NCBI GenBank assembly: GCA_963709925.1
Contig: CAVPYC010000003.1
Location: forward strand, 126,201 to 190,200
Length of the DNA stretch: 64,000 nt
Origin: an uncultured Chloroflexia bacterium
Lineage (GTDB): Bacteria; Chloroflexota; Anaerolineae; Anaerolineales; E44-bin32
Reading direction: 5' to 3'
The first letter of the stretch is position 1. Each line of letters begins with the position of its first letter. Positions 1 to 64,000 of this stretch are shown here, piece by piece. The notes under the pieces are model-generated. The model was not told the origin of the DNA. It was given only the letters and a program-made list of their open reading frames with translations, and made no database searches. Made by a program: the position numbers and the translations under genes.

Positions 1-879
1 GATGTGGATGTCGTCGTCCATCCCGGCGTAGCGGCAGGTGCGGTCGAGGTACGACCAACCCTCCGGATCGTCGGAGGCCATCGAGCCCGGCAGGGCCAAC
101 TGGACTTCGGGGATCTCGGCCTTGACCAGGCGATAGGCGTCGATCACGCCCAGCGGATCCTTCCAAGGATCAAACCGGCTGACCTGGGTCAGGATCGGCC
201 GGGCCGGATCGAGACCGAACGGGCGCAGCGCTTCCCGGGCTGCGTCGCGATCGGTCACCAGGTTCTTGGGAGAGAGCGGGTCGATCGTCGGAGGGCTGAT
301 CACCACACGTTCGGGAGGAATCCCCGGACCGACATACGCCGGCATGGTGAAGATCAGGGCGTCGTATGGCTCGAGACTGGGGGCCAGGAACTCCCAGTAG
401 GCCGGATTGGGCCGGGAGGTATCGATGTGGCAGCGCCAGATCCAGTGGGCGCCGCCGGCGCGGCCGCGCTCGGCCGGGATCCCGGCCGGCTGCGGGTCGT
501 GGACGATGACGAAATCGTACTCGCCCTCCAGGGCTTCGGCGTTGAGGTGGTTGTTCTCGCGCCAGGCCGCCTGCATCGGCTCGGTGAACGGCAACTCCAT
601 CCCCTGCAGGCCATTGTGCATCGCCTTGGTGACGGAGAAGAATCGCAAGTCGCCGGCGATCACCCGCCACTCGGCTTCCAGGCCGACGTCGTTCATCAGC
701 GGCACCACCGTGGCCAGGATCTCGGCCACCCCGCCGCCGTAGGCCGTGGCGTTGACATGCAGCACCCGCTTACCGGCCAGCGGGCGGGCCCGCGCACGGA
801 TGGCATCGACGATCTCATCGCCGACCACCTCTCGGTAGCTCTCCAACAACACCGGTTTGAGGTTGACCTGTTCCAGCAC
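1..879 (-). CDS. Glycosyltransferase family 4, TreT-like (trehalose glycosyltransferring synthase-like). Only the N-terminal ~293 aa; the 3' part lies beyond the window start
   Basis: Minus-strand translation from GTG at 879 (AAGGAG 6 nt upstream) reads VLEQVNLKPVLLESYREVVGDEIVDAIRARARPLAGKRVLHVNATAYGGGVAEILATVVPLMNDVGLEAEWRVIAGD..., a GT4 N-terminal Rossmann domain. It is not in the ORF track because it runs off the window. The plus-strand ORF 4..1026 is its antisense shadow. Confidence 0.75.
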   Translation of the reverse strand, partial: MLEQVNLKPVLLESYREVVGDEIVDAIRARARPLAGKRVLHVNATAYGGGVAEILATVVPLMNDVGLEAEWRVIAGDLRFFSVTKAMHNGLQGMELPFTEPMQAAWRENNHLNAEALEGEYDFVIVHDPQPAGIPAERGRAGGAHWIWRCHIDTSRPNPAYWEFLAPSLEPYDALIFTMPAYVGPGIPPERVVISPPTIDPLSPKNLVTDRDAAREALRPFGLDPARPILTQVSRFDPWKDPLGVIDAYRLVKAEIPEVQLALPGSMASDDPEGWSYLDRTCRYAGMDDDIHI

Positions 880-1022
880 GCTTGGCTCCTTGGGTATGGC
901 GGAGTCCCGCCGAAGAAGTCCTGTCCGCTGCTTCCGTTCCCGTCCAGGGTTTGCCCCACCTTGACAGGGAGCGCTTCCCCTAGGATAATACCCTTGCTTA
1001 CTCGTGTTAGCAAACGCCGATT

Positions 1023-2061
1023 GTGACCAAGAGACCCACCGCGAGCGATGTGGCCCGGCGGGCGGGAGTTTCCCGCACGACGGTCTCCTTCGTGCTCAAC
1101 AACGTCCCGGGCATGCGCATCTCGAGCGACACCCGGGATCGGGTGCTGGCCGCCGCCGCCCACCTCAACTATCACCCCGACATTTCCGCTCGCCGGCTGG
1201 TGACGGGCCGCACCGGGGTGCTGGCCTACGTCGAACGCCAGCCTGCCTCCAGCGCCTTCGCCGACGTGTTCCTGCCTTCGGCGTTACGCGGGGTTCACAG
1301 CGCGGCCGAGGCCGGTCGGTTACGAAGTGATGTTCCTTCCGGTGCCTCATGGCGAAGACAGCCGGCTGGAACGCCTGGTCGCCGAACGCCACGCCGATGG
1401 GTTGGTTCTTTCCGGCCCGCGGTCCGGACCGAACGAAGTGAAGCGCCTGCAGGGGACCGGCGCGCTGGTGGTGCTCCAGGGGAGCTGGCCCGAGGCGCCC
1501 TTCCCCTCGGTGGATATCGACAACGCCGCGGCCGCCAGGTTAGCCTGCGGGCATCTGCTCGGCCTGGGCCGCCGCCGGCTGGCGATGATCGTTCACGCCT
1601 CCGCCGAGTACACCGCCGCCGCCGCCCGCCTGGCCGGCTTTCGAGAGGCGCTGCGCCTGGCCGGCCTCGACCCGGGGGCGGCCCGCGCGACCCACGCCGA
1701 CTTCACCCCCGAGAGCGGGCAGGCGGCCGTTGACCTGTTGCTGCGGGAGGGGGATCCGCCGGATGCCTTGTTTGTCAGCAGCGACACCGTGGCGGTGGGG
1801 GTGCTGCACGCGTTGAAGGGTCGCGGCTTGCACATCCCCGACGACATCGCCGTGGTCGGCTTCGACGACATCCCGATGGCAGTCTATATCGACCCGCCGC
1901 TGACCACCATCCATGTCCCCGCCTTCGGTCTCGGGTGGGGAGCCGCCGATCTGGCGCTGCGCCTGATCCGTGGCGAAGACGTGGCCGAACGTCACGTCGT
2001 GCTCGAGACCGATCTGGTCGTCCGACGATCCTGCGGTGCCGATCCGGTCGTGGCGCCGTGA
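1023..2061 (+). CDS. LacI-family transcriptional regulator (HTH N-terminus plus periplasmic-binding-fold sugar domain), interrupted by a frame change near 1305-1330
   Basis: ORF 1023..1733 begins MTKRPTASDVARRAGVSRTTVSFVLNN (LacI HTH). ORF 1327..2061 in the next frame carries the LacI C-terminal domain (VVGFDDIPMAVYIDPPLTTIHVP). Removing one base near ggtcggttac restores AEAG-YEVMFLPV. Confidence 0.75.
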
Positions 2062-2144
2062 GAAAGGAGGTGCGCAGGAGAAGGCCACCTGCGATACCGC
2101 ACTACCCCAACTGGAACCCGAATTCTCAAGGAGGAGTAGCAAGA

Positions 2145-3463
2145 TGAAAGCAACTCGAATTCCCTGGCTAACCCTGACGATCGCCCTGGCGCTCGTCCTC
2201 ACCGCCTGCGCCGGCCCGGCGACGGTCGCCCCGCCCGAGGCGCCGCCCGAAGCTCCGCCGGACGCCCCGATGGGCACCATCGACTGCAAGGGCGCCTCCG
2301 CCGGCGACAGCCTGACCGTGATGTACCAGTGGTCAGGCGCCGAGGAGGAGAAGATCAACACCATCTTCGCCCCGCTGGTCGAAGAATGCGGGATCTCGAT
2401 CTCGGCTGAGTCGACGCGTGACGTGGCCGTTCTCGATGCCCGCGTGCAGAGCGATCCGCCCGACCTGCTGTTCTGGCCGAGCACCGCTCCGCTGACACTG
2501 TACCCGGATCTGCTGATCCCGCTGGATCAGGTGGGCGGCCAGGCCGACAGCTACGCCGGCTTCTGGGTCGACCTGGGGTCGGCCGGCGGCAGCTGGCTGG
2601 CCGTGCCGGTTAAGGCCGACATCAAGACCATCGTCTGGTACAGCCCGGCCCAGTTCGAGGCCTTCGGCTACGCTGTGCCGACGACCTTCGCAGAGCTGGA
2701 AGCCCTGGTCGACCAGATGGTCGCCGACGGCAACGTCCCGTGGAGCATGGGCTTCGAGAGCGGCCCGGCCACCGGCTGGACCGGCTCCGACTTCATCCAG
2801 GACCTGTTGCTGACCCAGCAGGGTCCGGAATACGTCATGAACCTGATCTCGGGGGAGGTCGCCTACAATGATGCCGGAGTCATGCAGGCCTACGAGACCT
2901 ACCTGGCCTGGGCCACCGACCCGACGACCACGGTCGGCGGGGCCGACGGCACACTGACCACGCCGTTCCTGGATGCGATCTACAAGATCGTCTCCGATCC
3001 GGTCGAGGCCATGATGGTCAAGCAATCCGGCTTTGCCGGCGGCGAGATCGTGGCCCAGTTCCCGGATCTGACCTACGGCACCGACTTTGACTTCTTCGCC
3101 TTCCCCGGAGCTCAGGGGATGCAGGGCGGCGCCGACTTCATGATGGCCTTCGGCGACTCGCCGGCCGCCCAGGCCATGGTCGGTTACCTGACCAGCGCCG
3201 CCGGTGGCGCCGCCTGGGCCGAGGCGGGTTTCGACCTCTCGCCCAACAGCGGAGCCGACGGGCACTACATGGATCCGCAGCTGGCCAAGAAGGGGGCCGC
3301 CCTGACGGGCGCCTCCGGCTTCACGCCCGACCTGGGCGACTCCATCCCGGCACCGTTCGGTGAGACCGAGTTCTCGGCGATCGCCGACGCCGTCGGGGGC
3401 GGAGACCTGGCGACGGCGCTGGGCAAGGCCGCCGAAGCCCAGGCCGAGGCCCTGGGACAGTAA
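2145..3463 (+). CDS. Carbohydrate ABC transporter substrate-binding lipoprotein (family 1 SBP)
   Basis: AAGGAGGAG RBS then ATG at 2145. Signal peptide with lipobox (LVLTAC) followed by a Pro/Ala-rich linker, and an SBP fold to the stop at 3463. The ORF-track start at 1970 is an upstream extension. Confidence 0.85.
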
Positions 3464-3530
3464 CCGTCGCAACGCCTCTCGGGTGCGGGCCCCCCGGGGC
3501 CCGCACCCGACCCCCGGGAGGTAAGGCGCC

Positions 3531-4442
3531 ATGAGCGGACCCCGAATCATGCGCCAGGGGCGCATCGTTCCCTGGCTGTATCTGCTCCCCTCCCTGCTGG
3601 TCCTGCTGGTCTTCATCGTCTATCCCACCGTCAACACCTTCGCCCTCAGCCTGCGCAACCGGAGCGGCGACGCCCCGGCCGCGGCCGAATGCCGCGCCGA
3701 GGCGCCGTGCTGGGGCGCCTTCGAGAACTATCGCTACGCCCTGACCAATCCGGAAATGGTCCAGGCTCTGGGCAACAACGCGCTGTGGCTGCTGGTGATG
3801 GTGCCGGCCACGGTCGGCATCGGTCTGGCGGTGGCCATCCTGGCCGACCGGGTGCGCTATGAAAGCCTGGTCAAGTCGCTGATCTTCATCCCGATGGCGA
3901 TCTCCTTCGTCGGTGCCGGCGTGATCTGGCGCTTCATGTACGCCTTCCAGAGCGGCGGCGAACAGATCGGCGTGCTCAACGCGGTCCTGGCCGCTCTCGG
4001 GCTGGACCCGGTGCCGTGGCTCAGCACGGCCGGGGTCAACAACCTGGCGTTGATGATGGTCGGCGTGTGGTTGTGGGCCGGGTTCTGCATGACCATTTTG
4101 TCGGCCGCCATCAAGGGGATGCCAGCCGAAGTGCTGGAGGCGGCCGAGGTCGACGGGGCCAGCGGCTGGCAGGTGTTCTGGTACATCACCGTGCCGATGA
4201 TCCTGCCCACCATCACCGTGGTCTTCACCACCATGATCATCATCGTGCTGAAGATTTTCGACGTGGTCTTCGTCATGACCGGAGGCAACTTCGGCACCGA
4301 AGTGATCGCCAACCGCATGTTCAAGCTGATCGTCACCCACACCGGCCGCTCGACGGCCATCGCCGTGCTGCTGCTGGTGCTGACCATCCCGGTGATGATC
4401 ATCAACGTCGTTCGCTTCCGCAAGCAGGAGGAGATGCGGTGA
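3531..4442 (+). CDS. Carbohydrate ABC transporter permease (MalF/UgpA type)
   Basis: 303 aa, 6 TM helices, with the EAA-like loop (AIKGMPAEVLEAAEVDGASGWQVFWYITVPM). Confidence 0.9.
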   Translation: MSGPRIMRQGRIVPWLYLLPSLLVLLVFIVYPTVNTFALSLRNRSGDAPAAAECRAEAPCWGAFENYRYALTNPEMVQALGNNALWLLVMVPATVGIGLAVAILADRVRYESLVKSLIFIPMAISFVGAGVIWRFMYAFQSGGEQIGVLNAVLAALGLDPVPWLSTAGVNNLALMMVGVWLWAGFCMTILSAAIKGMPAEVLEAAEVDGASGWQVFWYITVPMILPTITVVFTTMIIIVLKIFDVVFVMTGGNFGTEVIANRMFKLIVTHTGRSTAIAVLLLVLTIPVMIINVVRFRKQEEMR

Positions 4443-5655
4443 AACCGTTCGCCGGGCTCAACCGCTTCTTCTCCCGGTTGCCGATTCACCTGAGCCTGAT
4501 CCTGATCGCGCTGCTGTGGGTGATCCCGGTGTTTGGGGTGCTGGTGACCTCGTTCCGCTCGCGCGAGGCCGTTCGCACCACCGGTTGGTGGATGGTGGTC
4601 GGCCGCGCCGCCACGCCCGGGGTCGAGGGGTACCAGACCTATTGCGAAGAGTGCCACGGGTCGGCCGGGGATGCGCTGCCGTCGGCCGACCTGTCGTCGC
4701 CGGAAGTGGTGGCGCGCTTCCCGCGCTCGACCGACTTGCTGCGGATGGTCCAGGCGGGGATCGACGGGGGACCTCACTTGGTCGACCCGCCTCTGCCCGC
4801 CTCCACCCGAGAAGCCCTCGATCTGCTGGCGCCGATCGGCGACCAACTGCGGGTCTTGAGCGGGATCGATCCCGCCGAAGGCGAGAAGCTGGGGGTGCGC
4901 AACTACGCCGACGCCCTGGTCGGCTACAAGGGAACCCAGGACTATCTCACCGACTGCGAAGAAGGTGTCCCGGCGACCCTGGCCAAGTTCGACTGCAGCC
5001 CGGCCGACCTGGCCAGCCCCGAAGGAATGGGCCGTGCTTTCGTGAACACCATGGCGGTAGCGGTGCCCTCGGCCCTGCTGCCAATTGTTCTGGCCGCGTT
5101 CGCCGCCTACGCCTTCGCCTGGATGGACTTCCCCGGACGCCAGTGGATCTTCGCCCTCCTGGTCGGTCTGCAGATCATCCCGCTGCAACTGGCGCTGGTG
5201 CCCATCGCCCGTCTGTACTCCCAGGTCGGGTTGCAGGGGACCTTCCTCGGGGTGTGGCTGTTCCACAGCGCGTTCGGCCTGTCCTACGCCATCTTCCTGC
5301 TGCGCTCGTTCATCGGTTCGCTGCCCACCGAGATCTTCGAATCGGCCTACATCGACGGCGCCACCCACTGGACCGTGTTCCGTCGTCTGGCCCTGCCCCT
5401 GGCCGTGCCGGCCATCGCCTCGCTGGCGATCTTCCAGTTCCTGTGGATCTGGAACGACTTTCTGGTGGCCAAGGTGTTCCTCAGCGGTCAGCCGGTGCTG
5501 ACCGTGCAGGTGGCCAACCTGATCGATCCCGCGGAGGCAACTGGCACATCCTGACCGGAGCCGCGTTCCTGTCGTTCCTGGTTCCTATGGCGGTCTTCCT
5601 CGGGCTCCAGCGCTTCTTCGTGCGGGGCCTGCTGGCCGGCTCGGTCAAGGGTTAG
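4439..5655 (+). CDS. Carbohydrate ABC transporter permease (MalG/UgpE type) with a ~190-aa periplasmic loop containing a CxxCH motif. A frame change near 5525-5535 affects the C-terminus
   Basis: GTG at 4439 overlaps the upstream stop (ATGCGGTGA). TM1 is followed by a long loop containing YCEECHG. The EAA loop is SAYIDGATHWTVFRRLALP. The canonical C-terminus GGNWHILTGAAFLSFLVPMAVFLGLQRFFVRGLLAG is in the frame of ORF 4516..5655. Confidence 0.8.
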
Positions 5656-5741
5656 CGCGGCTCACAGCATTCCGTTACCGTTGTTTGTCGAGGGGTCGGG
5701 TGTGACGCGGTGGCATGCCGACTCTCAATCGTCCAGATCCG

Positions 5742-5771
5742 TCTGCCGATGGCTTGGTTTGGCCATCGGCA
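5742..5771 (+). terminator. Perfect 11-bp stem hairpin (CTGCCGATGGC-ttggtttg-GCCATCGGCAG) downstream of the ABC operon. It could instead be an operator, since it overlaps a weak TTTGGC-18-TATGGT promoter-like pair for the next gene
   Basis: Inverted repeat read directly from the sequence. The T content after the stem is modest (attgtgctgtat), so this is not a textbook intrinsic terminator. Confidence 0.4.
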
Positions 5772-5846
5772 GATTGTGCTGTATGGTGTCAATTGCGGTA
5801 GGCGCCGGCCGGCGGCCGGCGAGGGAGATTCCAAAGGAGGAGTTTC

Positions 5847-6467
5847 GTGAAACGAGGCGCAATTCAAGCGGTAATAGGAGGCCTGGCCCTGGCAGTGATC
5901 GCCTGTACCTGTAGTCTGGGCGGGATTCCCGGCTTGGGAGGCATCACGGGGGAAGATACCGTGGGGCTCAACCCCAACGGCGACGAGGTCGAGCAAGCCG
6001 AGGAAGGCGGAGTGCCGGGGGCCGGCTTGGTCACAACGCCTACCTCCGCCTCGCTGGGAGAGATCGGGGATGTTCTCCCGACGGTCACCCCCCTGCCGGA
6101 GCAGAAGGTACGGGTGCGAATCACGGTCTACCTGGATGAGGCCGGGCATGTCACTTTCGTCGACATCCCCGAGGACTCCGAGTGGTCGATCCTGCGAGAC
6201 GGCGCCGATATCACAATTGTCGTCGAGGGCAGGGATTACCGGGTCACCTGCATCGAGCTGAGCGGGAAAATCGGCGACGACGGCGCCTTCACGGCCGAAG
6301 GTGTTGGCGTGGTGGCCGGCTTCCAGAACGTCCACGGCACCTTGTTGGGGACCATCCTGTACGACGGGGAAGGGCTGTCCGACTTCTTCGGCCGGTTGAC
6401 TCTCGGAGATATGGGCGAACTGCCCCAGGGGAAGGGGATCACCTACGACGTGGAGCGGATCGAGTAG
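5847..6467 (+). CDS. Hypothetical secreted/lipoprotein (206 aa)
   Basis: AAAGGAGGAG RBS then GTG at 5847. N-terminal signal with a Cys-containing lipobox-like stretch (ALAVIACTCS). Acidic Gly-rich protein with no recognisable family. Confidence 0.55.
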   Translation: MKRGAIQAVIGGLALAVIACTCSLGGIPGLGGITGEDTVGLNPNGDEVEQAEEGGVPGAGLVTTPTSASLGEIGDVLPTVTPLPEQKVRVRITVYLDEAGHVTFVDIPEDSEWSILRDGADITIVVEGRDYRVTCIELSGKIGDDGAFTAEGVGVVAGFQNVHGTLLGTILYDGEGLSDFFGRLTLGDMGELPQGKGITYDVERIE

Positions 6468-6546
6468 GCCTTCCCTGATATCCGTCCGGAATCGAAACCG
6501 GGTCAGCCGGCACGGCTGACCCGGTTGCTTGAGCCGGAACGTCGGG

Positions 6547-7770
6547 TTACGACGGTTGCTGCTGCGCCCGGGCCGTGCGCCGTGCGGCCGGGCGGGCCAT
6601 GGCCAGGAAGCCTCCGCCGACAGCCAGCCCGGTCAGGAAGCACAATCCCCACAGAGCGGGCGCGCCCAGGCCCTCGTAGATCCAGCCTCCCAGCACAGGG
6701 CCGACGAAGAAAGCCAGCCCCCAGGCGGAGCCGAAGATGCCCTGGTACAGGCCGCGCTTGTCAGGGGGCGAGAGGTCGGCCACCACCGCGGGGGCGATGG
6801 TCGCCCCGCCGATTTCTCCCAGGGTCCAGATCAGCACGCTCAGGGCATACACCGGAAACGTAGTGGCGAGGAAAGGGAGCCCGAAACCGATCCCGAGCAG
6901 CACCGCCGAGATCGCCATGGCCCCGAAACGGGGCCAGCGGGGTGCAGCGTTGCTGGCGGGCAGCCCCAGCACCACGATCAGGGCCCCGTTCAGGGCGATG
7001 GCCAGCCCGTAGCGGTCGGGCGAGAGCCCGGCGGCGCCCATGTCGATCGGAAGCGTGACGTGGCCTTGTGCGTAGATGATTCCGAAGAACAGCGCCAGGC
7101 CGGCAAACGCGATCAGCAGCGGCTCCGACCGCAACCCGGAGAGCCGGACCCCCAGTGGCACCGCGGGCCCGCCCGAGAGCTCCGCCGGCCGGGTCTCCCG
7201 GACGCCCCACAACACGACCAACCCGAAGACCAGGGTGGTCAGGGCGTCGCCGATGAACAGCAGGAGGAAGTTCCGGGTCGCCATGAACCCGGCCAGGATC
7301 GGTGCGGCGGCCGCGCCGATGTTGATCGCCCAGTACAGATACCCGTAGGCCCGCGGGCGGTCGTGCGACGGCACCATGTCGACGATGGCCGCGCTGACCG
7401 CCGGTCGGTACAGGTCGGTGAAGAAGCCGAGCAGAAAAGTGGACAGAGCGATCAGCGCGATGCTCTGCGAGAATCCGACGGCCAGCATCACCGGAGGCGC
7501 CACAAAGAAGCTGATCAGCATCACCGGTCGGCGGCCCAGCCGGTCGGCCAATTCTCCCCCCACCAGACTGGCCAGGAACGATCCGGCCCCGAACAGCGAG
7601 ACCATCAACGCCGCCTGGCTGACCGGGATGCCGCGCCGGCCTGTCAGGTACAGGGTCAGAAAGGGTACGACGAAACCCCCCAGGCGGTTGACCACCGTCC
7701 CGGCCCACAGGAACCAGTAGTTCCTGGGCAGGCCGGCGCCTCGCAGGAAACGGGAAACCGCGTTGGGCAT
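6547..7770 (-). CDS. MFS transporter (12 TM)
   Basis: 407 aa with the MFS motif GRRGIPVSQAALMVSLFGAGSF and LADRLGRRPVM. The large plus-strand ORF 6529..8067 is antisense. Confidence 0.85.
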   Translation of the reverse strand: MPNAVSRFLRGAGLPRNYWFLWAGTVVNRLGGFVVPFLTLYLTGRRGIPVSQAALMVSLFGAGSFLASLVGGELADRLGRRPVMLISFFVAPPVMLAVGFSQSIALIALSTFLLGFFTDLYRPAVSAAIVDMVPSHDRPRAYGYLYWAINIGAAAAPILAGFMATRNFLLLFIGDALTTLVFGLVVLWGVRETRPAELSGGPAVPLGVRLSGLRSEPLLIAFAGLALFFGIIYAQGHVTLPIDMGAAGLSPDRYGLAIALNGALIVVLGLPASNAAPRWPRFGAMAISAVLLGIGFGLPFLATTFPVYALSVLIWTLGEIGGATIAPAVVADLSPPDKRGLYQGIFGSAWGLAFFVGPVLGGWIYEGLGAPALWGLCFLTGLAVGGGFLAMARPAARRTARAQQQPS

Positions 7771-7859
7771 GAGCCAACCTCGTTCCTTCGATCACGCCGA
7801 CGGGCTGTCGAAGTCTACCCGACGACCACCCGACGGTCCAACGGGAGGGGCAGGTCGGG

Positions 7860-8237
7860 TCAGCCCACCATGCTCCGCATCCGCGCAAAGGCCACCAGGC
7901 TGAGGACGAACCCCAACAGCAGGCCGAAGTCGTGGACCAGCTTGTGGACCGGCCCGACCTCGAAGAAGGTGACGGCCACCACCCCGATGTCGAGCAGCAG
8001 AAGTCCGACGGCGAAGATCAGGAAGACCGATGCCATCCGCCCTCCGCGCATTTGCAGGGCGCTGTAGACGGCGAAGCCGACCGCCACCAGGCCGGCGGCA
8101 ATCCCCAACATCAGGAAGGGGGATCCCGTGAACAGGTCGCCGCCTCCCTGAAGCGACGGACCGCTCCAGCCGAGCGGCAGCCCGGCCATAAGGACCGGCT
8201 TGGTGCTCTCGATCCAATTCTTGGACGATCTGAGCAT
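7860..8237 (-). CDS. Small membrane protein (125 aa, 3 to 4 TM)
   Basis: AAGGAGGAAGAA RBS then ATG at 8237 (MLRSSKNWIESTKPVLMAGLPLGW...). Hydrophobic throughout. The ORF-track version (341 aa) over-extends upstream. Confidence 0.5.
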   Translation of the reverse strand: MLRSSKNWIESTKPVLMAGLPLGWSGPSLQGGGDLFTGSPFLMLGIAAGLVAVGFAVYSALQMRGGRMASVFLIFAVGLLLLDIGVVAVTFFEVGPVHKLVHDFGLLLGFVLSLVAFARMRSMVG

Positions 8238-8299
8238 TTCTTCCTCCTTAGGTTGAAGCATGGGTTCGGCTGGTTCCCGGCCGGATGTCCGGACGGACA

Positions 8300-9349
8300 T
8301 CACGACTCGGGCCATGTCTCCAGGATTCCCAGGCGCGCCAGCCTGGGCCGCAGCCCGCGCAGGCGCGCCTCGATCGGCGGCCGGACCACCCGGGCGCCGA
8401 AGACGTCGCGAGCCTGGACCCAGCACCGGTCGAGCAGGGTGACAAACCCGGGCACGGCACGTGAAACCACCAGGGGTCCGATCTCTGCCGAATCCAATTC
8501 GATCGTCCCCTGCTCGCTCAGCACCAGCCCCTGCATCCAGGGATCGCGTTCGGCCACCTGGCGTTGTGCGTTCAGGAAGTAGCTCTTCGACCGGGCCGGC
8601 CCGGCGACCTCCGCCAGGGCTTGCACACAGAGCCCGACGGCGGCGATCAGGGGCTCGAGCGGGGCGTCGACCAGGTGCCGGACGATCGAGCCCAACTCGA
8701 TCTGCTCCGGAGTCGGCGAGCGAAAGGCGCGCACCACCCCACCGGTTTCCCCGGCGATCTGGTAGATTGGCAGGCTGCCGCGAGCCAGGCTGTCGCCCTG
8801 GCGCACGTACGATTGGATCGGCCAGCCTTCGGCGTAGAAGAGAAAACCCTCCCTGGTCGAGTCGGACGAGCGAATGTGGATGCATCCCGTGAAGCGCTCA
8901 CGCCGCAGCGCGCTCTCCTCGCCGGCGACCGACAGACCTGAAGGGTCGAGGGGCCGTGGGAGCGGCGCACCCGAAATCAGGGCCAGAAAGCTGACGACGA
9001 ACTTGTCGGTGAAACGCCGCAGGTCCAGCCGGACGGGCTCGGCCCGTGAGATTTGCAGCAACTGTCCCAGGGCCTCTCCACCGAAAGCGAGGCTTCCGTT
9101 CCCGAGTTCGGCATGGGCCGTTCGTCCCTCGTAGAAGACCAGGGCCCCGGAGGCGGAGGAAGGGGTCCTCGCCTGCAGCATGCCCGAGAACGACCCCTTG
9201 CTCAACTCGTCCAACAGGCGCGGCAGGTCGACGGGAGTCGGGTGGGCGTCTTCCCGCACAACGATCCCATCCGGCAGAGCGAGGGGGATTCGGCCTTCCG
9301 GACCCGGGTAGGTCGGCGGGGGATCGCCTTGCGGGACGTTGTCAGGCAC
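8300..9349 (-). CDS. Hypothetical protein, possibly two DUF4388-like repeats
   Basis: GAAGGGA RBS then GTG at 9349. Two internal segments resemble the DUF4388 pattern (LSKGSFSGMLQ...GALVFYEGRTAHA and IHIRSSDSTREGFLFYAEGWPIQS). This assignment is tentative. Confidence 0.5.
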   Translation of the reverse strand: MPDNVPQGDPPPTYPGPEGRIPLALPDGIVVREDAHPTPVDLPRLLDELSKGSFSGMLQARTPSSASGALVFYEGRTAHAELGNGSLAFGGEALGQLLQISRAEPVRLDLRRFTDKFVVSFLALISGAPLPRPLDPSGLSVAGEESALRRERFTGCIHIRSSDSTREGFLFYAEGWPIQSYVRQGDSLARGSLPIYQIAGETGGVVRAFRSPTPEQIELGSIVRHLVDAPLEPLIAAVGLCVQALAEVAGPARSKSYFLNAQRQVAERDPWMQGLVLSEQGTIELDSAEIGPLVVSRAVPGFVTLLDRCWVQARDVFGARVVRPPIEARLRGLRPRLARLGILETWPES

Positions 9350-9555
9350 GGCGATCCCTTCGCTGTCTCAGGATGGGCACAACTCCTCCTCCCCGGCGCT
9401 GCCCGTAATCATACAAAATCTATCCTAATTTCCAGAGTACAGGAACCTAACAGTTCTGGGCCTGGCATGGCAGCGGTCCTAGGGGAATCCCACGGATTCG
9501 ACGATAATTGTCCCGAAATGCGCAATCTTCCTGCGTGAGCCGAAGGAGGCGTCAG

Positions 9556-10623
9556 ATGATCAACCGAGGGGTCAACATGATCGCGTTAAGTGTTGCAGCG
9601 GCCGCGCTGGTGGTCGGCCTGATCGCCCTGGCGGGCGGCGGGCGGGCCCCGGCCGAAGGGGTTCCTGCCGCCGTGCCTACGGCCGTTCACACGGTGGAAG
9701 CCGCCCGCCCGGTGGACATCGCCAATGTGGTGCGCGACCCGAGCGACGTGCCGCCCCCGATCCGGCGCACCTCACCGACCACCGTGCGCATCACACTCAC
9801 GATCCGCGAAGTTGTCGCCGAACTGGCGGATGGAACCACCTACACCTTCTGGACCTTCGACGGCACTGTCCCCGGCCCGATGCTGCGGGTGATGCAGGGC
9901 GACACCGTCGAGATGACCCTGGTCAGCCCGGAGGCCAACCTGGTCGGCCACAACATCGACCTGCATGCGGTGAACGGCCCGGGCGGGGGAGCGGCGGTCA
10001 GCAATGTCCAGCCGGGCGAGAGCAAGACTTTTCGCTTCCAGGCCCTGCACACCGGTCTGTTCATCTACCATTGCGCCTTCCCGCCGCCGTGGCATCACAT
10101 CGCCCAGGGGATGTACGGGGGGATCCTGGTGGAGCCCCCGGGCGGGCTGCCCCCGGTCGACCGCGAGTTCTACGTGATCCAGGGCGAGTGGTACACCAGC
10201 GAGCCCTTCGGCACCAAGGGACACATGGCGTTTGACGCGGCCAAGGCCAATGCCGAGTTGCCCGAGTGGTACTCGTTCAACGGCCACCAGGCGGCGCTGA
10301 CCGAAATCCATCCGCTGGAGGCCGAGGTCGGTGAAACGGTGCGGCTGTATTTCGGTGTGGGGGGGCCGAACATCGGGTCGAACTTCCACATCATCGGCGA
10401 GATCTTCGACCGTGTGTTCACCGGATCGCCCGACACGTACATCGCCAACGAGGAGACCTGGTACACACCGCCCGGGTCTTTCGCCGCCTTCGAGTTCTAC
10501 CTGGATGAACCCGGGACGTACCTGTTGGTGGACCATGCCCTGTTCCGCGCCGGCCGCGGCGCCGCCGGGGCGCTGGTGGTCAGCGGACCGCACGACGACT
10601 CGATCTACTCGCCACAGCCGTAG
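9556..10623 (+). CDS. nirK: Copper-containing nitrite reductase (NirK, two-cupredoxin-domain type)
   Basis: GAAGGAGG RBS then ATG at 9556. N-terminal TM/signal. Type-1 and type-2 Cu ligand motifs HNIDLHAVNGPGGGA and YHCAFPPPWHHIAQGMYGG match the NirK signatures HNVDFHAATG and YHC...PWHVVSGM. Confidence 0.85.
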   Translation: MINRGVNMIALSVAAAALVVGLIALAGGGRAPAEGVPAAVPTAVHTVEAARPVDIANVVRDPSDVPPPIRRTSPTTVRITLTIREVVAELADGTTYTFWTFDGTVPGPMLRVMQGDTVEMTLVSPEANLVGHNIDLHAVNGPGGGAAVSNVQPGESKTFRFQALHTGLFIYHCAFPPPWHHIAQGMYGGILVEPPGGLPPVDREFYVIQGEWYTSEPFGTKGHMAFDAAKANAELPEWYSFNGHQAALTEIHPLEAEVGETVRLYFGVGGPNIGSNFHIIGEIFDRVFTGSPDTYIANEETWYTPPGSFAAFEFYLDEPGTYLLVDHALFRAGRGAAGALVVSGPHDDSIYSPQP

Positions 10624-10655
10624 CGGTATCCCGGGCCTCACCGTTGCGGGCACAG

Positions 10656-10688
10656 CCGGGGCGCACATCCATGCGCCCCGGTTTTTTG
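10656..10688 (+). terminator. Rho-independent terminator of nirK
   Basis: CCGGGGCGCA-catccat-GCGCCCCGG followed by TTTTTTG. Confidence 0.65.
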
Positions 10689-10805
10689 TGGTCGGCCTGG
10701 GGATCACAAGGATGGCCCCCCTGCCCGCAACGAGGTGGGCCCGGTAGAGGTAACAAGTTGTGCCTGAGCTGGTGGGGTTTGTGAGGGTGCGGCTGGAGCA
10801 ATGAA

Positions 10806-10831
10806 GAAGCCCCCGCAGGAGCGGGGGCTTC
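10806..10831. terminator. Hairpin GAAGCCCCCGC-agga-GCGGGGGCTTC between the convergent nirK and csp genes; probable terminator for csp and possibly bidirectional
   Basis: Perfect 11-bp stem with U-rich flanks on both strands, located 23 nt downstream of the csp stop. Confidence 0.45.
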
Positions 10832-10853
10832 TCGGTTCGGTTTCGCCGGCGGT

Positions 10854-11067
10854 CTAGAGGATCGAGACCGAAGCGGCCTGCAATCCCTTAGGGCCCTGCA
10901 CGATGTTGAACTCCACGCGCTGGCCCTCCTCGAGATTGCGGAAGCCCTCTCCGGAGATGGCGGAGTAGTGGACGAAAACGTCCTCTCCGCCCTCGCGGGA
11001 AATGAAGCCGTAGCCCTTCCCGCTGTTGAACCACTTGACCGTGCCCTGAATCCGTTCCGACATTGCT
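10854..11067 (-). CDS. cspA: Cold-shock protein (CspA family)
   Basis: AGGAGG RBS then ATG at 11067. [36 protein letters not shown] carries the RNP1/RNP2 motifs. Confidence 0.9.
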
Positions 11068-11302
11068 TTGCCCTCCTGAGGCAATTGATTCCAAGGCGCC
11101 TGTTGTTCCTCTGTGGTCGGGGACTCGGCAATGCCGGCGCTAGAACAAACCGGCCCGAGCCATGTTCCGCTCAGGCCTTGGTCCTTCGACTTCCAGACTG
11201 AACTGACATGCTGCCTTCGCTGGGCATCCTACCATTCCCTATGGTCGACCGCAAGTCCCGAGTACGGCCCCGGGCGGGGTTTCGCCCCCCATATCTGGGG
11301 TT

Positions 11303-12094
11303 TTACCAGCGCTCCAGGCCGGCCTGGCGTTCGACCGGTCGGAAACCGACGGAACGGTACAGCCGGTCGGCCGGGGAGTCGGCCTCGGCGACGATCACCA
11401 GGGTCTCGACCCCCAGATCCCGCTTCGCCTGGATCCCGGCCTGGTAGACCAGGGTGGCGGCAAAGCCTCGCCGCCGGTAATCGGGGCCGGTCTCGACGTT
11501 CTGGTACCGCCCTAGCTCGGCCGATCGGAAGAGTCCGAGGTCGGCCACCAGGCGGCCCTCCAGGAACGCGCCGAACCAGGCGCCGAGGCCGGCCCGGGCC
11601 ATCCGCTGATAGCGGGCCATCTCGGCCTTCTTGAAGATGCGGTAGTCGGCTTCTTCATGGACGGGGTCGCGGCAAAACACCTGGTTCTCAACGGCCAGTT
11701 CCCACTCTGCCCCGGTGAGGAGCGGCCGCACTTCAATCCCTTCCGCCAGCCGAGGCGGCGGGTGGGGCGTAGACGCCGCCAGCACCGAATCTTGCATCAT
11801 CGAGAAACCCAGGGGCACGAAAGCCTCCGCCGAGCCCAGCTCGCCCTGCGGGGAGTCCCAGCCGAACGTCTGGTGCCGCACTGCGGGCGGGCGGCCGATC
11901 TCCTCGGCGAACAAATCCGGCCAGCGGATCTCATCTCCGGGGCCGGGAGGCTGGCGGAACAGCAGGGTGTTGCCCCAGTAGAACGTCGGAATCGACGGGG
12001 TTCGGACGACCCAGTACTCGCCGCGATCCAGGATTTCCCCCTCGAAGGAGGGGAAGATCATGTCGGTGCGGGTGGCTAGCGATCGGAATCTCAT
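11303..12094 (-). CDS. GNAT-family N-acetyltransferase
   Basis: 263 aa. The C-terminal half has the acetyl-CoA motif ([14 protein letters not shown]) typical of GNAT. Confidence 0.7.
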
Positions 12095-12127
12095 CGGCAG
12101 GGACAGGCGGAGGAAAAGCCTCCGGGC

Positions 12128-14682
12128 TCAGGCGCCCGTTCCTTGTTGGCGGGCCCAGAGTTCTTGCAGTGCGGCGGTGCAGGCGGCCATGTCGATCCCC
12201 GGCCCGAGCACTCCGCCCCACAGGTCGCCGACCTGGTCGAGGCGCGCCCGCATGGTCTTGATCGTGAATTCCTCCGGCCGTAACCCGGGCACCAGCTCCT
12301 CCCACAGCAGCGGGGCCGACACCGGGGCCCCGTGACGTGGTCGGATCGAGTAGGGCGCCGCCAGAGTCTGGCCGCGGCGGTTCTGGTAGACGTCGACGTA
12401 CATCTTGCCTCGTCGCGAGCCGGGCACCCGTTCCAGGCTGGTCATGCGCGGGTGGCGCAGTTGGACGATGTGGGCCACCAGCCGACCGAAGGTGCGGGCC
12501 TGCTCGTAGTCGTAGCGGGCGCCCAGCGGAACGTAGATGTGCAGGCCGGTGGCCCCGGAGGTTTTCGGGTAGGCTTCGGCGCCGATGGCCTGGAGCACCT
12601 GGCGCGTGGTCTGGGCCACCAGCATCACCTCGTCGAAGGACTGCTCGGCCGGGTCCAGGTCGACCACCAGGTAGTCGGGGTGTTCCAGGTTCTGGGTGCG
12701 CGAGTTCCACGGATGGATCTCGATCGAGCCCAGGTTGGCGACGTACACCAGGGCGGCTTCGTCCTGGGCGACCAGGAAGCGGATCACTTCGCCGCGCGAC
12801 TCCGACTCGACCGGGACGATGGTGGCCCAGTCCGGCGGTTGCTCGACATCCTTCTGGTAGAACGACGGTTCGGCGATTCCGCCCGGAAAGCGGTGCAGCG
12901 AAAGCGGCCGGTCTTTCAGATAGGGGAGCATCAACCCGGCCACGTCGCGGTAGTAGGCGATCATCTCGCCTTTGGTGATCCCGTCCTTGGGCCAGTAGAC
13001 TTTGTCCAGGTGGGTCACCACCACCTTGTTGCCCCCGATCACCAGCGGCGTGCCGGCGTCCTCCGCTAGGCGGAAGCGGCGGCGGGCGGGCGGGGACGGC
13101 AGTTCGACGGTCTTCTCGCGGCGGGTCACCAGCCGAGGGTTGCGTTCGGGCAGAATGGCTCCGAAGACCGGCTCGCGCAGGTAGTTCTCTTCGGTCCACT
13201 CGATGAAGTTGACCTCGCACACCACGGTCGGGGCCACCCAGGTGGGCTCGGTGTCGAGGGCGGGCATCTGGCGGAACGGCGACTGGTCTTGGACGGTCGG
13301 TTCGAGCAGGGTCCGGATCCGGGTGCGCTCGGCATCGTCGAAGCCCGTGCCCACCCGGCCGCAGAACACCAGGTCTTTGTCTTCGTACACCCCCACCAGC
13401 AGCGCGCCGAAGGCCAGCGGCTGGCCGCGCGGCGCGGTGAATCCGCCGATCACGAAGTCTTGCCGGGCGCGGGTCTTGACCTTGAGCCAGTGGCGACCGC
13501 GGCCGGCCTGGACGTACGGGCTGGCCGCGTCCTTCCCGACCACGCCTTCCAGTCCGGCGGCCACCGCCTGCTCGAACAGGGCCACCCCCTCGATCTCGAT
13601 GGCTTCGCTCAGGCGGATGTACGGCAGCTGCGGCAGAACCTGGCGCAGGATCTCGCGTCGACGAGTCAGAGGCAGGCCGGTCAGATCGTGGCCTTCCAGG
13701 CGGAGCAGATCGAACACGTAGTAGACCAGCCGGCCCTCGCCGGTGCTGCGGTAGTTGCGCAGAAGCCGGATCTGCGACTTCCCCTCGGCGTCCACCGCCA
13801 CGATCTCGCCGTCGAAGGCGGCCTCGAAGCCGATCTTCTTCAGGTCTTCGACGACCGGCGGGAAAGCCTCCAGAAAATCGGCCTGGTTGCGCGAGTACAG
13901 CCGCACCCGGTCGGAGTGCACCTCGCCGATGGCTCGAAAGCCGTCCCACTTGATCTCGAACAGCCAGCCCTCGCGGCGGAACGGATCGTCGGTGAGCTCG
14001 GCCAGCATCGGCTGGTAATGCTCCGGCCAGGGCGTGCGCGGGGCTCCGCTCAGGTCGACCTGGCTCAAGTCGGTCTCGAGCCGCTCGCCCCGCGGCCGGG
14101 CCAGTTCTTGCTGACGAATCTCCTCCAGGCTGCGCCCGGTACGGGCCGAGCGGTCGAGTTCGAGGATGTCGCGGGGGGTGGAGAACTGATCGCGGTCCTT
14201 GATCAGCAGCCAGTTCTTGCCGGCGCCGTCTTTCAGCCGCACCAGGGCGAACTGGCCTTCCAGCTTCTTGCCGCGCAGGACCAGCTTGATCGTGCCCTTG
14301 TCGATCCCGGCGTGAAAGGCGGCCTCGGCGGCGGTCTTGTCGGCGGCGCCGGGCGTGGTGTAGGTGCCTTCGTCCCAGATCATGGTCGGTGCCGGCGCCG
14401 TAGTTGCCCTCGGGGATGACACCCTCAAACTCACCGTACTCGAAGGGGTGGTCTTCGACGTAAACCGCCAGCCGCTTCTCGGCCGGGTCGAGGGCCGGGC
14501 CCTTGGGGACGGCCCAGCTTTTGTAGACCCCGTCGAGCTCGACCCGCAGGTCCCAGTGCAGGCGCGAGGCGTCGTGCATATGGACCATGAACCTGCCCTC
14601 GGACGGCCGGGGGGCTTCGCCGCCGCCGCGGTTCGGGCGTTCGTTCAAAGTCGCGTTTGCGGTCGTAGTCACTGAGGGACAT
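12128..14682 (-). CDS. ligD: Multidomain ATP-dependent DNA ligase LigD (phosphoesterase, ligase and primase-polymerase domains); two frame changes in the first ~100 codons
   Basis: Three frames join. [18 protein letters not shown] (14682 frame), then [36 protein letters not shown] (PE domain), then ORF 12128..14434 (768 aa) with ligase ([10 protein letters not shown], KxDG) and polymerase domains. Confidence 0.8.
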
Positions 14683-14841
14683 GGGGATCGGCCGTCAGCC
14701 TTCAGCCATCAGCCATCCATCGAACCCCACCTCCGGCGTGCCGGTGGGACGAGGCTCCGTCTTCACCTTCCCGGATCTTCAGGCTTCCAGGAAGGTCAGC
14801 CGACGGCTGGCGGCTGACCGCTGTCAACTGAACGCTGACAG

Positions 14842-15630
14842 CTAGCTCTTCTCGCCCTTCTGCTGCTTGGCCTGCTCCAGGCTCTGGCTGAGCTTGGCGA
14901 ACAAGTCGGTGACCTCGATCGGGATCGGCGCCTCGGCCTCGGGCTCCGGCTCTCGACCCTCGATCTTGGCCTGGATGATTCGGCGCAGATCTTCGGAGTA
15001 GGTGTCCTGGTACTGATCGGGCTGCCACTCGCCGGTGAGCGTCGCGATCAGGTTTTCCGCCAGTTCGAGTTCCTTCTCGGCGACCTCGCCCATGCCCGGC
15101 AGGGTGAGCTCCCCGGGATCGCGCAACTCGCTGATGTAGCGCATCTGGTTGAGCACGATCACCTGGCCCTCGGGTTTGATCACCCCCAGGGCCTCGCGGT
15201 TGCGCAGCACGAAGCGCCCGATCCCGACCTTGCCGCTGCGAGCCAGGGCGTCGCGCAGCAGGGCGTAGGCCTTGGCGGCACCCTTGATCGGCTCGAGGTA
15301 GTACGGCTTCTCGTACAGCTTGTAATCGACCTGGGAGGCGTCGACGAAGGTCACCAGTTCGATGGTCTGGGTCTTCTTGACGTTGGCCTTCTTGAAGTCG
15401 TCGTCTTCCAACACCACATACTGGCCCTTGGAGAACTCGAAGCCCTTGACGATCTCGTCGTTGGAGACTTCCTCGCCGGTGTCCGCCGAAACGCGCACGT
15501 AACGAATCCGGCTCTTATCCGTCCGGCGCAGCATGTTGAAGCTGAGTTCGTTGGTTTCGCTGGCGTTGTACAGCTTGACCGGGATGTAGATCAGCCCGAA
15601 CGAGATCGCGCCCGTCCAGAAGGAACGCAT
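14842..15630 (-). CDS. ku: Ku protein (NHEJ)
   Basis: GGGGAGGGG RBS. MRSFWTGAISFGLIYIPVKLY is the canonical Ku N-terminus. Lies immediately upstream of ligD. Confidence 0.9.
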   Translation of the reverse strand: MRSFWTGAISFGLIYIPVKLYNASETNELSFNMLRRTDKSRIRYVRVSADTGEEVSNDEIVKGFEFSKGQYVVLEDDDFKKANVKKTQTIELVTFVDASQVDYKLYEKPYYLEPIKGAAKAYALLRDALARSGKVGIGRFVLRNREALGVIKPEGQVIVLNQMRYISELRDPGELTLPGMGEVAEKELELAENLIATLTGEWQPDQYQDTYSEDLRRIIQAKIEGREPEPEAEAPIPIEVTDLFAKLSQSLEQAKQQKGEKS

Positions 15631-15645
15631 GAGAACCCCTCCCCG

Positions 15646-17765
15646 CTACTGCGCACCGGCTCCAAATGAGCTTCGATGATAACACGCGGGAAGCGCAGGC
15701 GGTTCAGCGGGCGTGCGCCGCTTCGGCCAGAGCCTCCACAACGGTTCCCCGCAGTGCGCGGCCGCGTCGACAGCCAGGCGATCCCCCCGGTCAACAGCGG
15801 CGTAGCGACCAGGGCCAGGGCCCCGTGCTCCAGCGCCTGGCGGACCGTGGACAGGGCCGCCGGCCACACCGGAAAATCCGGCGAACCCCATCGGGCTCCC
15901 GGCCGAGACGACGGCGTAGATCAACACCACCCCGCCTCCGGCCGCCAGGCCCAGGCCGGCGCCCAGGATCCCCAGCAGGCCGCCTTCGGCCAGGAACACT
16001 TTCTCCACCTGACCGCGGGTTGCGCCGGCGGCTCGCAGCACGCCGAACTCCCGACGCCTTTCGTTCAGCCCGATGATCGTGGTGTTGGCCACTCCCAGAC
16101 CGGCCGTGAGCACCGCCAACAGCAGCATGCCGTCCATCACCACCCGGACCGACTGCATCCCTTCCCGCTGCATATCGACGATGAACCCGAGATCGATCAG
16201 CCAGGCGCCGGGGTGTCGGTCGGCGGCGGCCTGCAGCGCTGGCAGGAGTTGGTCCCGGACCCTCGCCGAGGGGAAGAACAGGGTCAGCCCGACCGGCGAG
16301 GTCAGGCCGAAGGACTCGACAGCCTGCAGACTGACGATCGAGGCGCCCACGAATGTCGGGCCGATCCCGGCCACGGTGCAAGGAAGCGAGCCCGTCGGTG
16401 ACTCCAGGCGGATCGTCCCCTCCAGGCCGACACCGTTGCGCTCGGCCACGGTCGGTGTCAGAAACAACGCACAGCCCCGGTCGGCGATCTCGAGGGCGCG
16501 CTCCCAGTTCCCCCGGCTGAAGCTGAAGAACAGGCTGCCTGATTCGCGCACCGCATGCGGGTCGAGGACGAAGGAGAAGTAGCGCTCGCCCAGGAACGAC
16601 AGCTCGGGGATCAGCACGAAGTAGGCGTCCACCAGCACAGCCTGGTCTCCGACGATGGCCTCGACCTCGGGACGCAACCCGTCGGGCAGGGCCAGGCTGG
16701 TCAATTCGGAGTAGGCCTCCAGTCCGGCGCCGACGTCGAGCGGGAAGTACCCGACGCCGGGGTTCGTTCGAAGGGCAAAGCTCGACAAGCGGAAGAACAG
16801 TTCGTCGAACCAGAAGGTCATGTAGCCGGCCACCCCGACGATCATCCCCACTCCGACCGCCAGGCTGACGACGGTCAATCCGGCGTGGGAGCGCGATCGG
16901 CGCGGGCCGTCGGCTGCCAACCGACCGGCCGGGCCGAGCAGGGCGCCCAGCGGGCGGCGCACGAGGCGAGAGGCGAGATCCGTCAGGGTTGGCAGCAACA
17001 ACAGCAGACACGCCAGCCAGGTCGCTCCCAGCAAGACGGAAAGGAGGTTCGCTTGCCCGGGCCCCACCCACGCGCCCGGCGGGTCGAACGCCAGGTAGGA
17101 CCACATCGCCGATGCCACCAGGACGCCGAGGACGGCGATCCGGATCGAGGGCTTTCCCAGGGTATCGACGGCGGGAGGGCGCAGCGCCGGAGAGAGGCGA
17201 GACTCGTGCCGCCCGCCGAGCCGGCGCCCACGAGCCGAGGGCGGCTGCGCCAATTCCGACCACGGCGGCCAGCGCCATCCGTTCCGGGGTGGGCGCGATC
17301 TCGCCAAAACGGTTGAACATCTCGCTCGATCGCTGGACCAGTTCGATCAGGCCGCCGACCCAGGAGCGGCCCGGCAACCAGACCGCCGGCCGTTCCGGCG
17401 ATGCCGATCAGCGCAGCCTCGGCCAGGATCATCGCTGTCAACTGGCCGGGAGTCATCCCCAGCGAACGCAGGCGGCCGAAGTCGGGACGGCGCTGCGAGA
17501 CGGCCAGCGAGAAGACATTGAAGGTCAGAAACCCCGCGCCCACGGTCACGACCAGGCCGACCACCGTCAGCCCGACGTTGAGTTGTTCGCTCATGAAACT
17601 GGTGATGGCTTCGGCCGAAGCGTCGATCTGCGACGTCGTGGCGCGGCTGACGACTTCGGCCGTGATCAGGGTGGCCACGCCGACGGCCACCGCCAGCGCC
17701 GAGAGCAGCGCGCGCAACGGGGAACTCCGAAGATGGTGCAGGGCCAGCCTCAAGGAGGCGCGCAT
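15646..17765 (-). CDS. MacB/FtsX-type ABC transporter permease (two FtsX domains, large extracytoplasmic domain); at least 2 frame changes
   Basis: ORFs 16983..17765 (MRASLRLALHHLRSSPLRALLSALAVAVGVATL), 15646..17307 and 15591..15869 in three frames together give an FtsX permease of about 700 aa. Confidence 0.7.
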
Positions 17766-17770
17766 CCCGT

Positions 17771-18509
17771 TCAGCCGGCCCGCCGTGATCGAGCCTGGGA
17801 GATGACCTCGGGTGTGAGGCCGGGACCGCGGACCTCATCCACCACCCGACCATCGGCCAGGAAGATCACCCGGTCGGCGACGGCCGCGGCGTGATCGTCG
17901 TGGGTGGCCATTACGACCGCATGGCCGCCGTCGTCGCAAGCCGATCGAAACAGCGCCAGAACCGCGTCGCCGGCCTCCCGGTCGAGATTCCCGGTGGGCT
18001 CGTCGGCCAACACCAGTTCCGGCCGAATGACCATCGCTCGAGCCAGCGCCACGCGCTGCTGCTCGCCTCCGGACAGCCGGTCGGGGGTGTGGCCCCGTCG
18101 CTCGGCCAAGGCCGACCCGTTCCAAGGCCTCGACCGCCCGCGGCGCGGCCCTGGCCGCCGGAACCCCGTCGAGCAGCAGAGGGAGTGCGGCGTTCTCCTC
18201 GGCCGTCATCGTTGGCAGCAGGTTGTAGAACTGAAACACCACGCCGATGCTCCGTCGGCGCAACAGCGCCAGCTGGCGCTCTCCGAGGGCGGTCAGGACG
18301 ATCCCTCCGAGCCTCACCGTACCCGAGGTCGGCCGATCGAGACCACCCAGCAAGTGGAGCAGGGTGGACTTGCCTGACCCCGAAGGCCCCATCACGGCGA
18401 CGAACTCCCCGGGTGCGACCGCCAGATCGACCCCGCGCAGGGCTTCCACCCCCACTTCGCCGACAAAGTACCTCTTCTTCAGGTCCCTGGTTTCGAGATG
18501 TGCAGGCAT
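17771..18509 (-). CDS. ABC transporter ATP-binding protein (MacB/LolD-like); one frame change near 18100
   Basis: Walker [10 protein letters not shown] in ORF 17835..18509. Signature [14 protein letters not shown] and Walker [13 protein letters not shown] are in ORF 17771..18109, the next frame. Confidence 0.8.
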
Positions 18510-18644
18510 GACGGGGCTCCGTGGGATCCGGGTGGGAGTATGCCGGTTCCTTGCCAGGCCGCAACTGATCGCCCGGGGCCTCTTTCTCGGCCCTCGATGC
18601 TACACTCTTCGCAAACCGGAACCGGGAGATTCGAAGGAGGGGTG

Positions 18645-19004
18645 ATGAATGCCAGGGAGGCGCTGACAGGTCTGGAGCATCTGGGCGGGGCCGAGGGGCT
18701 GCGGCAGACCTACGAAGTCTTCCGGGGGAAGAAACACTATCTGGTCGGTTCGCTTTCCAAGACCAAGCGGCGGTCGGGGAACTTCAACGTGGTGGACGCC
18801 GACGCCGTGGAGGCGACCCGGGCGGCCTTCGCGGGTCAGATGGGGGTCACCTCCCGCGACGTTCGCCAGCGGCTGGCGCGCAAGGGGATCAAGGTCGAGA
18901 CCCTGGAGGGGCTCAACATCCTGTACATCCTGATGGCCGAGGGCAAGGCCCGCGTCGACCGCCGCAAGTCGCAGCGGGCGCTGTTCTTCAACGTGGCGAG
19001 TTGA
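18645..19004 (+). CDS. Hypothetical protein (119 aa)
   Basis: [13 protein letters not shown] then ATG at 18645. Good high-GC codon usage. No recognised family. Confidence 0.5.
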   Translation: MNAREALTGLEHLGGAEGLRQTYEVFRGKKHYLVGSLSKTKRRSGNFNVVDADAVEATRAAFAGQMGVTSRDVRQRLARKGIKVETLEGLNILYILMAEGKARVDRRKSQRALFFNVAS

Positions 19005-20456
19005 GGACCTTCCTCGCTGGGGAGGCCTCGGCCGCCGACCCTGGCGCGGAGCCCCTTGGTTCCGCGCCAGGCGATCCACGACGGGCTGCCCCCGGTCTCT
19101 GGGGCGAAGCCACCTTCGGCACCGGGGGCGCACACGGATCCGGGCTGCAGGCTGGGTGCCAGCGCCCGGGCGATGTCCTCGTCGCCGCTCACGGCGTTCC
19201 ACAGCGCCGTGTCTTCGGCCGTGTCCCAGTGCCAGATGAGCCAGCCGTCGAAGCCGTAGGCGCACGATTCGATCTGCCACTGCTGCAGGGCAAGTGCGCC
19301 GCGCGCCGGCGACGAGTAGTTGCTGGCGGAAGGCGCCGAATTCGCCCATCACGATCGGCACTCGCTCCATTCCTTCCATCCCGAAGTTGACCACGTGGCC
19401 GCGCAGGTCGAGTTCGAAGCCCGGGTAGCGATGCAGGTCGATGAAGTCGGCCGTCGAGTCCCAGATCGCCGGGCGGGTTTCGATCCAGCGCGTATCTCCT
19501 ACCCGCGCCGCCAGCGGGCCCTGGGGCACGAAGAACCCGGCGCTGACCAGCGCGGTCGGGTCGGCCTGGAGGATGCGCTCTCCGGGCGGCGTCGATCAGG
19601 TAGATCACACCTTCGTCCATCAGGCGCTGCCTGGTCGACGTCGGAGGCCATGTCGTAGCCGACGCCGTTGGCGGCGGTCACCGTGCCCTCGGTCCACGAC
19701 AGGGGCGGAGCCGTCGAATTCGAAGTAGATCTCGTTGCGCAGTTGCCAGGTGAACACGAACTCCACCGGCGCGCCGCGTTCGAGCAGGGCGGCGTGCAGG
19801 TCGACGTACAGCTCGGCGATGGCTTCGACGCCGCCGGCCGATAGGATCTGCAGGTTGGTCGAGCCGAAGGTCTCGCAGCACTCGCGGTTCGACATCTCTC
19901 CGTAGCGGCCACCGGGCAGCCAATCGCTGGTGAACCAGACGAAGACCTCGTTGGCCGCCGCCTGGCGCAGGAAGTCGGCCAGGTTGTCGACGTAGGCCGG
20001 GTTGAGATCCGCGCCCTGTCCAACGATTCCGGTGTTGCTGTCGATCAGGAAGACCCGGACCACGTTGAAGCCGAACTCGTGCATCCGGGCCAGCGCCGCG
20101 CCGGCGGCGGCCGAGTCGTAGCGATCGGTGGCGAAGGTGGCGTCCTGGTAGCGTTCTTCGCCCCAGGGCATGGCCTGGGTGGCGAAGTGCAGGTAGTTGG
20201 CGCCGCGCGGCACGAAGCGTTCGCCGGTGCGCCGATCGTAGAACTCGCCGACCCCGCTCGACCAGACGCACACCGATGTGGTGCTCCGGCGGAGGGACGT
20301 CCGTCGGGACCGGCGTGGCGGTGGCACGAGGCGGGGCCACGGTCGGGACGACGGCCGACGGTGGCGCCTCCGGCCGGAGGCGACCGGGCCAGGCAGTCCG
20401 CAGGGCAAGGCTGCAAGGACCAAGGTGAAGGTCGAGAGCGACGGGCTGCTCATGGC
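19005..20456 (-). pseudogene. Glycoside hydrolase family 5 (clan GH-A) secreted enzyme, split over at least 4 frames
   Basis: Signal peptide MSSPSLSTFTLVLAAL; VRVFLID...NEVFVWFTSDW; WQLRNE (acid/base NE); VMGEFGAF (nucleophile); FDGWLIWHWD in successive frames (ORFs 19620..20567, 19189..19620, 18600..19529, 18836..19192). The 3' boundary is approximate. Confidence 0.6.
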
Positions 20457-20602
20457 CTGGCGATTCTCCGGGAGGAAGGCAGGGAGTGTAGCACGCGCCG
20501 GGCAAAGGCGAGAGCCTTCCGCCCAGGGCCGTCGTAGCCCACGGCCTCTGGGGCTCGCATGGAGCATCTGATCGGCCGAACGGCGGTCAGAAACGGGTTC
20601 TC

Positions 20603-23600
20603 TCAGGCGAACCGCGCTCTAGGCCGCCCATCCGCACCACCACCCGGTGCTTCGACCAGGTCGCGCTCGAGCGGGATGACCCCGTCGTCGAGAGGCCGAC
20701 CGTCGAGGCGGACGGAGGCCACACCGCGGGCCACGCTGTCGGGGTTCTCGACCTGGATTTCGTAGACCGCTTCCCCGAGGCGGTAGGCGATGCGGAAGCC
20801 GTGCCACTCGGGCGGGATCACCGGGTCCATGCTGCAGGCTGTCGCCCCGCACTTTCAGTCCCCAGCACCTCTTCGACCCAGGCCCGGTACATCCACGCCG
20901 CCGAGCCGGTGTACCACGACCAGCCGCCCTGCCCGACCCTCCCGGGAGCGCTGTAGACATCGGCGGCGATCGACGTACGGCTCGACCCCGTAGCGCCAGA
21001 CCCCCTCGACATTGCGGGTGTGTTCGATCGGGTTGAGCATTCGCAGCAGTTCGACCGCCCGCCGTCCATCGCCGCTGCGGGCGAAGCGCCATCGCCAGCC
21101 AGACGGCGGCGTGGGTGTACTGGCCCCCGTTCTCGCGCACCCCCGGCGGGTAGCCGCGGATGTAACCGGGGGTCGGCTCAATCCGATCGAAGGGTGGATC
21201 GAACAGCAGCACCAGCCCATCATCGCTCCGCACCAGGCGGAGATACGCCGACTCGAGGGCCTGGCGGGCACGCTCGGGGTCGCCTCCGCCCGTCAGCCGG
21301 GCCCAGGCCTGGGGCAGCAGATCGATCTGGGCTTCCGGGCTGGACGCCGATCCCAGCGGAGTACCGTCGTCGAAGGTGCCCCGCAGATACCAGTCGCCGT
21401 CCCAGGCGGCTCGATCGATCGGCCTCGATCACGTTCCCGGCGCTCGCGGCGGTAGGCCTCGGCCGTCTGCGGCTGGCCTGCGGCCTCGGCCAACTCGGCC
21501 ATCCGCTCCAGGACATCGGCCAGAAACCAAGCGAGCCAGACGCTTTCGCCGCGCCCGCCGGCGCCGACGCGGTCCATCCCGTCGTTCCAGTCGCCGGTGC
21601 CGATCAGGGGCAGGCCGTTCGGGCCGGAGGTCGAGGCGCGCCGGACGGCACGAGCACAGTGTTCGAAGATCGAGCTTCGCTCGGCGGAAGCCTCAGGGGT
21701 CAGGAACAGATCGTGCTGGTCGTCGGAAAGCGTCGGGCCCTCGAGGAACGGAACCACGGCCTGCAGGAGTGTCGGTGTCGCCGGTGACCCGAACGTACTC
21801 GGCGGTCACGTAGGGCAGCCATAGCAGATCGTCGGATATCCGGGAGCGGATCCCGGCGCCGGCCGGGGGGTGCCACCAGTGCTGCACGTCACCCTCGGCG
21901 AACTGGCGGCCGGCGGCCGTGCAGGATGTGCCGGCGTGCCAGGTCCGGCTGGACCGCGAGCAGCGCCAGAACGTCCTGCAGTTGATCGCGGAACCCGAAG
22001 GCGCCTCCCGATTGATAGAACCCGGAGCGCCCCCAGACCCGGGAGGACAGACTCTGGTACAGCAGCCATCGGTTGACCAGGAAATCGGCCGAAGGCTCGG
22101 GCGTGCGAACCTGCAGTCCGCCCAGCACATCGTCCCACCAGGCCCGGGTGCGGTCGAGCGCCTGTTCGACGGCCAGGTCTTCCCGATAGCGGGTCACCAA
22201 CTCGTGGACCTGGTCGACCGACTCGGCCTGCCCCAGCAGGCAGGTCAGGCTGGTGGTCTCGCCCGGCGCCAGGTCGATGCTTACCCGCAGTCCGGCGCAC
22301 GGATCGATCCCCGCGCCGGTGCGGCCGGAGAGGTCTTCGTGTTCCATGGCGGCCGGGTCGGCGTACGACCGGTTGCGCCCGAGGAACGAGGTCCGATCAC
22401 CGGTATACGAATCCGGCGGCCGGCTGAGGGCGGCGAAGGCCACCCGACCGCCGTAGTCGGGATGGAAGCGGTTGCGCGCCACCAGGGCGTGGGCGTCGTC
22501 GTCCCAGCCGGTCACCAGGTGCAGCTGCGACTCTTCGCGCGTTTCGCCCAGGACCCATTCGGCGAAATAGGTGAGCGACAGGCGACGCGGGCGCGGCGAG
22601 TTGTTCTTCAGGCGCAGTCGTGAGATCCGGATCGGCTCGCCGCCGTCGGCGTCCGTCGGCACCAGAACGGTCAGTTCAAGCTCGATGGCGTGACTGTTGT
22701 GTTCAAAGATGGTGTAGCCGGCGCCGTGCCGGGCCCGGTAAGCCGCCGGCTGGCGGATCGGGCGGGCCGTCGGAGTCCAGGTTTCGCCGGTCTCCTCGTC
22801 GCGCAGGTAGATCACTTCACCCGGAGGATCGAGCACCGGGTCGTTGGACCACGGGGTGAGGCGGTTGCGCTGACTGTTGCCGTACCAGGTGAAGCCGGAT
22901 CCGGTCTCGCTGACCAGGGTGCCGAAGGTCGGGTTGGCGATCACGTTCACCCACGGCGCCGGGGTGTGGGTTTCGGGGCCGAGGTAGATCACGTATTCCC
23001 GGCCGTCGGCGGTGAAGCCGCCCAGGCTGTTGAAGTACGGCAACTCGAGAAACGGCAGGGGAGCCGAGGGCTCGCGCGGCGGCTTCTTGCGCGGCATGGC
23101 CGGAGGGGCCGGCGGCGGCTCGAGGGGGATGGCCAGCTGCTGGGCCAGCGGACCCCGGGCAGCTACCATCACCACGCTGGCCGCCGCCAGCAGCAAGGTG
23201 CGATCGGCTTCGGGCATGCCCTCGGCGCTGCGCAGGAACACGCCGCCGGCCTTGTCGACTCCGGTGTACAGCGAATGCAGCCGCACCAGGCCTTCCAGCC
23301 GTTCGCGCAGCGGCTGCTCGTAGCCGGCCGCCTCCTCGTTCAGGATCACCAGGTCGACCGTCAGTCCGTGGGCGCGCAGATAGGTGTGCGCCTGGAGCAT
23401 CTGGCGCACGAAACTCAGGTCGCGGCCTTCGCTGATCGACACCAGGATGATCGGCAGATCACCCGAGATCCCGTAGGGCCACAGCCCCGCCTGTCCCTTG
23501 CGGTTGCGTTCTTCGACCCGATCGGCCGACGGGCGCAGCAGGTCGTTCGGGTAGAGCAGGTTGGCGGCCAGCTTCTGGAAGCGCCGGGCGTCGTCGGGCT

Positions 23601-26600
23601 GGATGCGCAGCAGGCGCAACTCGAGCTGGGCCGAAGCCCAGGCGACGTCGAGCGCCCGCTCCACGGCCTGCGGATCGGAGTACTTGGTCATCAGGCCGAG
23701 GGCCGCCTGGCGCGTCTCACCGGCGGCCAGCACCAGCGACACCTGGCGGCGTTCGCCGGGGCCCAGGGTCAGGCTGCGCCGCAGGCTGAGGATCGGGTCG
23801 AGGACGTAGCCCTGGGTGTTGCCCGGAGGCCGGCTGGCGCCCATCGGTTCGCGCATCGAACTGCCCCGGCCGATGAACACCCGCCGATCGGTTTCGTAGC
23901 GCAGCGGGCCCGGGTCGCCGGGCGTAAGGCGGTGGGCGACGAACACCGGCGGGTCGTCCGCGTGGCGCGCTCGCCGGTAGGCCAGCAGGGCGCCGTGTTC
24001 GGGGACGGCTTCGGTCTGGATGAACAGCTTGTTGAAGGCGGGGTGCTGGCGATCGGCGTTGTGCGGCGCCATCGAGAGTTCGACATAGCTGGTGAGCTCG
24101 AGGCTGCGCGGGCGCAGGCTGCGGTTGATCAGGGTCAGCCGGCGGACTTCCACGTCGTCTTCCGGAGACACGACGATTTCGGTTTCACAGGCGATGCCGG
24201 CGTCTTCCCGGCGGAACACGGCCCGGTCGAGGGCGAAGTGGGCGGCGTAGTTGTCCACCTTGCCGGCGGTCGGATGGTAGGTGTTCGACCACAGGCGTTT
24301 CGCTTCGGGCTCGTACAGGTAGCAGAAGGTCCCCCAGCCGTCGCGGGTGCGGTCGGAGCGCCAGCGGGTGAGCTCGAAGTCGCCCCACCGGCTGGTGCCG
24401 CCGCCGGCGTTGGTGACCATCAGTCCGTAGCGACCGTTCGACAGCAGCTGGGTCTTGGGCGTCGGGGTGTGAGGCGTCTCGAAGCGGCTGACCGACGGGG
24501 CGACTTCGCCGACGCTCTCGACGGTGGGCAGGCGCTCGCGGGTCGAGATGTGGTGCAGCGGAGGCAAAGTCGGGGACGCGCTCATGCAGCAGCGACTCGA
24601 CGGCCCGCACCCGCGGGTCGGCGTGAAAGCGCCGCGGGAACCGGTCGCCGTGGAGCAGATTGGCCAGGGCCAGGAAACCCATCCCCTGGTGGTGGGCCAT
24701 GTACGCCCGCACGATCACTCCGCGCTCGCCGCGCCGCCGCGGCCGGCGGCTGAAGTCCATCGCCTCGTAGAAACCGAAGTCGTTGAGCAGGCCCAGGTCG
24801 CGCAGCCGGCGCAGGTTGCGCACCGCCCGGCGCGGCGCCACCGGCAGGGCCAGCAAGGTGGCGTACGGCGCCACCACCACTTCCTGATCGAGATCCCGCT
24901 TGAGCCCGAGTTCCGGCACGCCGAAGGCCTTGTACTGGTAGTTCTTGTCCTGGTCGAGGTCGCCGTAGGCCGATTCGGAGATCCCCCAGGGAACGCCTCG
25001 GCGGCGGCCGTAGGCGATCTGCACTTCGACCGCGTCGGCGATCGGCCTTGTCGAGCAAGGAGTTGTGGGTGGAGCGTTGGAGCAGCAGCGGCATCAGGTA
25101 TTCGAACATCGTGCCGCTCCAACTCGAGAAGCACCCGCTCTCCGCCGACGGCGTTGTAGGGACGGCTCATCGAGAACCAGTGCTCGATCGGGGCCTGGCC
25201 GGCGGCGATCGAGGCGTACGAACCCAGGCGGGCTTCGCTGGCCAGCAGGTCGTAGTAGGCGCTGTCGCGGCGGCCGGCCGAGACGTTGTGTCCGATCACG
25301 AACAACCGGCGCACGGGGTCGTACAGGAAGCGCATATCGATCGAATCGGCCAGGTGCGTCGGCTGTGCGCAGCAGGTCTTCGGCGTCGGCCAGCATTTCG
25401 CCGGCCAGCCACTTGGCGCGATCGAAATCGGCGATCAGGCGATCGAGCCAGGCTGCGAGCGGGGCGGCTTCGGCCGGGGCCTGTTCCCAGGCCTGGCGGA
25501 GAAGTTGCAGGCTGCGCACCTCTCCATGGGCCAGGGCGAGCAGCGACGGGGCCTCGGCCAGGTCGGCCAGCACGGCTTCGACGGTTTCCTGGCCGAGGGC
25601 GGCCAGGTCCGCTTCCGACATTTCGGCCAGGATTTCGATCCAGGTCAGGTAACGGTCGACCAGGTGGTTCCAGGACTCGACCTGGGCGCGAAAGGCATTC
25701 GGCCAGGAAACCGGCGGTGCAGGTGCATCAGCCAGGCCCGGGCTTTCTTCCCTCGGAGGCGCTTCGACGGGCGCAGGAACCGGTCCGGGGATCGAACGGA
25801 GCGTGCGCACCGTTCCCAGGACGTCGGAGACGGCGCCATCCAGGACCCGGCGCGCCTGGTCGGCTGGCACGCCGACCGCGTCGTCGGTCTCTTCGACTAC
25901 GACATCCAGCGCATCGTGCAGGCCGTCGACAGCCGATCGGGCGAGCAGGGGCTTCCGGATCAATTCCTCGATGCCGGCCCGCAGGGTCCACAGAGCGGCC
26001 AGCAGATTGCCGCTGTCGACGGCCGAGACGTAGCGCGGCTCGAGCGGCCGCAGGGTCTGCAGGTCGTACCAGTTGAGCAGATGACCGGCGTGGCGTTCCA
26101 GGCGTCCGAGCGTGGCCAGAGTGCCGCGCAGGCGTTCGATCACCTGATCTGTGGTCAGGTAGCCGAAGTCGGAGGCGGCCAGCGCGCTGAGCAGCCACAT
26201 CCCGATGTTGGTCGGGCTGGTGCGCATCGCCACGCGTTCACGGTGGGAGATCTGGTAGTTGTCCGGCGGCAGCCAGAAGGTGTCTTCTCCGACGAAGCGG
26301 TCGAAGTAGCCCCAGGTCCGCCGGGCTACGGTCCGCAGGAAACGGTGATCGGCGTCGGGAAGCTGGGCCAGGCGCGGCCGGGCCACCGGCCGGCGGGTGA
26401 GCCACCAACCCAGGACGGGCGAGACGAACCACAGGCCCAGCCACGGGGCGGCGGCCGAGAAGGTGGACGGGTGAAACGTCTGCACCGCGGCGCCGACCGC
26501 CAGAGAGAACAGGCTGGCCAGCGACATCCGGAGCAGAAAGGACGGCCGGCGGCTGAGGGCGCTGGTGGCGGCCGATTGGGCCGAGGCCCACTCCAGCAGA

Positions 26601-29600
26601 AGACGACGGGAGACCAGCCGGCGCCAGGCCACGCGCACGATGGCGTCGATGGCCAACCCGGCCTTGTGGGGCAGCAGGGACACCTCGACCAGCGCCCGTC
26701 CCAGATCGTTGGAGATGATCCGCAGCGAAAAGTGCTTCATTCCCTGGGCGCTGGTGACCCAGGTGAGGGGTTGTGACAGCGGCTGGAACAACACCTGGAG
26801 CAGCACCAGCGCCGCCGCCAGCCAGGCTTGCTCCGGGTCGAGCAGCCAGACCGCGATCAGCAGACCGAGGTTGGCGGCCGGCACCAGGCTGCGGCGCAGA
26901 TTGTCGAAGATCTTCCAACGGTTGACCGACGACAGCGGGTTGCGCTCACGGCGGCCGCCGGGGCGGGGCACCCGCGGCGCCACCCAGTCGGCGATCTGCC
27001 AGTCGCCGCGGATCCAGCGGTGTTCTCGGCGGCCGTAGGTCAGGTAGTCCGGCGGGAACTCGTCGAGCAGTTCGATGTCGCTGACCAGCGCGACCCGGAC
27101 GTGGGCGCCCTCGATCAAGTCGTGACTGAGCAGGTGTTCATCGGGGAAGCGGCCCGAGAGCACCCGGCCGAAAGCGCGCGGATCGTACAGGCCTTTGCCG
27201 TGATACGAGCCTTCGGCGAACAGGTCTTGATAAACGTCGGAGACGGCCTTGGTGTACGGGTCGATCCCGACCGCGTCGGTGAACAGGCGGCTAAAGGGCG
27301 TGGCGCCGGCGGAGGGGAGCGACGGGGTGACGCGCGGCTGGAGGATGGTGTAGCTGCCCGGGAGCACCCGGCCCTGCTCGTCGAAGCGCGGCGCCACCAG
27401 CGGATGGGCCATGGTCTCGATCAAGCGGCGGGCCGTGCCGCTGGGAAGCTGGGTGTCGCTGTCGAGCGTGATCACGAAGCGCACCTCGGTCAGGCGCTCG
27501 GCCTGGCCGACGTGCACCAGCGAATCGGGCTCGGGGTGGGTGCCGTCGATCAGGCGGTTGAGCTCTTCCAGCTTGCCGCGCTTGCGCTCCCAGCCGATGT
27601 AGCGCTGCTCCGATCGGCTCCAACTGCGCTGGCGGTGCAAGAAGAAGAATCGTCCGCCGGGGTGTCGGGCATTGAGCGCCTCGATCCGCTCGACCGCATG
27701 CAGGAACAACGCCTCATCTTCCGGCCGCAGCGCCGCATCGGCGTCGACGTAATCGGTGAACAACCCGAACAGCAGGTTGTCCTCGCGATTGGCCAGGTAG
27801 CGAATCTCCAGCCGCTCGATGGTGGCGTCGATCTGCTGCGGGCTCACCAGGAGTTCCGGAACGACCACCAGGGTGCGGTACTCGTCGGGGATCCCCGTTT
27901 CCGAGAAGTCCAGCTTCGGGAGGGTGCGCGGCGGCAGCAGCCGGGTGACCAGATAGTCGGTGACCTTGAGGGCCAACTGGCTGACCGGGATCAGTCCCAG
28001 CAGGCTGACCAGCAGGGCCAGTCCGGTAGGGAAACCGCGCCAGCCGACGGCCAGGATGGCGGCGATCAGCCCGGCCGAGAGCAGGCCGGCGAATCCGAAG
28101 TACACCGGCGCCGGGTGGGACAGGACGAAGCGCAGGGCACGGTGGCGGAGCCCTTCGCGGCTCCCCAGTTCTTCCACGAAGGCCCGCCGGGCGTCTCCGA
28201 TCAGGTGGGCGCCGATATGACCGAGCGGAGGATCCGGGATCCCCGAGGCGGCCTCGACCGCCGCCTGAGCCACCTCGATCTCGGGGCGGCGAGCGGTGTG
28301 GGCCAGACCTTCGACGGCGCGCCGGTAGCGGTCGCGCGTGTCGAAGTCCATCTGCGGGTAGATTCCCGACGGATCCCGGCGCAGAGTGCGCTCGACGTGG
28401 CTCAGGTTCTCGAACATGCGGCGCCAGTCGAGCAGCGCCAGCTGGCGCAGGCTGGTGAAGGCGTTGCTGACCGAGGTCTGGGCCTGCGACTGGCGGGTGT
28501 GTTCTCGCAGAGTGACCTCGGCCAGGGGCTTGCGGAAGACGCGTTCCAGCCAGCCCTGCACCGGGCCCAGCGCGTCGTCTTCGTCGTACAGGTGGTCGAT
28601 CAACTGCGAGGCGAAGTAGGGCGACGGGGACGGATGGGAGGCGGTGAGATCGGCCAGGACCCCGAACAGGCTGGTCGGATCGCGGCGGCTGAGGGTGAGC
28701 AGACGGTTGGCCCAGTAGTCGGCCATTTGCCGTTGGCGGAGCTGATCGAGAGCGCGGGCGGCCTGGCCGCGGATGTTCTCGACCAGGGCGATGCGCAGCA
28801 TCTGCGGGTAGGCCCACAACTCGCCGATGGTGAGCGGGTGCGCGTGCTGGTAGGCCTCCAGGAAGGCCAGGATGTTTTCGCGCTCGAGCCGGGCGTCGGC
28901 GTGAGCGGTCAGTTCGCTGGCCAGCGCGTAGATGCGCGGCAGCGGCAGCCGCCCGTTGGCCAGCGCCGGCAGCTGGTGGTAGTAGCGGCGCGGCAAGTTG
29001 AGGCGGACGTCGCGGGCGTTGGCTTCGATGATGTACTCGTTGTCCAGGATCCACTCGGAGACGGGCGAGGCGCCCTGGTCGAGTTGGGTCGCGGCCGATA
29101 GATCCTGGCTGACCCGGTGGACCCACAGGCGGGCGCCCTCCAGTCGGCGGAGCAGTTCGGTGTTGCGCCGGGGGCGCGGGTGGAGGTGGTGATCGGCGGC
29201 CAGCCGACGTGCGTGCTCTTCGATCTCCGGCAGAGAGAGGGCCAGCGCCTCCGGGGGCTCGGGCTCCTCGGGTGCGCCTCGTTCGGGGTGGAAGAAGAAC
29301 AGGACCGGCGGTACTTCGCCGCCCTCGCGCAGCAGGGCGGAGGCCTCGGCGGCGGCCTCGACCGGGCACTGCAGCAGGAGCAGCGACTCGTCGGGCACCA
29401 GACGCGGGGCATGTTCGTTGAGCAGGCGGCGCTCGACCCCGAACCGGTTCCGGCGGAACCACAGGCGCGCCACGACCAGGGCCGGCAGCGAGGCCAGCAG
29501 CGCCAGTGTCGGAGGTGTGAGGAAGCGAGGCAGGAACGGCAGCCGCCATCCGAGGGCGATGGCGGCCAGACCGATCATGCCGGACCAGATCACGATCGAG

Positions 29601-29872
29601 AGCGCCGCGCCTACCAGGCGGCGGAGGGAGAAGGGGTCCCAGGTGGTCAGGTTGCCGTCGCCGTCCTTGAGCAGAAGAGCGGCGCGGCGGAACCCGCCGC
29701 GTTCCAGCCCGGCGGCGGCGCTGCGTGCTTCTTGTGGATTGGCGAAGAACCCCAGGACGACGACGTCGGCCATCTGCGTTCCGCGATTGCCATCCTTCTG
29801 GCGGCGAGTCCGACCGGGCCAGTATACCTGCCCCCTCCGTGCAAAGTGACCGGCACCGGTGGGGAGGCCCAC
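20603..29872 (-). CDS. ndvB: Cyclic beta-1,2-glucan synthase (NdvB/ChvB/Cgs-like; N-terminal GT84 membrane domain plus C-terminal GH94 phosphorylase-like domain), about 3000 aa. The 3' third is broken by many frame changes
   Basis: ORF 25094..29872 (1592 aa, intact) is the GT84 region ([12 protein letters not shown]). ORFs 24715..25335, 24582..25109 ([11 protein letters not shown]), 24185..25024 and 21889..24585 (898 aa, GH94) continue it. Fragments 21693..22130, 21293..21757, 20855..21271, 20619..21233 ([23 protein letters not shown]) and 20603..20830 complete the C-terminus. Confidence 0.8.
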
Positions 29873-29879
29873 CAGGCTT

Positions 29880-30560
29880 CATACCGTAGGCTCCAATGCC
29901 GTGGTTGAACTCATCCTGCGGTCGCCACGCGTGAACCGCCGCGTGAGTGCCGAGGCGAGAGCGCACGCCCGTTGTACGGTTGGCACAACAGGATGCCGTC
30001 GATCGTTCTCCCCGCCTCTCCATGCACCTCTCTCCATGGGGGGCCAGGGGAGGGAGTTACACTCCCCTCCCCTTAGGCCTCCCAGGCCCCCCTAACCCCT
30101 CCCCTGTAAGCGGCGGTTGAAGTCTGCCTGCGTTCGCCATGCGTGGACCGCCGCGCGAGTGCCGAGGCGATGACCTGCCGCCGACGCGCGACTGGCGCCT
30201 CGACCGGGAGCCGAAGGCCCCATGGTGTTGGAGGAACGCTCGCATCGCTATGCGGCGGTATCGGTGTTTCCGGGGAAGACTCCCTCCCCCCGCTCCCCTG
30301 AAGAGTCCCGGACCGACAGGCAGGTGCCGAGGCCCCGCACCCCCTCGCGAAGCATCCTGAGGCGAAGCCGAAGGACAAGCCGCTGCCCCTGATCGCGAAG
30401 CATCCCGTAGCGGAGCGGAGGGAAAGCGGCGGTTTGTCTTGCCTTGCGTTCGGGCGACGTGCGACCGCCGCGCCAGCGCCGAGGCGATGGCTCTCGGCCG
30501 TGGCGAGGTAGGCGCCTCTGCGATTAACCAGTCGTCATTGCGTGGCAGTCTCTTCGCCGC
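29880..30560. repeat. Cluster of interspersed structured repeat units (motifs TCGCGAAGCATCC[TC]G..GC, GGAGGGAAAGCGGCGG, GTTCGCCAYGCGTGGACCGCCGCGCGAGYGCCGAGGCGATG) plus G/C-tract palindromes
   Basis: A 35-bp exact match CCCTCGCGAAGCATCCTGAGGCGAAGCCGAAGGAC with 38940-38975. Four copies of the CGCCAYGCGTGGACCGCCGCGCGAG family (29925, 30136, 30452, 39071). Palindrome AGGGGAGGGAgttacaCTCCCCTCCCCT at about 30050. Confidence 0.6.
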
Positions 30561-30578
30561 ATTACTTTGCGAGCGCGG

Positions 30579-31517
30579 CTAGGCGACCAGCAGGCCATGC
30601 TTCGGAGCGATCCCGATCGTCGCAGAGGTGCCGGCGTTGAACTCGATGAAGTCGGCCTCGATCCCGTCGCTGAAGACCACACCGTTCTCGGGCATGTGGG
30701 AGGCGATTACGAGGGGCTCGTCGGGCGAGACCCGGCCGAAGGTGATGCTGGCGCCGGTGGTCTTGCTGGGCCACGGTTCCCGAACCGAGAACACCAGGTA
30801 CTCGGCGTCCCAGGCGAACGCCGACGGCGAACGACCGTCGCCCTGCCCGCCGCCGGCGATGGCGGCGATGGCCCTGGCGCCGGCCAGCACGCTGCGCAGC
30901 CAGCCGGTGGACCCCAACCCGGTGGACACGATGACCCCGCTGGAGGAATGCCGTTCCTGACGTTCGCCCGCCTGGATGGTGTAGCGGGCCGAGACGTGGC
31001 TTCGAGCGCCGATGAAGAGATCGTTGACCCCGAGCAGCACCTGGCCGGTGTTGAACGTTGCCAGGGCCATCGTCACCGGCTTCAGCCGGTGCACGCCGCG
31101 CAACACGCCGCCGACGACCTGCGGCAACTGGCGGACGCTGAAGGGAACCAGGATTCCCTCCCAGCGAGCCGGATCGGGATTGACCCCCACCAGGGGATGG
31201 CCGTCCAGGTACTTCAGGGTGTTGGCTACCAGCCCGTCCTGGCCCAGGGCCACCACGATGTCCCGTGGGCCGAAGACGTAGTTCGGCAGGTAGGCGCGGT
31301 CGATCACCTGCAGGCGCCCGATTTGGGCCAGGAGGCGTTCACAACTCGACAGGGCTTCCCGGTAGTTACGGTCTTCGTGTTGGTAGTCGCCGAAGTCGGC
31401 GCCGAGGTGTTCGATATAGAACCGCGCCTGGTCTTCGGTGTTGAAGCGGGCAATCAGATCATCCAGGCGCGTCTTGCGCGTGACCAGGACGATCTTGTTC
31501 TCGCTGGCCGGCTGCAT
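30579..31517 (-). CDS. ATP-NAD kinase / diacylglycerol-kinase-fold family protein (NAD kinase-like)
   Basis: 312 aa. VVALGQDGLVANT (GGDG-like) and SGVIVSTGLGSTGW resemble NAD kinase motifs. The start ATG overlaps the stop of the upstream SPFH gene (cTGATGcag). Confidence 0.55.
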   Translation of the reverse strand: MQPASENKIVLVTRKTRLDDLIARFNTEDQARFYIEHLGADFGDYQHEDRNYREALSSCERLLAQIGRLQVIDRAYLPNYVFGPRDIVVALGQDGLVANTLKYLDGHPLVGVNPDPARWEGILVPFSVRQLPQVVGGVLRGVHRLKPVTMALATFNTGQVLLGVNDLFIGARSHVSARYTIQAGERQERHSSSGVIVSTGLGSTGWLRSVLAGARAIAAIAGGGQGDGRSPSAFAWDAEYLVFSVREPWPSKTTGASITFGRVSPDEPLVIASHMPENGVVFSDGIEADFIEFNAGTSATIGIAPKHGLLVA

Positions 31518-32484
31518 CAGGCCTCGTCCGTTTCTCCGATCACCTCGCGGAGCAAGTCGGGGGTGATGTTGAGCTGTCCGATCTTCTCGGCGCTCTCGGC
31601 CAGTTCCTTGAAGGCCAGAGCCACCAGGTGACCCGGGCTCAGCCCGGTGCTGACCAGGGCCTTGATGGTCTTCTCATCGGCCCGGCCGAGCGCCTGCATC
31701 AGCGCCGAGACCTCATAGGCGCGGGCGTCGGCCTGCTCCCGGGCGTTGGCCGAGGCCAGGGCGACCAGTTCTTTGTTGTCGCTCTCCAGGGCGATGTTGG
31801 CCGCCATCTGGGTTTCGCGGATCTGGCGGCGTTTGAGCTCCACCGCAATCTCGGTATTGAGTTCGTTTTCCTTGATGGCCCGCTCCTGCTCCACGGCGGA
31901 GTTGCGGCGGGCGTAGATGGCATTGTCGGCCTGGCGCAGTAGCTGCTCGCGGGCCTCGGCTTCCAACGCCCGGCCGGTGTCCGGAGTGGGCTTGATGGCC
32001 AGGATGGCGAACTCAAGGACCTCCAATCCGTGGGTCGTGACGGTCTCGGTGGCGCGCAACGCCTTGGCCAGGGAGGCGACGAGTTCGTCGGAGCGACCCA
32101 GCGCCTGGTGCAAGGTCAGGTTCTTGAGAGCGGTCCGGGTGATCACCCGGGCGGCGTTGGTCAGGCGCTGCGGCAGCTTCTTGGGATCTTCCGAGCGGTA
32201 CTCGCGGCCGTTGGGCGCCAGGGTGAAGTTCAGCAGCTGCGCCAGGCGCTTGGGCTCCGTCACCCGGAAGGTCAGATGGCCCTGGACCGTGACCTGCTGG
32301 AAGTCGCCGGTGACCTCCTCGAAGATGAAAGGAACATCGAGGCTGCCGATCGGGATCACCGCCAGCAGGCTGGTGGGAGCGAAGTAGAACAGGCTGAGGC
32401 CCGGCCCCTGGCGAACCACCCGGCCGCGCCGGTACTGGATCAGGTACTCGGTGGGCTGGACCTTGACGTAGCGGTAGCCGAACA
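31517..32484 (-). CDS. SPFH/band-7 domain protein
   Basis: [12 protein letters not shown] then ATG at 32484 (MFGYRYVKVQPTEYLIQYRRGRVVRQGPGLSLFYFAPTSLLAVIPIG), followed by a long coiled-coil Ala/Glu-rich C-terminus. Translationally coupled to the downstream NAD-kinase-like gene. Confidence 0.75.
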
Positions 32485-32677
32485 TCTCCCCTCCTCGCCT
32501 GCCTGTGCGTCCATGTCGGACAGCGGGAAGTATCGCATACCGTGAAAGCGCGGGGCAGGGTCCATGGTATCCTTCCCTCTTGTCGCGCCTGCGGCGGCGG
32601 CGACCACGCACAAAGCCAGCAGGCGCTGTTCGCGCCGGGAGCCGGCCTCGCCGCGGCGACCCTAAGGATCACAACTC

Positions 32678-35083
32678 TTGGCTGCCCCCTCCCACAAACT
32701 CTCGACCTCCCTGGAGGGCGCCCTGGCCGGTGGCGGCGACCCGGCCACCTCCCCCCTGTACGTCTTCGGCCCGTTCCTGCGCCTGATCGTCGTCGCCGGG
32801 GTGGCCTCGGTCACCTTCGGGACCACGGTGTGGATGGTGGTCTTCACCATCGCCGTGGTCTCCCTGATGTACCGGCTGGTGATGCGCTGGATCACCGACG
32901 GCAGCGGCGGCAGCGGCCTGAGCGAAGAAGAGTTCGGACCGTGGGCCGGCAAGATCAACGCCGCCATCACCTTCATTGAATACACTCTGACCTTCCTGGT
33001 CAGCATGGCGGCGATGGTCACCTTCATCGCCGACCGCTTCCCGGCCCTCAACCTCGATCTTCTCGGAATTCAATACCGGACCTTCCTGGCGATCGCCCTG
33101 AGCATCGGTATCGGCTGGCTGGTCAACCGCGGACCCAAGGTGGCTGCCCGCGCCTTCGGTCCGGCCACGGCCGGCGTGCTGCTCCTGCTGTGGACGATGG
33201 TGGTCGCGGCGCTGCTGCGGTTCGGCCTGCGCCTGCCCCCGATCAACCTCCAGGCCTTCCAGGGCCCGTACTTGAAATACACCTTCGCCGGCTACGCTCG
33301 GATCCTGGCGGTGATGACCGGGATCGAGGTCTTTGCCAATCTGGTGGCGGCCTATGAAGGCCCGCCGGAGAAGCGGAGCCGACAGGCGTTCGGCAGCCTG
33401 CTGATCATCATGACCACGGCCGCCGCCACGATGCTAATCGTCGGCCCGGCGATCCTGGCCCTGTCGGATCCTCTAAAGGAAGGCGTCTCGGTCTTCACCC
33501 AGGCGATGGACGCGCTGCTGCCCCCGACCCTGGCCTACGCCGGCACCCTGGTCGGAGCTCTGGTCCTGATGTCGGCTTCGGCTGCCAGCGCCCAGGGTCT
33601 GCAGAACCTGGCCCTCGGTCTGTGGGACCGCAACTACATCCCGGCCGGTTTGGGACAACGCAATCGCTTCGACGTGGCCCACCGGCCCGTATGGATCCAG
33701 GTCGGGATCGTCACTGCGGCGTTCCTGATTCTCGGGACCCACGAGGAAACCTACCTGGCGCTGTATGCCGCCGGGGTCTTCATTCTGCTCAGCCTGACAG
33801 GCTGGGCCGCCTCCAAACGCCTATTGCGGACGGCGGCGAACTCGCTGCGCGATTCGGCCACACTGCTCGGCACGCTCACTGCGGCGGCGCTGACCACGGC
33901 CGCCACGGTGTTGATCTTCGAGGAGCGCTTCTTCGAAGGGGCCTGGGCCTACCTGGTATTCATCCCGGCCCTGTATCTGCTGTTCACCTACTTCCGCAAC
34001 ACCCTCGGTCCGCCCAGCCCGGTTCTGGACCAGGTCGGCGAAATCGAAGGCGCCCTGCTCGGAGGTTTCGGCTACGGGCAGGCCCTCAAGGCGGCGCAAA
34101 CACCGCTGTCCGTGGCGGTCGCGCCGGCGGATGAGCGGGCGCCGATGCCGTTTGCGCCGCGGCGCGAGTTCCCCTGGCAGGGTCATCGGGCGACCTTCGA
34201 GCATCTGCTGGTGCCCCTGGATGGATCGGTCCATGCAGAGATGGCCTTGCCGATGGCCGAGGCCATCGCCGGCAGGCTGTCCGCCAAGATCACCCTGATC
34301 ACACGTTACCGGGAACAGGCCGACTACGTGCGGCAGTGGGCCGAGGCCCTCAGCGACAAGGAAATCGACGCCGGCTACGTGGTCGGAGAAGGGTCGGTGG
34401 TCGAGGTCGCAAGAGAAATGGTGGAGCATGGCGATGCCGACCTGGTGGTCGCCAGCACCCGCGGCGGATCCGGCTCGAGCCACTGGCTGAGCGGCGGGGT
34501 GGCCAGCCGGATCGCCCAGGAGATCTCGAAACCGGTGCTGCTGGTCCAGGCGGAAAACGGGAAGACCCCGCAGGTAGCACTCGAACGGCTGCTGGTGACC
34601 CTGGACGGTTCCGAGCAGGCCGAGCGGTTGATGGACTACGCCCTCGGGCTGGGTCATGCGTTCCAGGCCGAGCTCCTGTTGCTCACCGTGCCGGAAGCCC
34701 CCGACCCGGGAGCATTCGGTGTGGGGCTGGCGTCGCTCGAGGAGGCTCGGAAACAGTCCGAGCAACGGGCCTGGGCCTATCTGGCCGGGGTGCGAGAGGC
34801 GGCCGGCGACGAGGTCCCCTCGGTTCGGACCCTGGTGACGGGCTCTCGGCCGGGGACGACGATCGTCCAGGTCGGTCGGAGCACGGCGGCCGACATGATC
34901 CTGATGACCAGCCGGGTGCGGCGCGGCCTGGGCGGCTTGTGGATGGGGAACGTGGCGCTGCGCGTGGTGGAGGGGACCGATTTGCCGGTGTTCTTCCTCC
35001 CGATCCACAACGGTTTGGCAGAGGTGGGTGAACGACGTCGCTCAGGCCAACCGCCCGCAGCGGCATCTCGTCGATCCCCCTGA
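32678..35083 (+). CDS. APC-family amino acid permease fused to two C-terminal universal stress protein (UspA) domains
   Basis: 801 aa. About 470 aa with 12 TM helices, then two Usp-like modules (LVPLDGSVHAEMAL...VVASTRGGSGSSHWLSGGVASRIAQ and LVTLDGSEQAERLM...ILMTSRVRRGLGGLWMGNVALRVV). Confidence 0.8.
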   Translation: MAAPSHKLSTSLEGALAGGGDPATSPLYVFGPFLRLIVVAGVASVTFGTTVWMVVFTIAVVSLMYRLVMRWITDGSGGSGLSEEEFGPWAGKINAAITFIEYTLTFLVSMAAMVTFIADRFPALNLDLLGIQYRTFLAIALSIGIGWLVNRGPKVAARAFGPATAGVLLLLWTMVVAALLRFGLRLPPINLQAFQGPYLKYTFAGYARILAVMTGIEVFANLVAAYEGPPEKRSRQAFGSLLIIMTTAAATMLIVGPAILALSDPLKEGVSVFTQAMDALLPPTLAYAGTLVGALVLMSASAASAQGLQNLALGLWDRNYIPAGLGQRNRFDVAHRPVWIQVGIVTAAFLILGTHEETYLALYAAGVFILLSLTGWAASKRLLRTAANSLRDSATLLGTLTAAALTTAATVLIFEERFFEGAWAYLVFIPALYLLFTYFRNTLGPPSPVLDQVGEIEGALLGGFGYGQALKAAQTPLSVAVAPADERAPMPFAPRREFPWQGHRATFEHLLVPLDGSVHAEMALPMAEAIAGRLSAKITLITRYREQADYVRQWAEALSDKEIDAGYVVGEGSVVEVAREMVEHGDADLVVASTRGGSGSSHWLSGGVASRIAQEISKPVLLVQAENGKTPQVALERLLVTLDGSEQAERLMDYALGLGHAFQAELLLLTVPEAPDPGAFGVGLASLEEARKQSEQRAWAYLAGVREAAGDEVPSVRTLVTGSRPGTTIVQVGRSTAADMILMTSRVRRGLGGLWMGNVALRVVEGTDLPVFFLPIHNGLAEVGERRRSGQPPAAASRRSP

Positions 35084-35180
35084 GCTCTACTTTTCTCTAG
35101 GCGAACAAGTTTCAGGCCCTGCCGGGGACTTGACGCCAGGCCCGGCTCCCCAGGGTCCGTTGGGCGGCGAGCTCCCCCCG

Positions 35181-35846
35181 TTAGCCGATCCTCTCCAGCA
35201 GCCTCCCCAACTCTTTCGAACTTCGCACCATGTGGTCCGGATTCAACGCCGCCAACCGGAACTCGCTCTGATGCCCCCAACCCACAGCGATCGATTTCGC
35301 GCCCACCTCGCGGCAAGCCCGGATATCGCTGACCGCGTCGCCGATCAGGCAGGCCTCCTCCGGCGTGCGGCCGAGTTGGCGCAGTGCCGCCAGGATCTTC
35401 TCAGCGCGTAGAACCAGGGTGCTCAACCGGAATCAACACGTCGATGCTGGACTGCAGGCGGTGAGCTTCGAGGAATCGCAAGACGGCGCGGGCACTGCTG
35501 CCGGTGACGATCCCGACCTGGCCGCGCCTCGCCGCCTGGCGAACGACATCCCCCATCCCCTCAAAGATAGCCGGGGCGTGCCGGCCTGGCTTCAAAGCGC
35601 GCCATCGTGCGTCGGGCGAATTCCTGCGCGCGAGCGGCTGGGACGCCGAGTTGCCGCCCGAGGTCGACAAACGACATCGTCTGGAGGGCGTCGAGGTCCG
35701 CTGCCGTCGGTGTGCGTGGCACCCCCATTTCGGCACATGTCTCGCCGGCGAAGCGCAGCATAGCCTCGAGGGTGTCGGCCAGGACCCCGTCGTAGTCGAA
35801 GAGGACGGCGGTGGGGGTGGGTCGAAGTGGAGTCACGGGCGGGCCG
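35181..35846 (-). CDS. HAD-superfamily hydrolase (phosphoglycolate phosphatase-like); two frame changes
   Basis: Motif I VLFDYDGVLADT (ORF 35561..35980, from GTG at about 35844). Middle segment (35401..35736). Motif IV GDAVSDIRACREVGAKSIAVGWG (35181..35426). Confidence 0.65.
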
Positions 35847-35858
35847 GGGGCCGGGCGC

Positions 35859-38358
35859 TCAGTACGACCGCGCCAGCCACTCCGCGTTCTCGACGATCCA
35901 GCCCTGCCCTTCCGGGGTAGCCCCGTCGAACGAGCACCACTCGCAGTCGACCTTCCACCAGGTGGTCCCGCCGCTCTCAACCGGGCCGTCGACGAAGGTC
36001 AGGTAGCTTTCCTTCGAGAATGACTCCCAGGATGGGAGCGGTTGTCGAGGGCGAGGCGCGCAGGTTGTAGCGGTCACCGGCCTCCGTGACGAGGTAGGTA
36101 TCCCCCACCCGGAAGAACAGCGCTTCGGTGTGGCTTCCGCCCTCGAATGAGAAGCCCCCGGTCCACGCAGGCCGCTCGGGCGCGGCCCCGGTGTCGAGAC
36201 GCTCGCGCCACTCGTCGTCGGTCAGGCGCTGGCTGCGTGGCTGGAGGAACTCGTAGTACGAGAACACCCCGCCCTGGGCCACCACCAGGCGTCCTTCGAG
36301 CGGGACGATCACGTAGATCCGGTCCACGTAGCCGGTGGCGGCCTCCAGCACCGAGTCTCCGGCGCCGGAAACCGCGGCCACGATCGGCACCTCGGGCATC
36401 TCGCCGATCGGCACGTTGTACGGCGTGACGGTGTAGGTGCACTCGTGGAAACCGAGGCAGCCGGTGATGGCGTAGCGCAGGTCTTCGAGGTCCTGCCCGG
36501 CCAGCTGTGCTGCGGCCGCATCGCCCAGCGCCTCGAGCTGATCGGCCAGCTGCTGCATCAACGACAAATACTGATAGGCCGACGGGTCGGTGAAGTCGTA
36601 GGGTTGGGCCGTCAGGATGGCGGGGTCGAGCCGCCACTCCATCCCTTCACCGATGGCCCGGGCGATATAGGCCATGCGGTAGAAGGCCAGCGGGTTCGGT
36701 TCGACGTAGCTGGGCGCCGGGTCCGAGGTGGGCGGCCCGCCACCGCCGAGTGCCTTCGGGCATCTTCGAGTACAGGACCGTGTCGTGTTTGAGCTCGGCC
36801 CAACTCCCCAGGACGGCGTTGACATCCTTCAGGGCCCAGGCCTGGCTGCGCATGAAGTCGGGGTAGGCCTCGTTCTTTTCCGCTAGGACGGGCAGGAAGG
36901 AGTACAGCCAGGCGCTGTAGGCCCGGCCCAGCCATTGCTCCTCGGGCTGGGCCTCGGCTGCGTCCTGAAGCGCCTGCAGGTTCTCCTCGTACTTCGGGAA
37001 GGCGGTGTCGCCGCGTTCGACCAGCTCCTCCTGCCGCGGCACGAGATCCGAAGGCGGCCGCCACGTCGAGCCCGGTCGGGAACTCTCGACGGGTGCCGTC
37101 GGGGAGCGGATCGACCTTGTCGAAGATCAGGTTCTGGAAGATGTCGGCGTCCATGGTGAAACGCTGGCCCAGGAAGCGCCAGCCCTTCTCGACCTCCAGC
37201 TGAGAACTGAAGTCTAGGAAAGTCGAGTGGATCTGGGGGGCCGGCAGGTCGCCGGTCGAGGATCGGAAGGTCTCCCACAGCGCCGTCGTCGGCCAGATCG
37301 GCGATGGTCGGGTCCGGGCCCGTAGACCGTGTCCATCAGCGCGGCGTACTCCAGCGGACCCAGGTCATCGGTCGGGCCGATCAGGAAGTCGAGCACCCGG
37401 TGGATCTGCCCCACGAGTTGGCCGCCGGCGATCTCGCCCACCCGGGCCTGGCGCAGGGCCAGGGTGAGGATCACGGGCAGGCGCGACGGGACGAAGGCCG
37501 GGTCGTCGGCCTTGCCGAGCGGGAAGTGGACCCGGCCGAGCCAGGTCATGCCGCGGAAGTAGGCTTCGAGTTCGGGATCTCCGGCGTAGTGGCCGACGGG
37601 CTTGTAGGCGCCGTAGTCGTCTTCGAAGTCGGGGAACAGCGCCGAGTCGTCTCGCCCGCCGGCGGCCATGATCTGCGCCAGTTGGGCCGACACCTGATCG
37701 GGCAGCGCCAGGGGCGGTGCGGCTTCCGGGTCGAACAGTTGGATGGCGACTTCGAGGTAGGCCTCGGCCAGCGCCACGTCCTGTTCGATCGAGGTACCGC
37801 TGGCTTCGGCGGCGGTACTGCGCACCTGGTCTTGGGTGGCGGTCAGCATGTCGAGCATCTGGAGGCGGAGCGCCTGCTGCTCGAGGGCCTTGAGCATGTC
37901 GTCGAACAGCAGGTGGAGGGCGTGGAAGGCCTCGTCGGTGGTGCGGAAGAACGGCTGGCCCTGGACGTAGGCGGTGTTGTAGCGGATGTCGTTGAACTGA
38001 GGCTCCTGGCTATGGACCACGACGAAGCCGTTCTGGCTGAGGAAGGCCCGTTGTTCCGCGGTCAGCCCGGCGATGACTTCCGGGTTGGCGACCGTCTCGA
38101 GATCGACCCCGAGGGGGACGGGCGCACCCGCGTAGGGGGCGGGTGACCAGGCGAGCGGCGCGGCGGCTTCGAAGAACGGCTCGGACAAGTTGACAACGAA
38201 GGCGTCCAGCGCCGGGCCGGAGGACGGGCGACGGGTCGGGCGCGGGGTGGCGGCCTGATCCGTCCCGGAAGGGACGGATGGTGCGACCGCCTGGCAGGCG
38301 ATCGAGGCTGCGAGAAGTGCGGTGGCGGCGGAGGCGAGGCGGGCGTGGGGGGGCATGG
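35859..38358 (-). CDS. DUF3160-family lipoprotein (about 830 aa); at least 4 frame changes
   Basis: GGAG RBS then ATG at about 38358 (MPPHARLASAATALLAASIACQA lipobox). DUF3160-like body in ORFs 37214..38545, 36647..37042 (WLYSFLPVLAEKNEAYPDFMRSQAWALKDVNAVLGSWAELKHDTVLY) and 35977..36825. C-terminus in 35859..36077. Confidence 0.6.
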
Positions 38359-38399
38359 GATGGCTCCGTGGACCTCGGACGAGTCTGAGGGTCTCTTCG

Positions 38400-39190
38400 A
38401 GGATAGTCCCAAAGGTGGAGAGGGGCAATCGGCTGATGCGCTGACGCCAGCACCGATCGAAGGGGTTGGTCCCCCAGACCCCCTCGCGGAGCATCCTGAG
38501 GCCCTTCGCTCTGCTCAGGACAGGCTTCGCCGAAGGACGAACCACTCCCCGGTTTGCGAAGCATCCCGCAGCCGAACGGAGGGAATGGGGCGGATGGTCT
38601 TGATCTCAGTTCGAAGAGCAGGGGCGCCGCGGCTTTGGTCTCGCCCAGCCGCGAGGTCGGCGCCTTGGATCCTCCTCTGTGGTTCCTTGGTGGTTGAGGT
38701 GGCCTTCGAACGCTATACGGCGGTATCGCGTCATCCGGGGAAGACTCCGCTCCCCGCCGTTTGCTAGGGAGGGGGGTGGGGGTAAGGGGGCGAGGGGGGA
38801 GGGGAAAGCACTTTCCCTCCCCCCTGCCCCCTGAATGGTAACCAGCCCGCGAACGCCGATCACAGTCTTTGGGAGGCCAGAGGAGGGAAACTCCCCTCCC
38901 TATCGCGGAGCACCCCGGAGCGGAGCGAAGGGGTTGGCCCCCAGACCCCTCGCGAAGCATCCTGAGGCGAAGCCGAAGGACGTTACCCCTCCCCTGTTCG
39001 CGAAGCACCCCGGAGTGTAGCGGAGGGAAGCGGAGGGAAAGCGGCGGGCGTCGGCCACTTGCGTTCGCCACGCGTGGACCGCCGCGCGAGCGCCGTGGCG
39101 AGGCCTCGCGGCAATGGCGAGGCTGGCGTCTCAACACGCCCATGGTGGGAACCCGCCGCTCGCGTGGCCCTGCTTGACCCAGGTTCGCAC
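38400..39190. repeat. Second cluster of the interspersed repeat family (5 copies of TCGCG[AG]AGCA[TC]CC motifs, GGAGGGAAAGCGGCGG, CGCCACGCGTGGACCGCCGCGCGAGCGCC) plus poly-G/C palindromes
   Basis: See 29880-30560. Units at about 38466, 38535, 38890, 38940 and 38985; palindrome GGGAAAGCACTTTCCC at about 38800. Lies in the divergent region between the DUF3160 gene and cassette A. Confidence 0.6.
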
Positions 39191-39193
39191 CGT

Positions 39194-39307
39194 TTTGATG
39201 TCTTGAACCCCTGCGAGTTGTGATGTACCTTAGGTGGTACTCGAGTACTCCCCGTTTTCCGGGCCTGAAAGCCCGGACGTCGCCTCACCAAGGGGGTCAC
39301 AGGGGGC
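39194..39307 (+). promoter_or_regulatory. Conserved about 115-nt leader of surface-protein copy A: TTGAAC box, 14-bp perfect palindrome AGTACTCGAGTACT (39239-39252), stem-loop CCGGGC-ctgaaa-GCCCGG
   Basis: Nearly identical to 46166-46291 upstream of copy B. The stem is conserved while the loop differs (ctgaaa versus ttgaga). Confidence 0.45.
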
Positions 39308-41899
39308 GTGCGGCTCAGGGTTCGAACCCTCAAGCGACTGGTTTCCGGAGGCCTGCTGGCCCTGGGCGCGCTGACCCTGGCCGGGTCGGCGCTGGCCGAC
39401 TACACCGGGCCCGACCGGGTGATCTCGACGTTCTCGTGGGAGCGGCTGGTCTGCGACTATGACGTGGTCTACGATCCGCCCGGTACAGGCTGGTATGGCT
39501 GCAGCCTGACTCTGTACCGACCTCCCGACGGATCGTGCCCGAGTCCCTGGGGGTACTTCACGTCGAGTGTGTGCGGCTGGTCGGTTTCCTCCTTCTGCCC
39601 CGGACCGTACTGCGACCTGAACGAGAGCGAGAGCATCGATTCGTGCAGCTCCGACCAACAGCGGCTGCCGGCAGGTGGAGAGCCAAACCACCCATCCGGA
39701 GGCGACGGTGGCCGGGAGCGTCGACTGCGGCGAACCGGGCTCCGGCGGATGGTGCCGGGGCGGGGCCAGCCTGTCGCTCTCGGGAACCGAGCCGCTTGCG
39801 GGCTACTCGATCATCGGCCTGGAAGGGACGCACAACAGTACGCCCTTCTACTGTTCCGGTTTGTCGTGCAGCCTGCCTCTGGTGGAGGGCGGCAACGACT
39901 TCGACTTCTGGGCGATCTCGTCGTGGGGCGACACGTCCAGGATGGATTCGGCCGGCGGGTCGCTCGATAGCAGCGACCCGTCGTTGGACGGTTCGATCTC
40001 GGGCACCGGTGGCGACAACGGCTGGTTCGTCTCCGAGGTGACCATCAGCGCCTCGGCCAGCGACGCAGTCTCCGGAATTGCCAGCCTGGACGTGAAGGTC
40101 GACGGAGGCGGGTGGGTGTCCTACGGTGGGCCGATCACCCTGGGCGAAGGGAGCCACAACGTTGACCTGCGAGCCGTCGACGTGGCCGGCAACACCGCCA
40201 CCGAGAGCTTGAGCATCGACGTCGACAGTGTGTCTCCGTTTGTAGATCTGGATGCGGTGCCGTCGTTCTGCCCGGGTTGCGGCGAGACCCTGGGCATCCT
40301 GGTCATCGTTCAAGACAGCGGCAGCGGGATCGCCGATTGGGACCTGACCGCCGACGGTGTGGGCGTCGCCGGCGGCGGGAGCACCACCAACCAGACGATC
40401 ACCTGGGACGGTAGCGGCCTCGGGGGCAGGCCTGCACGACATCGACCTGGAGGCCCGCGACGTGGCCGGGAACCAGTCGGGCGCCAGCTTCACCGTCAAC
40501 CTGGTGCTGCCGACCCCCACCCCGACCGAGGTGCCGACCAAGACTCCCGTGCCGACCGACACCCCGGAGCCGCCGTCGCTCTTCGACCTGTTCTCCGCGC
40601 GCGACTCCCTTCCGCTACGCCCCAGGGGCCCTCGGCGGCCACACCCACGCGTCTCCCCACGGCCACGCGCACGCCGCTGACCATCCTGTTCGGCGCTCCA
40701 CCTCCGGCTCCGGCGACCCCGCCGGGAGCGGACCACCCGCCGATCCGTTCGCCGGCGCCTCGCCTCAGGGTTCGATCCTGGCGCTGCCCTCCGGTGTGGT
40801 CTACGGAGGCGCGGCGTTGGCGCTGGGTGCTGCCGCGACGGCCTATGCCGCTCGACCAGGCCCGCAAGCGGAAGGAGGAGGAGGCAAGGCAGCGAGAGGA
40901 GATGCGGCGCCTGAATGCCCAGGCGGAGGCGCGGGAAGAGGCCGAACGTGCCCGCCTGGGGGCGCTGTACGCTGCGGCCGCGGCTGCAGGAGCAGAGGTG
41001 ATGCGGAGGGACGCGGAGCGGAGGGGGCTGGAAGATGGCGCCGGTGCCGCTTCACCGCCGAAGTTGTTTGCCCCCGCGCCAGGAGGCCGACGGGACGACG
41101 ACGAGCCTTCGAAGCCGGGGAGCCTGGAGTGGAAGGAGCGGATGCTGGAGCCGGCCTTGCCGCCGGAACCGCCGCCTTTCGACCTGGCCAGGTGGAAGCA
41201 GGAGGACTACGCGGCAGGGAAGGGGTGGGAGAGGGAGAGGGCCGCACGAATCCACCGTGAAGGGGAAGAGCAGGGTGAGCATCGCGACGGGTTCGCCTTT
41301 GACCTTAGTGGACTCAGGCAGGGCGTGAGTTTGGCGGACAAGATCGCCGACCCTCATTCTAGCTGGGAGGCAAGTCCGAACTTTCGAGGAATTTGGAATT
41401 CTCCGAGTTTTGGGCCGAGAGACGCGAGAGGCGCCGTCGGGATTTGGGAGTACGTGAATTGGGTTGGCATAGCGAGTTGGAGCCTCCTCGTCCAATCTCC
41501 TGTCACGTGTGCAGTCCGAGGCTGAAATCGAAAGGCACCCTTCTGGGTTTGACGACGAACCTTTTCCTGGATGGAAAGGCGTTCGATCGAGGGAGGTCAG
41601 ACCGACACGAATTCGCCGCAGCACTGACGGTGGACACAGGGATAACTGTTGGAACTACGCTTGCCGCTGGCTTCGTCGCAGGGATGGTTACGGGGGCCGT
41701 CTCGGGTGGCTTGGCAGCCAACGTCGCCCTCCCGCTCGTCGGAACCGTGCCCGGAGCCGTGATTGGAGGTATTGTTGGGGGTGTCGTAGGAGCAGCCGTG
41801 GCAATCGGGATCTCATACACGCTTGAGGAAGCGGGAACCCGGCAGCTTCTCGTCGAGAAAGTGGCGGACCTATTCAGATCATGGGAGTTCACGCATTGA
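39308..41899 (+). CDS. Large cell-surface protein, copy A (signal peptide, Cys-rich N-domain, Ig-like repeats, Pro/Thr linker, hydrophobic segment, E/R/K-rich coiled coil, variable C-terminal region ending in a glycine-zipper segment); at least 4 frame changes
   Basis: ORF 39308..39970 (MRLRVRTLKRLVSGGLLALGALTLAGSALA...), 39675..41525 (SIDVDSVSPFVDLDAVPSFCPGCGETLGILVIVQDSGSGIADWDLTADG...PTPTPTEVPTKTPVPTDTPEPP), 40796..41260 (SGVVYGGAALALGAAATAYAA) and 41393..41899 (GFVAGMVTGAVSGGLAANVALPLVGTVPGAVIGGIVGGVVGAAVAIG). Confidence 0.6.
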
Positions 41900-41977
41900 G
41901 AACCGAAGGGACGCCCGGAGCATGCCTCGAAAGAGGCATCCTCGAGCTACGCCTTCGATCGCCTGTGGGAAGCCATC

Positions 41978-42403
41978 TTGGACGAGATCCCACGTCGAAG
42001 AACCTCGTTCTTCCTAACTTCTCCCCTGGCGTGCTTCCTGTTCTGGGTAGTAGGGATCGGGATCGCGAAGAACCCTCCAAGCACACTGATCCCAAGCCTT
42101 GTACCCTCGATCGCAGTTCTCGCCGTAGGTGTCGCTTCATTTCTCGCGCTGAAGCGCTGGAAACGGCGGAGCAGGAAGACAGTCTCTAGTACTCGCCGCG
42201 TGGCACTCACCAACCTCGCCTACTACTCAACGATGCTCCTGGTTCTCTCCTTCTACAGCCTATGGATCGCGATTGGAGCCTCCCCAAGCTCGTCACCTGC
42301 CCCATCGCCGATGGGCATCTTGCTTGCTGGCGTATACGCCCTGTCGATAATGGCATCGTTGCTTTGGGCGCCGAGGTCCACCTCCTCGATCACCGGTAGA
42401 TGA
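41978..42403 (+). CDS. Membrane protein (141 aa, about 4 TM), lower GC; candidate immunity/accessory protein of cassette A
   Basis: TM segments FFLTSPLACFLFWVVGIGIA, LVPSIAVLAVGVASFLAL, LAYYSTMLLVLSFYSLWIAIGA, MGILLAGVYALSIMASLLWA. GC clearly lower than flanking sequence. Confidence 0.5.
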   Translation: MDEIPRRRTSFFLTSPLACFLFWVVGIGIAKNPPSTLIPSLVPSIAVLAVGVASFLALKRWKRRSRKTVSSTRRVALTNLAYYSTMLLVLSFYSLWIAIGASPSSSPAPSPMGILLAGVYALSIMASLLWAPRSTSSITGR

Positions 42404-42791
42404 TCAAGGCGCTGGCCACCGGCAAGGGGCCTGGGTACCATGGATTTTCGTCGCTCAAGGATGTGCTGTTGGGGCCGCCGTCTTCACTGGCGCTTGGCTT
42501 AGACAAGGGTGGGCGAGCTACGGAGCGATGCTTGTGATCGGCCTGTTCGGGTTGTCAGCAGTTCTTCTCGTGACGATCGGGGTTCTTGCCTCCTACCGCT
42601 GGCTCGCCCTCGCATCTAGGCCTAGTCCTACGGATGTGTTTGCCCAACATGGAATCAGAAGCTAGCTTCACCGCAGGTGGCCACGGCAGGCATCTGTGGA
42701 CGGCCTTGAGGACCCCGCTGACCCGATAGGAGAGGGTCATGCGCAGGGCTCAACTCTCGCTTCTCTCCGCAGCTCTGGGGCGCCCTGATCC

Positions 42792-43151
42792 ATGATCGGG
42801 GCAAGGAGCCTGTCGGGCGGGGACCCGGCCTCAGCTTCTACCTCCACCCTCGGCCTGGGTACCGGCCCAATCATGGGCGGCATCCTGGGCGGCATCTTCG
42901 CCGCGTGGCTGGCTCTCGGCGGGACCCGCCGAGTTGCCGGAACTGCGGGAGCACTCTTCGCAGTTCTGGTAGTGCTCGCCGCATGGAATGTGGCCCAACC
43001 GTCCATCTGGATCGTCGATGTTGTCTTGAATGAGATACTCGGCGAGGGCGGTGAGCTGTACTCTGGATTGGCAGTCTTCCTGGTTCCGGCTCATCCCACT
43101 TTTTCGGTTGATTTCAAGTTTCGCCGGGCGGAACTTTTTCGCCAGCCGTAG
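42792..43151 (+). CDS. Small Gly-rich membrane protein, paralog of 50626..51194
   Basis: LGLGTGPIMGGILGGIFAAWLALGGTRRVAGTAGALFAVLVVLAAW...VVLNEILGEGGELYSGLAVFLVP compares with LGLGSGVILGAVLGGILGGWLVIGGRRRVARTAGFLLGVAFIYGAW...VVMHEIFGEGGEQYSALVLFLIA. Confidence 0.5.
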   Translation: MIGARSLSGGDPASASTSTLGLGTGPIMGGILGGIFAAWLALGGTRRVAGTAGALFAVLVVLAAWNVAQPSIWIVDVVLNEILGEGGELYSGLAVFLVPAHPTFSVDFKFRRAELFRQP

Positions 43152-43448
43152 GCTCCCGCGGTCAGGGGCAGGACAGCGGCCATTCGGCGTGAGGGACAGG
43201 GGCTGTGTCTGAGTTCGGGCCGGGGAAGGGGTCAGTGGTGAAGAGAAGGCTTGGACCTCAGGCGGTTGGGGTTTCTTCGGGCCAACTGATCGCCTGTCCG
43301 ATGGTCAAGACAATGTTAGGAGTAGGGACGCCAAGAGTCGTGCGGAAGAGTGAACGGCCGGGAGGTTCAACCCCCGATCGCCGCATGGCCCCTATGGAGG
43401 TCCTTGGCATGGGTGTTGTGACCTAATGGAATCTCTGCGACTCTTCTG

Positions 43449-43820
43449 TTGCTTGCCACACTCATTTCGTCACGGTTTCCTTCGATCATCATGCTTGTGG
43501 TTGCGGGATTGGCACTCTTACTCGGGACACTGTTCACAGTGTGGGCATGGAAGGACCACACCCTCGTGCCGAGACTGGGCGGAACTGTGGTTGTCACCAT
43601 GTTTTTCTTGGCGATGGGCATATGGTTCTGGGGCGCTTTCTTACGGTGTGTGGCTCTGGGGTGTGGTAGCCCTCATTTTGATTCTCTCTATACCGTAGCT
43701 TGGACGTTGCCGGCGATCTCAAGCGCCGCCTCGTCGCTTCTGTGGAGAGAACAGGCCACTCCCCAGACCCGTGTTGGGCGCAGGATCTTCACATGGATCT
43801 GGGCTTCTCGGAGTTCTTAG
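43449..43820 (+). CDS. Hypothetical membrane protein (123 aa), lower GC
   Basis: Three predicted TM helices (MLVVAGLALLLGTLFTVWAW, VVVTMFFLAMGIWFWGAFL). No family recognised. Confidence 0.35.
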   Translation: MLATLISSRFPSIIMLVVAGLALLLGTLFTVWAWKDHTLVPRLGGTVVVTMFFLAMGIWFWGAFLRCVALGCGSPHFDSLYTVAWTLPAISSAASSLLWREQATPQTRVGRRIFTWIWASRSS

Positions 43821-44027
43821 GGCGTGGTGTTGTGGGGGCAAGCTTCGGCACCTCGTTATCGAGAACGGGGAACGTGGCTTTAGCAAGCCTGATTGTTGCT
43901 GTTGGCATGTCGGCAGTAGCCATATTTATGGCACAAGGCTTCTCTCACCAACTCTGGCCCAGGAGGGACCCGGACGAAGGGGTCCGCACTGACCTAGATT
44001 TATCTTCAGGACCTACGCCATGACCTG

Positions 44028-44356
44028 ACGCAGATCCATTGCGATCGCCGGAACGTCTTCCATGGCGGTCCTCCAGACCGACAGCGGCATCGAACCCCGA
44101 AGTAGTCATGGATGAGCTTGTCCCGCATGCCGGCCACTTCGCGCCAGGGGACGACGGCGTATTCTTCCTTGAAAGACGTAGGGATCTTCTTCGAGGCCTC
44201 GCCGATGATCTCGATCGCACGCACGACGGCGTACTGGGTGCGTTCGTCCGTGAGGAACTCCTGCTCGGTCATCCCGGAGGTGAAGGTGGCCACCTTTTCA
44301 GTGGCCTCGAGCATGTCGTCCACGTAGTCCCGGAACTCCGACTTGCCCCTCATACA
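44028..44356 (-). CDS. hepT: HepT-like toxin (DUF86; nucleotidyltransferase-substrate-binding type II TA toxin); C-terminus frame-shifted
   Basis: [20 protein letters not shown]...[47 protein letters not shown]. Two small indels restore ...[24 protein letters not shown]. Confidence 0.65.
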
Positions 44357-44609
44357 GGAACGAGGCTTTCGGAGGATTTGGGCGCCGATGCGGGGGCTTG
44401 AGGGCGTTGCGGAGGACCAGATCGACCGGGGAACCCAGTCGGTCGGATAGCAGGTTCTCCAGTTCGACGAACGGCAAGGAGGCCGGGGGTTCGCTAAACG
44501 AGACGAGCAAGTCGATATCCCCGGCTGGATTCTCCAACTGCGGGTGGGTGATCGAACCGAATACGGCGATTTCCTCGACGCGGTAGCGAGCCCGGAGGTC
44601 CGGTAGCAT
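44298..44609 (-). CDS. mntA: MntA-like minimal nucleotidyltransferase antitoxin
   Basis: AGGAGGAG RBS then ATG at 44609. [23 protein letters not shown] is the NTase GS...D.D motif. The ORF tail over-reads into hepT, so the true stop probably lies at about 44330. Confidence 0.65.
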
Positions 44610-44768
44610 CTCCTCCTCAGGACTGGCAGAACAGTCTCGAGCGTCGGCTTTCTATTCACGATGGGGATTATACAGGTCGCCCCTGGTTCTCGGCCCCACG
44701 CCCTGCGGTCCTGGTGGTCGTTCCGGGGCGCAGCGGTTTCCGTGTGATCAAACGGTCGACGAATGGCT

Positions 44769-45886
44769 CTCAAATGGGCTCCATGCCTTCGTTGAGGATG
44801 GCGAGATAGCGGTCGTAGGCGTACACGCGGTTGCGCCGTCGGCCGGTGAGTTCGCGGGCCACTGCCGGCCGCCAGGATCTCGATGGCACGGGCAGCGGTC
44901 GGGTAGCTGACGCGTGCGCGCGCGGTGAATGTCGTTGATCGTTGCCACCGGCCGTGCCCGCAGCGCGCCATATACTTTCAGCAGACTTGGCGCTGCCGCG
45001 CCCCGTGCGGCGAGCCGTGCCTCGTCGTTCTGGAACAGAGCGAGTAGACGGTGCGCCGTGTCAACCGCGCTGCCAGCGGTTTCGATCACGCCTTCGAGGA
45101 AGAAATCCAGCCAGGCTTCCCAGTCGCCATCGCGGCGGACGGATCGAGCAGGCGGTAGTATTCATCGCGGTGCTGTTTGAAATAGAGGCTCAGATACAGC
45201 AGCGGCTGGCGCAGGACGCCGGCATGATGAAGCATCAGGGCAATCAGCAAGCGGCCGACGCGGCCGTTGCCGTCGAGAAACGGGTGGATGGTCTCGAACT
45301 GGACGGTGCGGCCAGGGCGGCTCGACCAGCGCGGAGAATGGCGAAGTGTCGTCGTGAAGGAACCGCTCCAGGGCGGCCATGCAGCCTCCGACGTTTCAGG
45401 GGGCGGCGGGACGAATTGGGCGTTACCCGGCCGAGGGCCACCGATCCAGTTCTGGGAGCGACGGAACTGGCCGGGGGATATCCCGCTCCCCCGGCCCCGT
45501 TCCAGGAGACGAGCGTGCATCTCCCGAACGAGGCGGTTCGAGAGGGGGGATCCTCGCTGCAGCCGGTCTAGCCCGTGATTGAGCGCGGCGACGTAGTTGG
45601 AAACCTCCACCACGTCGTCCAGCGGTACGCCTGGCGCATCTTCCAGCTCGAATAGCAGCAGCTGGGCGAGCGACGATTGGGTTCCCTCGATCTGGATGTA
45701 GATGCACGGCTTCGTCCGGACGTAGGCGTAGAGGAAGACATCGGGGTCCGGCAGGAGCAGCGTGACGCTGTCGAGCCGTCCCAGCGTGAGCGTGGCGGTG
45801 CTCGACCAGACGCTGTCGTTCGTGGGTGAGCTCCAGCGGCGGATCCGGCGGCAAGGGGCCGGGTAGACAAGCCCGACCCTGTTCAC
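44769..45886 (-). CDS. Fic/DOC-family protein with C-terminal winged HTH; at least 2 frame changes
   Basis: [20 protein letters not shown]...[14 protein letters not shown], the Fic motif [14 protein letters not shown], and the C-terminal ...[16 protein letters not shown]...[24 protein letters not shown] recovered across frames. Confidence 0.65.
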
Positions 45887-46165
45887 CGCCGGCGGACGTC
45901 ACCTTGTACTGGCCCGTCGGGCCTCGATGCACTGCGGGGCCTCCCTGCGCTCTGCGATCGTTGAATAGCATACCACGCTATTTAACCAACAACCCAATTC
46001 GCTTAATAGCGCGGGAAATCGTGGATCGCCTAACATCCCGGGCCGATTGCCGGAGAGCGTGTGGTTGGCGCGGGTTACTGTTCTTTCTGGGGAAGCGCCT
46101 CGGACCGTGCCTGACGTTTCGGGCCCGATCTCATGGTCCGGTCTGGCGTAGCTTTGGCCCGTTTG

Positions 46166-46291
46166 GTTGTCTTGAACCACTGCGAGTTGTGATGTACCTT
46201 AGGTGGTACTCGAGTACTCCCCGTTTTCCCGGGCTTGAGAGCCCGGACGTCGCCTTACCACGGGGGTCACAAGCGTCGTGCGCCTCAGGGT
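46166..46291 (+). promoter_or_regulatory. Conserved leader of surface-protein copy B (same palindrome AGTACTCGAGTACT and stem-loop as 39194-39307)
   Basis: About 95% identical to the copy-A leader. Confidence 0.45.
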
Positions 46292-48677
46292 ATGTCTCTC
46301 CATCGACTGCTCTCCTCAGGCCTGCTGGCCCTGGGCGCCCTGACCCTGGGCCGGGCTGGGCGCTGGCCGACTACACCGGCCCCGACCGGCGATCTCGACC
46401 TTTTCCTGGGAGCGGCTGGTCTGCGACTATGACGTGGTCTACGAGATCCGCCCGGTACAGGCTGGTATGGCTGCAGCCTGACCCTTTACGAGCCTCCCGA
46501 CGGGTCCTGCCCGAGCCCCTGGGGGTACTTCACCTCGAGCGCGTGTGTGGCTGGTCGGTTTCCTCCTTCTGCCCCGGACCGTACTGCGACCTGAACCAGA
46601 GCGAGAGCATCGATTTGTGCAGCTCCGGCCAGCAAGGCTGCAGGCAGGTGGAGAACCAGACCACCCTGCCGGAGGCTACGGTCGACGGGTCGGTGGACTG
46701 CGGCTCACCCGGGGTCGGGCGGGTGGTGCCGTGGCGGGGCCAGCCTGTCGCTCTCGGGGAGCGAGCCGGTCTCGGGCTACTCGATCATCGGCCTGGAAGG
46801 GACCCACAACAGCACACCCTTCTACTGCTCCGGCCCGTCGTGCGGCCTGCCGCTGGTCGAAGGCGGCGATCGAGTTCGACTTCTGGGCTATCTCCTCGTT
46901 CGGGGACACCTCGCGGATGGGCTCGGCCGGAGGATTGCTGGACGGCGGAGATCCGTCGATGAACGGGTCGATCTCCGGCACCGGTGGAGGAACATCCAGC
47001 TGGTCTCGTCGGCGCTGGTTGTCGGCGGCCTGGCCAGCGACCACGGTCTCAGGTCTGGCCAGCCTGGACGTGGTCGATGGCGGCGGTGGAGTTGCTATGG
47101 CGATCTGGCGATCACCCTCGGCGATGGAAGCCACGACGTCGAGCTGCGAGCGATCAAGACATCGTCGCGACACCACCAGCGAAGGCCTGAGCGTCGACAT
47201 TGACAGCGTCGCTCGATCTTCATGGACCTGGAACGCGGTGCCGTCGTTCTGCCCGGGTTGCGGCGAGACCCTGGGTGTCCTGGTCATGGTCCAGGACAGC
47301 GGCAGCGGGATCGCCGACTGGGACCTGACGTCCGACGGGATGGGCATCAGCCGGCGGCGGGAGCGCCACCAGCACAGACGATCACCTGGGGCAGGTGATG
47401 GCCTCGGGGAGGGCATGCACGACATCGACCTCGACGCCCGCGACGTCGGCGGGGAACGAGTTCAGGCCGAAGCTTCACGGTCAGACTTGGTGCTGCCAAC
47501 CCCCACCCCGACTGACAGAGCCGACACGAAGACCTCCTGGTGCCGACGGACACTCCGGCAGCCGCCGTCAAGCTATTCGACCTGTTCTCCAGCGCCAGAC
47601 CCCTGTCCGCCGCTGCCGCCAGCGGCACTTCGGCGGCTCACACCCACGCGTTCCCCGACGGCCACGCGGACGCCGCTGACGATCCTGTTCGGCGCTCCGC
47701 CTCCGGCTCCGGCGAGGCCCGCCCGGAGCGGTCCACCTGGCGACCCACTTCGCCGGCGCCGCCGCCGGGTGCAGCGGTTCGATGCTGGCGATGCCCTCGA
47801 GCGTGGTCTACGGCGGCGCAGCGTTGGCGCTGCGGGCTGCCGCGGCGGCCTATGCGGCTCGACCAGGCGCGCAGGCGGAAGGAGGACAAGTGTGCGACGC
47901 AGAGGGAGGAGATGCGGCAGCGCGAATGCGACGGCGGAGGCGGGAGAAGGCGGAAGCGGAGCGAATTGCCGAGGCGAGCAGCCAGGCCGAGCACGACCTG
48001 TTGATGGGCGAGATCCTCAACCAGGCGACGGGCGGCGATGCGCCTTCGGCCGCCTGGCTGGCCGCGGCGGCGGCAGCGGCGAAGCGGCGCGGCGCAGGCT
48101 GGAGGGGAAGGAAGAGATGCTCGACGCCGGAGCCGATCCGAATTCCGACGCCGCCGCCACCGTGGGCCGGATCGACTTCGACATCGGCCGCTTGGAAGCA
48201 GCAGGACTATGCGGCGGTGGGAGGCATGGGAGAGGGCTGTCGCGCCAGAGCGATACCGCCGCACGGAACATGATTCTCCGACACAGACCACCTCGGACAG
48301 AGATCCCGTGGTGGCAGCAACCCATCCGCTGGCTCAACGATGCACTGGTCGATTTCGTTGTACACCCTCCACCCATACTAAGTCTTTCATTCGCACAGCA
48401 AGCTCCTGGAGCTGCGCTCCAGAGCTACGTCCTCGACGAGTGGATCAGGTATCAACCTAGGGCTGGCAGCTTTCTGGACGAGATCAGTTATCAGAGCGTC
48501 TCCGTGTGCGGAGATATGTCGTATAAGATCACTAGCAATCCAGCAGGCCTCGCAGACGTGAATCTCGCCAATGGTCGTCTCACCTTATATCTCCCCGAGC
48601 TGACGAAGTCGGACATCATTCTACGTTCAGCTTTCGCCCTCAGTTTCGGTCCGTCACGACCGTACCTGTGGACGTGA
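46292..48677 (+). pseudogene. Large cell-surface protein, copy B: about 90% nucleotide identity to copy A over about 2 kb, then a divergent low-GC (about 52%) 3' end. Heavily frame-disrupted
   Basis: MSLHRLLSSGLLALGALTLG... parallels copy A through WKQ[EQ]DYAA (48215 versus 41214). Numerous small indels relative to A. Tail ...PIRWLNDALVDFVVHPP...GDMSYKITSNPAGLADVNLANGRLTLYLPELTKSDIILRSAFALSFGPSRPYLWT*. Confidence 0.55.
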
Positions 48678-49249
48678 CCAGTCTCCCCGTCGATGGCCTG
48701 GGACACTGGTGGTCTTGTCTCGGTCACTGCTGTCGACATGGATATATTGGGAGGAACTCGGCGACGGTCAGTTTGGCAGGGGCAGGGTCTTCCTCTCGTC
48801 CATCTCGCACTATGACGGCGGGGATTTCCATCGATCGGTTCCGATCTTGCCCAGGTCGAATGACGGTCCACCGTTGGCCTCGGTTGTAGTCGTCGTGGCC
48901 GCGCGGTCGCGCCGTCACCGTCGGTTGGAGGCGGCAGTCGTTTGGCCCCTCCGTCCCCACGTTGCAGCAGCTACGGATCATCCTTCGCTTCTCAGGACCG
49001 GACAAAGAGCTTCCGTTGGGCTGTACTCTTGCCGTGCCATTGTGGCTTCCGGGTCCATCGGGAACAACCGTTTCCCGGCCTCCGAGGCCGTGCCCCGGGA
49101 TATGCCATCGCCAGACGGTATTTCCCCCGACCTGCCCGAGTTACCATCATCTCGTCAGCGAGTGCAACCAGAGGACGAATCCTGTACACGGTTCTGGGCC
49201 CTACGTCCGAACCACTAGGCCCCCCCTGTCGATGCCGTAATGATCGAGA

Positions 49250-49900
49250 TCGCCCCGAGGCCGTCGCTACTACGCGTTTGGGACAGACCCTTCCGGCGGG
49301 ACCATTGAAGTCCTCGATCTCGTTACCGGCGAGCGGAGCCTCCTCGTTGAGGGCGAGACACAATTCCCTGGAGCGGCATTGCGGTTCCCTTCGTTCTCAT
49401 GGGACGATCGCCTTGTAGTCTTCGAGGTTTCTGCAGGTAACCGGATTGACGTCGGGCTGTTTGACTTGAGGGCTGGCACGGTTCAACTGCTAGATTCTTG
49501 GGGGAGGGTTCAACAAGTGGCCGAGGGTATCGCCGGATGGAAGCAAGGTACTGGTAGTCTGTGAAAAGGAGGCTCAGGCGGCTTTCTCGCTATGCCTATT
49601 GGATCGTGAGAAACGAACGAGAGGGTACCTGGTCGATGACAGTGTATTCACGAACGGCATGTTCGCCCCGGATGGGAACACAATCGTCTACATTGCCGTG
49701 GAGGGAGCTTCCCGGGGGAGGGGCGCTTGTACCGGGTGGGCGTCGATGGCATTGACCAGCGGCTTCTGGCGTCGGATCTTCACAGCGGAGCTGCGGTTCT
49801 GGCCGTCACGGCTGATAGCGCGGGTTTACGTGCCGATATCCAGATGAACCTGCCTGCAGCTGGGTCTGCACGGTTGGCCTTGATGGCGCGAACCTCAGCG
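49250..49900 (+). pseudogene. Degraded fragment of a PD40/TolB-like beta-propeller gene
   Basis: Frame-hopping peptides GTIEVLDLVTGERSLLVEGE..FSWDDRLVVFEVSAGNRIDV, FAPDGNTIVYIAVEG and LYRVGVDGIDQRLL (PD40 repeat pattern). Low GC. Confidence 0.3.
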
Positions 49901-50625
49901 TCTGATCTACCTCGGCAAACAATGCGTTGCCTCAGCGGGTGGGTCAGGGGAGGCTCAGCCGTAGGACGACGAACCGGCCAGCCTTTCCTTCGCCTCGCTA
50001 TCGACGACGAGTTGGGTCGTGAGCACCAGGTGCTTGAGACTCGTCCTCTGGAAAGAAATGGCCGATGTTGTAGCGGATGCACGGAAGGGGAATTGACTCT
50101 TGTGAAGGGTATGTTCCGACATGGAGAAAACGACAAGGTGCGAAAGCTTCCAGTCAGCGGCTGGGACACTTTTGGCAGCTTGATCGGCAAGGATGAAGCT
50201 AGACTTGTTGCCAGTGAGAGCTACGCGGATGAGCGATCATGTTGGCGCTCGAGGTGTCAGGTATCAGGTTGACACATTCAAGTCGGAGTTCTCTGCCGTC
50301 TCAGTGTTCATCGGCTCAAGGGGTTGCAACCGGGATGGTCGATAGGTAGAGGAGAGTCCGCTGGTGGGCGTTGTCGCGAGTTCCTTGACTACCTGGAGGA
50401 TCGGCGAAAGCCCACGCGCGGAAGTCCGTCGGCAAGCGGAAGAGCTGGCGGGGCTTGGGATCAGAGAAGCCCTGCGAAGCACGCGCAGAGTTGCACCCGG
50501 GTGGAATGACGTCACACACTTGTTTGACGGTTCAGCTCCTGCGAGCGAATGGGCGAGTTTCACTCGGTACTACGACGACCGGAGCGCCCTGAGGGAGGAG
50601 GTGCTCGGAGTTAACCCATCGCCAG

Positions 50626-51194
50626 ATGCTCGCGCACTACACCACTTCTCATTCGGGTCCCTACCAGGCTTCCGTCCATTCCCGGTTGCGTGACATTCGT
50701 CACAATTCTCTAGGGTTCCCAGGGCCGAGAAGAAACCACTGGGGGAGCGGGGTGACTAAACCTCTGCGTCGTGCTGTGATACTCGTAGCGGCCTCCGCAG
50801 CTACAGGTTGGATTGTTGTTGCGATTGCGAGAGGACTTGCTGGGCACGACCCTGCTGCGAAGCTCGCCTCCGCCCTTGGTCTCGGCTCCGGGGTGATCCT
50901 GGGAGCCGTGCTGGGAGGCATTCTTGGAGGTTGGCTCGTCATCGGTGGAAGAAGGCGGGTCGCAAGGACGGCTGGCTTCCTTCTGGGCGTCGCCTTCATC
51001 TACGGCGCCTGGCTGGGGACCAGGTCCAACCTTGGGTTCTAGATGTGGTGATGCACGAGATCTTCGGAGAGGGGGGTGAGCAGTACTCCGCCCTGGTGCT
51101 GTTCTTGATCGCCATCCCGCTGTTCCGAACCGTCGCCGGGGTCGGCACAGGCCTTGTGGGGAGCCTGCTCCTGGCCCGGAGAACTCTGACCTAG
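50626..51194 (+). CDS. Small Gly-rich membrane protein (paralog of 42792..43151) with one frame change
   Basis: ORFs 50626..51042 and 50808..51194 in two frames jointly match the copy-A-side paralog. Confidence 0.45.
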
Positions 51195-51309
51195 CGAACA
51201 CGACAGGCGCAGGATTGAACAGAACCGATCGCCGATTCAGAGAGAGGATGCAGAGACGATCCCCGCACCTCTTCCCGGCCGGCACCTGCGGTAACATGAC
51301 GCCTTCGAA

Positions 51310-52860
51310 ATGGCACGGCGCGCCGTCCGCCCCCACCTGCTGGTTCTGATTCTCGCCCTCTTCGCCTCCCTCGCCGCCTGCAACTTCCCCGCACGCCAGA
51401 TGACCCTGGACGACGCCATGGCCACCATCGCCGCGGTCACCCCGGTGGCGACCGCGACGCTGCCGCCGACACAGACCCCGACGCCGCGGCCACCCCCGCA
51501 ATCCTCGTCCGGCCCTTCCCCAGCATCGATCCTCCGGGCCTGCCCTTCGCCTACACCACCCGCTCCGGCGACACCCTGGAGGCCATCGCCAGGCGATTCG
51601 AGGTCGAGCCCGCCCGGATCTCAGGGATCGCCCTGCTTCCCGCCGTCGGTTACGTCCCGGTCGGAGTGCAGCTCGAGATCCCCAACGAACTGGAGTCGAT
51701 CTCGGCCGGCGGCGACCTGCTGCCGGATGCCGAGCTGGTCTACTCACCCACCGCGGCCGACTTCGACGTGTTCGCCTTCGTCCAGTCGGCGGGCGGGTAC
51801 CTGAGCCGCTACAGCGAGGCGCTCGACGACGGGGCGGTCCTCGACGGAGCCGCCATCGTCCAACGGGTGGCCGACGAGAACTCGGTCAACCCACGGCTAT
51901 TGCTGGGGCTTCTCGAACACCGGAGCGGCTGGGTCTTCGGGACGCCGTCGAGCGCCGATGCGATCAAGCACCCGATCGGGTTCCGGATCGCCGGCACGGT
52001 CCGGCCTGTACGACGAACTCACCGTGGCCGCCGGCCAGCTCAACCTGGGCTATTACGGCTGGCGAGCCGGGACGGTGGTCGAGGTCAGCACCGCCGGCGC
52101 CGGGACGATCCGCTGGAACCCGACCCTCAACGCCGGCTCGGTGGCGTTGCTGCGGCTGTTCGTCCTGCTGACCGACTCGGACCGGTGGCTCGAGGCCATG
52201 CAGGGCCCACAAGGGTTTCCGGCGGTGTTTGAGTCGATGTTCGGGAGCGCCTGGAGGCGAGCGGAGGTCGCCGGCCCGTTGCTGGCGCCCGGCATCGAAC
52301 AGCCTTCGTTGGAACTCCCCTTCCCGGTGGGCGATCGCTGGAGCCTGACCGCCGGCCCGCACAATTCCTGGTCTTCCGGGACGCCACGCGGCGCAATCGA
52401 CCTCTCGCCCGATCACCGGCGGAGATCCGTGTGCGGTCTCGCCTGCCTGGGTCACGGCCTCGGCCCCGGGCCTCGTCGTGCGCGCCGCCGACAACGCCGT
52501 AGCGCTCGACCTCGATGGCGACGGCCGCGAGTTCGACCGGCTGGGTGCTGCTGTTCTACCACCTGGCGGACCAGGGGATGATCTCGCCCTGGGTGCGGGT
52601 CGAGACAGGCGATCCCCTCGGCCACCCGTCGTGTCAGGGCGGCCGGGCGACGGGCAAGCACGTCCATGTGGCCCGCAAGTACAACGGGGAATGGCTGCCG
52701 GCCGACGGGCCGGTTCCGTTCACGTTGGGCGGCTGGCTGGTGGTCGCCGACGCGCGCAACTACTACGGATCGCTGGTGCGGGGGAGCGAGGTGGTCACCT
52801 CGGACTCGAGCGGGGCGCAGGGGGTCGACGATCTGGAGGTGAGAGGGGCTCCGGTGAGCA
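51310..52860 (+). CDS. LysM domain plus M23-family metallopeptidase lipoprotein; at least 3 frame changes; 3' end approximate
   Basis: Lipobox LILALFASLAACNF. LysM (YTTRSGDTLEAIARRFEVEPARI) in an alternate frame. M23 motifs AGPHNSWSSGTPRGAIDLSP and GGRATGKHVHVARKYNGEWL (HxH) in ORFs 51958..52581 and 52515..53480. Confidence 0.6.
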
Positions 52861-52895
52861 GCCGGCGCGCCTGGTGTGGCCCGGGCCCGGATGGC

Positions 52896-53370
52896 CTACG
52901 AATCGCCGGCGCCTCGATGCGCCTCCTCGACGAAGCGCCGACGGATCCAGATCAAGGCGTCTCCCGGGGTCCCGATGGGGAAGGGTGCGCTTTCCATGAG
53001 TCTGCGGTTCTCGAGGAAGTGTTGGCGGTCGAGGGTCACGAAGAAGTCCGGCGAAGCCTGCCACGCCGCGGCGAGCACGGCCGCATCGCCGGGATGGTCG
53101 GTCAGGTTTCCGGCGAGACGCAGATGAGACTGCATCCGGCGCCGCGACAATGTCGAACTCGCACCCGATCGAGGAGCACGGCGACAAGGGGAACAGCGGC
53201 CGGGGCTTTACGGTTCGAGCGCGGCGTGGAGCTCATCCAGCACGTACCGAGGCTGAGGAGGAGCGAAATGGCGCCCGACTCCCCGAGGCGCAGGAGCATC
53301 CTGGCGCCTCCTTCGTCGGACCAGATCCCCGAAAACAACGCGCTCGTATCAAGGAAGATCCTCGGCCTAG
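52896..53370 (-). CDS. vapC: VapC-like PIN-domain toxin; one frame change
   Basis: N-terminal RIFLDTSALFSGIW (PIN Asp) in ORF 53102..53470. C-terminal PGDAAVLAAAWQASPDFFVTLDRQHF in ORF 52896..53150. Confidence 0.55.
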
Positions 53371-53624
53371 CGCTGGTAGCGGTCACGTTCTTCGCGGAGC
53401 GTGCGCAGCATGCCTTCGAGGGTCCCACCTTGCTCGGCCAGCGAGCGCGACACCCGGTCGGCCAGCGCATCCACCTGTGAGACCCGAGGGCTCAGGACGA
53501 ACACGCCCCCAAGATCGAGCAAGGTCATGCGGGCACCCGGCTCCAGGTCGTATGCCTTGCGTATCGCCTTGGGGATGACGATGACGCCCCTCTGCGCCAT
53601 CTGGACTTCCGAAGCCTCGATCAA
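53367..53624 (-). CDS. vapB: AbrB/SpoVT-type antitoxin (VapB/MazE-like)
   Basis: MAQRGVIVIPKAIRKAYDLEPGARMTLLDLGGVFVLSP is a swapped-hairpin AbrB domain. Overlaps the vapC start. Confidence 0.65.
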   Translation of the reverse strand: MIEASEVQMAQRGVIVIPKAIRKAYDLEPGARMTLLDLGGVFVLSPRVSQVDALADRVSRSLAEQGGTLEGMLRTLREERDRYQR

Positions 53625-53790
53625 GCGGCCCTCCCTGGGGTCTGCCTGATCGTCAGATTATCAGAAGAACAGAAAGGCGTCAACAGGCGGCTTGTACGCC
53701 CTAGGCCTCGGCCCATTGTCCAAGAGCGTATTTGCCGTACTCGAGATCCTGCCGCCGGCGGGAATAGGCCGCGAGGGCGCCCGAGAACCC

Positions 53791-54719
53791 CTACTCCCCG
53801 ATCGAAAACCGGCTGAAGAACTCCCACATCACGCGGGTGGCGTCGATGTCCTGGGTGGTGTGACCGACGATCCACTCCGGCATCGGGCCCCCGCCGGGCC
53901 AGGAGTGTCCGCCGCCGGCGATCGTGTAGAACTCGACGTCGGCCCCCTGCTGGCAGCCCGTGTATCGAATCCCGCTGGCCTCGCCGCTCTCGGGCAGGTC
54001 GACCGGGGTTTCGTCGCACCCGTTGAGCCCGGCGCGGGCTGCGAGCCCACTCCGGGATGACGGGCAATCGAAACTCAGAGCCCTCCGACGGCCCACCCAG
54101 GTACGGCACGATGGCGTCGACGGTACCGTGGAAGATGATCATCGGCACCGGCCTGGACGGGAGGCAGTCCTCGAGCGGGAGCGCGTAGGCGCCGGCCACG
54201 CCACCGATGGCGGCGATCCGATCCGAGAGGGCGCAACCCAGCAAGAACGACATCCCGCCGCCATTGGAGAGCCCGTTGGCGTAGATCCGGGCCGGATCGA
54301 TGTTGTACTCGGCCGACAGCGTGTCGATCAGATCGGAGATGAAGACCACGTCGGCCATCGGGTCTCCCGGCCACCCGCCGGCCCGCCAGCGGCGTGGGAA
54401 CCCGGTGCCCTCGGGGTACACCACCAGGAATCCATGTTCCTCCGCCAGGTCGTTCCAGCCGCTAATCTGCATCTGATGGGCCGGCCATTCGACGAAGCCG
54501 TGCAGGCTGATCACCAGCGGTGTCGGCCGGGCCGGGTCATAGCGTGCCGGGCACGAAGAGCAGGTACGTGCGCTTCTGCCCGGAAGAGGCGATCTCCCCG
54601 TTCGTCTTGTTGAGCCAGGTGAACAGAAGGCCGATGATCAGCGCCGCCAGGGCGAGCAGGCCAAGAACAGCGAGAGTGCCCCGAGCGAGGGCCCTTCCCA
54701 ATCGAGCGATACCCCTCAT
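53791..54719 (-). CDS. PHB-depolymerase-family esterase (LpqC-like) with signal/TM anchor; two frame changes
   Basis: N-terminus MRGIARLGRALARGTLAVLGLLALAAL...RTYLLFVPGT (ORF 54537..54719). Core ISLHGF...YANGLSNGGGMSF...IIFHGTVDAIVP (ORF 53621..54514). C-terminus YTIAGGGHSWPGG (ORF 53791..54096). Confidence 0.65.
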
Positions 54720-55162
54720 GCGGGGAATCCTACCAGCGTCGCCGCTCAGGCGAGCGGCCGGTGCGCCAAGACGGGCAGACGGATGGCGCTCATGTCTTCA
54801 CCGCTCGGCTTATGGCTTGCCCTTGCGGTATCTGCCTCGACGATCCGTCCCTGGGTCCGCATCGGGTGACCCGCGGAACCAGGTTGGGCGGAGGCCGGCA
54901 GCACGACCTTGCCGCCCAGATCCGCCAGGCACAGGGGCCTGTCGACGTTGAGCCAGGTCTCGCCGGTCAGCACCGGGGCCGGGCCTCCTTCCGGCAAGGC
55001 CGGGATTTCCGTTGTCGGTCGCCCGGGAGCAGAGCCTCCGGCCATCGCCGTCCGCCCCCGCGACTTTTGGCCGGCCCGCCGTGTAGTACCTTGGGAGATC
55101 GATCCACCGCCAAGGGTGCGGCGAAGGAGGACCGGTTGACTGCTCCTGCGAAGACCCAGGCC

Positions 55163-55884
55163 ATGTTCGGGCGAGGCCTGTGGAACATCTGGTTCTGGAT
55201 CCTGGGTGGCCTCGCGTTCTGGGTGCTCAGCCTTGCCACGGCCTCCGGCCCAAGATCGCCCTACTGGCCAGCAGATCTGGGCCTGGTTGCCCTCATGCTG
55301 GGAGGCATGTGGGCGGCGACACGGGGCCATCCCCTTTCGCAGTTCATCCGCCTTCCCAGGGCCGTCGCCCCCTTCGCCTACGTCTTCCTGGTCTGGCTGT
55401 TCGGCATGATCTTCGAACTGACTCTGACCGTCACTGGTGAGGGGGTCGGTGGGTTGCACCCGAGCAGCGTGCCCTCCTTCATCCTCGCCCAGGGGGATTA
55501 CATCCCGATCGCGCTCGTGTCGTACTTCGTCATCCGGCGGACGCACGCCTCTTTCAAGGAGGCCTTTTCTTCGCCGGCGGGAAGAGCCTGACCGAGGGGA
55601 TCATCTTCACTGGTGTTCTGCTTTCCCAGATCGCCTCCCCCATGTTCTTCCTCTCCCCTCTCACCCTTGCCTACTACACCCTCGCCTACGCCAGCTTCGT
55701 CGCCGCGCCCCTGATGCTTGTGGACGCAGAGCTCCTTTGGGACACCTCCCTTCAGCCCAAGCGACGTTCCGTTCTCTTCTTCTGGGTGCTCGGCTTCGCC
55801 CTGGCCATCGCCATCCGCATCTTCTGGGGGCTGGTGTATGGCCCCCTGGTCACCCAGTTATTCCAATTGCCCCCGACCCCTTGA
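55163..55884 (+). CDS. Hypothetical polytopic membrane protein (about 240 aa) with one frame change near 55560
   Basis: MFGRGLWNIWFWILGGLAFWVLSLA... continuing in ORF 55642..55884 (MFFLSPLTLAYYTLAYASFVAAPLMLV...). No family recognised. Confidence 0.4.
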
Positions 55885-55899
55885 GACCGACCATGAGAC

Positions 55900-56300
55900 G
55901 ACTTCCCCTCCCGCGGTCCCCTGAGGCGCGTGAACCCCCGTTCCCCTCCCCGCCTCGCGGAGCATCCCGCAGCCCTTCGGCAGGCTCTGGGCAGGCTCCG
56001 CGGAGGGAAAGCGGCGGTTGAACGTTTCTTTCCCGTGAAGAAGAGGATCTGCCGCTGAGCCCCGACGCGAAACCTTGCGCAAGAGGCGGGGTCCGCGCCA
56101 CCGACTTGGATCACCAGCGCGCGATGGCGATCGCCCGTCCTCACGTCGCATTCGAGCGGGCGAGGGGGTCGACGATCCTGAGGCAGCGCGGGCGATCGGA
56201 GCGCTACCTTGTGGAAGTGCCCTGACCGGGCATGAGTTCCTTCTGCCAGGTTGCCCTGCAAGGCTGTTGAATCCTTCCCCCATTGCGTGTAACCTGAACT
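55900..56300. repeat. Third locus of the interspersed repeat family (CCTCGCGGAGCATCCCGCAGCC ... CGCGGAGGGAAAGCGGCGGTTGAACG)
   Basis: Shares motif 1 and motif 2 with 30340-30430 and 38460-39060. Confidence 0.5.
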
Positions 56301-56342
56301 CAGGTTCCTCGTCCCTGACCTGATCTCGCTCGGAGCCGCCCC

Positions 56343-57474
56343 ATGCCCGACGACGTCTACACCGAATTGGCCCGCTTCCTCGACAACCTGCCCGGTGGGT
56401 ACCCGGCCACCGAGTCGGGCGTGGAGCGCAAGATCCTCGAGCGGCTGTTCACGCCCGACGAGGCGGCGATCGAGCTGCACCTGTCGTTGATCGACGAAAC
56501 CGCCAAAGTCATCGCCCATCGCGCCCGCCGGCCGGTGGACGAGATCGCCAGGGCTGCTGGACCAGATGGAAGCCAAGGGGCTGATCTACGGCCGGCGCAA
56601 GGCCGGGCATCCGCCGCTCTACAGCGCCATACCCTTCGTGGTCGGGATCTTCGAATTCCAGCTCCACAAGATGGACCCGGAGATCGCCGGCTACTTCGAC
56701 GAGTTCCTGCCCCACCTGCTGGTTCCGCAGGTCTGGAAACAAGCACCGCTACTGCGGACGATCCCGGTGGGGGCCAGCCTGTCCCCCGAGCTGGAGGCCA
56801 TGCCCTACGAGCAGGCCGAAGCCCTGTTGCGGAAGCACTCCAAGTTCGGGGTGGCGGAGTGCGTCTGCCGCCAGCACCAGGCGGTGCTCGACCACCGGTG
56901 CGACAAGCCGATGGAGACCTGCCTGTCGTTCGGCTCGGGGGTGGATTTCTACGTCCGCCACCGCATGGGGCGAGAGATCACGCAGGACGAGGCGCTGGCG
57001 ATCCTGGCCCGGGCCGAAGAGGACGGCCTCGTGCTCCAGCCGTCGGCCTCGGAGCAGGCCGCCTTCATCTGCTGTTGTTGCGGTTGCTGCTGTGGAGTTC
57101 TGGCGACTCTCAAGCGCCACCCCAGCCCCGGCCAGTACGTGCACTCGGCCTTCGTGGCCGTGCTGGACGAGGAGCTGTGCAGCGGGTGCGAGCTGTGCCT
57201 CGACCGCTGCCAGATGCAGGCGCTCGCGTCCGGGGACGGCGGCGTGGTCCTGGATACGGGACGGTGCATCGGGTGCGGGCTGTGCGTGACGGCCTGCCCG
57301 GACGAGGCGCTGGTGCTGATGCGCAAGCCCGAGGACGAGGTCCCGCATCTGCCTTCCACCTTTGCCCAGGCGAACATCCACCTGGGCAAGGTGCGAGGCG
57401 TGATGAGCAATCGGTCGCTGGCGGAGATGTTCATCCGGTCGAAGGTGGATCGGGCTGTGGCCGGAGGCGACTAG
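56343..57474 (+). CDS. 4Fe-4S dicluster ferredoxin-domain protein with Cys-rich CCG-like segment; one frame change near 56550
   Basis: N-terminus MPDDVYTELARFLDNLPGGYPATESGVERKILERLF (56343 frame) joins ORF 56566..57474 with FICCCCGCCCGVL and two CxxCxxCxxxCP motifs (CSGCELCLDRCQ, CIGCGLCVTACP). Confidence 0.65.
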
Positions 57475-58204
57475 GCGGAGGCCATAGCGGTCCCCCGCAA
57501 GCGCCGTCAGCGCGTTCCTCACCGCCTCGCACGTCGGCGCGGGTACGCCCACAACACGGGGCTGCTTAGTTTCCTCGGATCGAGACTGCTCTTCACTCTG
57601 GTTGAAGGGTCTGGTAAGGTCCTGGAGCACAAAGTGGGCTGGCGATTTGAGCAGGCGTGCATCGTTGCAATCGCACCTGCGGCCTAGCTGGGGGGCTCGC
57701 GAGGCGGCGGAACAGATCGGCGCCCGGTTCTTCGAGAATGCCTCCGACATGTCGAAGGCGGAGTCGTGGCGCCACCCTGAATGGGAGAAGTACTGACCGC
57801 GGCCAATGCCTAGATCGGGTCTGGGCCGAAGGAGACTCCCGGTACGCCCTGGAGATCGGATGTCACCGGGCTTCAGTCCAGGGCAGGCCTCGTCCACGGC
57901 AGACGACGACTGTTTCACCGTTTCGTGCCTGTGAATGGGGCCTGGCAATCGGACAGTCAACCTCCTAAACCGCCGATCCTTCCATGCCCTCCGGTCTCTG
58001 CTTCGGGAACTGCCCGGAGGTGGCTTCAATACCAGGCCTTCCTATTGCACCGACCCTGGAGCCGTACCATACTCTGGGGGATGCCACAACTTGGGGCGGT
58101 CTCTCCCAACACTCCAGGACCCTTGATGCGCCCCTTCGCTCAACGGTTTCTCGGCGCGCCTGGATCCCGGCCCTTTGGGAGAGCGCTGGCCCCCGAGCGA
58201 GCGT

Positions 58205-60497
58205 GAAAGCCATTACCGATTCCCTGCTTGTAGCCTGGCGCTGCGCCGCCTCTGAAGCGGTGCGGACGGGCTTCGAAGTCATCGAGCCCGAACACCTCCT
58301 GATCGGGCTCTTCAGGATGCAGGTCTTCGCCGAGCCGGAAAGCTTGCTGAAGGCCGGCTTCTCCCAGAAGGAGGCTGAGGTCGCCTCCATCGAGATTAAG
58401 TCCGTGCTGGAGCTGTTTCAGCGCTACGCGCTGGACCCTGAGACGTCCCGCAGGGAACTGCGCGCGCTGGTCGCCAGACGCCAGCCGCATCCGGAAAGCG
58501 TCTCCACTCAGAACATTCATCGTTCTCCTCGCAGCCGAAAGGTCTTCGAGGGCGCTGAGATCTTGGCCGATGAGGCCGGCCATTCCGCCGTCGGGCCGTT
58601 CCACTTTCTGGTGTCGCTGCTCAGGACGGACGATCGCCCAGCCGAGTTGCTGCAAGCCAGAGGCGTCGATATCGGGAAGATGTGCGGTGAAGCGATCGAA
58701 GCAGCGGCCAAACTGGTCGCACCGGAGAGCCGCGAACAGGGCGAGCCACGCCCGCCTTCCGCCCTCGTCCGCTACGGGAAGGATCTCACCCGGGCCGCCA
58801 CCGACGGCTACATCCACCAGGCGGTCGGCCGCAAGGACGAGATGCTCCAGATCGTGCGCACCCTGAGCCGCGAGACGAAGGCCAATCCGCTCCTGATCGG
58901 CGATCCGGGCGTCGGGAAGACATCGATCGTCGAAGGACTGGCGTGGCGCCTGGCCCAGGGAAACGTACCCGAGACGATCCGGGGCAAGCGCATCGTCCAG
59001 ATCAGCGCCACCGACGTCGTCGCCGGGCTCGAGGGTCCCGGCCAGTTCGAGGAGCGAATCCGGGACCTCGTCCAGGCGGCCAACGAGTTGCCCGATGTGA
59101 TCCTGTTCTTCGAAGAGTTCAACCTGGCGGCCAGCATCCTGCGGGTCGCGTTCTCCGGCGGCGACTTGCGCTGCATCGGGGCCACCACCCGGGAGGACTA
59201 CCGGAAGTACGTCCAGGCGGACGGCGCCCTTGAGCGGCGGTTCCAGCCGATCTATGTCGAAGAGCCGAGTCCCGAGGAGACGATGGACCTCCTGCGAGGG
59301 CTCCAGGCCCGCTTCGTCGGGCGCCACGCCGTGACCATCACTGAAAGCGCGCTGTCGGCGGCGGTCCAACTCTCAGTGAAGTACCTGCCGGAACGGAGGC
59401 TGCCGGACAAGGCGATCGATCTGCTCGACGAGGCCTGTGTGCGCGCCCGGATCACGCGCCTCACCGACGTGCCCGGCCAGCCCGCCGGTCCGGTGCGCGA
59501 TCTCGATGCCGAGGTCGTGGCGGAAGTCGTCTCGGAGTGGACCGGGATCCCGCAGGCGCAGCTTACCGAAGACGAACGCAAGCGGCTCCTGCGCATGGGC
59601 GAGGCCCTGCGCGCCCGCGTTGTCGGTCAGGAGCAGGCCGTCGACGCCGTGGTGGGGGCCATTCAACGCTCGCGCGCCCGCATCAAAGATCCAGACCGCC
59701 CGCTGGCCGTCCTGCTGTTCATGGGTCCCACCGGGGTGGGCAAGACCGAGTTGGCCAAGGCGACCGCTGCCTTCCTGTTTGGATCCGAGAAGGCGATGAC
59801 CCGGCTCGACATGAGCGAGTTCATGAGCGGCTACACCGTATCCCGCTTGATCGGCGCGCCGCCCGGATACATCGGCTACGACAAGGAAGGCCAACTGACC
59901 GGCGCGCTGAGGAAGAAGCCGTTCTCCGTCGTCCTGCTGGACGAAATCGAAAAAGCCCATTCGGATGTGCTCAATCTCCTGCTCCAGGTTTTCGATGACG
60001 GGCGTTTGACAGATGCCACCGGACGGACGGTCAATGCCTCGAACTCGCTCTTCATCATGACATCGAACATCACGCCCGGCCGCGACCTCGGGTTTCGAGC
60101 CGCGGGCGGCGACCCCAGGAAGATCGATCTTGACGAACCGCTGAAGGCCTCCTTCAGGCCCGAGTTCATCAACCGTATTGACGAGATCGTTCCTTTCCGT
60201 TCCCTCGATCGCGACCACCTCAAGAAGATAGCCCGGGTCATGCTCGGCGACCTGGACGAGCGGCTTGCCGCTCAGGATCTGTCTCTGGTCGCAACCGACT
60301 CGGCCATCGATCTCCTTGTGGAAGCCGGATATGACGAGGGCTACGGCGCCCGGCCGATACGGCGAGCGATCGAGCACGCCGTGGAGAACCCGCTCAGCGC
60401 CATGATCGTGCGCGGCGCCGTCAGCAGGGGTCAGGTCGTCCTGGTGGAGGCGCGCGACGGGAAGATCGACATCCGAGCGAAGCAGCAGCATGGATAA
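58205..60497 (+). CDS. Clp/Hsp100-type double-AAA+ ATPase (ClpC/ClpA-like: Clp_N repeats, D1, D2). D1 Walker B appears divergent; start uncertain (ORF opens at 57984)
   Basis: Clp_N (EPEHLLIGLF; GPFHFLVSLL). D1 Walker A LLIGDPGVGKTS. D1 Walker-B position reads VILFFEEF instead of ILFIDELH. D2 LLFMGPTGVGKTELAKA, VVLLDEIEKAH and sensor-2 GARPIRR. Stop TAA at 60495-60497. Confidence 0.8.
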
Positions 60498-61692
60498 GCC
60501 CCCGCCGTCGCGGCGGCTTGACGAGTTCAGGATCCTCCGCCCGCTGGGCGCCGGGGGGTTCGGCAAAGTCTATCTGGCGCGGGACACCGCGCTGGGGCGG
60601 CTGGTGGCCATCAAGGAACTGTACCCTCGGGCCGCCGCCCAGGCCTCCACTTTCAAGCGATTCGTCCAGGAAGCCCGCACCGCCGGGAACCTCAATCACC
60701 CGAACATCGTCACCGTCTACGCGTTCCGGACCCGACAGCCGAACGCATACCTGGTCATGGAATACATCCCCGGAGGAAGCCTCCGCGACCGGCTGAAGAG
60801 GGAAGGCAGGCTCCCTCTCGACGTGGCGGTGCGCTTCGCTGGCGAGGTCTGCAGCGCGCTGGCGGCAGTCCACGCCAAAGGGATCGTCCACCGTGACATC
60901 AAGCCCGAGAACATTCTGCTGACCGACGACGGACACGTCAAAGTGTCCGACTTCGGCATCGCCCATGTCCCGCCCGATGCCGGCGGCGCGTCCCTGACCC
61001 AGACCGGGTTCCAGCCTGGGACGCTGGCGTACATGTCGCCGGAGCAACTGCGCGGAGAGGATCTCACGCCGACGAGCGACGTCTACCAGGTTGCCGTGAC
61101 TCTGTACGAGATGGTGATGGCCCGGCACTACCTCGACGCGAAGGCGCTCTTGAAACAGGCGATGGATGAGGTGAAGGGCGGCCTGCCCGGCGCACCCTCG
61201 GTCCAGGCGCGCTGGATGGCCCTGATCGCCGAGAAAGCGGGCGGGGAGGCGACGTTCGATCCGGGGACGCCGCAGCCCCTGGCTGCCCTGGTTCAACAGA
61301 CGATTTCGGCCCCGGCGGCTGAACGGCTGAGCGCGCAGGCGTTCCTCGAACGACTGCAGGCCGTCGACCTGGCTGCCGCCGGCGCGGCGGCCGGGCCCCC
61401 ACCCGTCGGAGCGGCGGCCGCTCCCGGAGCAGAGCCCCATGTGATCTCGTGCCCGGTCTGCCGCCTCGGGGAAGCGGCGTGCGACGAACCGGTCGTAGGC
61501 GGCGAAATCCGAGAACTGGGCGCGCAGGGAGTCCTCGGCCTGTCGCTCAAGGTGGAGACGGGCGATCTGCAGCGGCTCGAACTGAAACTGCAGCCGCCGT
61601 GGGATTCGCTGATCGGGAAGCTGAAGACCGCCTTCGAAAGCCTCAAGAACGCGGCAAGTCCGTACCCCTGCGGGTGGCCGCCTATCACCTGA
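60490..61692 (+). CDS. Hanks-type Ser/Thr protein kinase with Ala/Pro-rich linker and C-terminal Cys-containing tail
   Basis: GAGGFGKVY, VAIK, HRDIKPENILL, DFG, SPEQ. ATG at 60490 overlaps the clp stop (ATGGATAA). Confidence 0.85.
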   Translation: MDKPPPSRRLDEFRILRPLGAGGFGKVYLARDTALGRLVAIKELYPRAAAQASTFKRFVQEARTAGNLNHPNIVTVYAFRTRQPNAYLVMEYIPGGSLRDRLKREGRLPLDVAVRFAGEVCSALAAVHAKGIVHRDIKPENILLTDDGHVKVSDFGIAHVPPDAGGASLTQTGFQPGTLAYMSPEQLRGEDLTPTSDVYQVAVTLYEMVMARHYLDAKALLKQAMDEVKGGLPGAPSVQARWMALIAEKAGGEATFDPGTPQPLAALVQQTISAPAAERLSAQAFLERLQAVDLAAAGAAAGPPPVGAAAAPGAEPHVISCPVCRLGEAACDEPVVGGEIRELGAQGVLGLSLKVETGDLQRLELKLQPPWDSLIGKLKTAFESLKNAASPYPCGWPPIT

Positions 61693-64000
61693 GCCGCGAG
61701 GGGGAAGGCCTCGTCGCCGGCGCTCAGAGCATCGTCGTCCTCGATCCCGACTGGCTGATCAACGTCACCGACCTGACCGAGGTCGACTTCTGCCAGCGGC
61801 AATTGCCGCTCAACCGCTACAACCCCTCGCCGACGAACAAGCCGATGATCCGCGGCAACTTGGTTCACCAACTCTTCCCGGAGATCTGGCGGGGCTCGAA
61901 TGCCGCCTCCCTCCAGGATACGACCGAACGTCTCCTTCAGACTAGCGCCGAATCGATAGCGCTGGCGGGCACGACCGCCGCCGAAATCGCCGAGCAGGCT
62001 GAACCCCACGTCGCCCATCTGAAGCAGTGGGCCGACAACCGGAAGCGAACCGGGGAGATGGAGCTGCGCACCGAGACCTTCATGATCTCGCCGTCCTTCG
62101 GGATCAAGGGGCGGATCGACGCCCAGTGGGAGAGGGCCGCCCGGCCGGTGACCCTCGGCGAGCTCAAGACCGGCAAGAGCAACGGCGACGATCCAAAGCC
62201 GGGCCACGAACTGCAGCTGCGCTCGTACGCCCTCGGGATGCTGACCCGCGCCGAGGTCGAGCCGTCCGAACTGCATGCCGTCCTGCTCTACACCGGCAAC
62301 GCCGCCTTGGGCGAGACGGGGAAGAACGTGCTGCGGCCGGTGAAGCTCGACATCGCTTCGCTCCGAGCGCTCGATCCTGGTACGCAACGACCTGGTCCTC
62401 ATCGACCACACCGGCGAGGCGGCCTTCGAACTCAATCCCAACAAGTGCGCCCGATGCAGCGCGGAGGTGCCGTGCGCCGTGCTGGCGATCCTCGGCGGCC
62501 ACCAGGATCCGCGCAGCGTGACCAGCCGCGAGCGGCTGGGCGAGAGCGCCGCCCGGTTGACGGCGGAGCATTCGGCCTACTTCCAACACTACGCCAGTCT
62601 CCTGACCGATGAACTGCGGGCGGTCAAGGATGAGTACGCCAAACTGTGGTCGATGAGCGTTGACGACCGAGTGGCCGACGGCAAGGCGATGTGGGTCGGC
62701 GAGGTTCGCCGGCTGGATAGCGGGCAGGGATCGAAGGCTTACGCGCTGCTGGCCGAGGGCGGGCGCAACGACACTGAATTCCGCGTGGGGGACGGGTTGT
62801 TGCTGAGCGCCGACGCTCCGGGGTCGGGCCCCACGGTGCTTGCCGGGGTCGAGGATGTCTCGGCTCAGGGGATCGTCGTCACCACCCAGGACGAACTGCG
62901 CTTCCGACCGTCGCTGGTCGACCTGTACACCGACGAGCGCTTCACCGAGGCCCTTTTCAGCGGGCTGTTCCGTGCCCTAGCGGAGCCGAACCCAGCCATC
63001 GATGCCCTGCTGGCGGGCAAGGCTCCGGCGTTCCTCACGGACGAGGCGCCGGCGATCGGGGGCAAGAAGGGTTTCGGCGAGGTCGAGGATCTCAACCGGG
63101 ATCAGCGTACGGCGCTGGAGCGTTCGCTGCAGGCGGAGGACTACCTGCTCGTCGTCGGGCCGCCTGGCTCGGGCAAGACGATGCTGATCGAGCACATGGT
63201 GCGCGAGCACCTGGCGCAGGGCCGGCGTGTGCTGGTGTGCGCCGGGACGAACCGCGCTTTAGACGAGGCGATGGAGCGGCTGGTAAAGTGGGACCCGGAT
63301 GAGCTTCTTCGCCTGGGCGGCGGGAGCGCTTCGGCCGTCCTGCGCGAGTTCACCCTCGGGAAACTTCATGCAGGGGAGCGCCCCCGATCTCGAGGGACAG
63401 ATTGCCGAGGGGAGACGTTTGCTACGGACGCGGCGGAGTCGTGGGCTCGACGGTGCATACGCTGCTTAGCGGGCGCTACGAGCAGGGCCTGGGGGAGTTT
63501 GACCTGGTGATCGTCGACGAGGCGGCGCAGCTGACCGTGCCGGCGACGCTCGGCGCCATCCGGCTGGCGAAGCGCTTCGTCCTGATCGGCGACCACCGCC
63601 AGCTTCCGGCGGTTGTCGTCGGCGAGGGCTACCGGTCGGGGATCACCGCCGAGGCCGAGGCCAATGGCAACGACCTCGACGTCTCGCTGTTCGAAATCTT
63701 GAGCGACCGGCTGGCGGGCGGGAGGGGGCTCGTCCACCTGCGGGAGCAGTACCGGATGAACAGCGCCATCTGCGAGATCCCTCGCGGCTGTGGTACGAGG
63801 GCGAAGCTGCGGCCTGCCACCAGGGACATCGGGGCTGGCCGCCTACAGCTCTCGCTCGACGCGGCGCTCAACGACCCGGCGCTTTCGCCCCACAAGCCGA
63901 TCGTCGTGATCGACGTCTCGCCGAACGCCGAAGGCGGACCGCGCACAAGCGTTTCGGAGGCGAGGGTGGTATGCAAGTTGGTGCGGGGCTTGCACGACGC
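61674..64000 (+). CDS. Dna2/Nhi-like nuclease-helicase: N-terminal Cas4/DUF83-type PD-(D/E)xK nuclease with Fe-S Cys ligands fused to an SF1B (Upf1/Dna2-like) helicase. At least 3 frame changes; 3' end beyond the window
   Basis: Cas4-like N-terminal motif VDFCQRQLPLNRY. Nuclease core GIKGRIDAQWE...LGELKTGKS. C-terminal C-x2-C-x5-C (NPNKCARCSAEVPC). Helicase motif I LLVVGPPGSGKT, motif II VIVDEAAQL and IGDHRQLPAVV, then LREQYRMNSAI. GTG at 61674 overlaps the kinase's last codons. Confidence 0.7.

Follow-up and report, generated by a model that had tools for sequence, protein, structure and literature searches.

Two tandem cassettes, separated by a spacer on the opposite strand, occupy positions 39,194 to 51,194 of the window, the 64,000-nucleotide stretch from an uncultured Chloroflexia bacterium that was analysed here (GCA_963709925.1 CAVPYC010000003.1:126201-190200). 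Each comprises a promoter-like site with a 5' leader, a gene for a putative toxin carrier and downstream genes for membrane proteins or a lipoprotein (Table 1). Self-comparison by blastn showed direct repeats at 39190-40938 and 46159-47949 with 82.5% identity including gaps and about 87% excluding gaps; past this main repeat, weaker similarity between the copies runs on to about 41240/48262. Such a 1.75-kb repeat is far beyond chance. The original prediction had placed two segments of about 90% identity here, and its coordinates were essentially right, the identity being slightly lower. It had also described a leader common to both copies, which indeed lies inside the repeat (39203-39307/46172-46276) and is 100% identical over about 48 nt. 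The leader matched no Rfam family, and analogous -35/-10 pairs occur 5' of carrier-family genes at other loci. Low-GC C-terminal ends were likewise seen in both cassettes, as the GC content of about 0.67-0.75 falls to 0.55-0.62 within 41200-44400 and 48200-51000.

Table 1 Features of the two cassettes (positions in the window)
Feature	Position	Strand	Remarks
Promoter-like site and 5' leader, cassette A	39203..39307	+	Conserved with copy B
-35 element TTGAAC, cassette A	39203-39208	+	
-10 element TACCTT, cassette A	39226-39231	+	
Leader hairpin CCGGGCCTGAAAGCCCGG, cassette A	39259-39276	+	
Putative toxin-carrier gene A	39308..41899	+	~860 codons after frame correction
Signal peptide, carrier A	39308-39397	+	
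TM helix, carrier A	~40770-40850	+	Followed by K/R/E coiled coil
Junction motif DLARWKQEDYAAGKGWE, carrier A	~41180-41240	+	Before CT-A
CT-A glycine-zipper module	41412-41899	+	C-terminal end of carrier A
Candidate immunity gene ImmA	41896..42665	+	Polytopic membrane protein, ~254 aa, ~6 TM
Small Gly-rich 4-TM membrane protein, copy A	42739..43192	+	146 aa in L053
Polytopic membrane protein, ~238 aa	43301..44023	+	Frameshifted in the window
Spacer genes: HepT-like/MNT toxin-antitoxin pair and Fic-domain gene	44006..45886	-	Pfam
Promoter-like site and 5' leader, cassette B	46172..46277	+	Hairpin at 46229-46246
Putative toxin-carrier gene B	46278..48994	+	N-terminal architecture as carrier A
Candidate immunity gene ImmB	49005..50300	+	PD40-type beta-propeller lipoprotein; fragmented, 3' end uncertain
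Small Gly-rich 4-TM membrane protein, copy B	50767..51194 (start approximate)	+	Frameshifted near 51010

The carriers share an N-terminal architecture

Both copies encode a signal peptide, a Cys-rich cap, an Ig-like stalk, a PT linker, a TM helix and a charged K/R/E coiled coil, after which they diverge. This domain order had been proposed from the DNA and was borne out by homologues, by Pfam/NCBIfam and by an AF2 model. The N-terminus is a Sec-type signal peptide that ends in ALA before DY and is followed by beta domains. In carrier A, the Cys-rich cap leads into three Ig-like domains, which reach to about 40530, and then into the PT linker with its PxRTPxxVxFG motif. Pfam recognised Ig-like domains only, and AF2 modelled the carrier as an Ig stalk plus a helix, with an all-beta ectodomain at pLDDT >90. 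The ectodomain repeats matched NCBIfam barrel_OmpL47, and the best PDB matches of the ectodomain were the BIg adhesin stalks of SiiE, RTX adhesins and GhpA (Foldseek, E down to 2e-9). The likeness to these OmpL47-type/BIg proteins concerns the fold of the stalk repeats only; unlike the carrier family, they are giant adhesins and have neither toxin tails nor immunity partners.

We found 63 relatives of the carrier, the close ones all from Chloroflexota/Anaerolineales. Family members are 650-1150 aa long, and the genomes hold several copies, many of them at contig ends. The junction before the tails often reads KExxLEPxxP...DLAxWKQxDYAAGxxWE. Neither the domain libraries nor the papers searched here contain the family, in agreement with the earlier suspicion that the N-terminal part may be undescribed.

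Carrier A ends in a glycine-zipper module next to a polytopic membrane protein

Carrier A terminates in the glycine-zipper module that the original prediction had noted, here called CT-A. Its sequence was rebuilt from P0064/L053 and the A2 alignment, in which ten CT-A modules have the invariant glycines G127, G131, G135, G139, G151, G155 and G163. At E <= 1e-3, the module matched 47 cluster representatives, in every case at the extreme C-terminus. CT-A is borne by the same carrier in P0067, P0075 and P0077, and also by an unrelated carrier that consists of a signal peptide and a Peptidase_C39_2/C70 domain (P0079, L043 and L047). As in the window, its 3' neighbour is a homologous polytopic membrane protein in 19 metagenome loci (L032-L050); among these, the C39-like carrier of L047 is followed by the same partner as elsewhere.

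In the window, this neighbour is the candidate immunity gene ImmA, which a frameshift near 42382 breaks in two. The ORF at 41978-42403, originally taken for a 4-TM protein of 141 aa, is real and forms the N-terminal part of this longer gene. An intact homologue of 254 aa is encoded at 1973-2737 of L053, a contig colinear with the window. Additionally, ImmA matches genes 3' of CT in at least 15 metagenome loci in two frames (tblastx), and its cluster comprises 20 ORFs from 19 sources. Pfam gave no more than a sub-threshold match to Gly-zipper_Omp (E=0.033). The repeated C-terminal GxxxG/AxxxG of glycine-zipper toxins of the TelE, EsxX, Tse4 and Ssp6 type is present in CT-A, a likeness of sequence pattern. 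By analogy, CT-A is most likely a membrane-depolarising or pore-forming toxin, and ImmA most likely neutralises it.

Further membrane-protein genes lie downstream. The small Gly-rich proteins of the two cassettes are 54% identical over 104 aa after frame correction (E=2e-36), which upholds their proposed paralogy; as lineage-specific extras they are not, as had been thought, a general closing element of the cassettes. Their spans, first given as 42792-43151 and 50626-51194, were corrected to those in Table 1, and the ORF at 50626-51042 may give the copy-B protein an N-terminal extension. The copy-A protein had no match in Pfam or PHROGs and may represent an additional immunity protein or an orphan one. 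A homologue of the next polytopic protein (43301..44023) stands directly 3' of a different glycine-zipper tail in the related contig L001, so that this gene is probably an orphan immunity gene in the window. The spacer genes are also present in L001 and L053 and are outside the toxin system proper.

Cassette B carries an unrelated tail

In carrier B, the shared part leads to a WKQQDY junction and a WWQQ motif; the tail that comes next (~48300-48994) is unique, measures about 240 aa and has a hydrophobic segment at its end. Tail and stop were taken from colinear L053 (7798-9033), which places the true stop near 48994, so that the gene runs on past the apparent stop at 48677. The two tails in the window differ, as predicted, and that of copy B is unrelated to that of copy A. 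It had no Pfam or PDB match and no relatives beyond the near-identical L053, which is a weak negative, as the search missed even the source's own ORF P0036.

Downstream follows the candidate immunity gene ImmB. Its counterpart in L053 has the lipobox IVASGC, and the translation of L053 9044-9976 scored 22.2 bits against Pfam PD40, over the gathering cut-off of 20.9; the window's own ImmB fragments gave a weak PD40 signal only. PD40 lipoproteins hold the analogous downstream place in L012, L013 and L022.

Tails and their downstream partners vary together

Full-length homologues do not end in one common C-terminus: 32 carrier-family proteins fall into 21 C-terminal classes, so that the expected pairing of the conserved N-terminal region with alternative C-termini was indeed found among relatives. 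Tail types include LysM x2 + SH3_3 + M23 and a GH19-type endolysin-like domain (PDB 4ok7, E=5e-7). The GH19-like tails of L012/L013 are followed by homologous PD40 lipoproteins, the SH3 + Cys-peptidase-like tails of L021/L031 are likewise followed by homologous lipoproteins, and the pair L008/L026 has partner lipoproteins in common. The downstream genes, which had been proposed as conserved partners, track the tail and not the carrier, as seen at L012/L013, at L021/L031 and at the CT-A loci L032-L050.

The same segments differ between closely related sequences. The window and L001 have 95.6% identity as far as 41163; from there they are unrelated up to the following shared block, and copy B likewise passes from shared to unrelated to shared sequence. 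L053 and L001, which stem from one metagenome, differ in the same two places; among the three related haplotypes, it is exactly the tail and the segment downstream of it that differ. Orphan tail fragments and partner genes occur in L003, L018 and L040-L042, and the orphans in the window itself are possible immunity genes only (42739-44023).

Discussion

The locus shows what Zhang et al. 2012 list for polymorphic toxins: one N-terminal region with many unrelated C-terminal domains (21/32; A and B differ), a downstream gene that co-varies with the tail, here by association (20 ORFs from 19 sources; lipoprotein pairs), one tail on unrelated carriers (CT-A on Peptidase_C39_2/C70 proteins), and replacement of tail-plus-immunity blocks together with orphan cassettes (window/L053 versus L001). 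On the strength of the tail classes, the haplotype swaps, the tail-partner co-variation and the presence of CT-A on two carriers, we agree with the original prediction and regard it as likely that the locus represents two polymorphic toxin-immunity cassettes in tandem, which belong to a family of Chloroflexota (Anaerolineales-like). No significant match was found for the window's tails and partners in Pfam, NCBIfam, PHROGs or PDB. The searches of Pfam, NCBIfam and PDB revealed no toxin fold in the two tails; CT-A has its glycine-zipper pattern, and relatives have lytic-enzyme domains. Toxicity and protection are therefore deduced from the architecture, and topology and delivery to neighbouring cells are inferred too.

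The frame changes could mean that one or both copies, above all copy B, are pseudogenes decaying after a tandem duplication. Carrier A has six of them (near 39661, 40425, 40603, 40716, 40850 and 41522), within 1.6 kb copy B differs from A by about 58 indel runs of a length not divisible by three, a density several-fold above that in the rest of the window, and L001 is frameshifted as well. However, unrelated genes of the window are split in the same way (a GH94 catalytic domain over three ORFs, and also DUF3160), and substitutions are strongly biased towards the third codon position (44/26/99 for A versus B; 10/4/38 for A versus L001). The share of indels is far too high for natural decay, with 58 indels to 208 substitutions between A and B, and with differences between the window and L053 that are mostly indels, such as 24 gap columns to 9 mismatches in one gene that is intact in L053. 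In L053 the cassette genes, among them the B tail and the lipoprotein partner of that tail, read as long ORFs, and homologues from short-read assemblies are single-frame; L001 and L053 have Flye-style contig names, which are typical of long-read assemblies. We therefore consider decay very unlikely and do not regard copy B as simply a decayed tandem duplicate, although its high indel density leaves real decay of B in this strain some small probability; the frameshifts are most likely long-read assembly errors rather than biology.

The carriers might also be housekeeping surface enzymes, in which an Ig-like membrane stalk anchors envelope-acting modules (wall hydrolases, peptidases or membrane modules) and the partners regulate or inhibit these while the cell builds its own wall and septates its filament. 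The LysM/SH3/M23 and GH19-like lytic domains of relatives could serve remodelling of the own wall, a second hydrophobic segment in several relatives' tails would place these outside the cell, the ectodomain resembles an adhesin stalk, and neither a classical toxin domain was detected nor secretion machinery found nearby. This explanation would, however, not lead one to expect near-identical strains that differ exactly at the tail-plus-partner block, orphan tail fragments and partner genes, a tail-partner pair common to an unrelated carrier, or low-GC cassettes, and some partners are cytoplasmic proteins without a signal peptide (L018, L001 copy 2). We judge it unlikely. An origin from prophage or tailocin receptor-binding and lysin genes, with an Ig-like fibre and exchangeable lytic tips, would fit the Ig-like stalks with endolysin-like tails, and the glycine-rich stretch weakly matches endolysin/tail-lysin PHROGs (E ~1e-3). 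These matches are to a low-complexity Gly-zipper and below significance, though; phage genes for structure or replication are missing from the flanks, PHROGs gave no holin match for the small proteins, and the carriers possess a Sec signal peptide and are anchored by an internal TM helix, which makes a phage origin highly improbable.

Among known systems, the toxin-immunity cassettes proposed here resemble the polymorphic toxin systems of PMC3482391 (the Sec-dependent, 'T2SS'-labelled class) in a conserved N-terminal trafficking region with highly variable C-terminal modules, an immunity gene directly downstream that co-varies with the tail, the recurrence of one tail on more than one carrier, tail/immunity cassettes that occur as orphans, multiple paralogues in a genome and atypical cassette GC. 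The window carrier differs in not being among the trafficking types listed there (T5SS/FHA, T6SS/PAAR, T7SS WXG/LXG, TcdB/TcaC, PVC, PrsW, MuF, MafBN and APD1), and in lacking RHS, FilH and ALF repeats as well as HINT or another releasing peptidase. The CDI-, Rhs- or MafB-like membership first suggested was not borne out. With CDI, the cassettes have in common an elongated surface-displayed N-terminal part, a toxin, here putative, as the C-terminal domain, a junction motif before the variable tail (VENN in CdiA, WKQxDYAAGxxWE here), an immunity gene directly downstream and orphan modules. In CDI, CdiA-CT(EC93) acts as a membrane ionophore, and its immunity protein is small and resides in the membrane. 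In contrast to CDI, the window carrier has no TPS domain, FHA repeats, VENN or CdiB, is anchored by its own TM helix, and probably has no outer membrane context; CDI identity was ruled out, as Pfam gave only Ig-like domains and the flanks contain no conserved transporter gene. The Rhs/WapA wall-associated toxins of monoderm bacteria are likewise large, Sec-exported surface proteins whose tails are polymorphic and whose immunity genes lie downstream. They differ from the window proteins, which have no YD/RHS shell and no PxxxxDPxGL motif, belong to a family of much smaller size and bear a membrane anchor in place of wall-binding repeats; no RHS match in Pfam/NCBIfam and the AF2 model ruled out Rhs/YD-repeat identity.

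The glycine-zipper toxins TelE and EsxX damage membranes by depolarisation or pore formation; the polytopic membrane proteins ExiCD provide EsxX immunity and also occur as orphan genes, and TipE and ExiAB are soluble partners (PMC10434224, PMC12744356). In these LXG/T7SS pairs, TelE-TipE and EsxX-ExiAB/ExiCD, the toxic part is a C-terminal glycine-zipper module of the pattern also seen in CT-A, and the membrane-protein immunity of EsxX with its orphan copies parallels ImmA and the extra genes at 42739-44023. Unlike them, the window has no LXG domain or T7SS genes, export would proceed by a Sec signal peptide, and no soluble partner was seen. The Sec-type signal peptide with beta domains and the lack of an LXG match in Pfam ruled out an LXG/T7SS effector.

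In our model, the carrier would be exported by Sec and held by a single-pass membrane anchor, with the Cys-rich cap displayed outside the cell on its Ig-like stalk, and with the charged coiled coil following the TM helix on the cytoplasmic side. The exchangeable C-terminal effector would start after the junction. As the TM helix ahead of the tail acts as a stop-transfer signal in this scheme, the effector should stay in the cytoplasm of the producer, and the flanks contain no conserved machinery for export or delivery, so that the scheme does not account for how it would reach a target. The effector of copy A would be the glycine-zipper module acting on membranes, neutralised by the adjacent 6-TM protein, and that of copy B the unique tail domain, paired with the PD40 beta-propeller lipoprotein. 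Recombination at or near the junction would swap tail-plus-partner blocks among strains and carriers. The cassettes would thereby follow a known bacterial competition strategy, with a carrier protein that is new to the libraries and papers searched here.

An Anaerolineales carrier family with exchangeable C-termini

When the N-terminal 423 aa were used as a query after frame correction, 63 relatives were obtained, of which the close ones all came from Chloroflexota/Anaerolineales MAGs and metagenomes. Full-length members comprise 650-1150 aa and share one domain order. A signal peptide (ending in ALA, followed by DY) and a Cys-rich region with invariant cysteines are followed by Ig-like domains (Pfam Big_13/Big_7; NCBIfam OmpL47-type barrel), a Pro/Thr linker in which the motif PxRTPxxVxFG is conserved, and a hydrophobic helix with the consensus VLWGAAALALIGAATAYAL, which leads directly into DQxRKRKEEE and a K/R/E coiled coil. 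In the family alignment, PxRTPxxVxFG lies about 30-60 residues N-terminal of the TM helix. A second motif, KExxLEPxxP...DLAxWKQxDYAAGxxWE, precedes many tails, including those of both window copies. Motifs of the PxRTPxxVxFG and WKQxDYAAGxxWE type could be processing or recombination landmarks.

Repeat finding, global alignment and self-blastn all identified copies A and B as direct repeats, which are 82.5% identical with gaps counted and about 87% identical without gaps; fainter similarity continues to ~41240 and ~48262, respectively. The two-copy repeat at 39 and 46 kb of the original prediction was thereby confirmed with small corrections. The shared part has a GC content of 0.67-0.75, which falls to 0.55-0.62 in the two regions that contain the tails. 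The shared part starts 5' of the start codon and includes a leader with a stretch of about 48 nt that is 100% identical between the copies. Across the family, the 5' leaders are better conserved than the coding sequence, and five other loci (L011-L013, L015 and L018) share another leader, which contains the hairpin CCGCAGATCGGGGGAGYCTGCGG. An Rfam scan of the conserved leader matched no family; it may represent a lineage-specific regulatory leader. The stretch immediately 5' of cassette A contains four REP-like direct repeats, each about 43 nt long, together with a strong palindromic hairpin; for the hairpin, Rfam returned sub-threshold generic miRNA-hairpin matches only.

Features of the window and their positions
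Feature	Position	Strand	Remarks
Frame-broken unrelated genes (GH94, DUF3160)	20619-24585 and 35977-38545	(-)	
GH94 gene + 1592-aa ORF	21889-29872	(-)	
1592-aa ORF	25094-29872	(-)	
REP-like repeats, four copies	38541-39027		region 38455-39029
Palindromic hairpin	38784-38833		
Direct repeat, copy A	39190-40938		
Cassette A leader	39203-39307		sigma-70-like -35 TTGAAC and -10 TACCTT pair, hairpin
PxRTPxxVxFG, copy A	~40640-40700		
WKQxDYAAGxxWE-type motif, copy A	~41150-41240		
Lowered GC content	41200-44400 and 48200-51000		
ORF used as glycine-zipper tail query	41393-41899		
Membrane-protein ORF beside copy A	41978-42403		continues at 42384-42665 in another frame
Additional membrane-protein gene	43301-44023		
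HepT-like/MNT pair and Fic/Fic_N gene	44006-45886	(-)	between the cassettes
Direct repeat, copy B	46159-47949		
Cassette B leader	46172-46276		same promoter-like pair and hairpin
Copy B tail	~48300-48994		mapped from L053
PD40 lipoprotein gene	49005 onward		

Beyond the coiled coil, the complete family ORFs that were read have very different C-termini. Clustering of the last 160 aa placed 32 proteins into 21 classes, as anticipated if the same N-terminal part is joined to alternative C-termini elsewhere. The recognisable tails comprise a GH19-type endolysin-like domain in L012 (PDB 4ok7, E=5e-7), two LysM domains with SH3_3 and a weak M23 match in L019 and, in L021 and L031, SH3_3 with an unassigned Cys-containing domain; the remaining tails have no assignment. 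For the L009 tail, an SLT lytic transglycosylase was guessed from motifs, for which a PDB sequence search gave no support, and neither Pfam nor PDB supported the guess that L008, L025 and L026 carry an HExxH peptidase.

The exchange of tails can be followed between closely related strains. The window and locus L001 are 95.6% identical over 39044-41163 and then unrelated up to 42755; they are similar again over 44024-47942, which covers the HepT/MNT/Fic genes and the copy-B N-terminus, and unrelated from there up to 51351. The tail swap between the two strains is exact. The window's cassettes recur in a further locus, L053, and different ones occupy L001; the two loci stem from one metagenome sample (ENA ERZ25039603; L001 is contig_31186 and L053 contig_31189). 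As the two loci are colinear with the window and differ from each other exactly at the tail and partner blocks of both cassettes, cassette haplotypes coexist in one community.

A recurrent glycine-zipper tail is followed by a polytopic membrane protein

With the ORF covering the glycine-zipper tail of copy A (CT-A) as query, a full HMMER scan identified 47 cluster representatives at E <= 1e-3; these proteins are 100-900 aa long, and the match was always located at their very C-terminal end. CT-A occurs on full-length carriers of the same family (P0067, P0075, P0077) and on a second carrier, composed of a signal peptide and a Peptidase_C39_2/C70 papain-like domain (P0079; L043, 3-1802; L047, 1332-3281). 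In L047, the C39_2/C70-carried tail is followed by the same polytopic partner gene. The alignment delimits a module of about 200 aa with an RxEYAA(A/S)LTxDTG motif, invariant glycines in glycine-zipper spacing and a terminal LYRSWTG; the copy in the window is intact except for a frameshift at ~41522.

A metagenome scan with the CT-A alignment yielded 21 loci. In L032-L050, the gene after CT-A encodes a protein of 230-250 aa with 4-6 TM segments and the conserved motifs LWRxxLRDxxxRRxSFF... and ...WAPRSLPRS.... By tblastx, the membrane-protein ORF beside copy A is a homologue of this partner, which we refer to as ImmA, the candidate immunity protein; its cluster comprises 20 ORFs from 19 sources. 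The small partner originally proposed at this position is therefore real, but the gene is longer and frame-split in the window: L053 contains an intact 254-aa ImmA gene that overlaps the toxin stop codon. A protein homology search with the 141-aa ORF found no relatives, and the homology was seen only by tblastx against the loci fetched with the tail alignment. Pfam, NCBIfam and PHROGs have no entry for the carrier, the CT-A module or the ImmA family, and scans against them gave no significant family for the tails, ImmA, the small 4-TM protein or a 238-aa membrane protein.

Among characterised glycine-zipper toxins, TelE and EsxX cause membrane damage or depolarisation, and the polytopic ExiCD, which is also found as orphan immunity genes, counters EsxX from outside (PMC10434224, PMC12744356). 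CT-A next to the 6-TM ImmA is the arrangement one would expect if a toxin acts on membranes and its immunity protein resides there.

Copy B and other tails are followed by different partner genes

The apparent stop at 48677 in copy B is an artefact; the tail runs on in L053. There it spans about 240 aa, from EIPWWQQPIRWLND... to ...QQLRIILGF, with a hydrophobic segment at its end. It has no Pfam or PDB match, and the one protein homology search that found no relatives was weak, having also missed the source's own ORF P0036. The following gene encodes a lipoprotein (lipobox IVASGC) with a PD40 repeat that exceeds the Pfam cut-off when scored via L053; the signal in the window's own fragments 3' of copy B is sub-threshold.

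In L012, L013 and L022, the tail is likewise followed by a PD40 beta-propeller lipoprotein; those of L012 and L013 are homologous, and each is preceded by a GH19-like tail. Homologous lipoproteins of about 430-445 aa lie downstream in L021 and L031, and lipoproteins with a GCxLPCWWGIxPG motif occur in L008, L026 and L021. A tail end resembling ...FFDTSDEVW... is common to L018, the second copy of L001 and orphans in L003 and L040-L042, with small cytoplasmic proteins after it. L003 (4310-6401) and the downstream regions of L040-L042 harbor carrier-less tail fragments, each followed by a partner gene. In L018 (10639-15250), two paralogous genes for a polytopic membrane protein enclose a tail remnant, and after each of them comes a short gene whose product is a TM protein of about 50 aa. 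In L003, L018 and L040-L042, the orphan fragments and the repeated partner genes are located 3' of the main toxin gene.

The two small Gly-rich membrane proteins of the window are indeed paralogous (54% identity over 104 aa, E=2e-36), and the L053 version has 146 aa and 4 TM segments. The view of these proteins as a closing element of the cassettes did not generalise, since the protein is confined to this lineage apart from a weak match in L018. The additional membrane-protein gene of the window is homologous to the L018 genes and to a membrane protein directly after a different glycine-zipper tail in L001. Both the small Gly-rich genes and this gene are best regarded as putative immunity-type genes, either additional or orphan. 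The HepT-like/MNT toxin-antitoxin pair and the Fic/Fic_N gene between the cassettes are conserved in L001 and L053.

Frame interruptions most likely reflect assembly errors

Three-frame translations and a GC3 frame plot showed that neither copy is one single ORF. Copy A has six frame changes (near 39661, 40425, 40603, 40716, 40850 and 41522), and copy B differs from copy A by about 58 indel runs of lengths not divisible by three over 1.6 kb (46277-47910). The copy B indels are mostly extra bases at a density several-fold above that of copy A or the neighbouring genes, and the dense-indel region probably extends to ~51200. Low-coverage or minority-haplotype assembly could explain this density, as could some real decay.

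The frameshifts in both copies are most likely assembly errors, because several lines of evidence converge. Unrelated genes of the window are split likewise: the GH94 catalytic domain is distributed over three ORFs (profile positions 1-77, 150-231 and 302-347), as is DUF3160. Substitutions are strongly biased towards the third codon position (10/4/38 by position for copy A against its L001 counterpart; 44/26/99 for A against B), and homologues in short-read MAGs stay in one frame throughout. L001 and L053 derive from a single ENA metagenome and have contig names in the Flye style; their indel positions differ from those of the window and from one another. L053, colinear over window positions 39928-49919, reads the same genes as long ORFs and differs chiefly by single-base gaps (in the 238-aa gene, for instance, 24 gap columns versus 9 mismatches). 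As the indel positions vary among the three sequences and unrelated genes are hit too, we rejected programmed frameshifting and phase variation. Frames were corrected by homologue-guided reading; codon-usage Viterbi decoding gave wrong frames in this high-GC DNA. Apparently the whole assembly contains single-base indel errors, and gene calls such as P0029, P0036 and P0041 are therefore partly out-of-frame junk. The 1592-aa ORF adjoining the GH94 gene has no Pfam match; the two may form one large gene of the glucan synthase/phosphorylase type that frame errors have disrupted.

Discussion

Polymorphic toxins are a major route of bacterial kin discrimination and competition. To our knowledge, what is known about them derives almost wholly from Proteobacteria, Bacillota, Actinomycetota and Bacteroidota. 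Chloroflexota of the Anaerolineales type are abundant, mostly uncultured and common in sludge and sediments. In full-text literature searches, no paper connected polymorphic toxins to Anaerolineae, and none reported a family of this kind from Chloroflexota.

The loci combine a common architecture with polymorphic tails, partners that co-vary with these tails, a tail shared between carriers, haplotype swaps and atypical GC content. By operational criteria, and as judged from sequence, the window cassettes are a polymorphic toxin-immunity system. Comparative genomics supports this part of the original prediction, with toxicity, immunity and delivery as its putative functions. Membership in CDI, Rhs or MafB, in contrast, does not apply: the defining domains of each of these, and of LXG, are missing from the family, and the architecture of this carrier is absent from the trafficking types that Zhang et al. 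2012 list in their table.

Because the signal peptide is followed by a hydrophobic helix and then RKRK, we infer a type I topology, in which cap and stalk would be outside, whereas coiled coil and tail would be within the cell. The probable action of CT-A is to insert into membranes and dissipate the membrane potential; ImmA may block CT-A within the membrane. Where a lytic tail is paired with a lipoprotein, the tail would attack a neighbour's wall and the lipoprotein would shield sister cells from outside. The internal anchor ahead of the toxin raises the question of how a cytoplasm-bound tail reaches its target. The tail might be released by processing, a second TM segment (present in L009, L012 and L019) might flip some tails outward, or exit might follow a contact-triggered route. 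No export, secretion or accessory genes were conserved in the flanks of all loci examined.

It is a speculative and rather unlikely reading that the family represents a new polymorphic-toxin trafficking mode in filamentous monoderm Chloroflexota, a self-anchored CdiA-like 'stick'. Such a stick would display the Cys-rich cap and Ig stalk for recognition and keep the toxin, either within the membrane or on its cytoplasmic side, parked behind the internal stop-transfer helix and the coiled coil. Contact would then trigger transfer of the toxin to a neighbouring cell without T5, T6 or T7 machinery, with the PxRTPxxVxFG motif and the WKQxDYAAGxxWE junction as presumed processing and recombination landmarks.

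Frameshift-ridden long-read assemblies can conceal such loci from gene-based annotation. For Chloroflexota, the analysis adds three new elements: a carrier family of their own, a glycine-zipper tail that recurs and comprises about 200 aa, and a cognate 6-TM partner family. The presence of two haplotypes in one metagenome, differing only in the cassettes, suggests an ongoing strain-level conflict.

Follow-up and report, generated by a model that had tools for sequence, protein, structure and literature searches.

The leader at 39194-39307 of the window, by which we mean the whole 64-kb stretch of DNA analysed here, is a real feature under selection and belongs to an ordinary kind of element. 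Based on comparative sequence evidence, we propose with moderate confidence that it represents the ordinary promoter and short 5′ UTR of a gene family encoding Ig-like membrane or surface proteins in Anaerolineae-type Chloroflexota, and that it includes a candidate operator overlapping the start of transcription. The anatomy of the leader and its conservation are read directly from the aligned loci, and from these we infer that it is a promoter, where transcription starts and that a protein binds there. From 5′ to 3′, the predicted order is a region of phased YTTGG repeats, a -35 element CTTGAA and, after a spacer of 16-17 nt, a -10 element TANNNT. An invariant dyad, R-GTAC-N4-GTAC-Y followed by (C)TCC, would come next, 4-5 nt past the -10 element and at approximately -2 to +14 of the predicted start, and a UTR of 42-112 nt would then end in CCAGGGGG-N10-GTG, comprising the presumed ribosome binding site (RBS) and start codon. 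The dyad is the putative operator of a dimeric DNA-binding repressor which, when bound, would prevent the open complex from forming or the polymerase from escaping the promoter, and in this way switch the surface-protein gene.

We consider the GTAC-N4-GTAC box a new cis-element of Anaerolineae, as yet uncharacterised and ordinary in kind. To our knowledge, very little is known about promoters and transcription factor sites in Anaerolineae or in uncultured Chloroflexota. The locus provides a cleanly footprinted promoter (CTTGAA, TANNNT and phased repeats) together with the candidate operator R-GTAC-N4-GTAC-Y in one Ig-like family, and is a usable start for motif-based regulon searches in MAGs of Anaerolineae and Chloroflexota. 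Its value lies mainly in annotation, and it would hint at switched expression of a variable surface protein.

Conserved layout of the predicted orthologous promoters

A protein search with the frameshift-corrected product of the downstream gene recovered 39 homologues, all of them from Chloroflexota-type MAGs or metagenomes, with MAGs named 'Anaerolineales bacterium', 'Chloroflexota bacterium' and 'Anaerolineaceae bacterium' as the nearest named relatives. We compared the DNA around nine homologues and two more loci obtained from promoter-anchored scans of species genomes and metagenomes; the lineages compared number approximately five and have common ancestry. Seven loci (L001, L003, L004, L007, L010, L011 and L012) have a layout in common with both window copies of the leader, namely CTTGAA(A/C), 16-17 nt, TANNNT, 4-5 nt and R-GTAC-N4-GTAC-Y-(C)TCC. 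One of these loci, L001, has the same promoter-box layout and comes from a strain in which it is nearly identical to copy 1; where measured, the proteins of the other loci share 51-65% identity with the copy 1 protein. Pairwise identity among five lineage representatives was 100% for CTTGAA, 41% for the promoter spacer, 66% for the -10 region, 90% for the 12-nt box and 100% for its two GTAC half-sites. Conserved elements within diverged intervening sequence constitute a phylogenetic footprint, which makes an operator for a dimeric regulator a reasonable reading.

Promoters of the sigma-70 type combine a TTGACA-like -35 element with a -10 element TANNNT located 16-18 nt away, and transcription starts 6-8 nt past the latter. 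In the eight aligned promoters, TTGA of the -35 element and the T, A and final T of the -10 element are invariant across orthologues at a spacing of 16-17 nt, and the predicted hexamers match the full sigma-70 consensus at only 4-5 of 6 (-35) and 3 of 6 (-10) positions. The predicted -35 element of copy 1, CTTGAA(C), occupies 39202..39207 on the + strand and is invariant in these eight promoters (ten with L006 and L013). The predicted -10 element of the same copy, TACCTT (39226..39231, +), lies 17 nt 3′ of TTGAAC and conforms to TANNNT, and an invariant TG is found at 39221-39222. By footprint alignment, the corresponding elements of copy 2 are predicted on the + strand at 46171..46176 (CTTGAA(C)) and 46195..46200 (TACCTT). 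Variants of the -10 hexamer across the loci comprise TACCTT, TAATCT, TAACCT, TAATGT, TAAGGT and TAGCCT. A strict sigma-70 consensus scan called no promoter at either copy, and since it misses the -10 element, the assignment of this hexamer derives from the footprint only. Two other promoter classes were rejected by eye: the ECF-sigma type, as there is no CGT-type -10 element, and the sigma-54 type, as an upstream TGGCAC box is spaced GG-N9-GC and not N10.

Upstream of the -35 element, copy 2 carries a conserved box, TCTGGCGTAGCTTTGGCCCGTTTGG (46140..46170, +), with phased YTTGG repeats that are common to the orthologue promoters and degenerate in copy 1. An alignment anchored on CTTGAA yielded the consensus CTTGG..C.gTTTGGCg..gc.TGg for this region, 20-45 nt 5′ of CTTGAA. 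The opposite end of the copy 1 leader comprises a Shine-Dalgarno-like AAGGGGG and a GTG start codon (39290..39310, +; G-run 39292-39296, GTG 39308-39310), and the RBS/start block CCAGGGGG-N10-GTGCG is kept in orthologues. An inverted-repeat pair bracketing the promoter in both copies was looked for and not found; an invertible, phase-variable promoter was accordingly rejected.

The box, G-GTACTCGAGTAC-TCC, is located on the + strand at 39236..39251 in copy 1 and at 46205..46220 in copy 2. Its perfect palindrome is the 12-mer GTACTCGAGTAC at 39237-39248 and 46206-46217; the 14-bp perfect palindrome AGTACTCGAGTACT given in a preliminary description of the leader is absent from the window, where the actual sequence is GGTACTCGAGTACT. 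In copy 1 the box starts 5 nt past the predicted -10 element and therefore spans the predicted transcription start, and the distance between the two elements is fixed at 4-5 nt in the eight aligned promoters (from seven loci, both window copies counted). An overlap with the start region is the position expected of an operator, and it is conditional here on the predicted promoter. Variation of the box is confined to the central N4 (TCGA, TCGG, CGGG) and the flanking pair (A..T, G..T, G..C), so that across orthologous promoters the dyad has the conserved half-sites and less constrained spacer of an operator. Its symmetric core measures only 4+4 bp and, since GTAC is self-complementary, the box is equally readable as a direct repeat (GTACTC twice, period 8). 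Three GTAC tetramers fall within 24 nt in the window copies (39225, 39237 and 39245 in copy 1).

Two further loci (L006 and L013) keep the promoter and CCTCC and have lost the dyad at its usual position. A one-mismatch dyad, GTACTCTAGTCC, is present 10 nt further upstream in both, overlapping the -10 hexamer, where it could act on DNA and would not be transcribed. The box was also looked for in two more distant homologues (L002 and L005) and is absent from these. We scanned 185,579 species, with one genome per species and the host genome apparently not among them, for the pattern TTGAA-N26-30-GTACTCGRGTACTCC. This returned three matches, one upstream of the Ig-like family in an Anaerolineaceae MAG (L010) and two within coding sequences of unrelated bacteria, which we take to be chance. 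The single match in a scan of JGI metagenomes was again located upstream of the Ig-like membrane protein family.

The duplicated locus

A gapped alignment of the window places the duplicated block at ~39190-40940 and ~46160-47950, with copy-to-copy homology beginning ~12 nt 5′ of the TTGAAC box (39203-39208 and 46172-46177). The preliminary description had placed the leader before both surface-protein copies, and two leaders, each with a TTGAAC box, do exist; the leader was copied along with the gene during gene duplication in the host genome. Both downstream genes encode a signal peptide, a Cys-rich region and Big_13 Ig-like domains. The copy 1 gene (39308..40940, +) is frameshifted in the assembly and encodes a signal peptide, the Cys-rich domain, the Ig-like domains and a Pro/Thr-rich linker, 3′ of which full-length homologues lead us to expect a membrane anchor and charged tail, their placement relative to 40940 being approximate. 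The copy 2 gene (46278..47950, +) has 86.6% identity to copy 1 with 91 gap columns, and is either a pseudogene or badly polished sequence. Protein matches assign the window to an Anaerolineae-type Chloroflexota MAG, with three database proteins from a single contig mapping to it at 99.7-100% identity. Window G+C is 66-70%, and frameshifts are numerous in the assembly between ~36 and 48 kb: a DUF3160 gene lies in pieces, both Ig-like gene copies are split, and genes for a HepT toxin and a Fic protein are disrupted. Outside this stretch of the window, ORFs of 838-1594 aa are intact. The contig names of two of the related loci (L001 and L003) resemble metagenomic long-read assembler output. Such names and the clustering of frameshifts at ~36-48 kb call for caution with single-base indels in this stretch.

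The leader had been described as more conserved than the adjacent coding sequence, which is true for 50 nt only. Over its whole length (39194-39307), 104 of 114 positions are identical between the copies (91.2%, plus 1 gap column), as against 90.7% for the first 393 nt of the coding sequence and 86.6% for the whole duplicated coding sequence. The exception is the stretch that begins with the -35 box and extends through the GTAC box (39203-39252), where 49 of 50 positions are identical, and one 60-nt coding window equals this promoter stretch in copy-to-copy identity. Given the near-equal identity of leader and coding sequence, a fairly recent duplication or gene conversion would explain the leader if judged on the window alone, with the 50-nt core standing out. 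A palindrome scan of the 64-kb window found the exact 12-mer GTACTCGAGTAC at two sites only, both in the leaders; as these are copies of one duplication, selection is not demonstrable from the window alone. Identity forms a mosaic both between the copies and between strains or alleles.

Hairpins and readings at the RNA level

Both copies contain the hairpin CCGGGC-N6-GCCCGG (39259-39276 and 46229-46246). In copy 1 it forms U-CCGGGC/CUGAAA/GCCCGG-A (39258..39277, +) within the presumed 5′ UTR, with -14 kcal/mol and z = -2.4, and in copy 2 CCGGGC(U)/UGAG/(A)GCCCGG (46229..46246, +) with -13.9 kcal/mol. As noted previously, the stem is kept and the loop differs, in fact at two positions, one change adding a U-A pair. 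The stem-loop was also said to covary, which is contradicted by the alignments: the stems are identical in the two copies, hence there is no compensatory change, and orthologues have no hairpin or unrelated ones. The CCGGGC/GCCCGG hairpin occurs in the window lineage only, and a search of the 64-kb window returned no copy beyond the two leaders. A terminator scan found none after the hairpin, which lacks a 3′ U-tract and is therefore not a terminator or attenuator.

The segment between box and RBS is not conserved among the loci, and the presumed 5′ UTR varies in length from 42 to 112 nt. The segment is essentially absent from L004 (UTR of 48 nt) and L011 (42 nt), both of which lack the hairpin, and unrelated hairpins sit at the same place in the remaining lineages. 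L012 has GAGAGG/CCTCTC, and L003, L007 and L010 have an insert of 40-70 nt that resembles REP-like intergenic repeats. These inserts are REP-like or MITE-like in having CTTCGCTCAG...GCGAGG motifs in common with window repeats at 38469-39135 and 29896-30424. The CCGGGC/GCCCGG hairpin differs from such elements in having no other copy in 64 kb, and a REP-like origin is thus not demonstrated for it. We interpret the hairpin as a lineage-specific insert at a permissive spot of the UTR that contributes at most slight mRNA stabilisation.

The structured 5′ UTR put forward in the preliminary description finds no support in fold or family searches. Rfam gave no match at the gathering threshold across the whole window and only two chance-level matches at E <= 10 in 39100-39400; single-sequence folds of seven UTRs had whole-UTR z-scores of -0.21 to +0.79 relative to shuffled sequences, and RNAalifold recovered no compensatory pairs. 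The idea of a structured cis-regulatory RNA, riboswitch-like or other, centred on the CCGGGC/GCCCGG stem-loop is hence largely refuted, and we give it next to no credence. In its favour, the hairpin reaches -14 kcal/mol (z ~-2.3), the two copies both retain it and differ in its loop alone, and some hairpin is located at the same place in three of five lineages. However, the hairpins of the other lineages are not homologous, two loci (L004 and L011) have none, and in three (L003, L007 and L010) the insert resembles dispersed intergenic repeats, in addition to the lack of Rfam matches, covariation and U-tract and the whole-UTR z-scores near zero.

A rather unlikely alternative, in our estimation, is that the box acts in the mRNA, either as a 5′-terminal hairpin, R-GUAC/N4/GUAC-Y, that shields the message against 5′-end-dependent RNases, or through GUAC...CUCC pairing with the RBS and the GUG start codon that throttles translation. 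Transcripts would then start at or just before the box, and the variable inserts would sit in an enclosed loop. RNAalifold predicts 13 long-range pairs between the box and the RBS/start codon, most of which are formable in all eight sequences, the conserved CUCC being complementary to the GGGGG of the RBS and GUAC to GUGC at the start codon. Moreover, the box is followed by CUCC in every lineage, and even the dyad-less L006 and L013 retain CCUCC; the flanking pair takes the forms A-U, G-U and G-C without any mismatch, and inserts of variable length are tolerated between box and RBS. Set against this are a consensus energy of only -6.75 kcal/mol, a covariation term of +0.71, the absence of compensatory pairs and, in seven of eight UTRs, an expected number of pairs between box and initiation region of only 0.1-1.9 (partition function). 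As for the 5′-terminal stabiliser, a 5-bp stem is possible in all sequences, but the hairpin from the GUAC palindrome alone is worth only -2.7 kcal/mol, its probability in context differs between UTRs, at 0-0.86 (partition-function folds), the 5′ end is a predicted one, and a start inside the first GTAC, as predicted, would truncate the stem. The stem sequence is also invariant and not covarying: of its five pairs, four never vary and the fifth is AU, GU or GC, and 257 of 500 shuffles reach the observed covariation. Readings at the RNA level retain some probability because the start is only predicted and the two sides of the long-range helix vary too little for a test.

Known examples of long structured 5′ UTRs in S-layer and outer-membrane mRNAs are those of slpA and ompA, in which a 5′-terminal stem-loop stabilises the message. 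The leader is similar to these in preceding an exported surface protein and in that one hairpin may form at its very 5′ terminus and another lies inside the UTR. However, its 5′ hairpin is worth -2.7 kcal/mol, its UTR length (42-112 nt) and internal hairpins are unconserved, and its folds are comparable to those of shuffled sequences. The GTAC arms are invariant instead of covarying and GUAC makes a weak stem in a genome of 67% G+C, which favours sequence-specific recognition over a hairpin. Taken with the free centre, the fixed distance to the -10 element and the displaced near-dyad of L006 and L013, the invariant arms are better accounted for by a symmetric protein that recognises specific sequence in double-stranded DNA than by a structural RNA.

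Candidate operator and regulator

Start-overlapping operators, among them LexA boxes, lac O1 and, past the start of agn43, the site for OxyR, are likewise short dyads with conserved half-sites and a free spacer. The GTAC box is similar to these in lying directly 3′ of the -10 element and before a surface-protein gene; it differs in its core of only 4+4 bp and in that its cognate protein, inducer and regulon are putative. A domain search of neighbouring genes found no HTH or other regulator gene adjoining either copy or the eight related loci, and a Pfam survey of the window for lexA, recA and other regulators identified only a LacI-family gene (1204-2061), ~37 kb away. The regulated promoter suggested in the preliminary description is supported by the footprint, which keeps CTTGAA, TANNNT and the dyad in seven further loci while the sequence between them has diverged. 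Many repressors are expected to control a regulon. Neither the exact pattern nor a sequence profile detected box sites beyond the known promoters in the 64-kb window or in 52 kb of related loci, hence a regulon is not demonstrated here. A literature search for the motif returned only shRNA loop sequences.

Alternatively, the leader could involve no regulation and be a strong core promoter, its initially transcribed sequence retained through common descent and through selection for promoter strength or start choice, and the identity of the window copies would then stem from a fairly recent duplication or gene conversion. We consider this unlikely. It agrees with the similar identities of leader and coding sequence, including the 60-nt coding window that is as similar as the promoter, with the mosaic identity between copies and strains, as expected from gene conversion, and with the failure to find either a regulator among neighbouring genes or a regulon in the window and 52 kb of loci. 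However, the proteins are 51-65% and the spacer 41% identical, yet eight half-site positions are invariant and together form a dyad. Conservation of a symmetric sequence over 12-15 nt is not normally seen in initially transcribed regions.

As a special case of the operator reading, the box could be an SOS (LexA) box of the cyanobacterial or Gram-positive type, with the surface-protein gene in the LexA regulon, an assignment that we regard as improbable. LexA sites typically lie across the start of transcription, and the box lies across the predicted one. On the other hand, the only characterised Chloroflexi LexA that we know of, from Dehalococcoides, binds the GAAC-N4-GTTC type, and the downstream gene here encodes an Ig-like membrane protein and not a DNA-repair function. 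Genes for lexA, recA and uvr, sought in the 64-kb window for comparison, are not present there, and the Ku-LigD pair (12128-15645) has only a one-mismatch match, located inside the LigD coding sequence and not in a promoter. According to PMC3091678, which cites Mazon et al. 2004, the LexA box of Nostoc is RGTACNNNDGTWCB, and AGTACWNWTGTACT is given for cyanobacteria. The window sequence GGTACTCGAGTACT, the orthologue sequence AGTACTCGGGTACT and also GGTACCGGGGTACC of L012 fit RGTACNNNDGTWCB (PMC3091678) at every position, although this consensus is degenerate and comes from Nostoc, and the LexA motif of the host may differ. GAAC-N4-GTTC variants have been reported for Cyanobacteria and Chloroflexi (PMC4951493). 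The GTAC box is thus similar to the cyanobacterial LexA box in its 4-N4-4 geometry and different in its non-SOS target gene, its Chloroflexota host and its central 4 nt, which are G+C-rich here and A/T-rich in cyanobacteria, going by AGTACWNWTGTACT (PMC3091678). We treat the fit of the 14-mer, a match at the level of sequence, as a lead and not as a test.

Finally, the GTAC sites might be targets of a GTAC-specific DNA methyltransferase that overlap the operator, giving rise to methylation-dependent ON/OFF phase variation of a recombining surface-protein family; we rate this as very improbable. It would amount to an epigenetic switch similar to that of agn43 with OxyR and Dam, here in Chloroflexota, and we know of no such switch described in this phylum. 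The mosaic of identities among alleles would be in keeping with a variable surface antigen. The observed/expected ratio of GTAC in the window is 0.84. GTAC is therefore not avoided and a restriction system is not indicated, such that a restriction-driven origin of the GTAC signal was rejected, and an orphan methylase is still compatible with this ratio.

Promoter-proximal sequence elements

Each promoter copy contains GTAC three times in a span of 24 nt (39225, 39237 and 39245 for copy 1; 46194, 46206 and 46214 for copy 2), and one of these tetramers overlaps the predicted -10 hexamer. This hexamer is likewise overlaid by GTAC in L006 and L013, two related loci that keep the promoter with the dyad lost from its usual position. 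A conserved block, CTTGGCACGATTTGGCGCAGC, is located 5' of the promoter of copy 2 (46140-46170) and was also found at positions 2830-2856 of L003 and at equivalent positions in the related loci L007, L010, L012 and L013, and is degenerate in copy 1. From this block to the -35 box, YTTGG recurs every 10-11 nt. The block looks like the TGGCAC element of sigma-54, but differs from it in its GG-N9-GC spacing. Possible roles for the block are that of an activator site or of a curved, UP-like element.

Variation within and around the surface-protein genes

Comparison of copy 1 (39308-40940, + strand) with its near-identical strain contig L001 and with copy 2 (46278-47950, + strand) revealed mosaic identity; against L001, for example, copy 1 is 100% identical at 39701-40100 and 91.5% identical at 40101-40500. 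This pattern suggests that alleles of the surface protein have exchanged sequence by recombination or gene conversion.

The stretch from approximately 36000 to 48700 is dense in frameshifts, which split both Ig-like genes, the HepT toxin gene (44006-44971, - strand) and the Fic gene (45086-45886, - strand) that lie between them, and break a DUF3160 gene (35977-38545, - strand) into at least three pieces. By contrast, ORFs of 838-1594 aa are intact at 12-30 kb. Gap columns number 91 between the two copies and 13 between copy 1 and L001. Either the genes here are truly decaying, or this is a strain-variable island whose long-read consensus is poor.

After each copy, G+C drops to 59.5-63.5% (41500-44000 and 48700-52500), and these stretches encode small predicted membrane proteins with no Pfam matches. 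In the syntenic L001, a nucleotidyltransferase antitoxin gene adjoins HepT. In the window, the low-G+C stretches and the HepT and Fic genes between the two copies may form a variable genomic island.

Intergenic repeats and other features of the window

Modular REP-like intergenic repeats occur at 29896-30424, 38469-39135 and 55940-56008, with one block immediately 5' of the copy 1 promoter. They comprise families D1, D8, D13 and D14 (69-83% identity), with the motifs TCGCGAAGCATCC and CTTCGCTC..CTCAGG, and are shared by two of the window's intergenic regions and by other Anaerolineae genomes. Outside the window they are present in L007 (~1850-1960) and L010 (~3400-3480); inserts in the 5' UTRs of these two loci and of L003 resemble them as well. 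The block at 29896-30424 forms the upstream region of an intact 1594-aa ORF (25094-29878, - strand) of high GC3, for which no Pfam match was found.

Adjoining genes for Ku (14842-15645) and a multidomain LigD (12128-14644) constitute a non-homologous end-joining module at 12128-15645 on the - strand.
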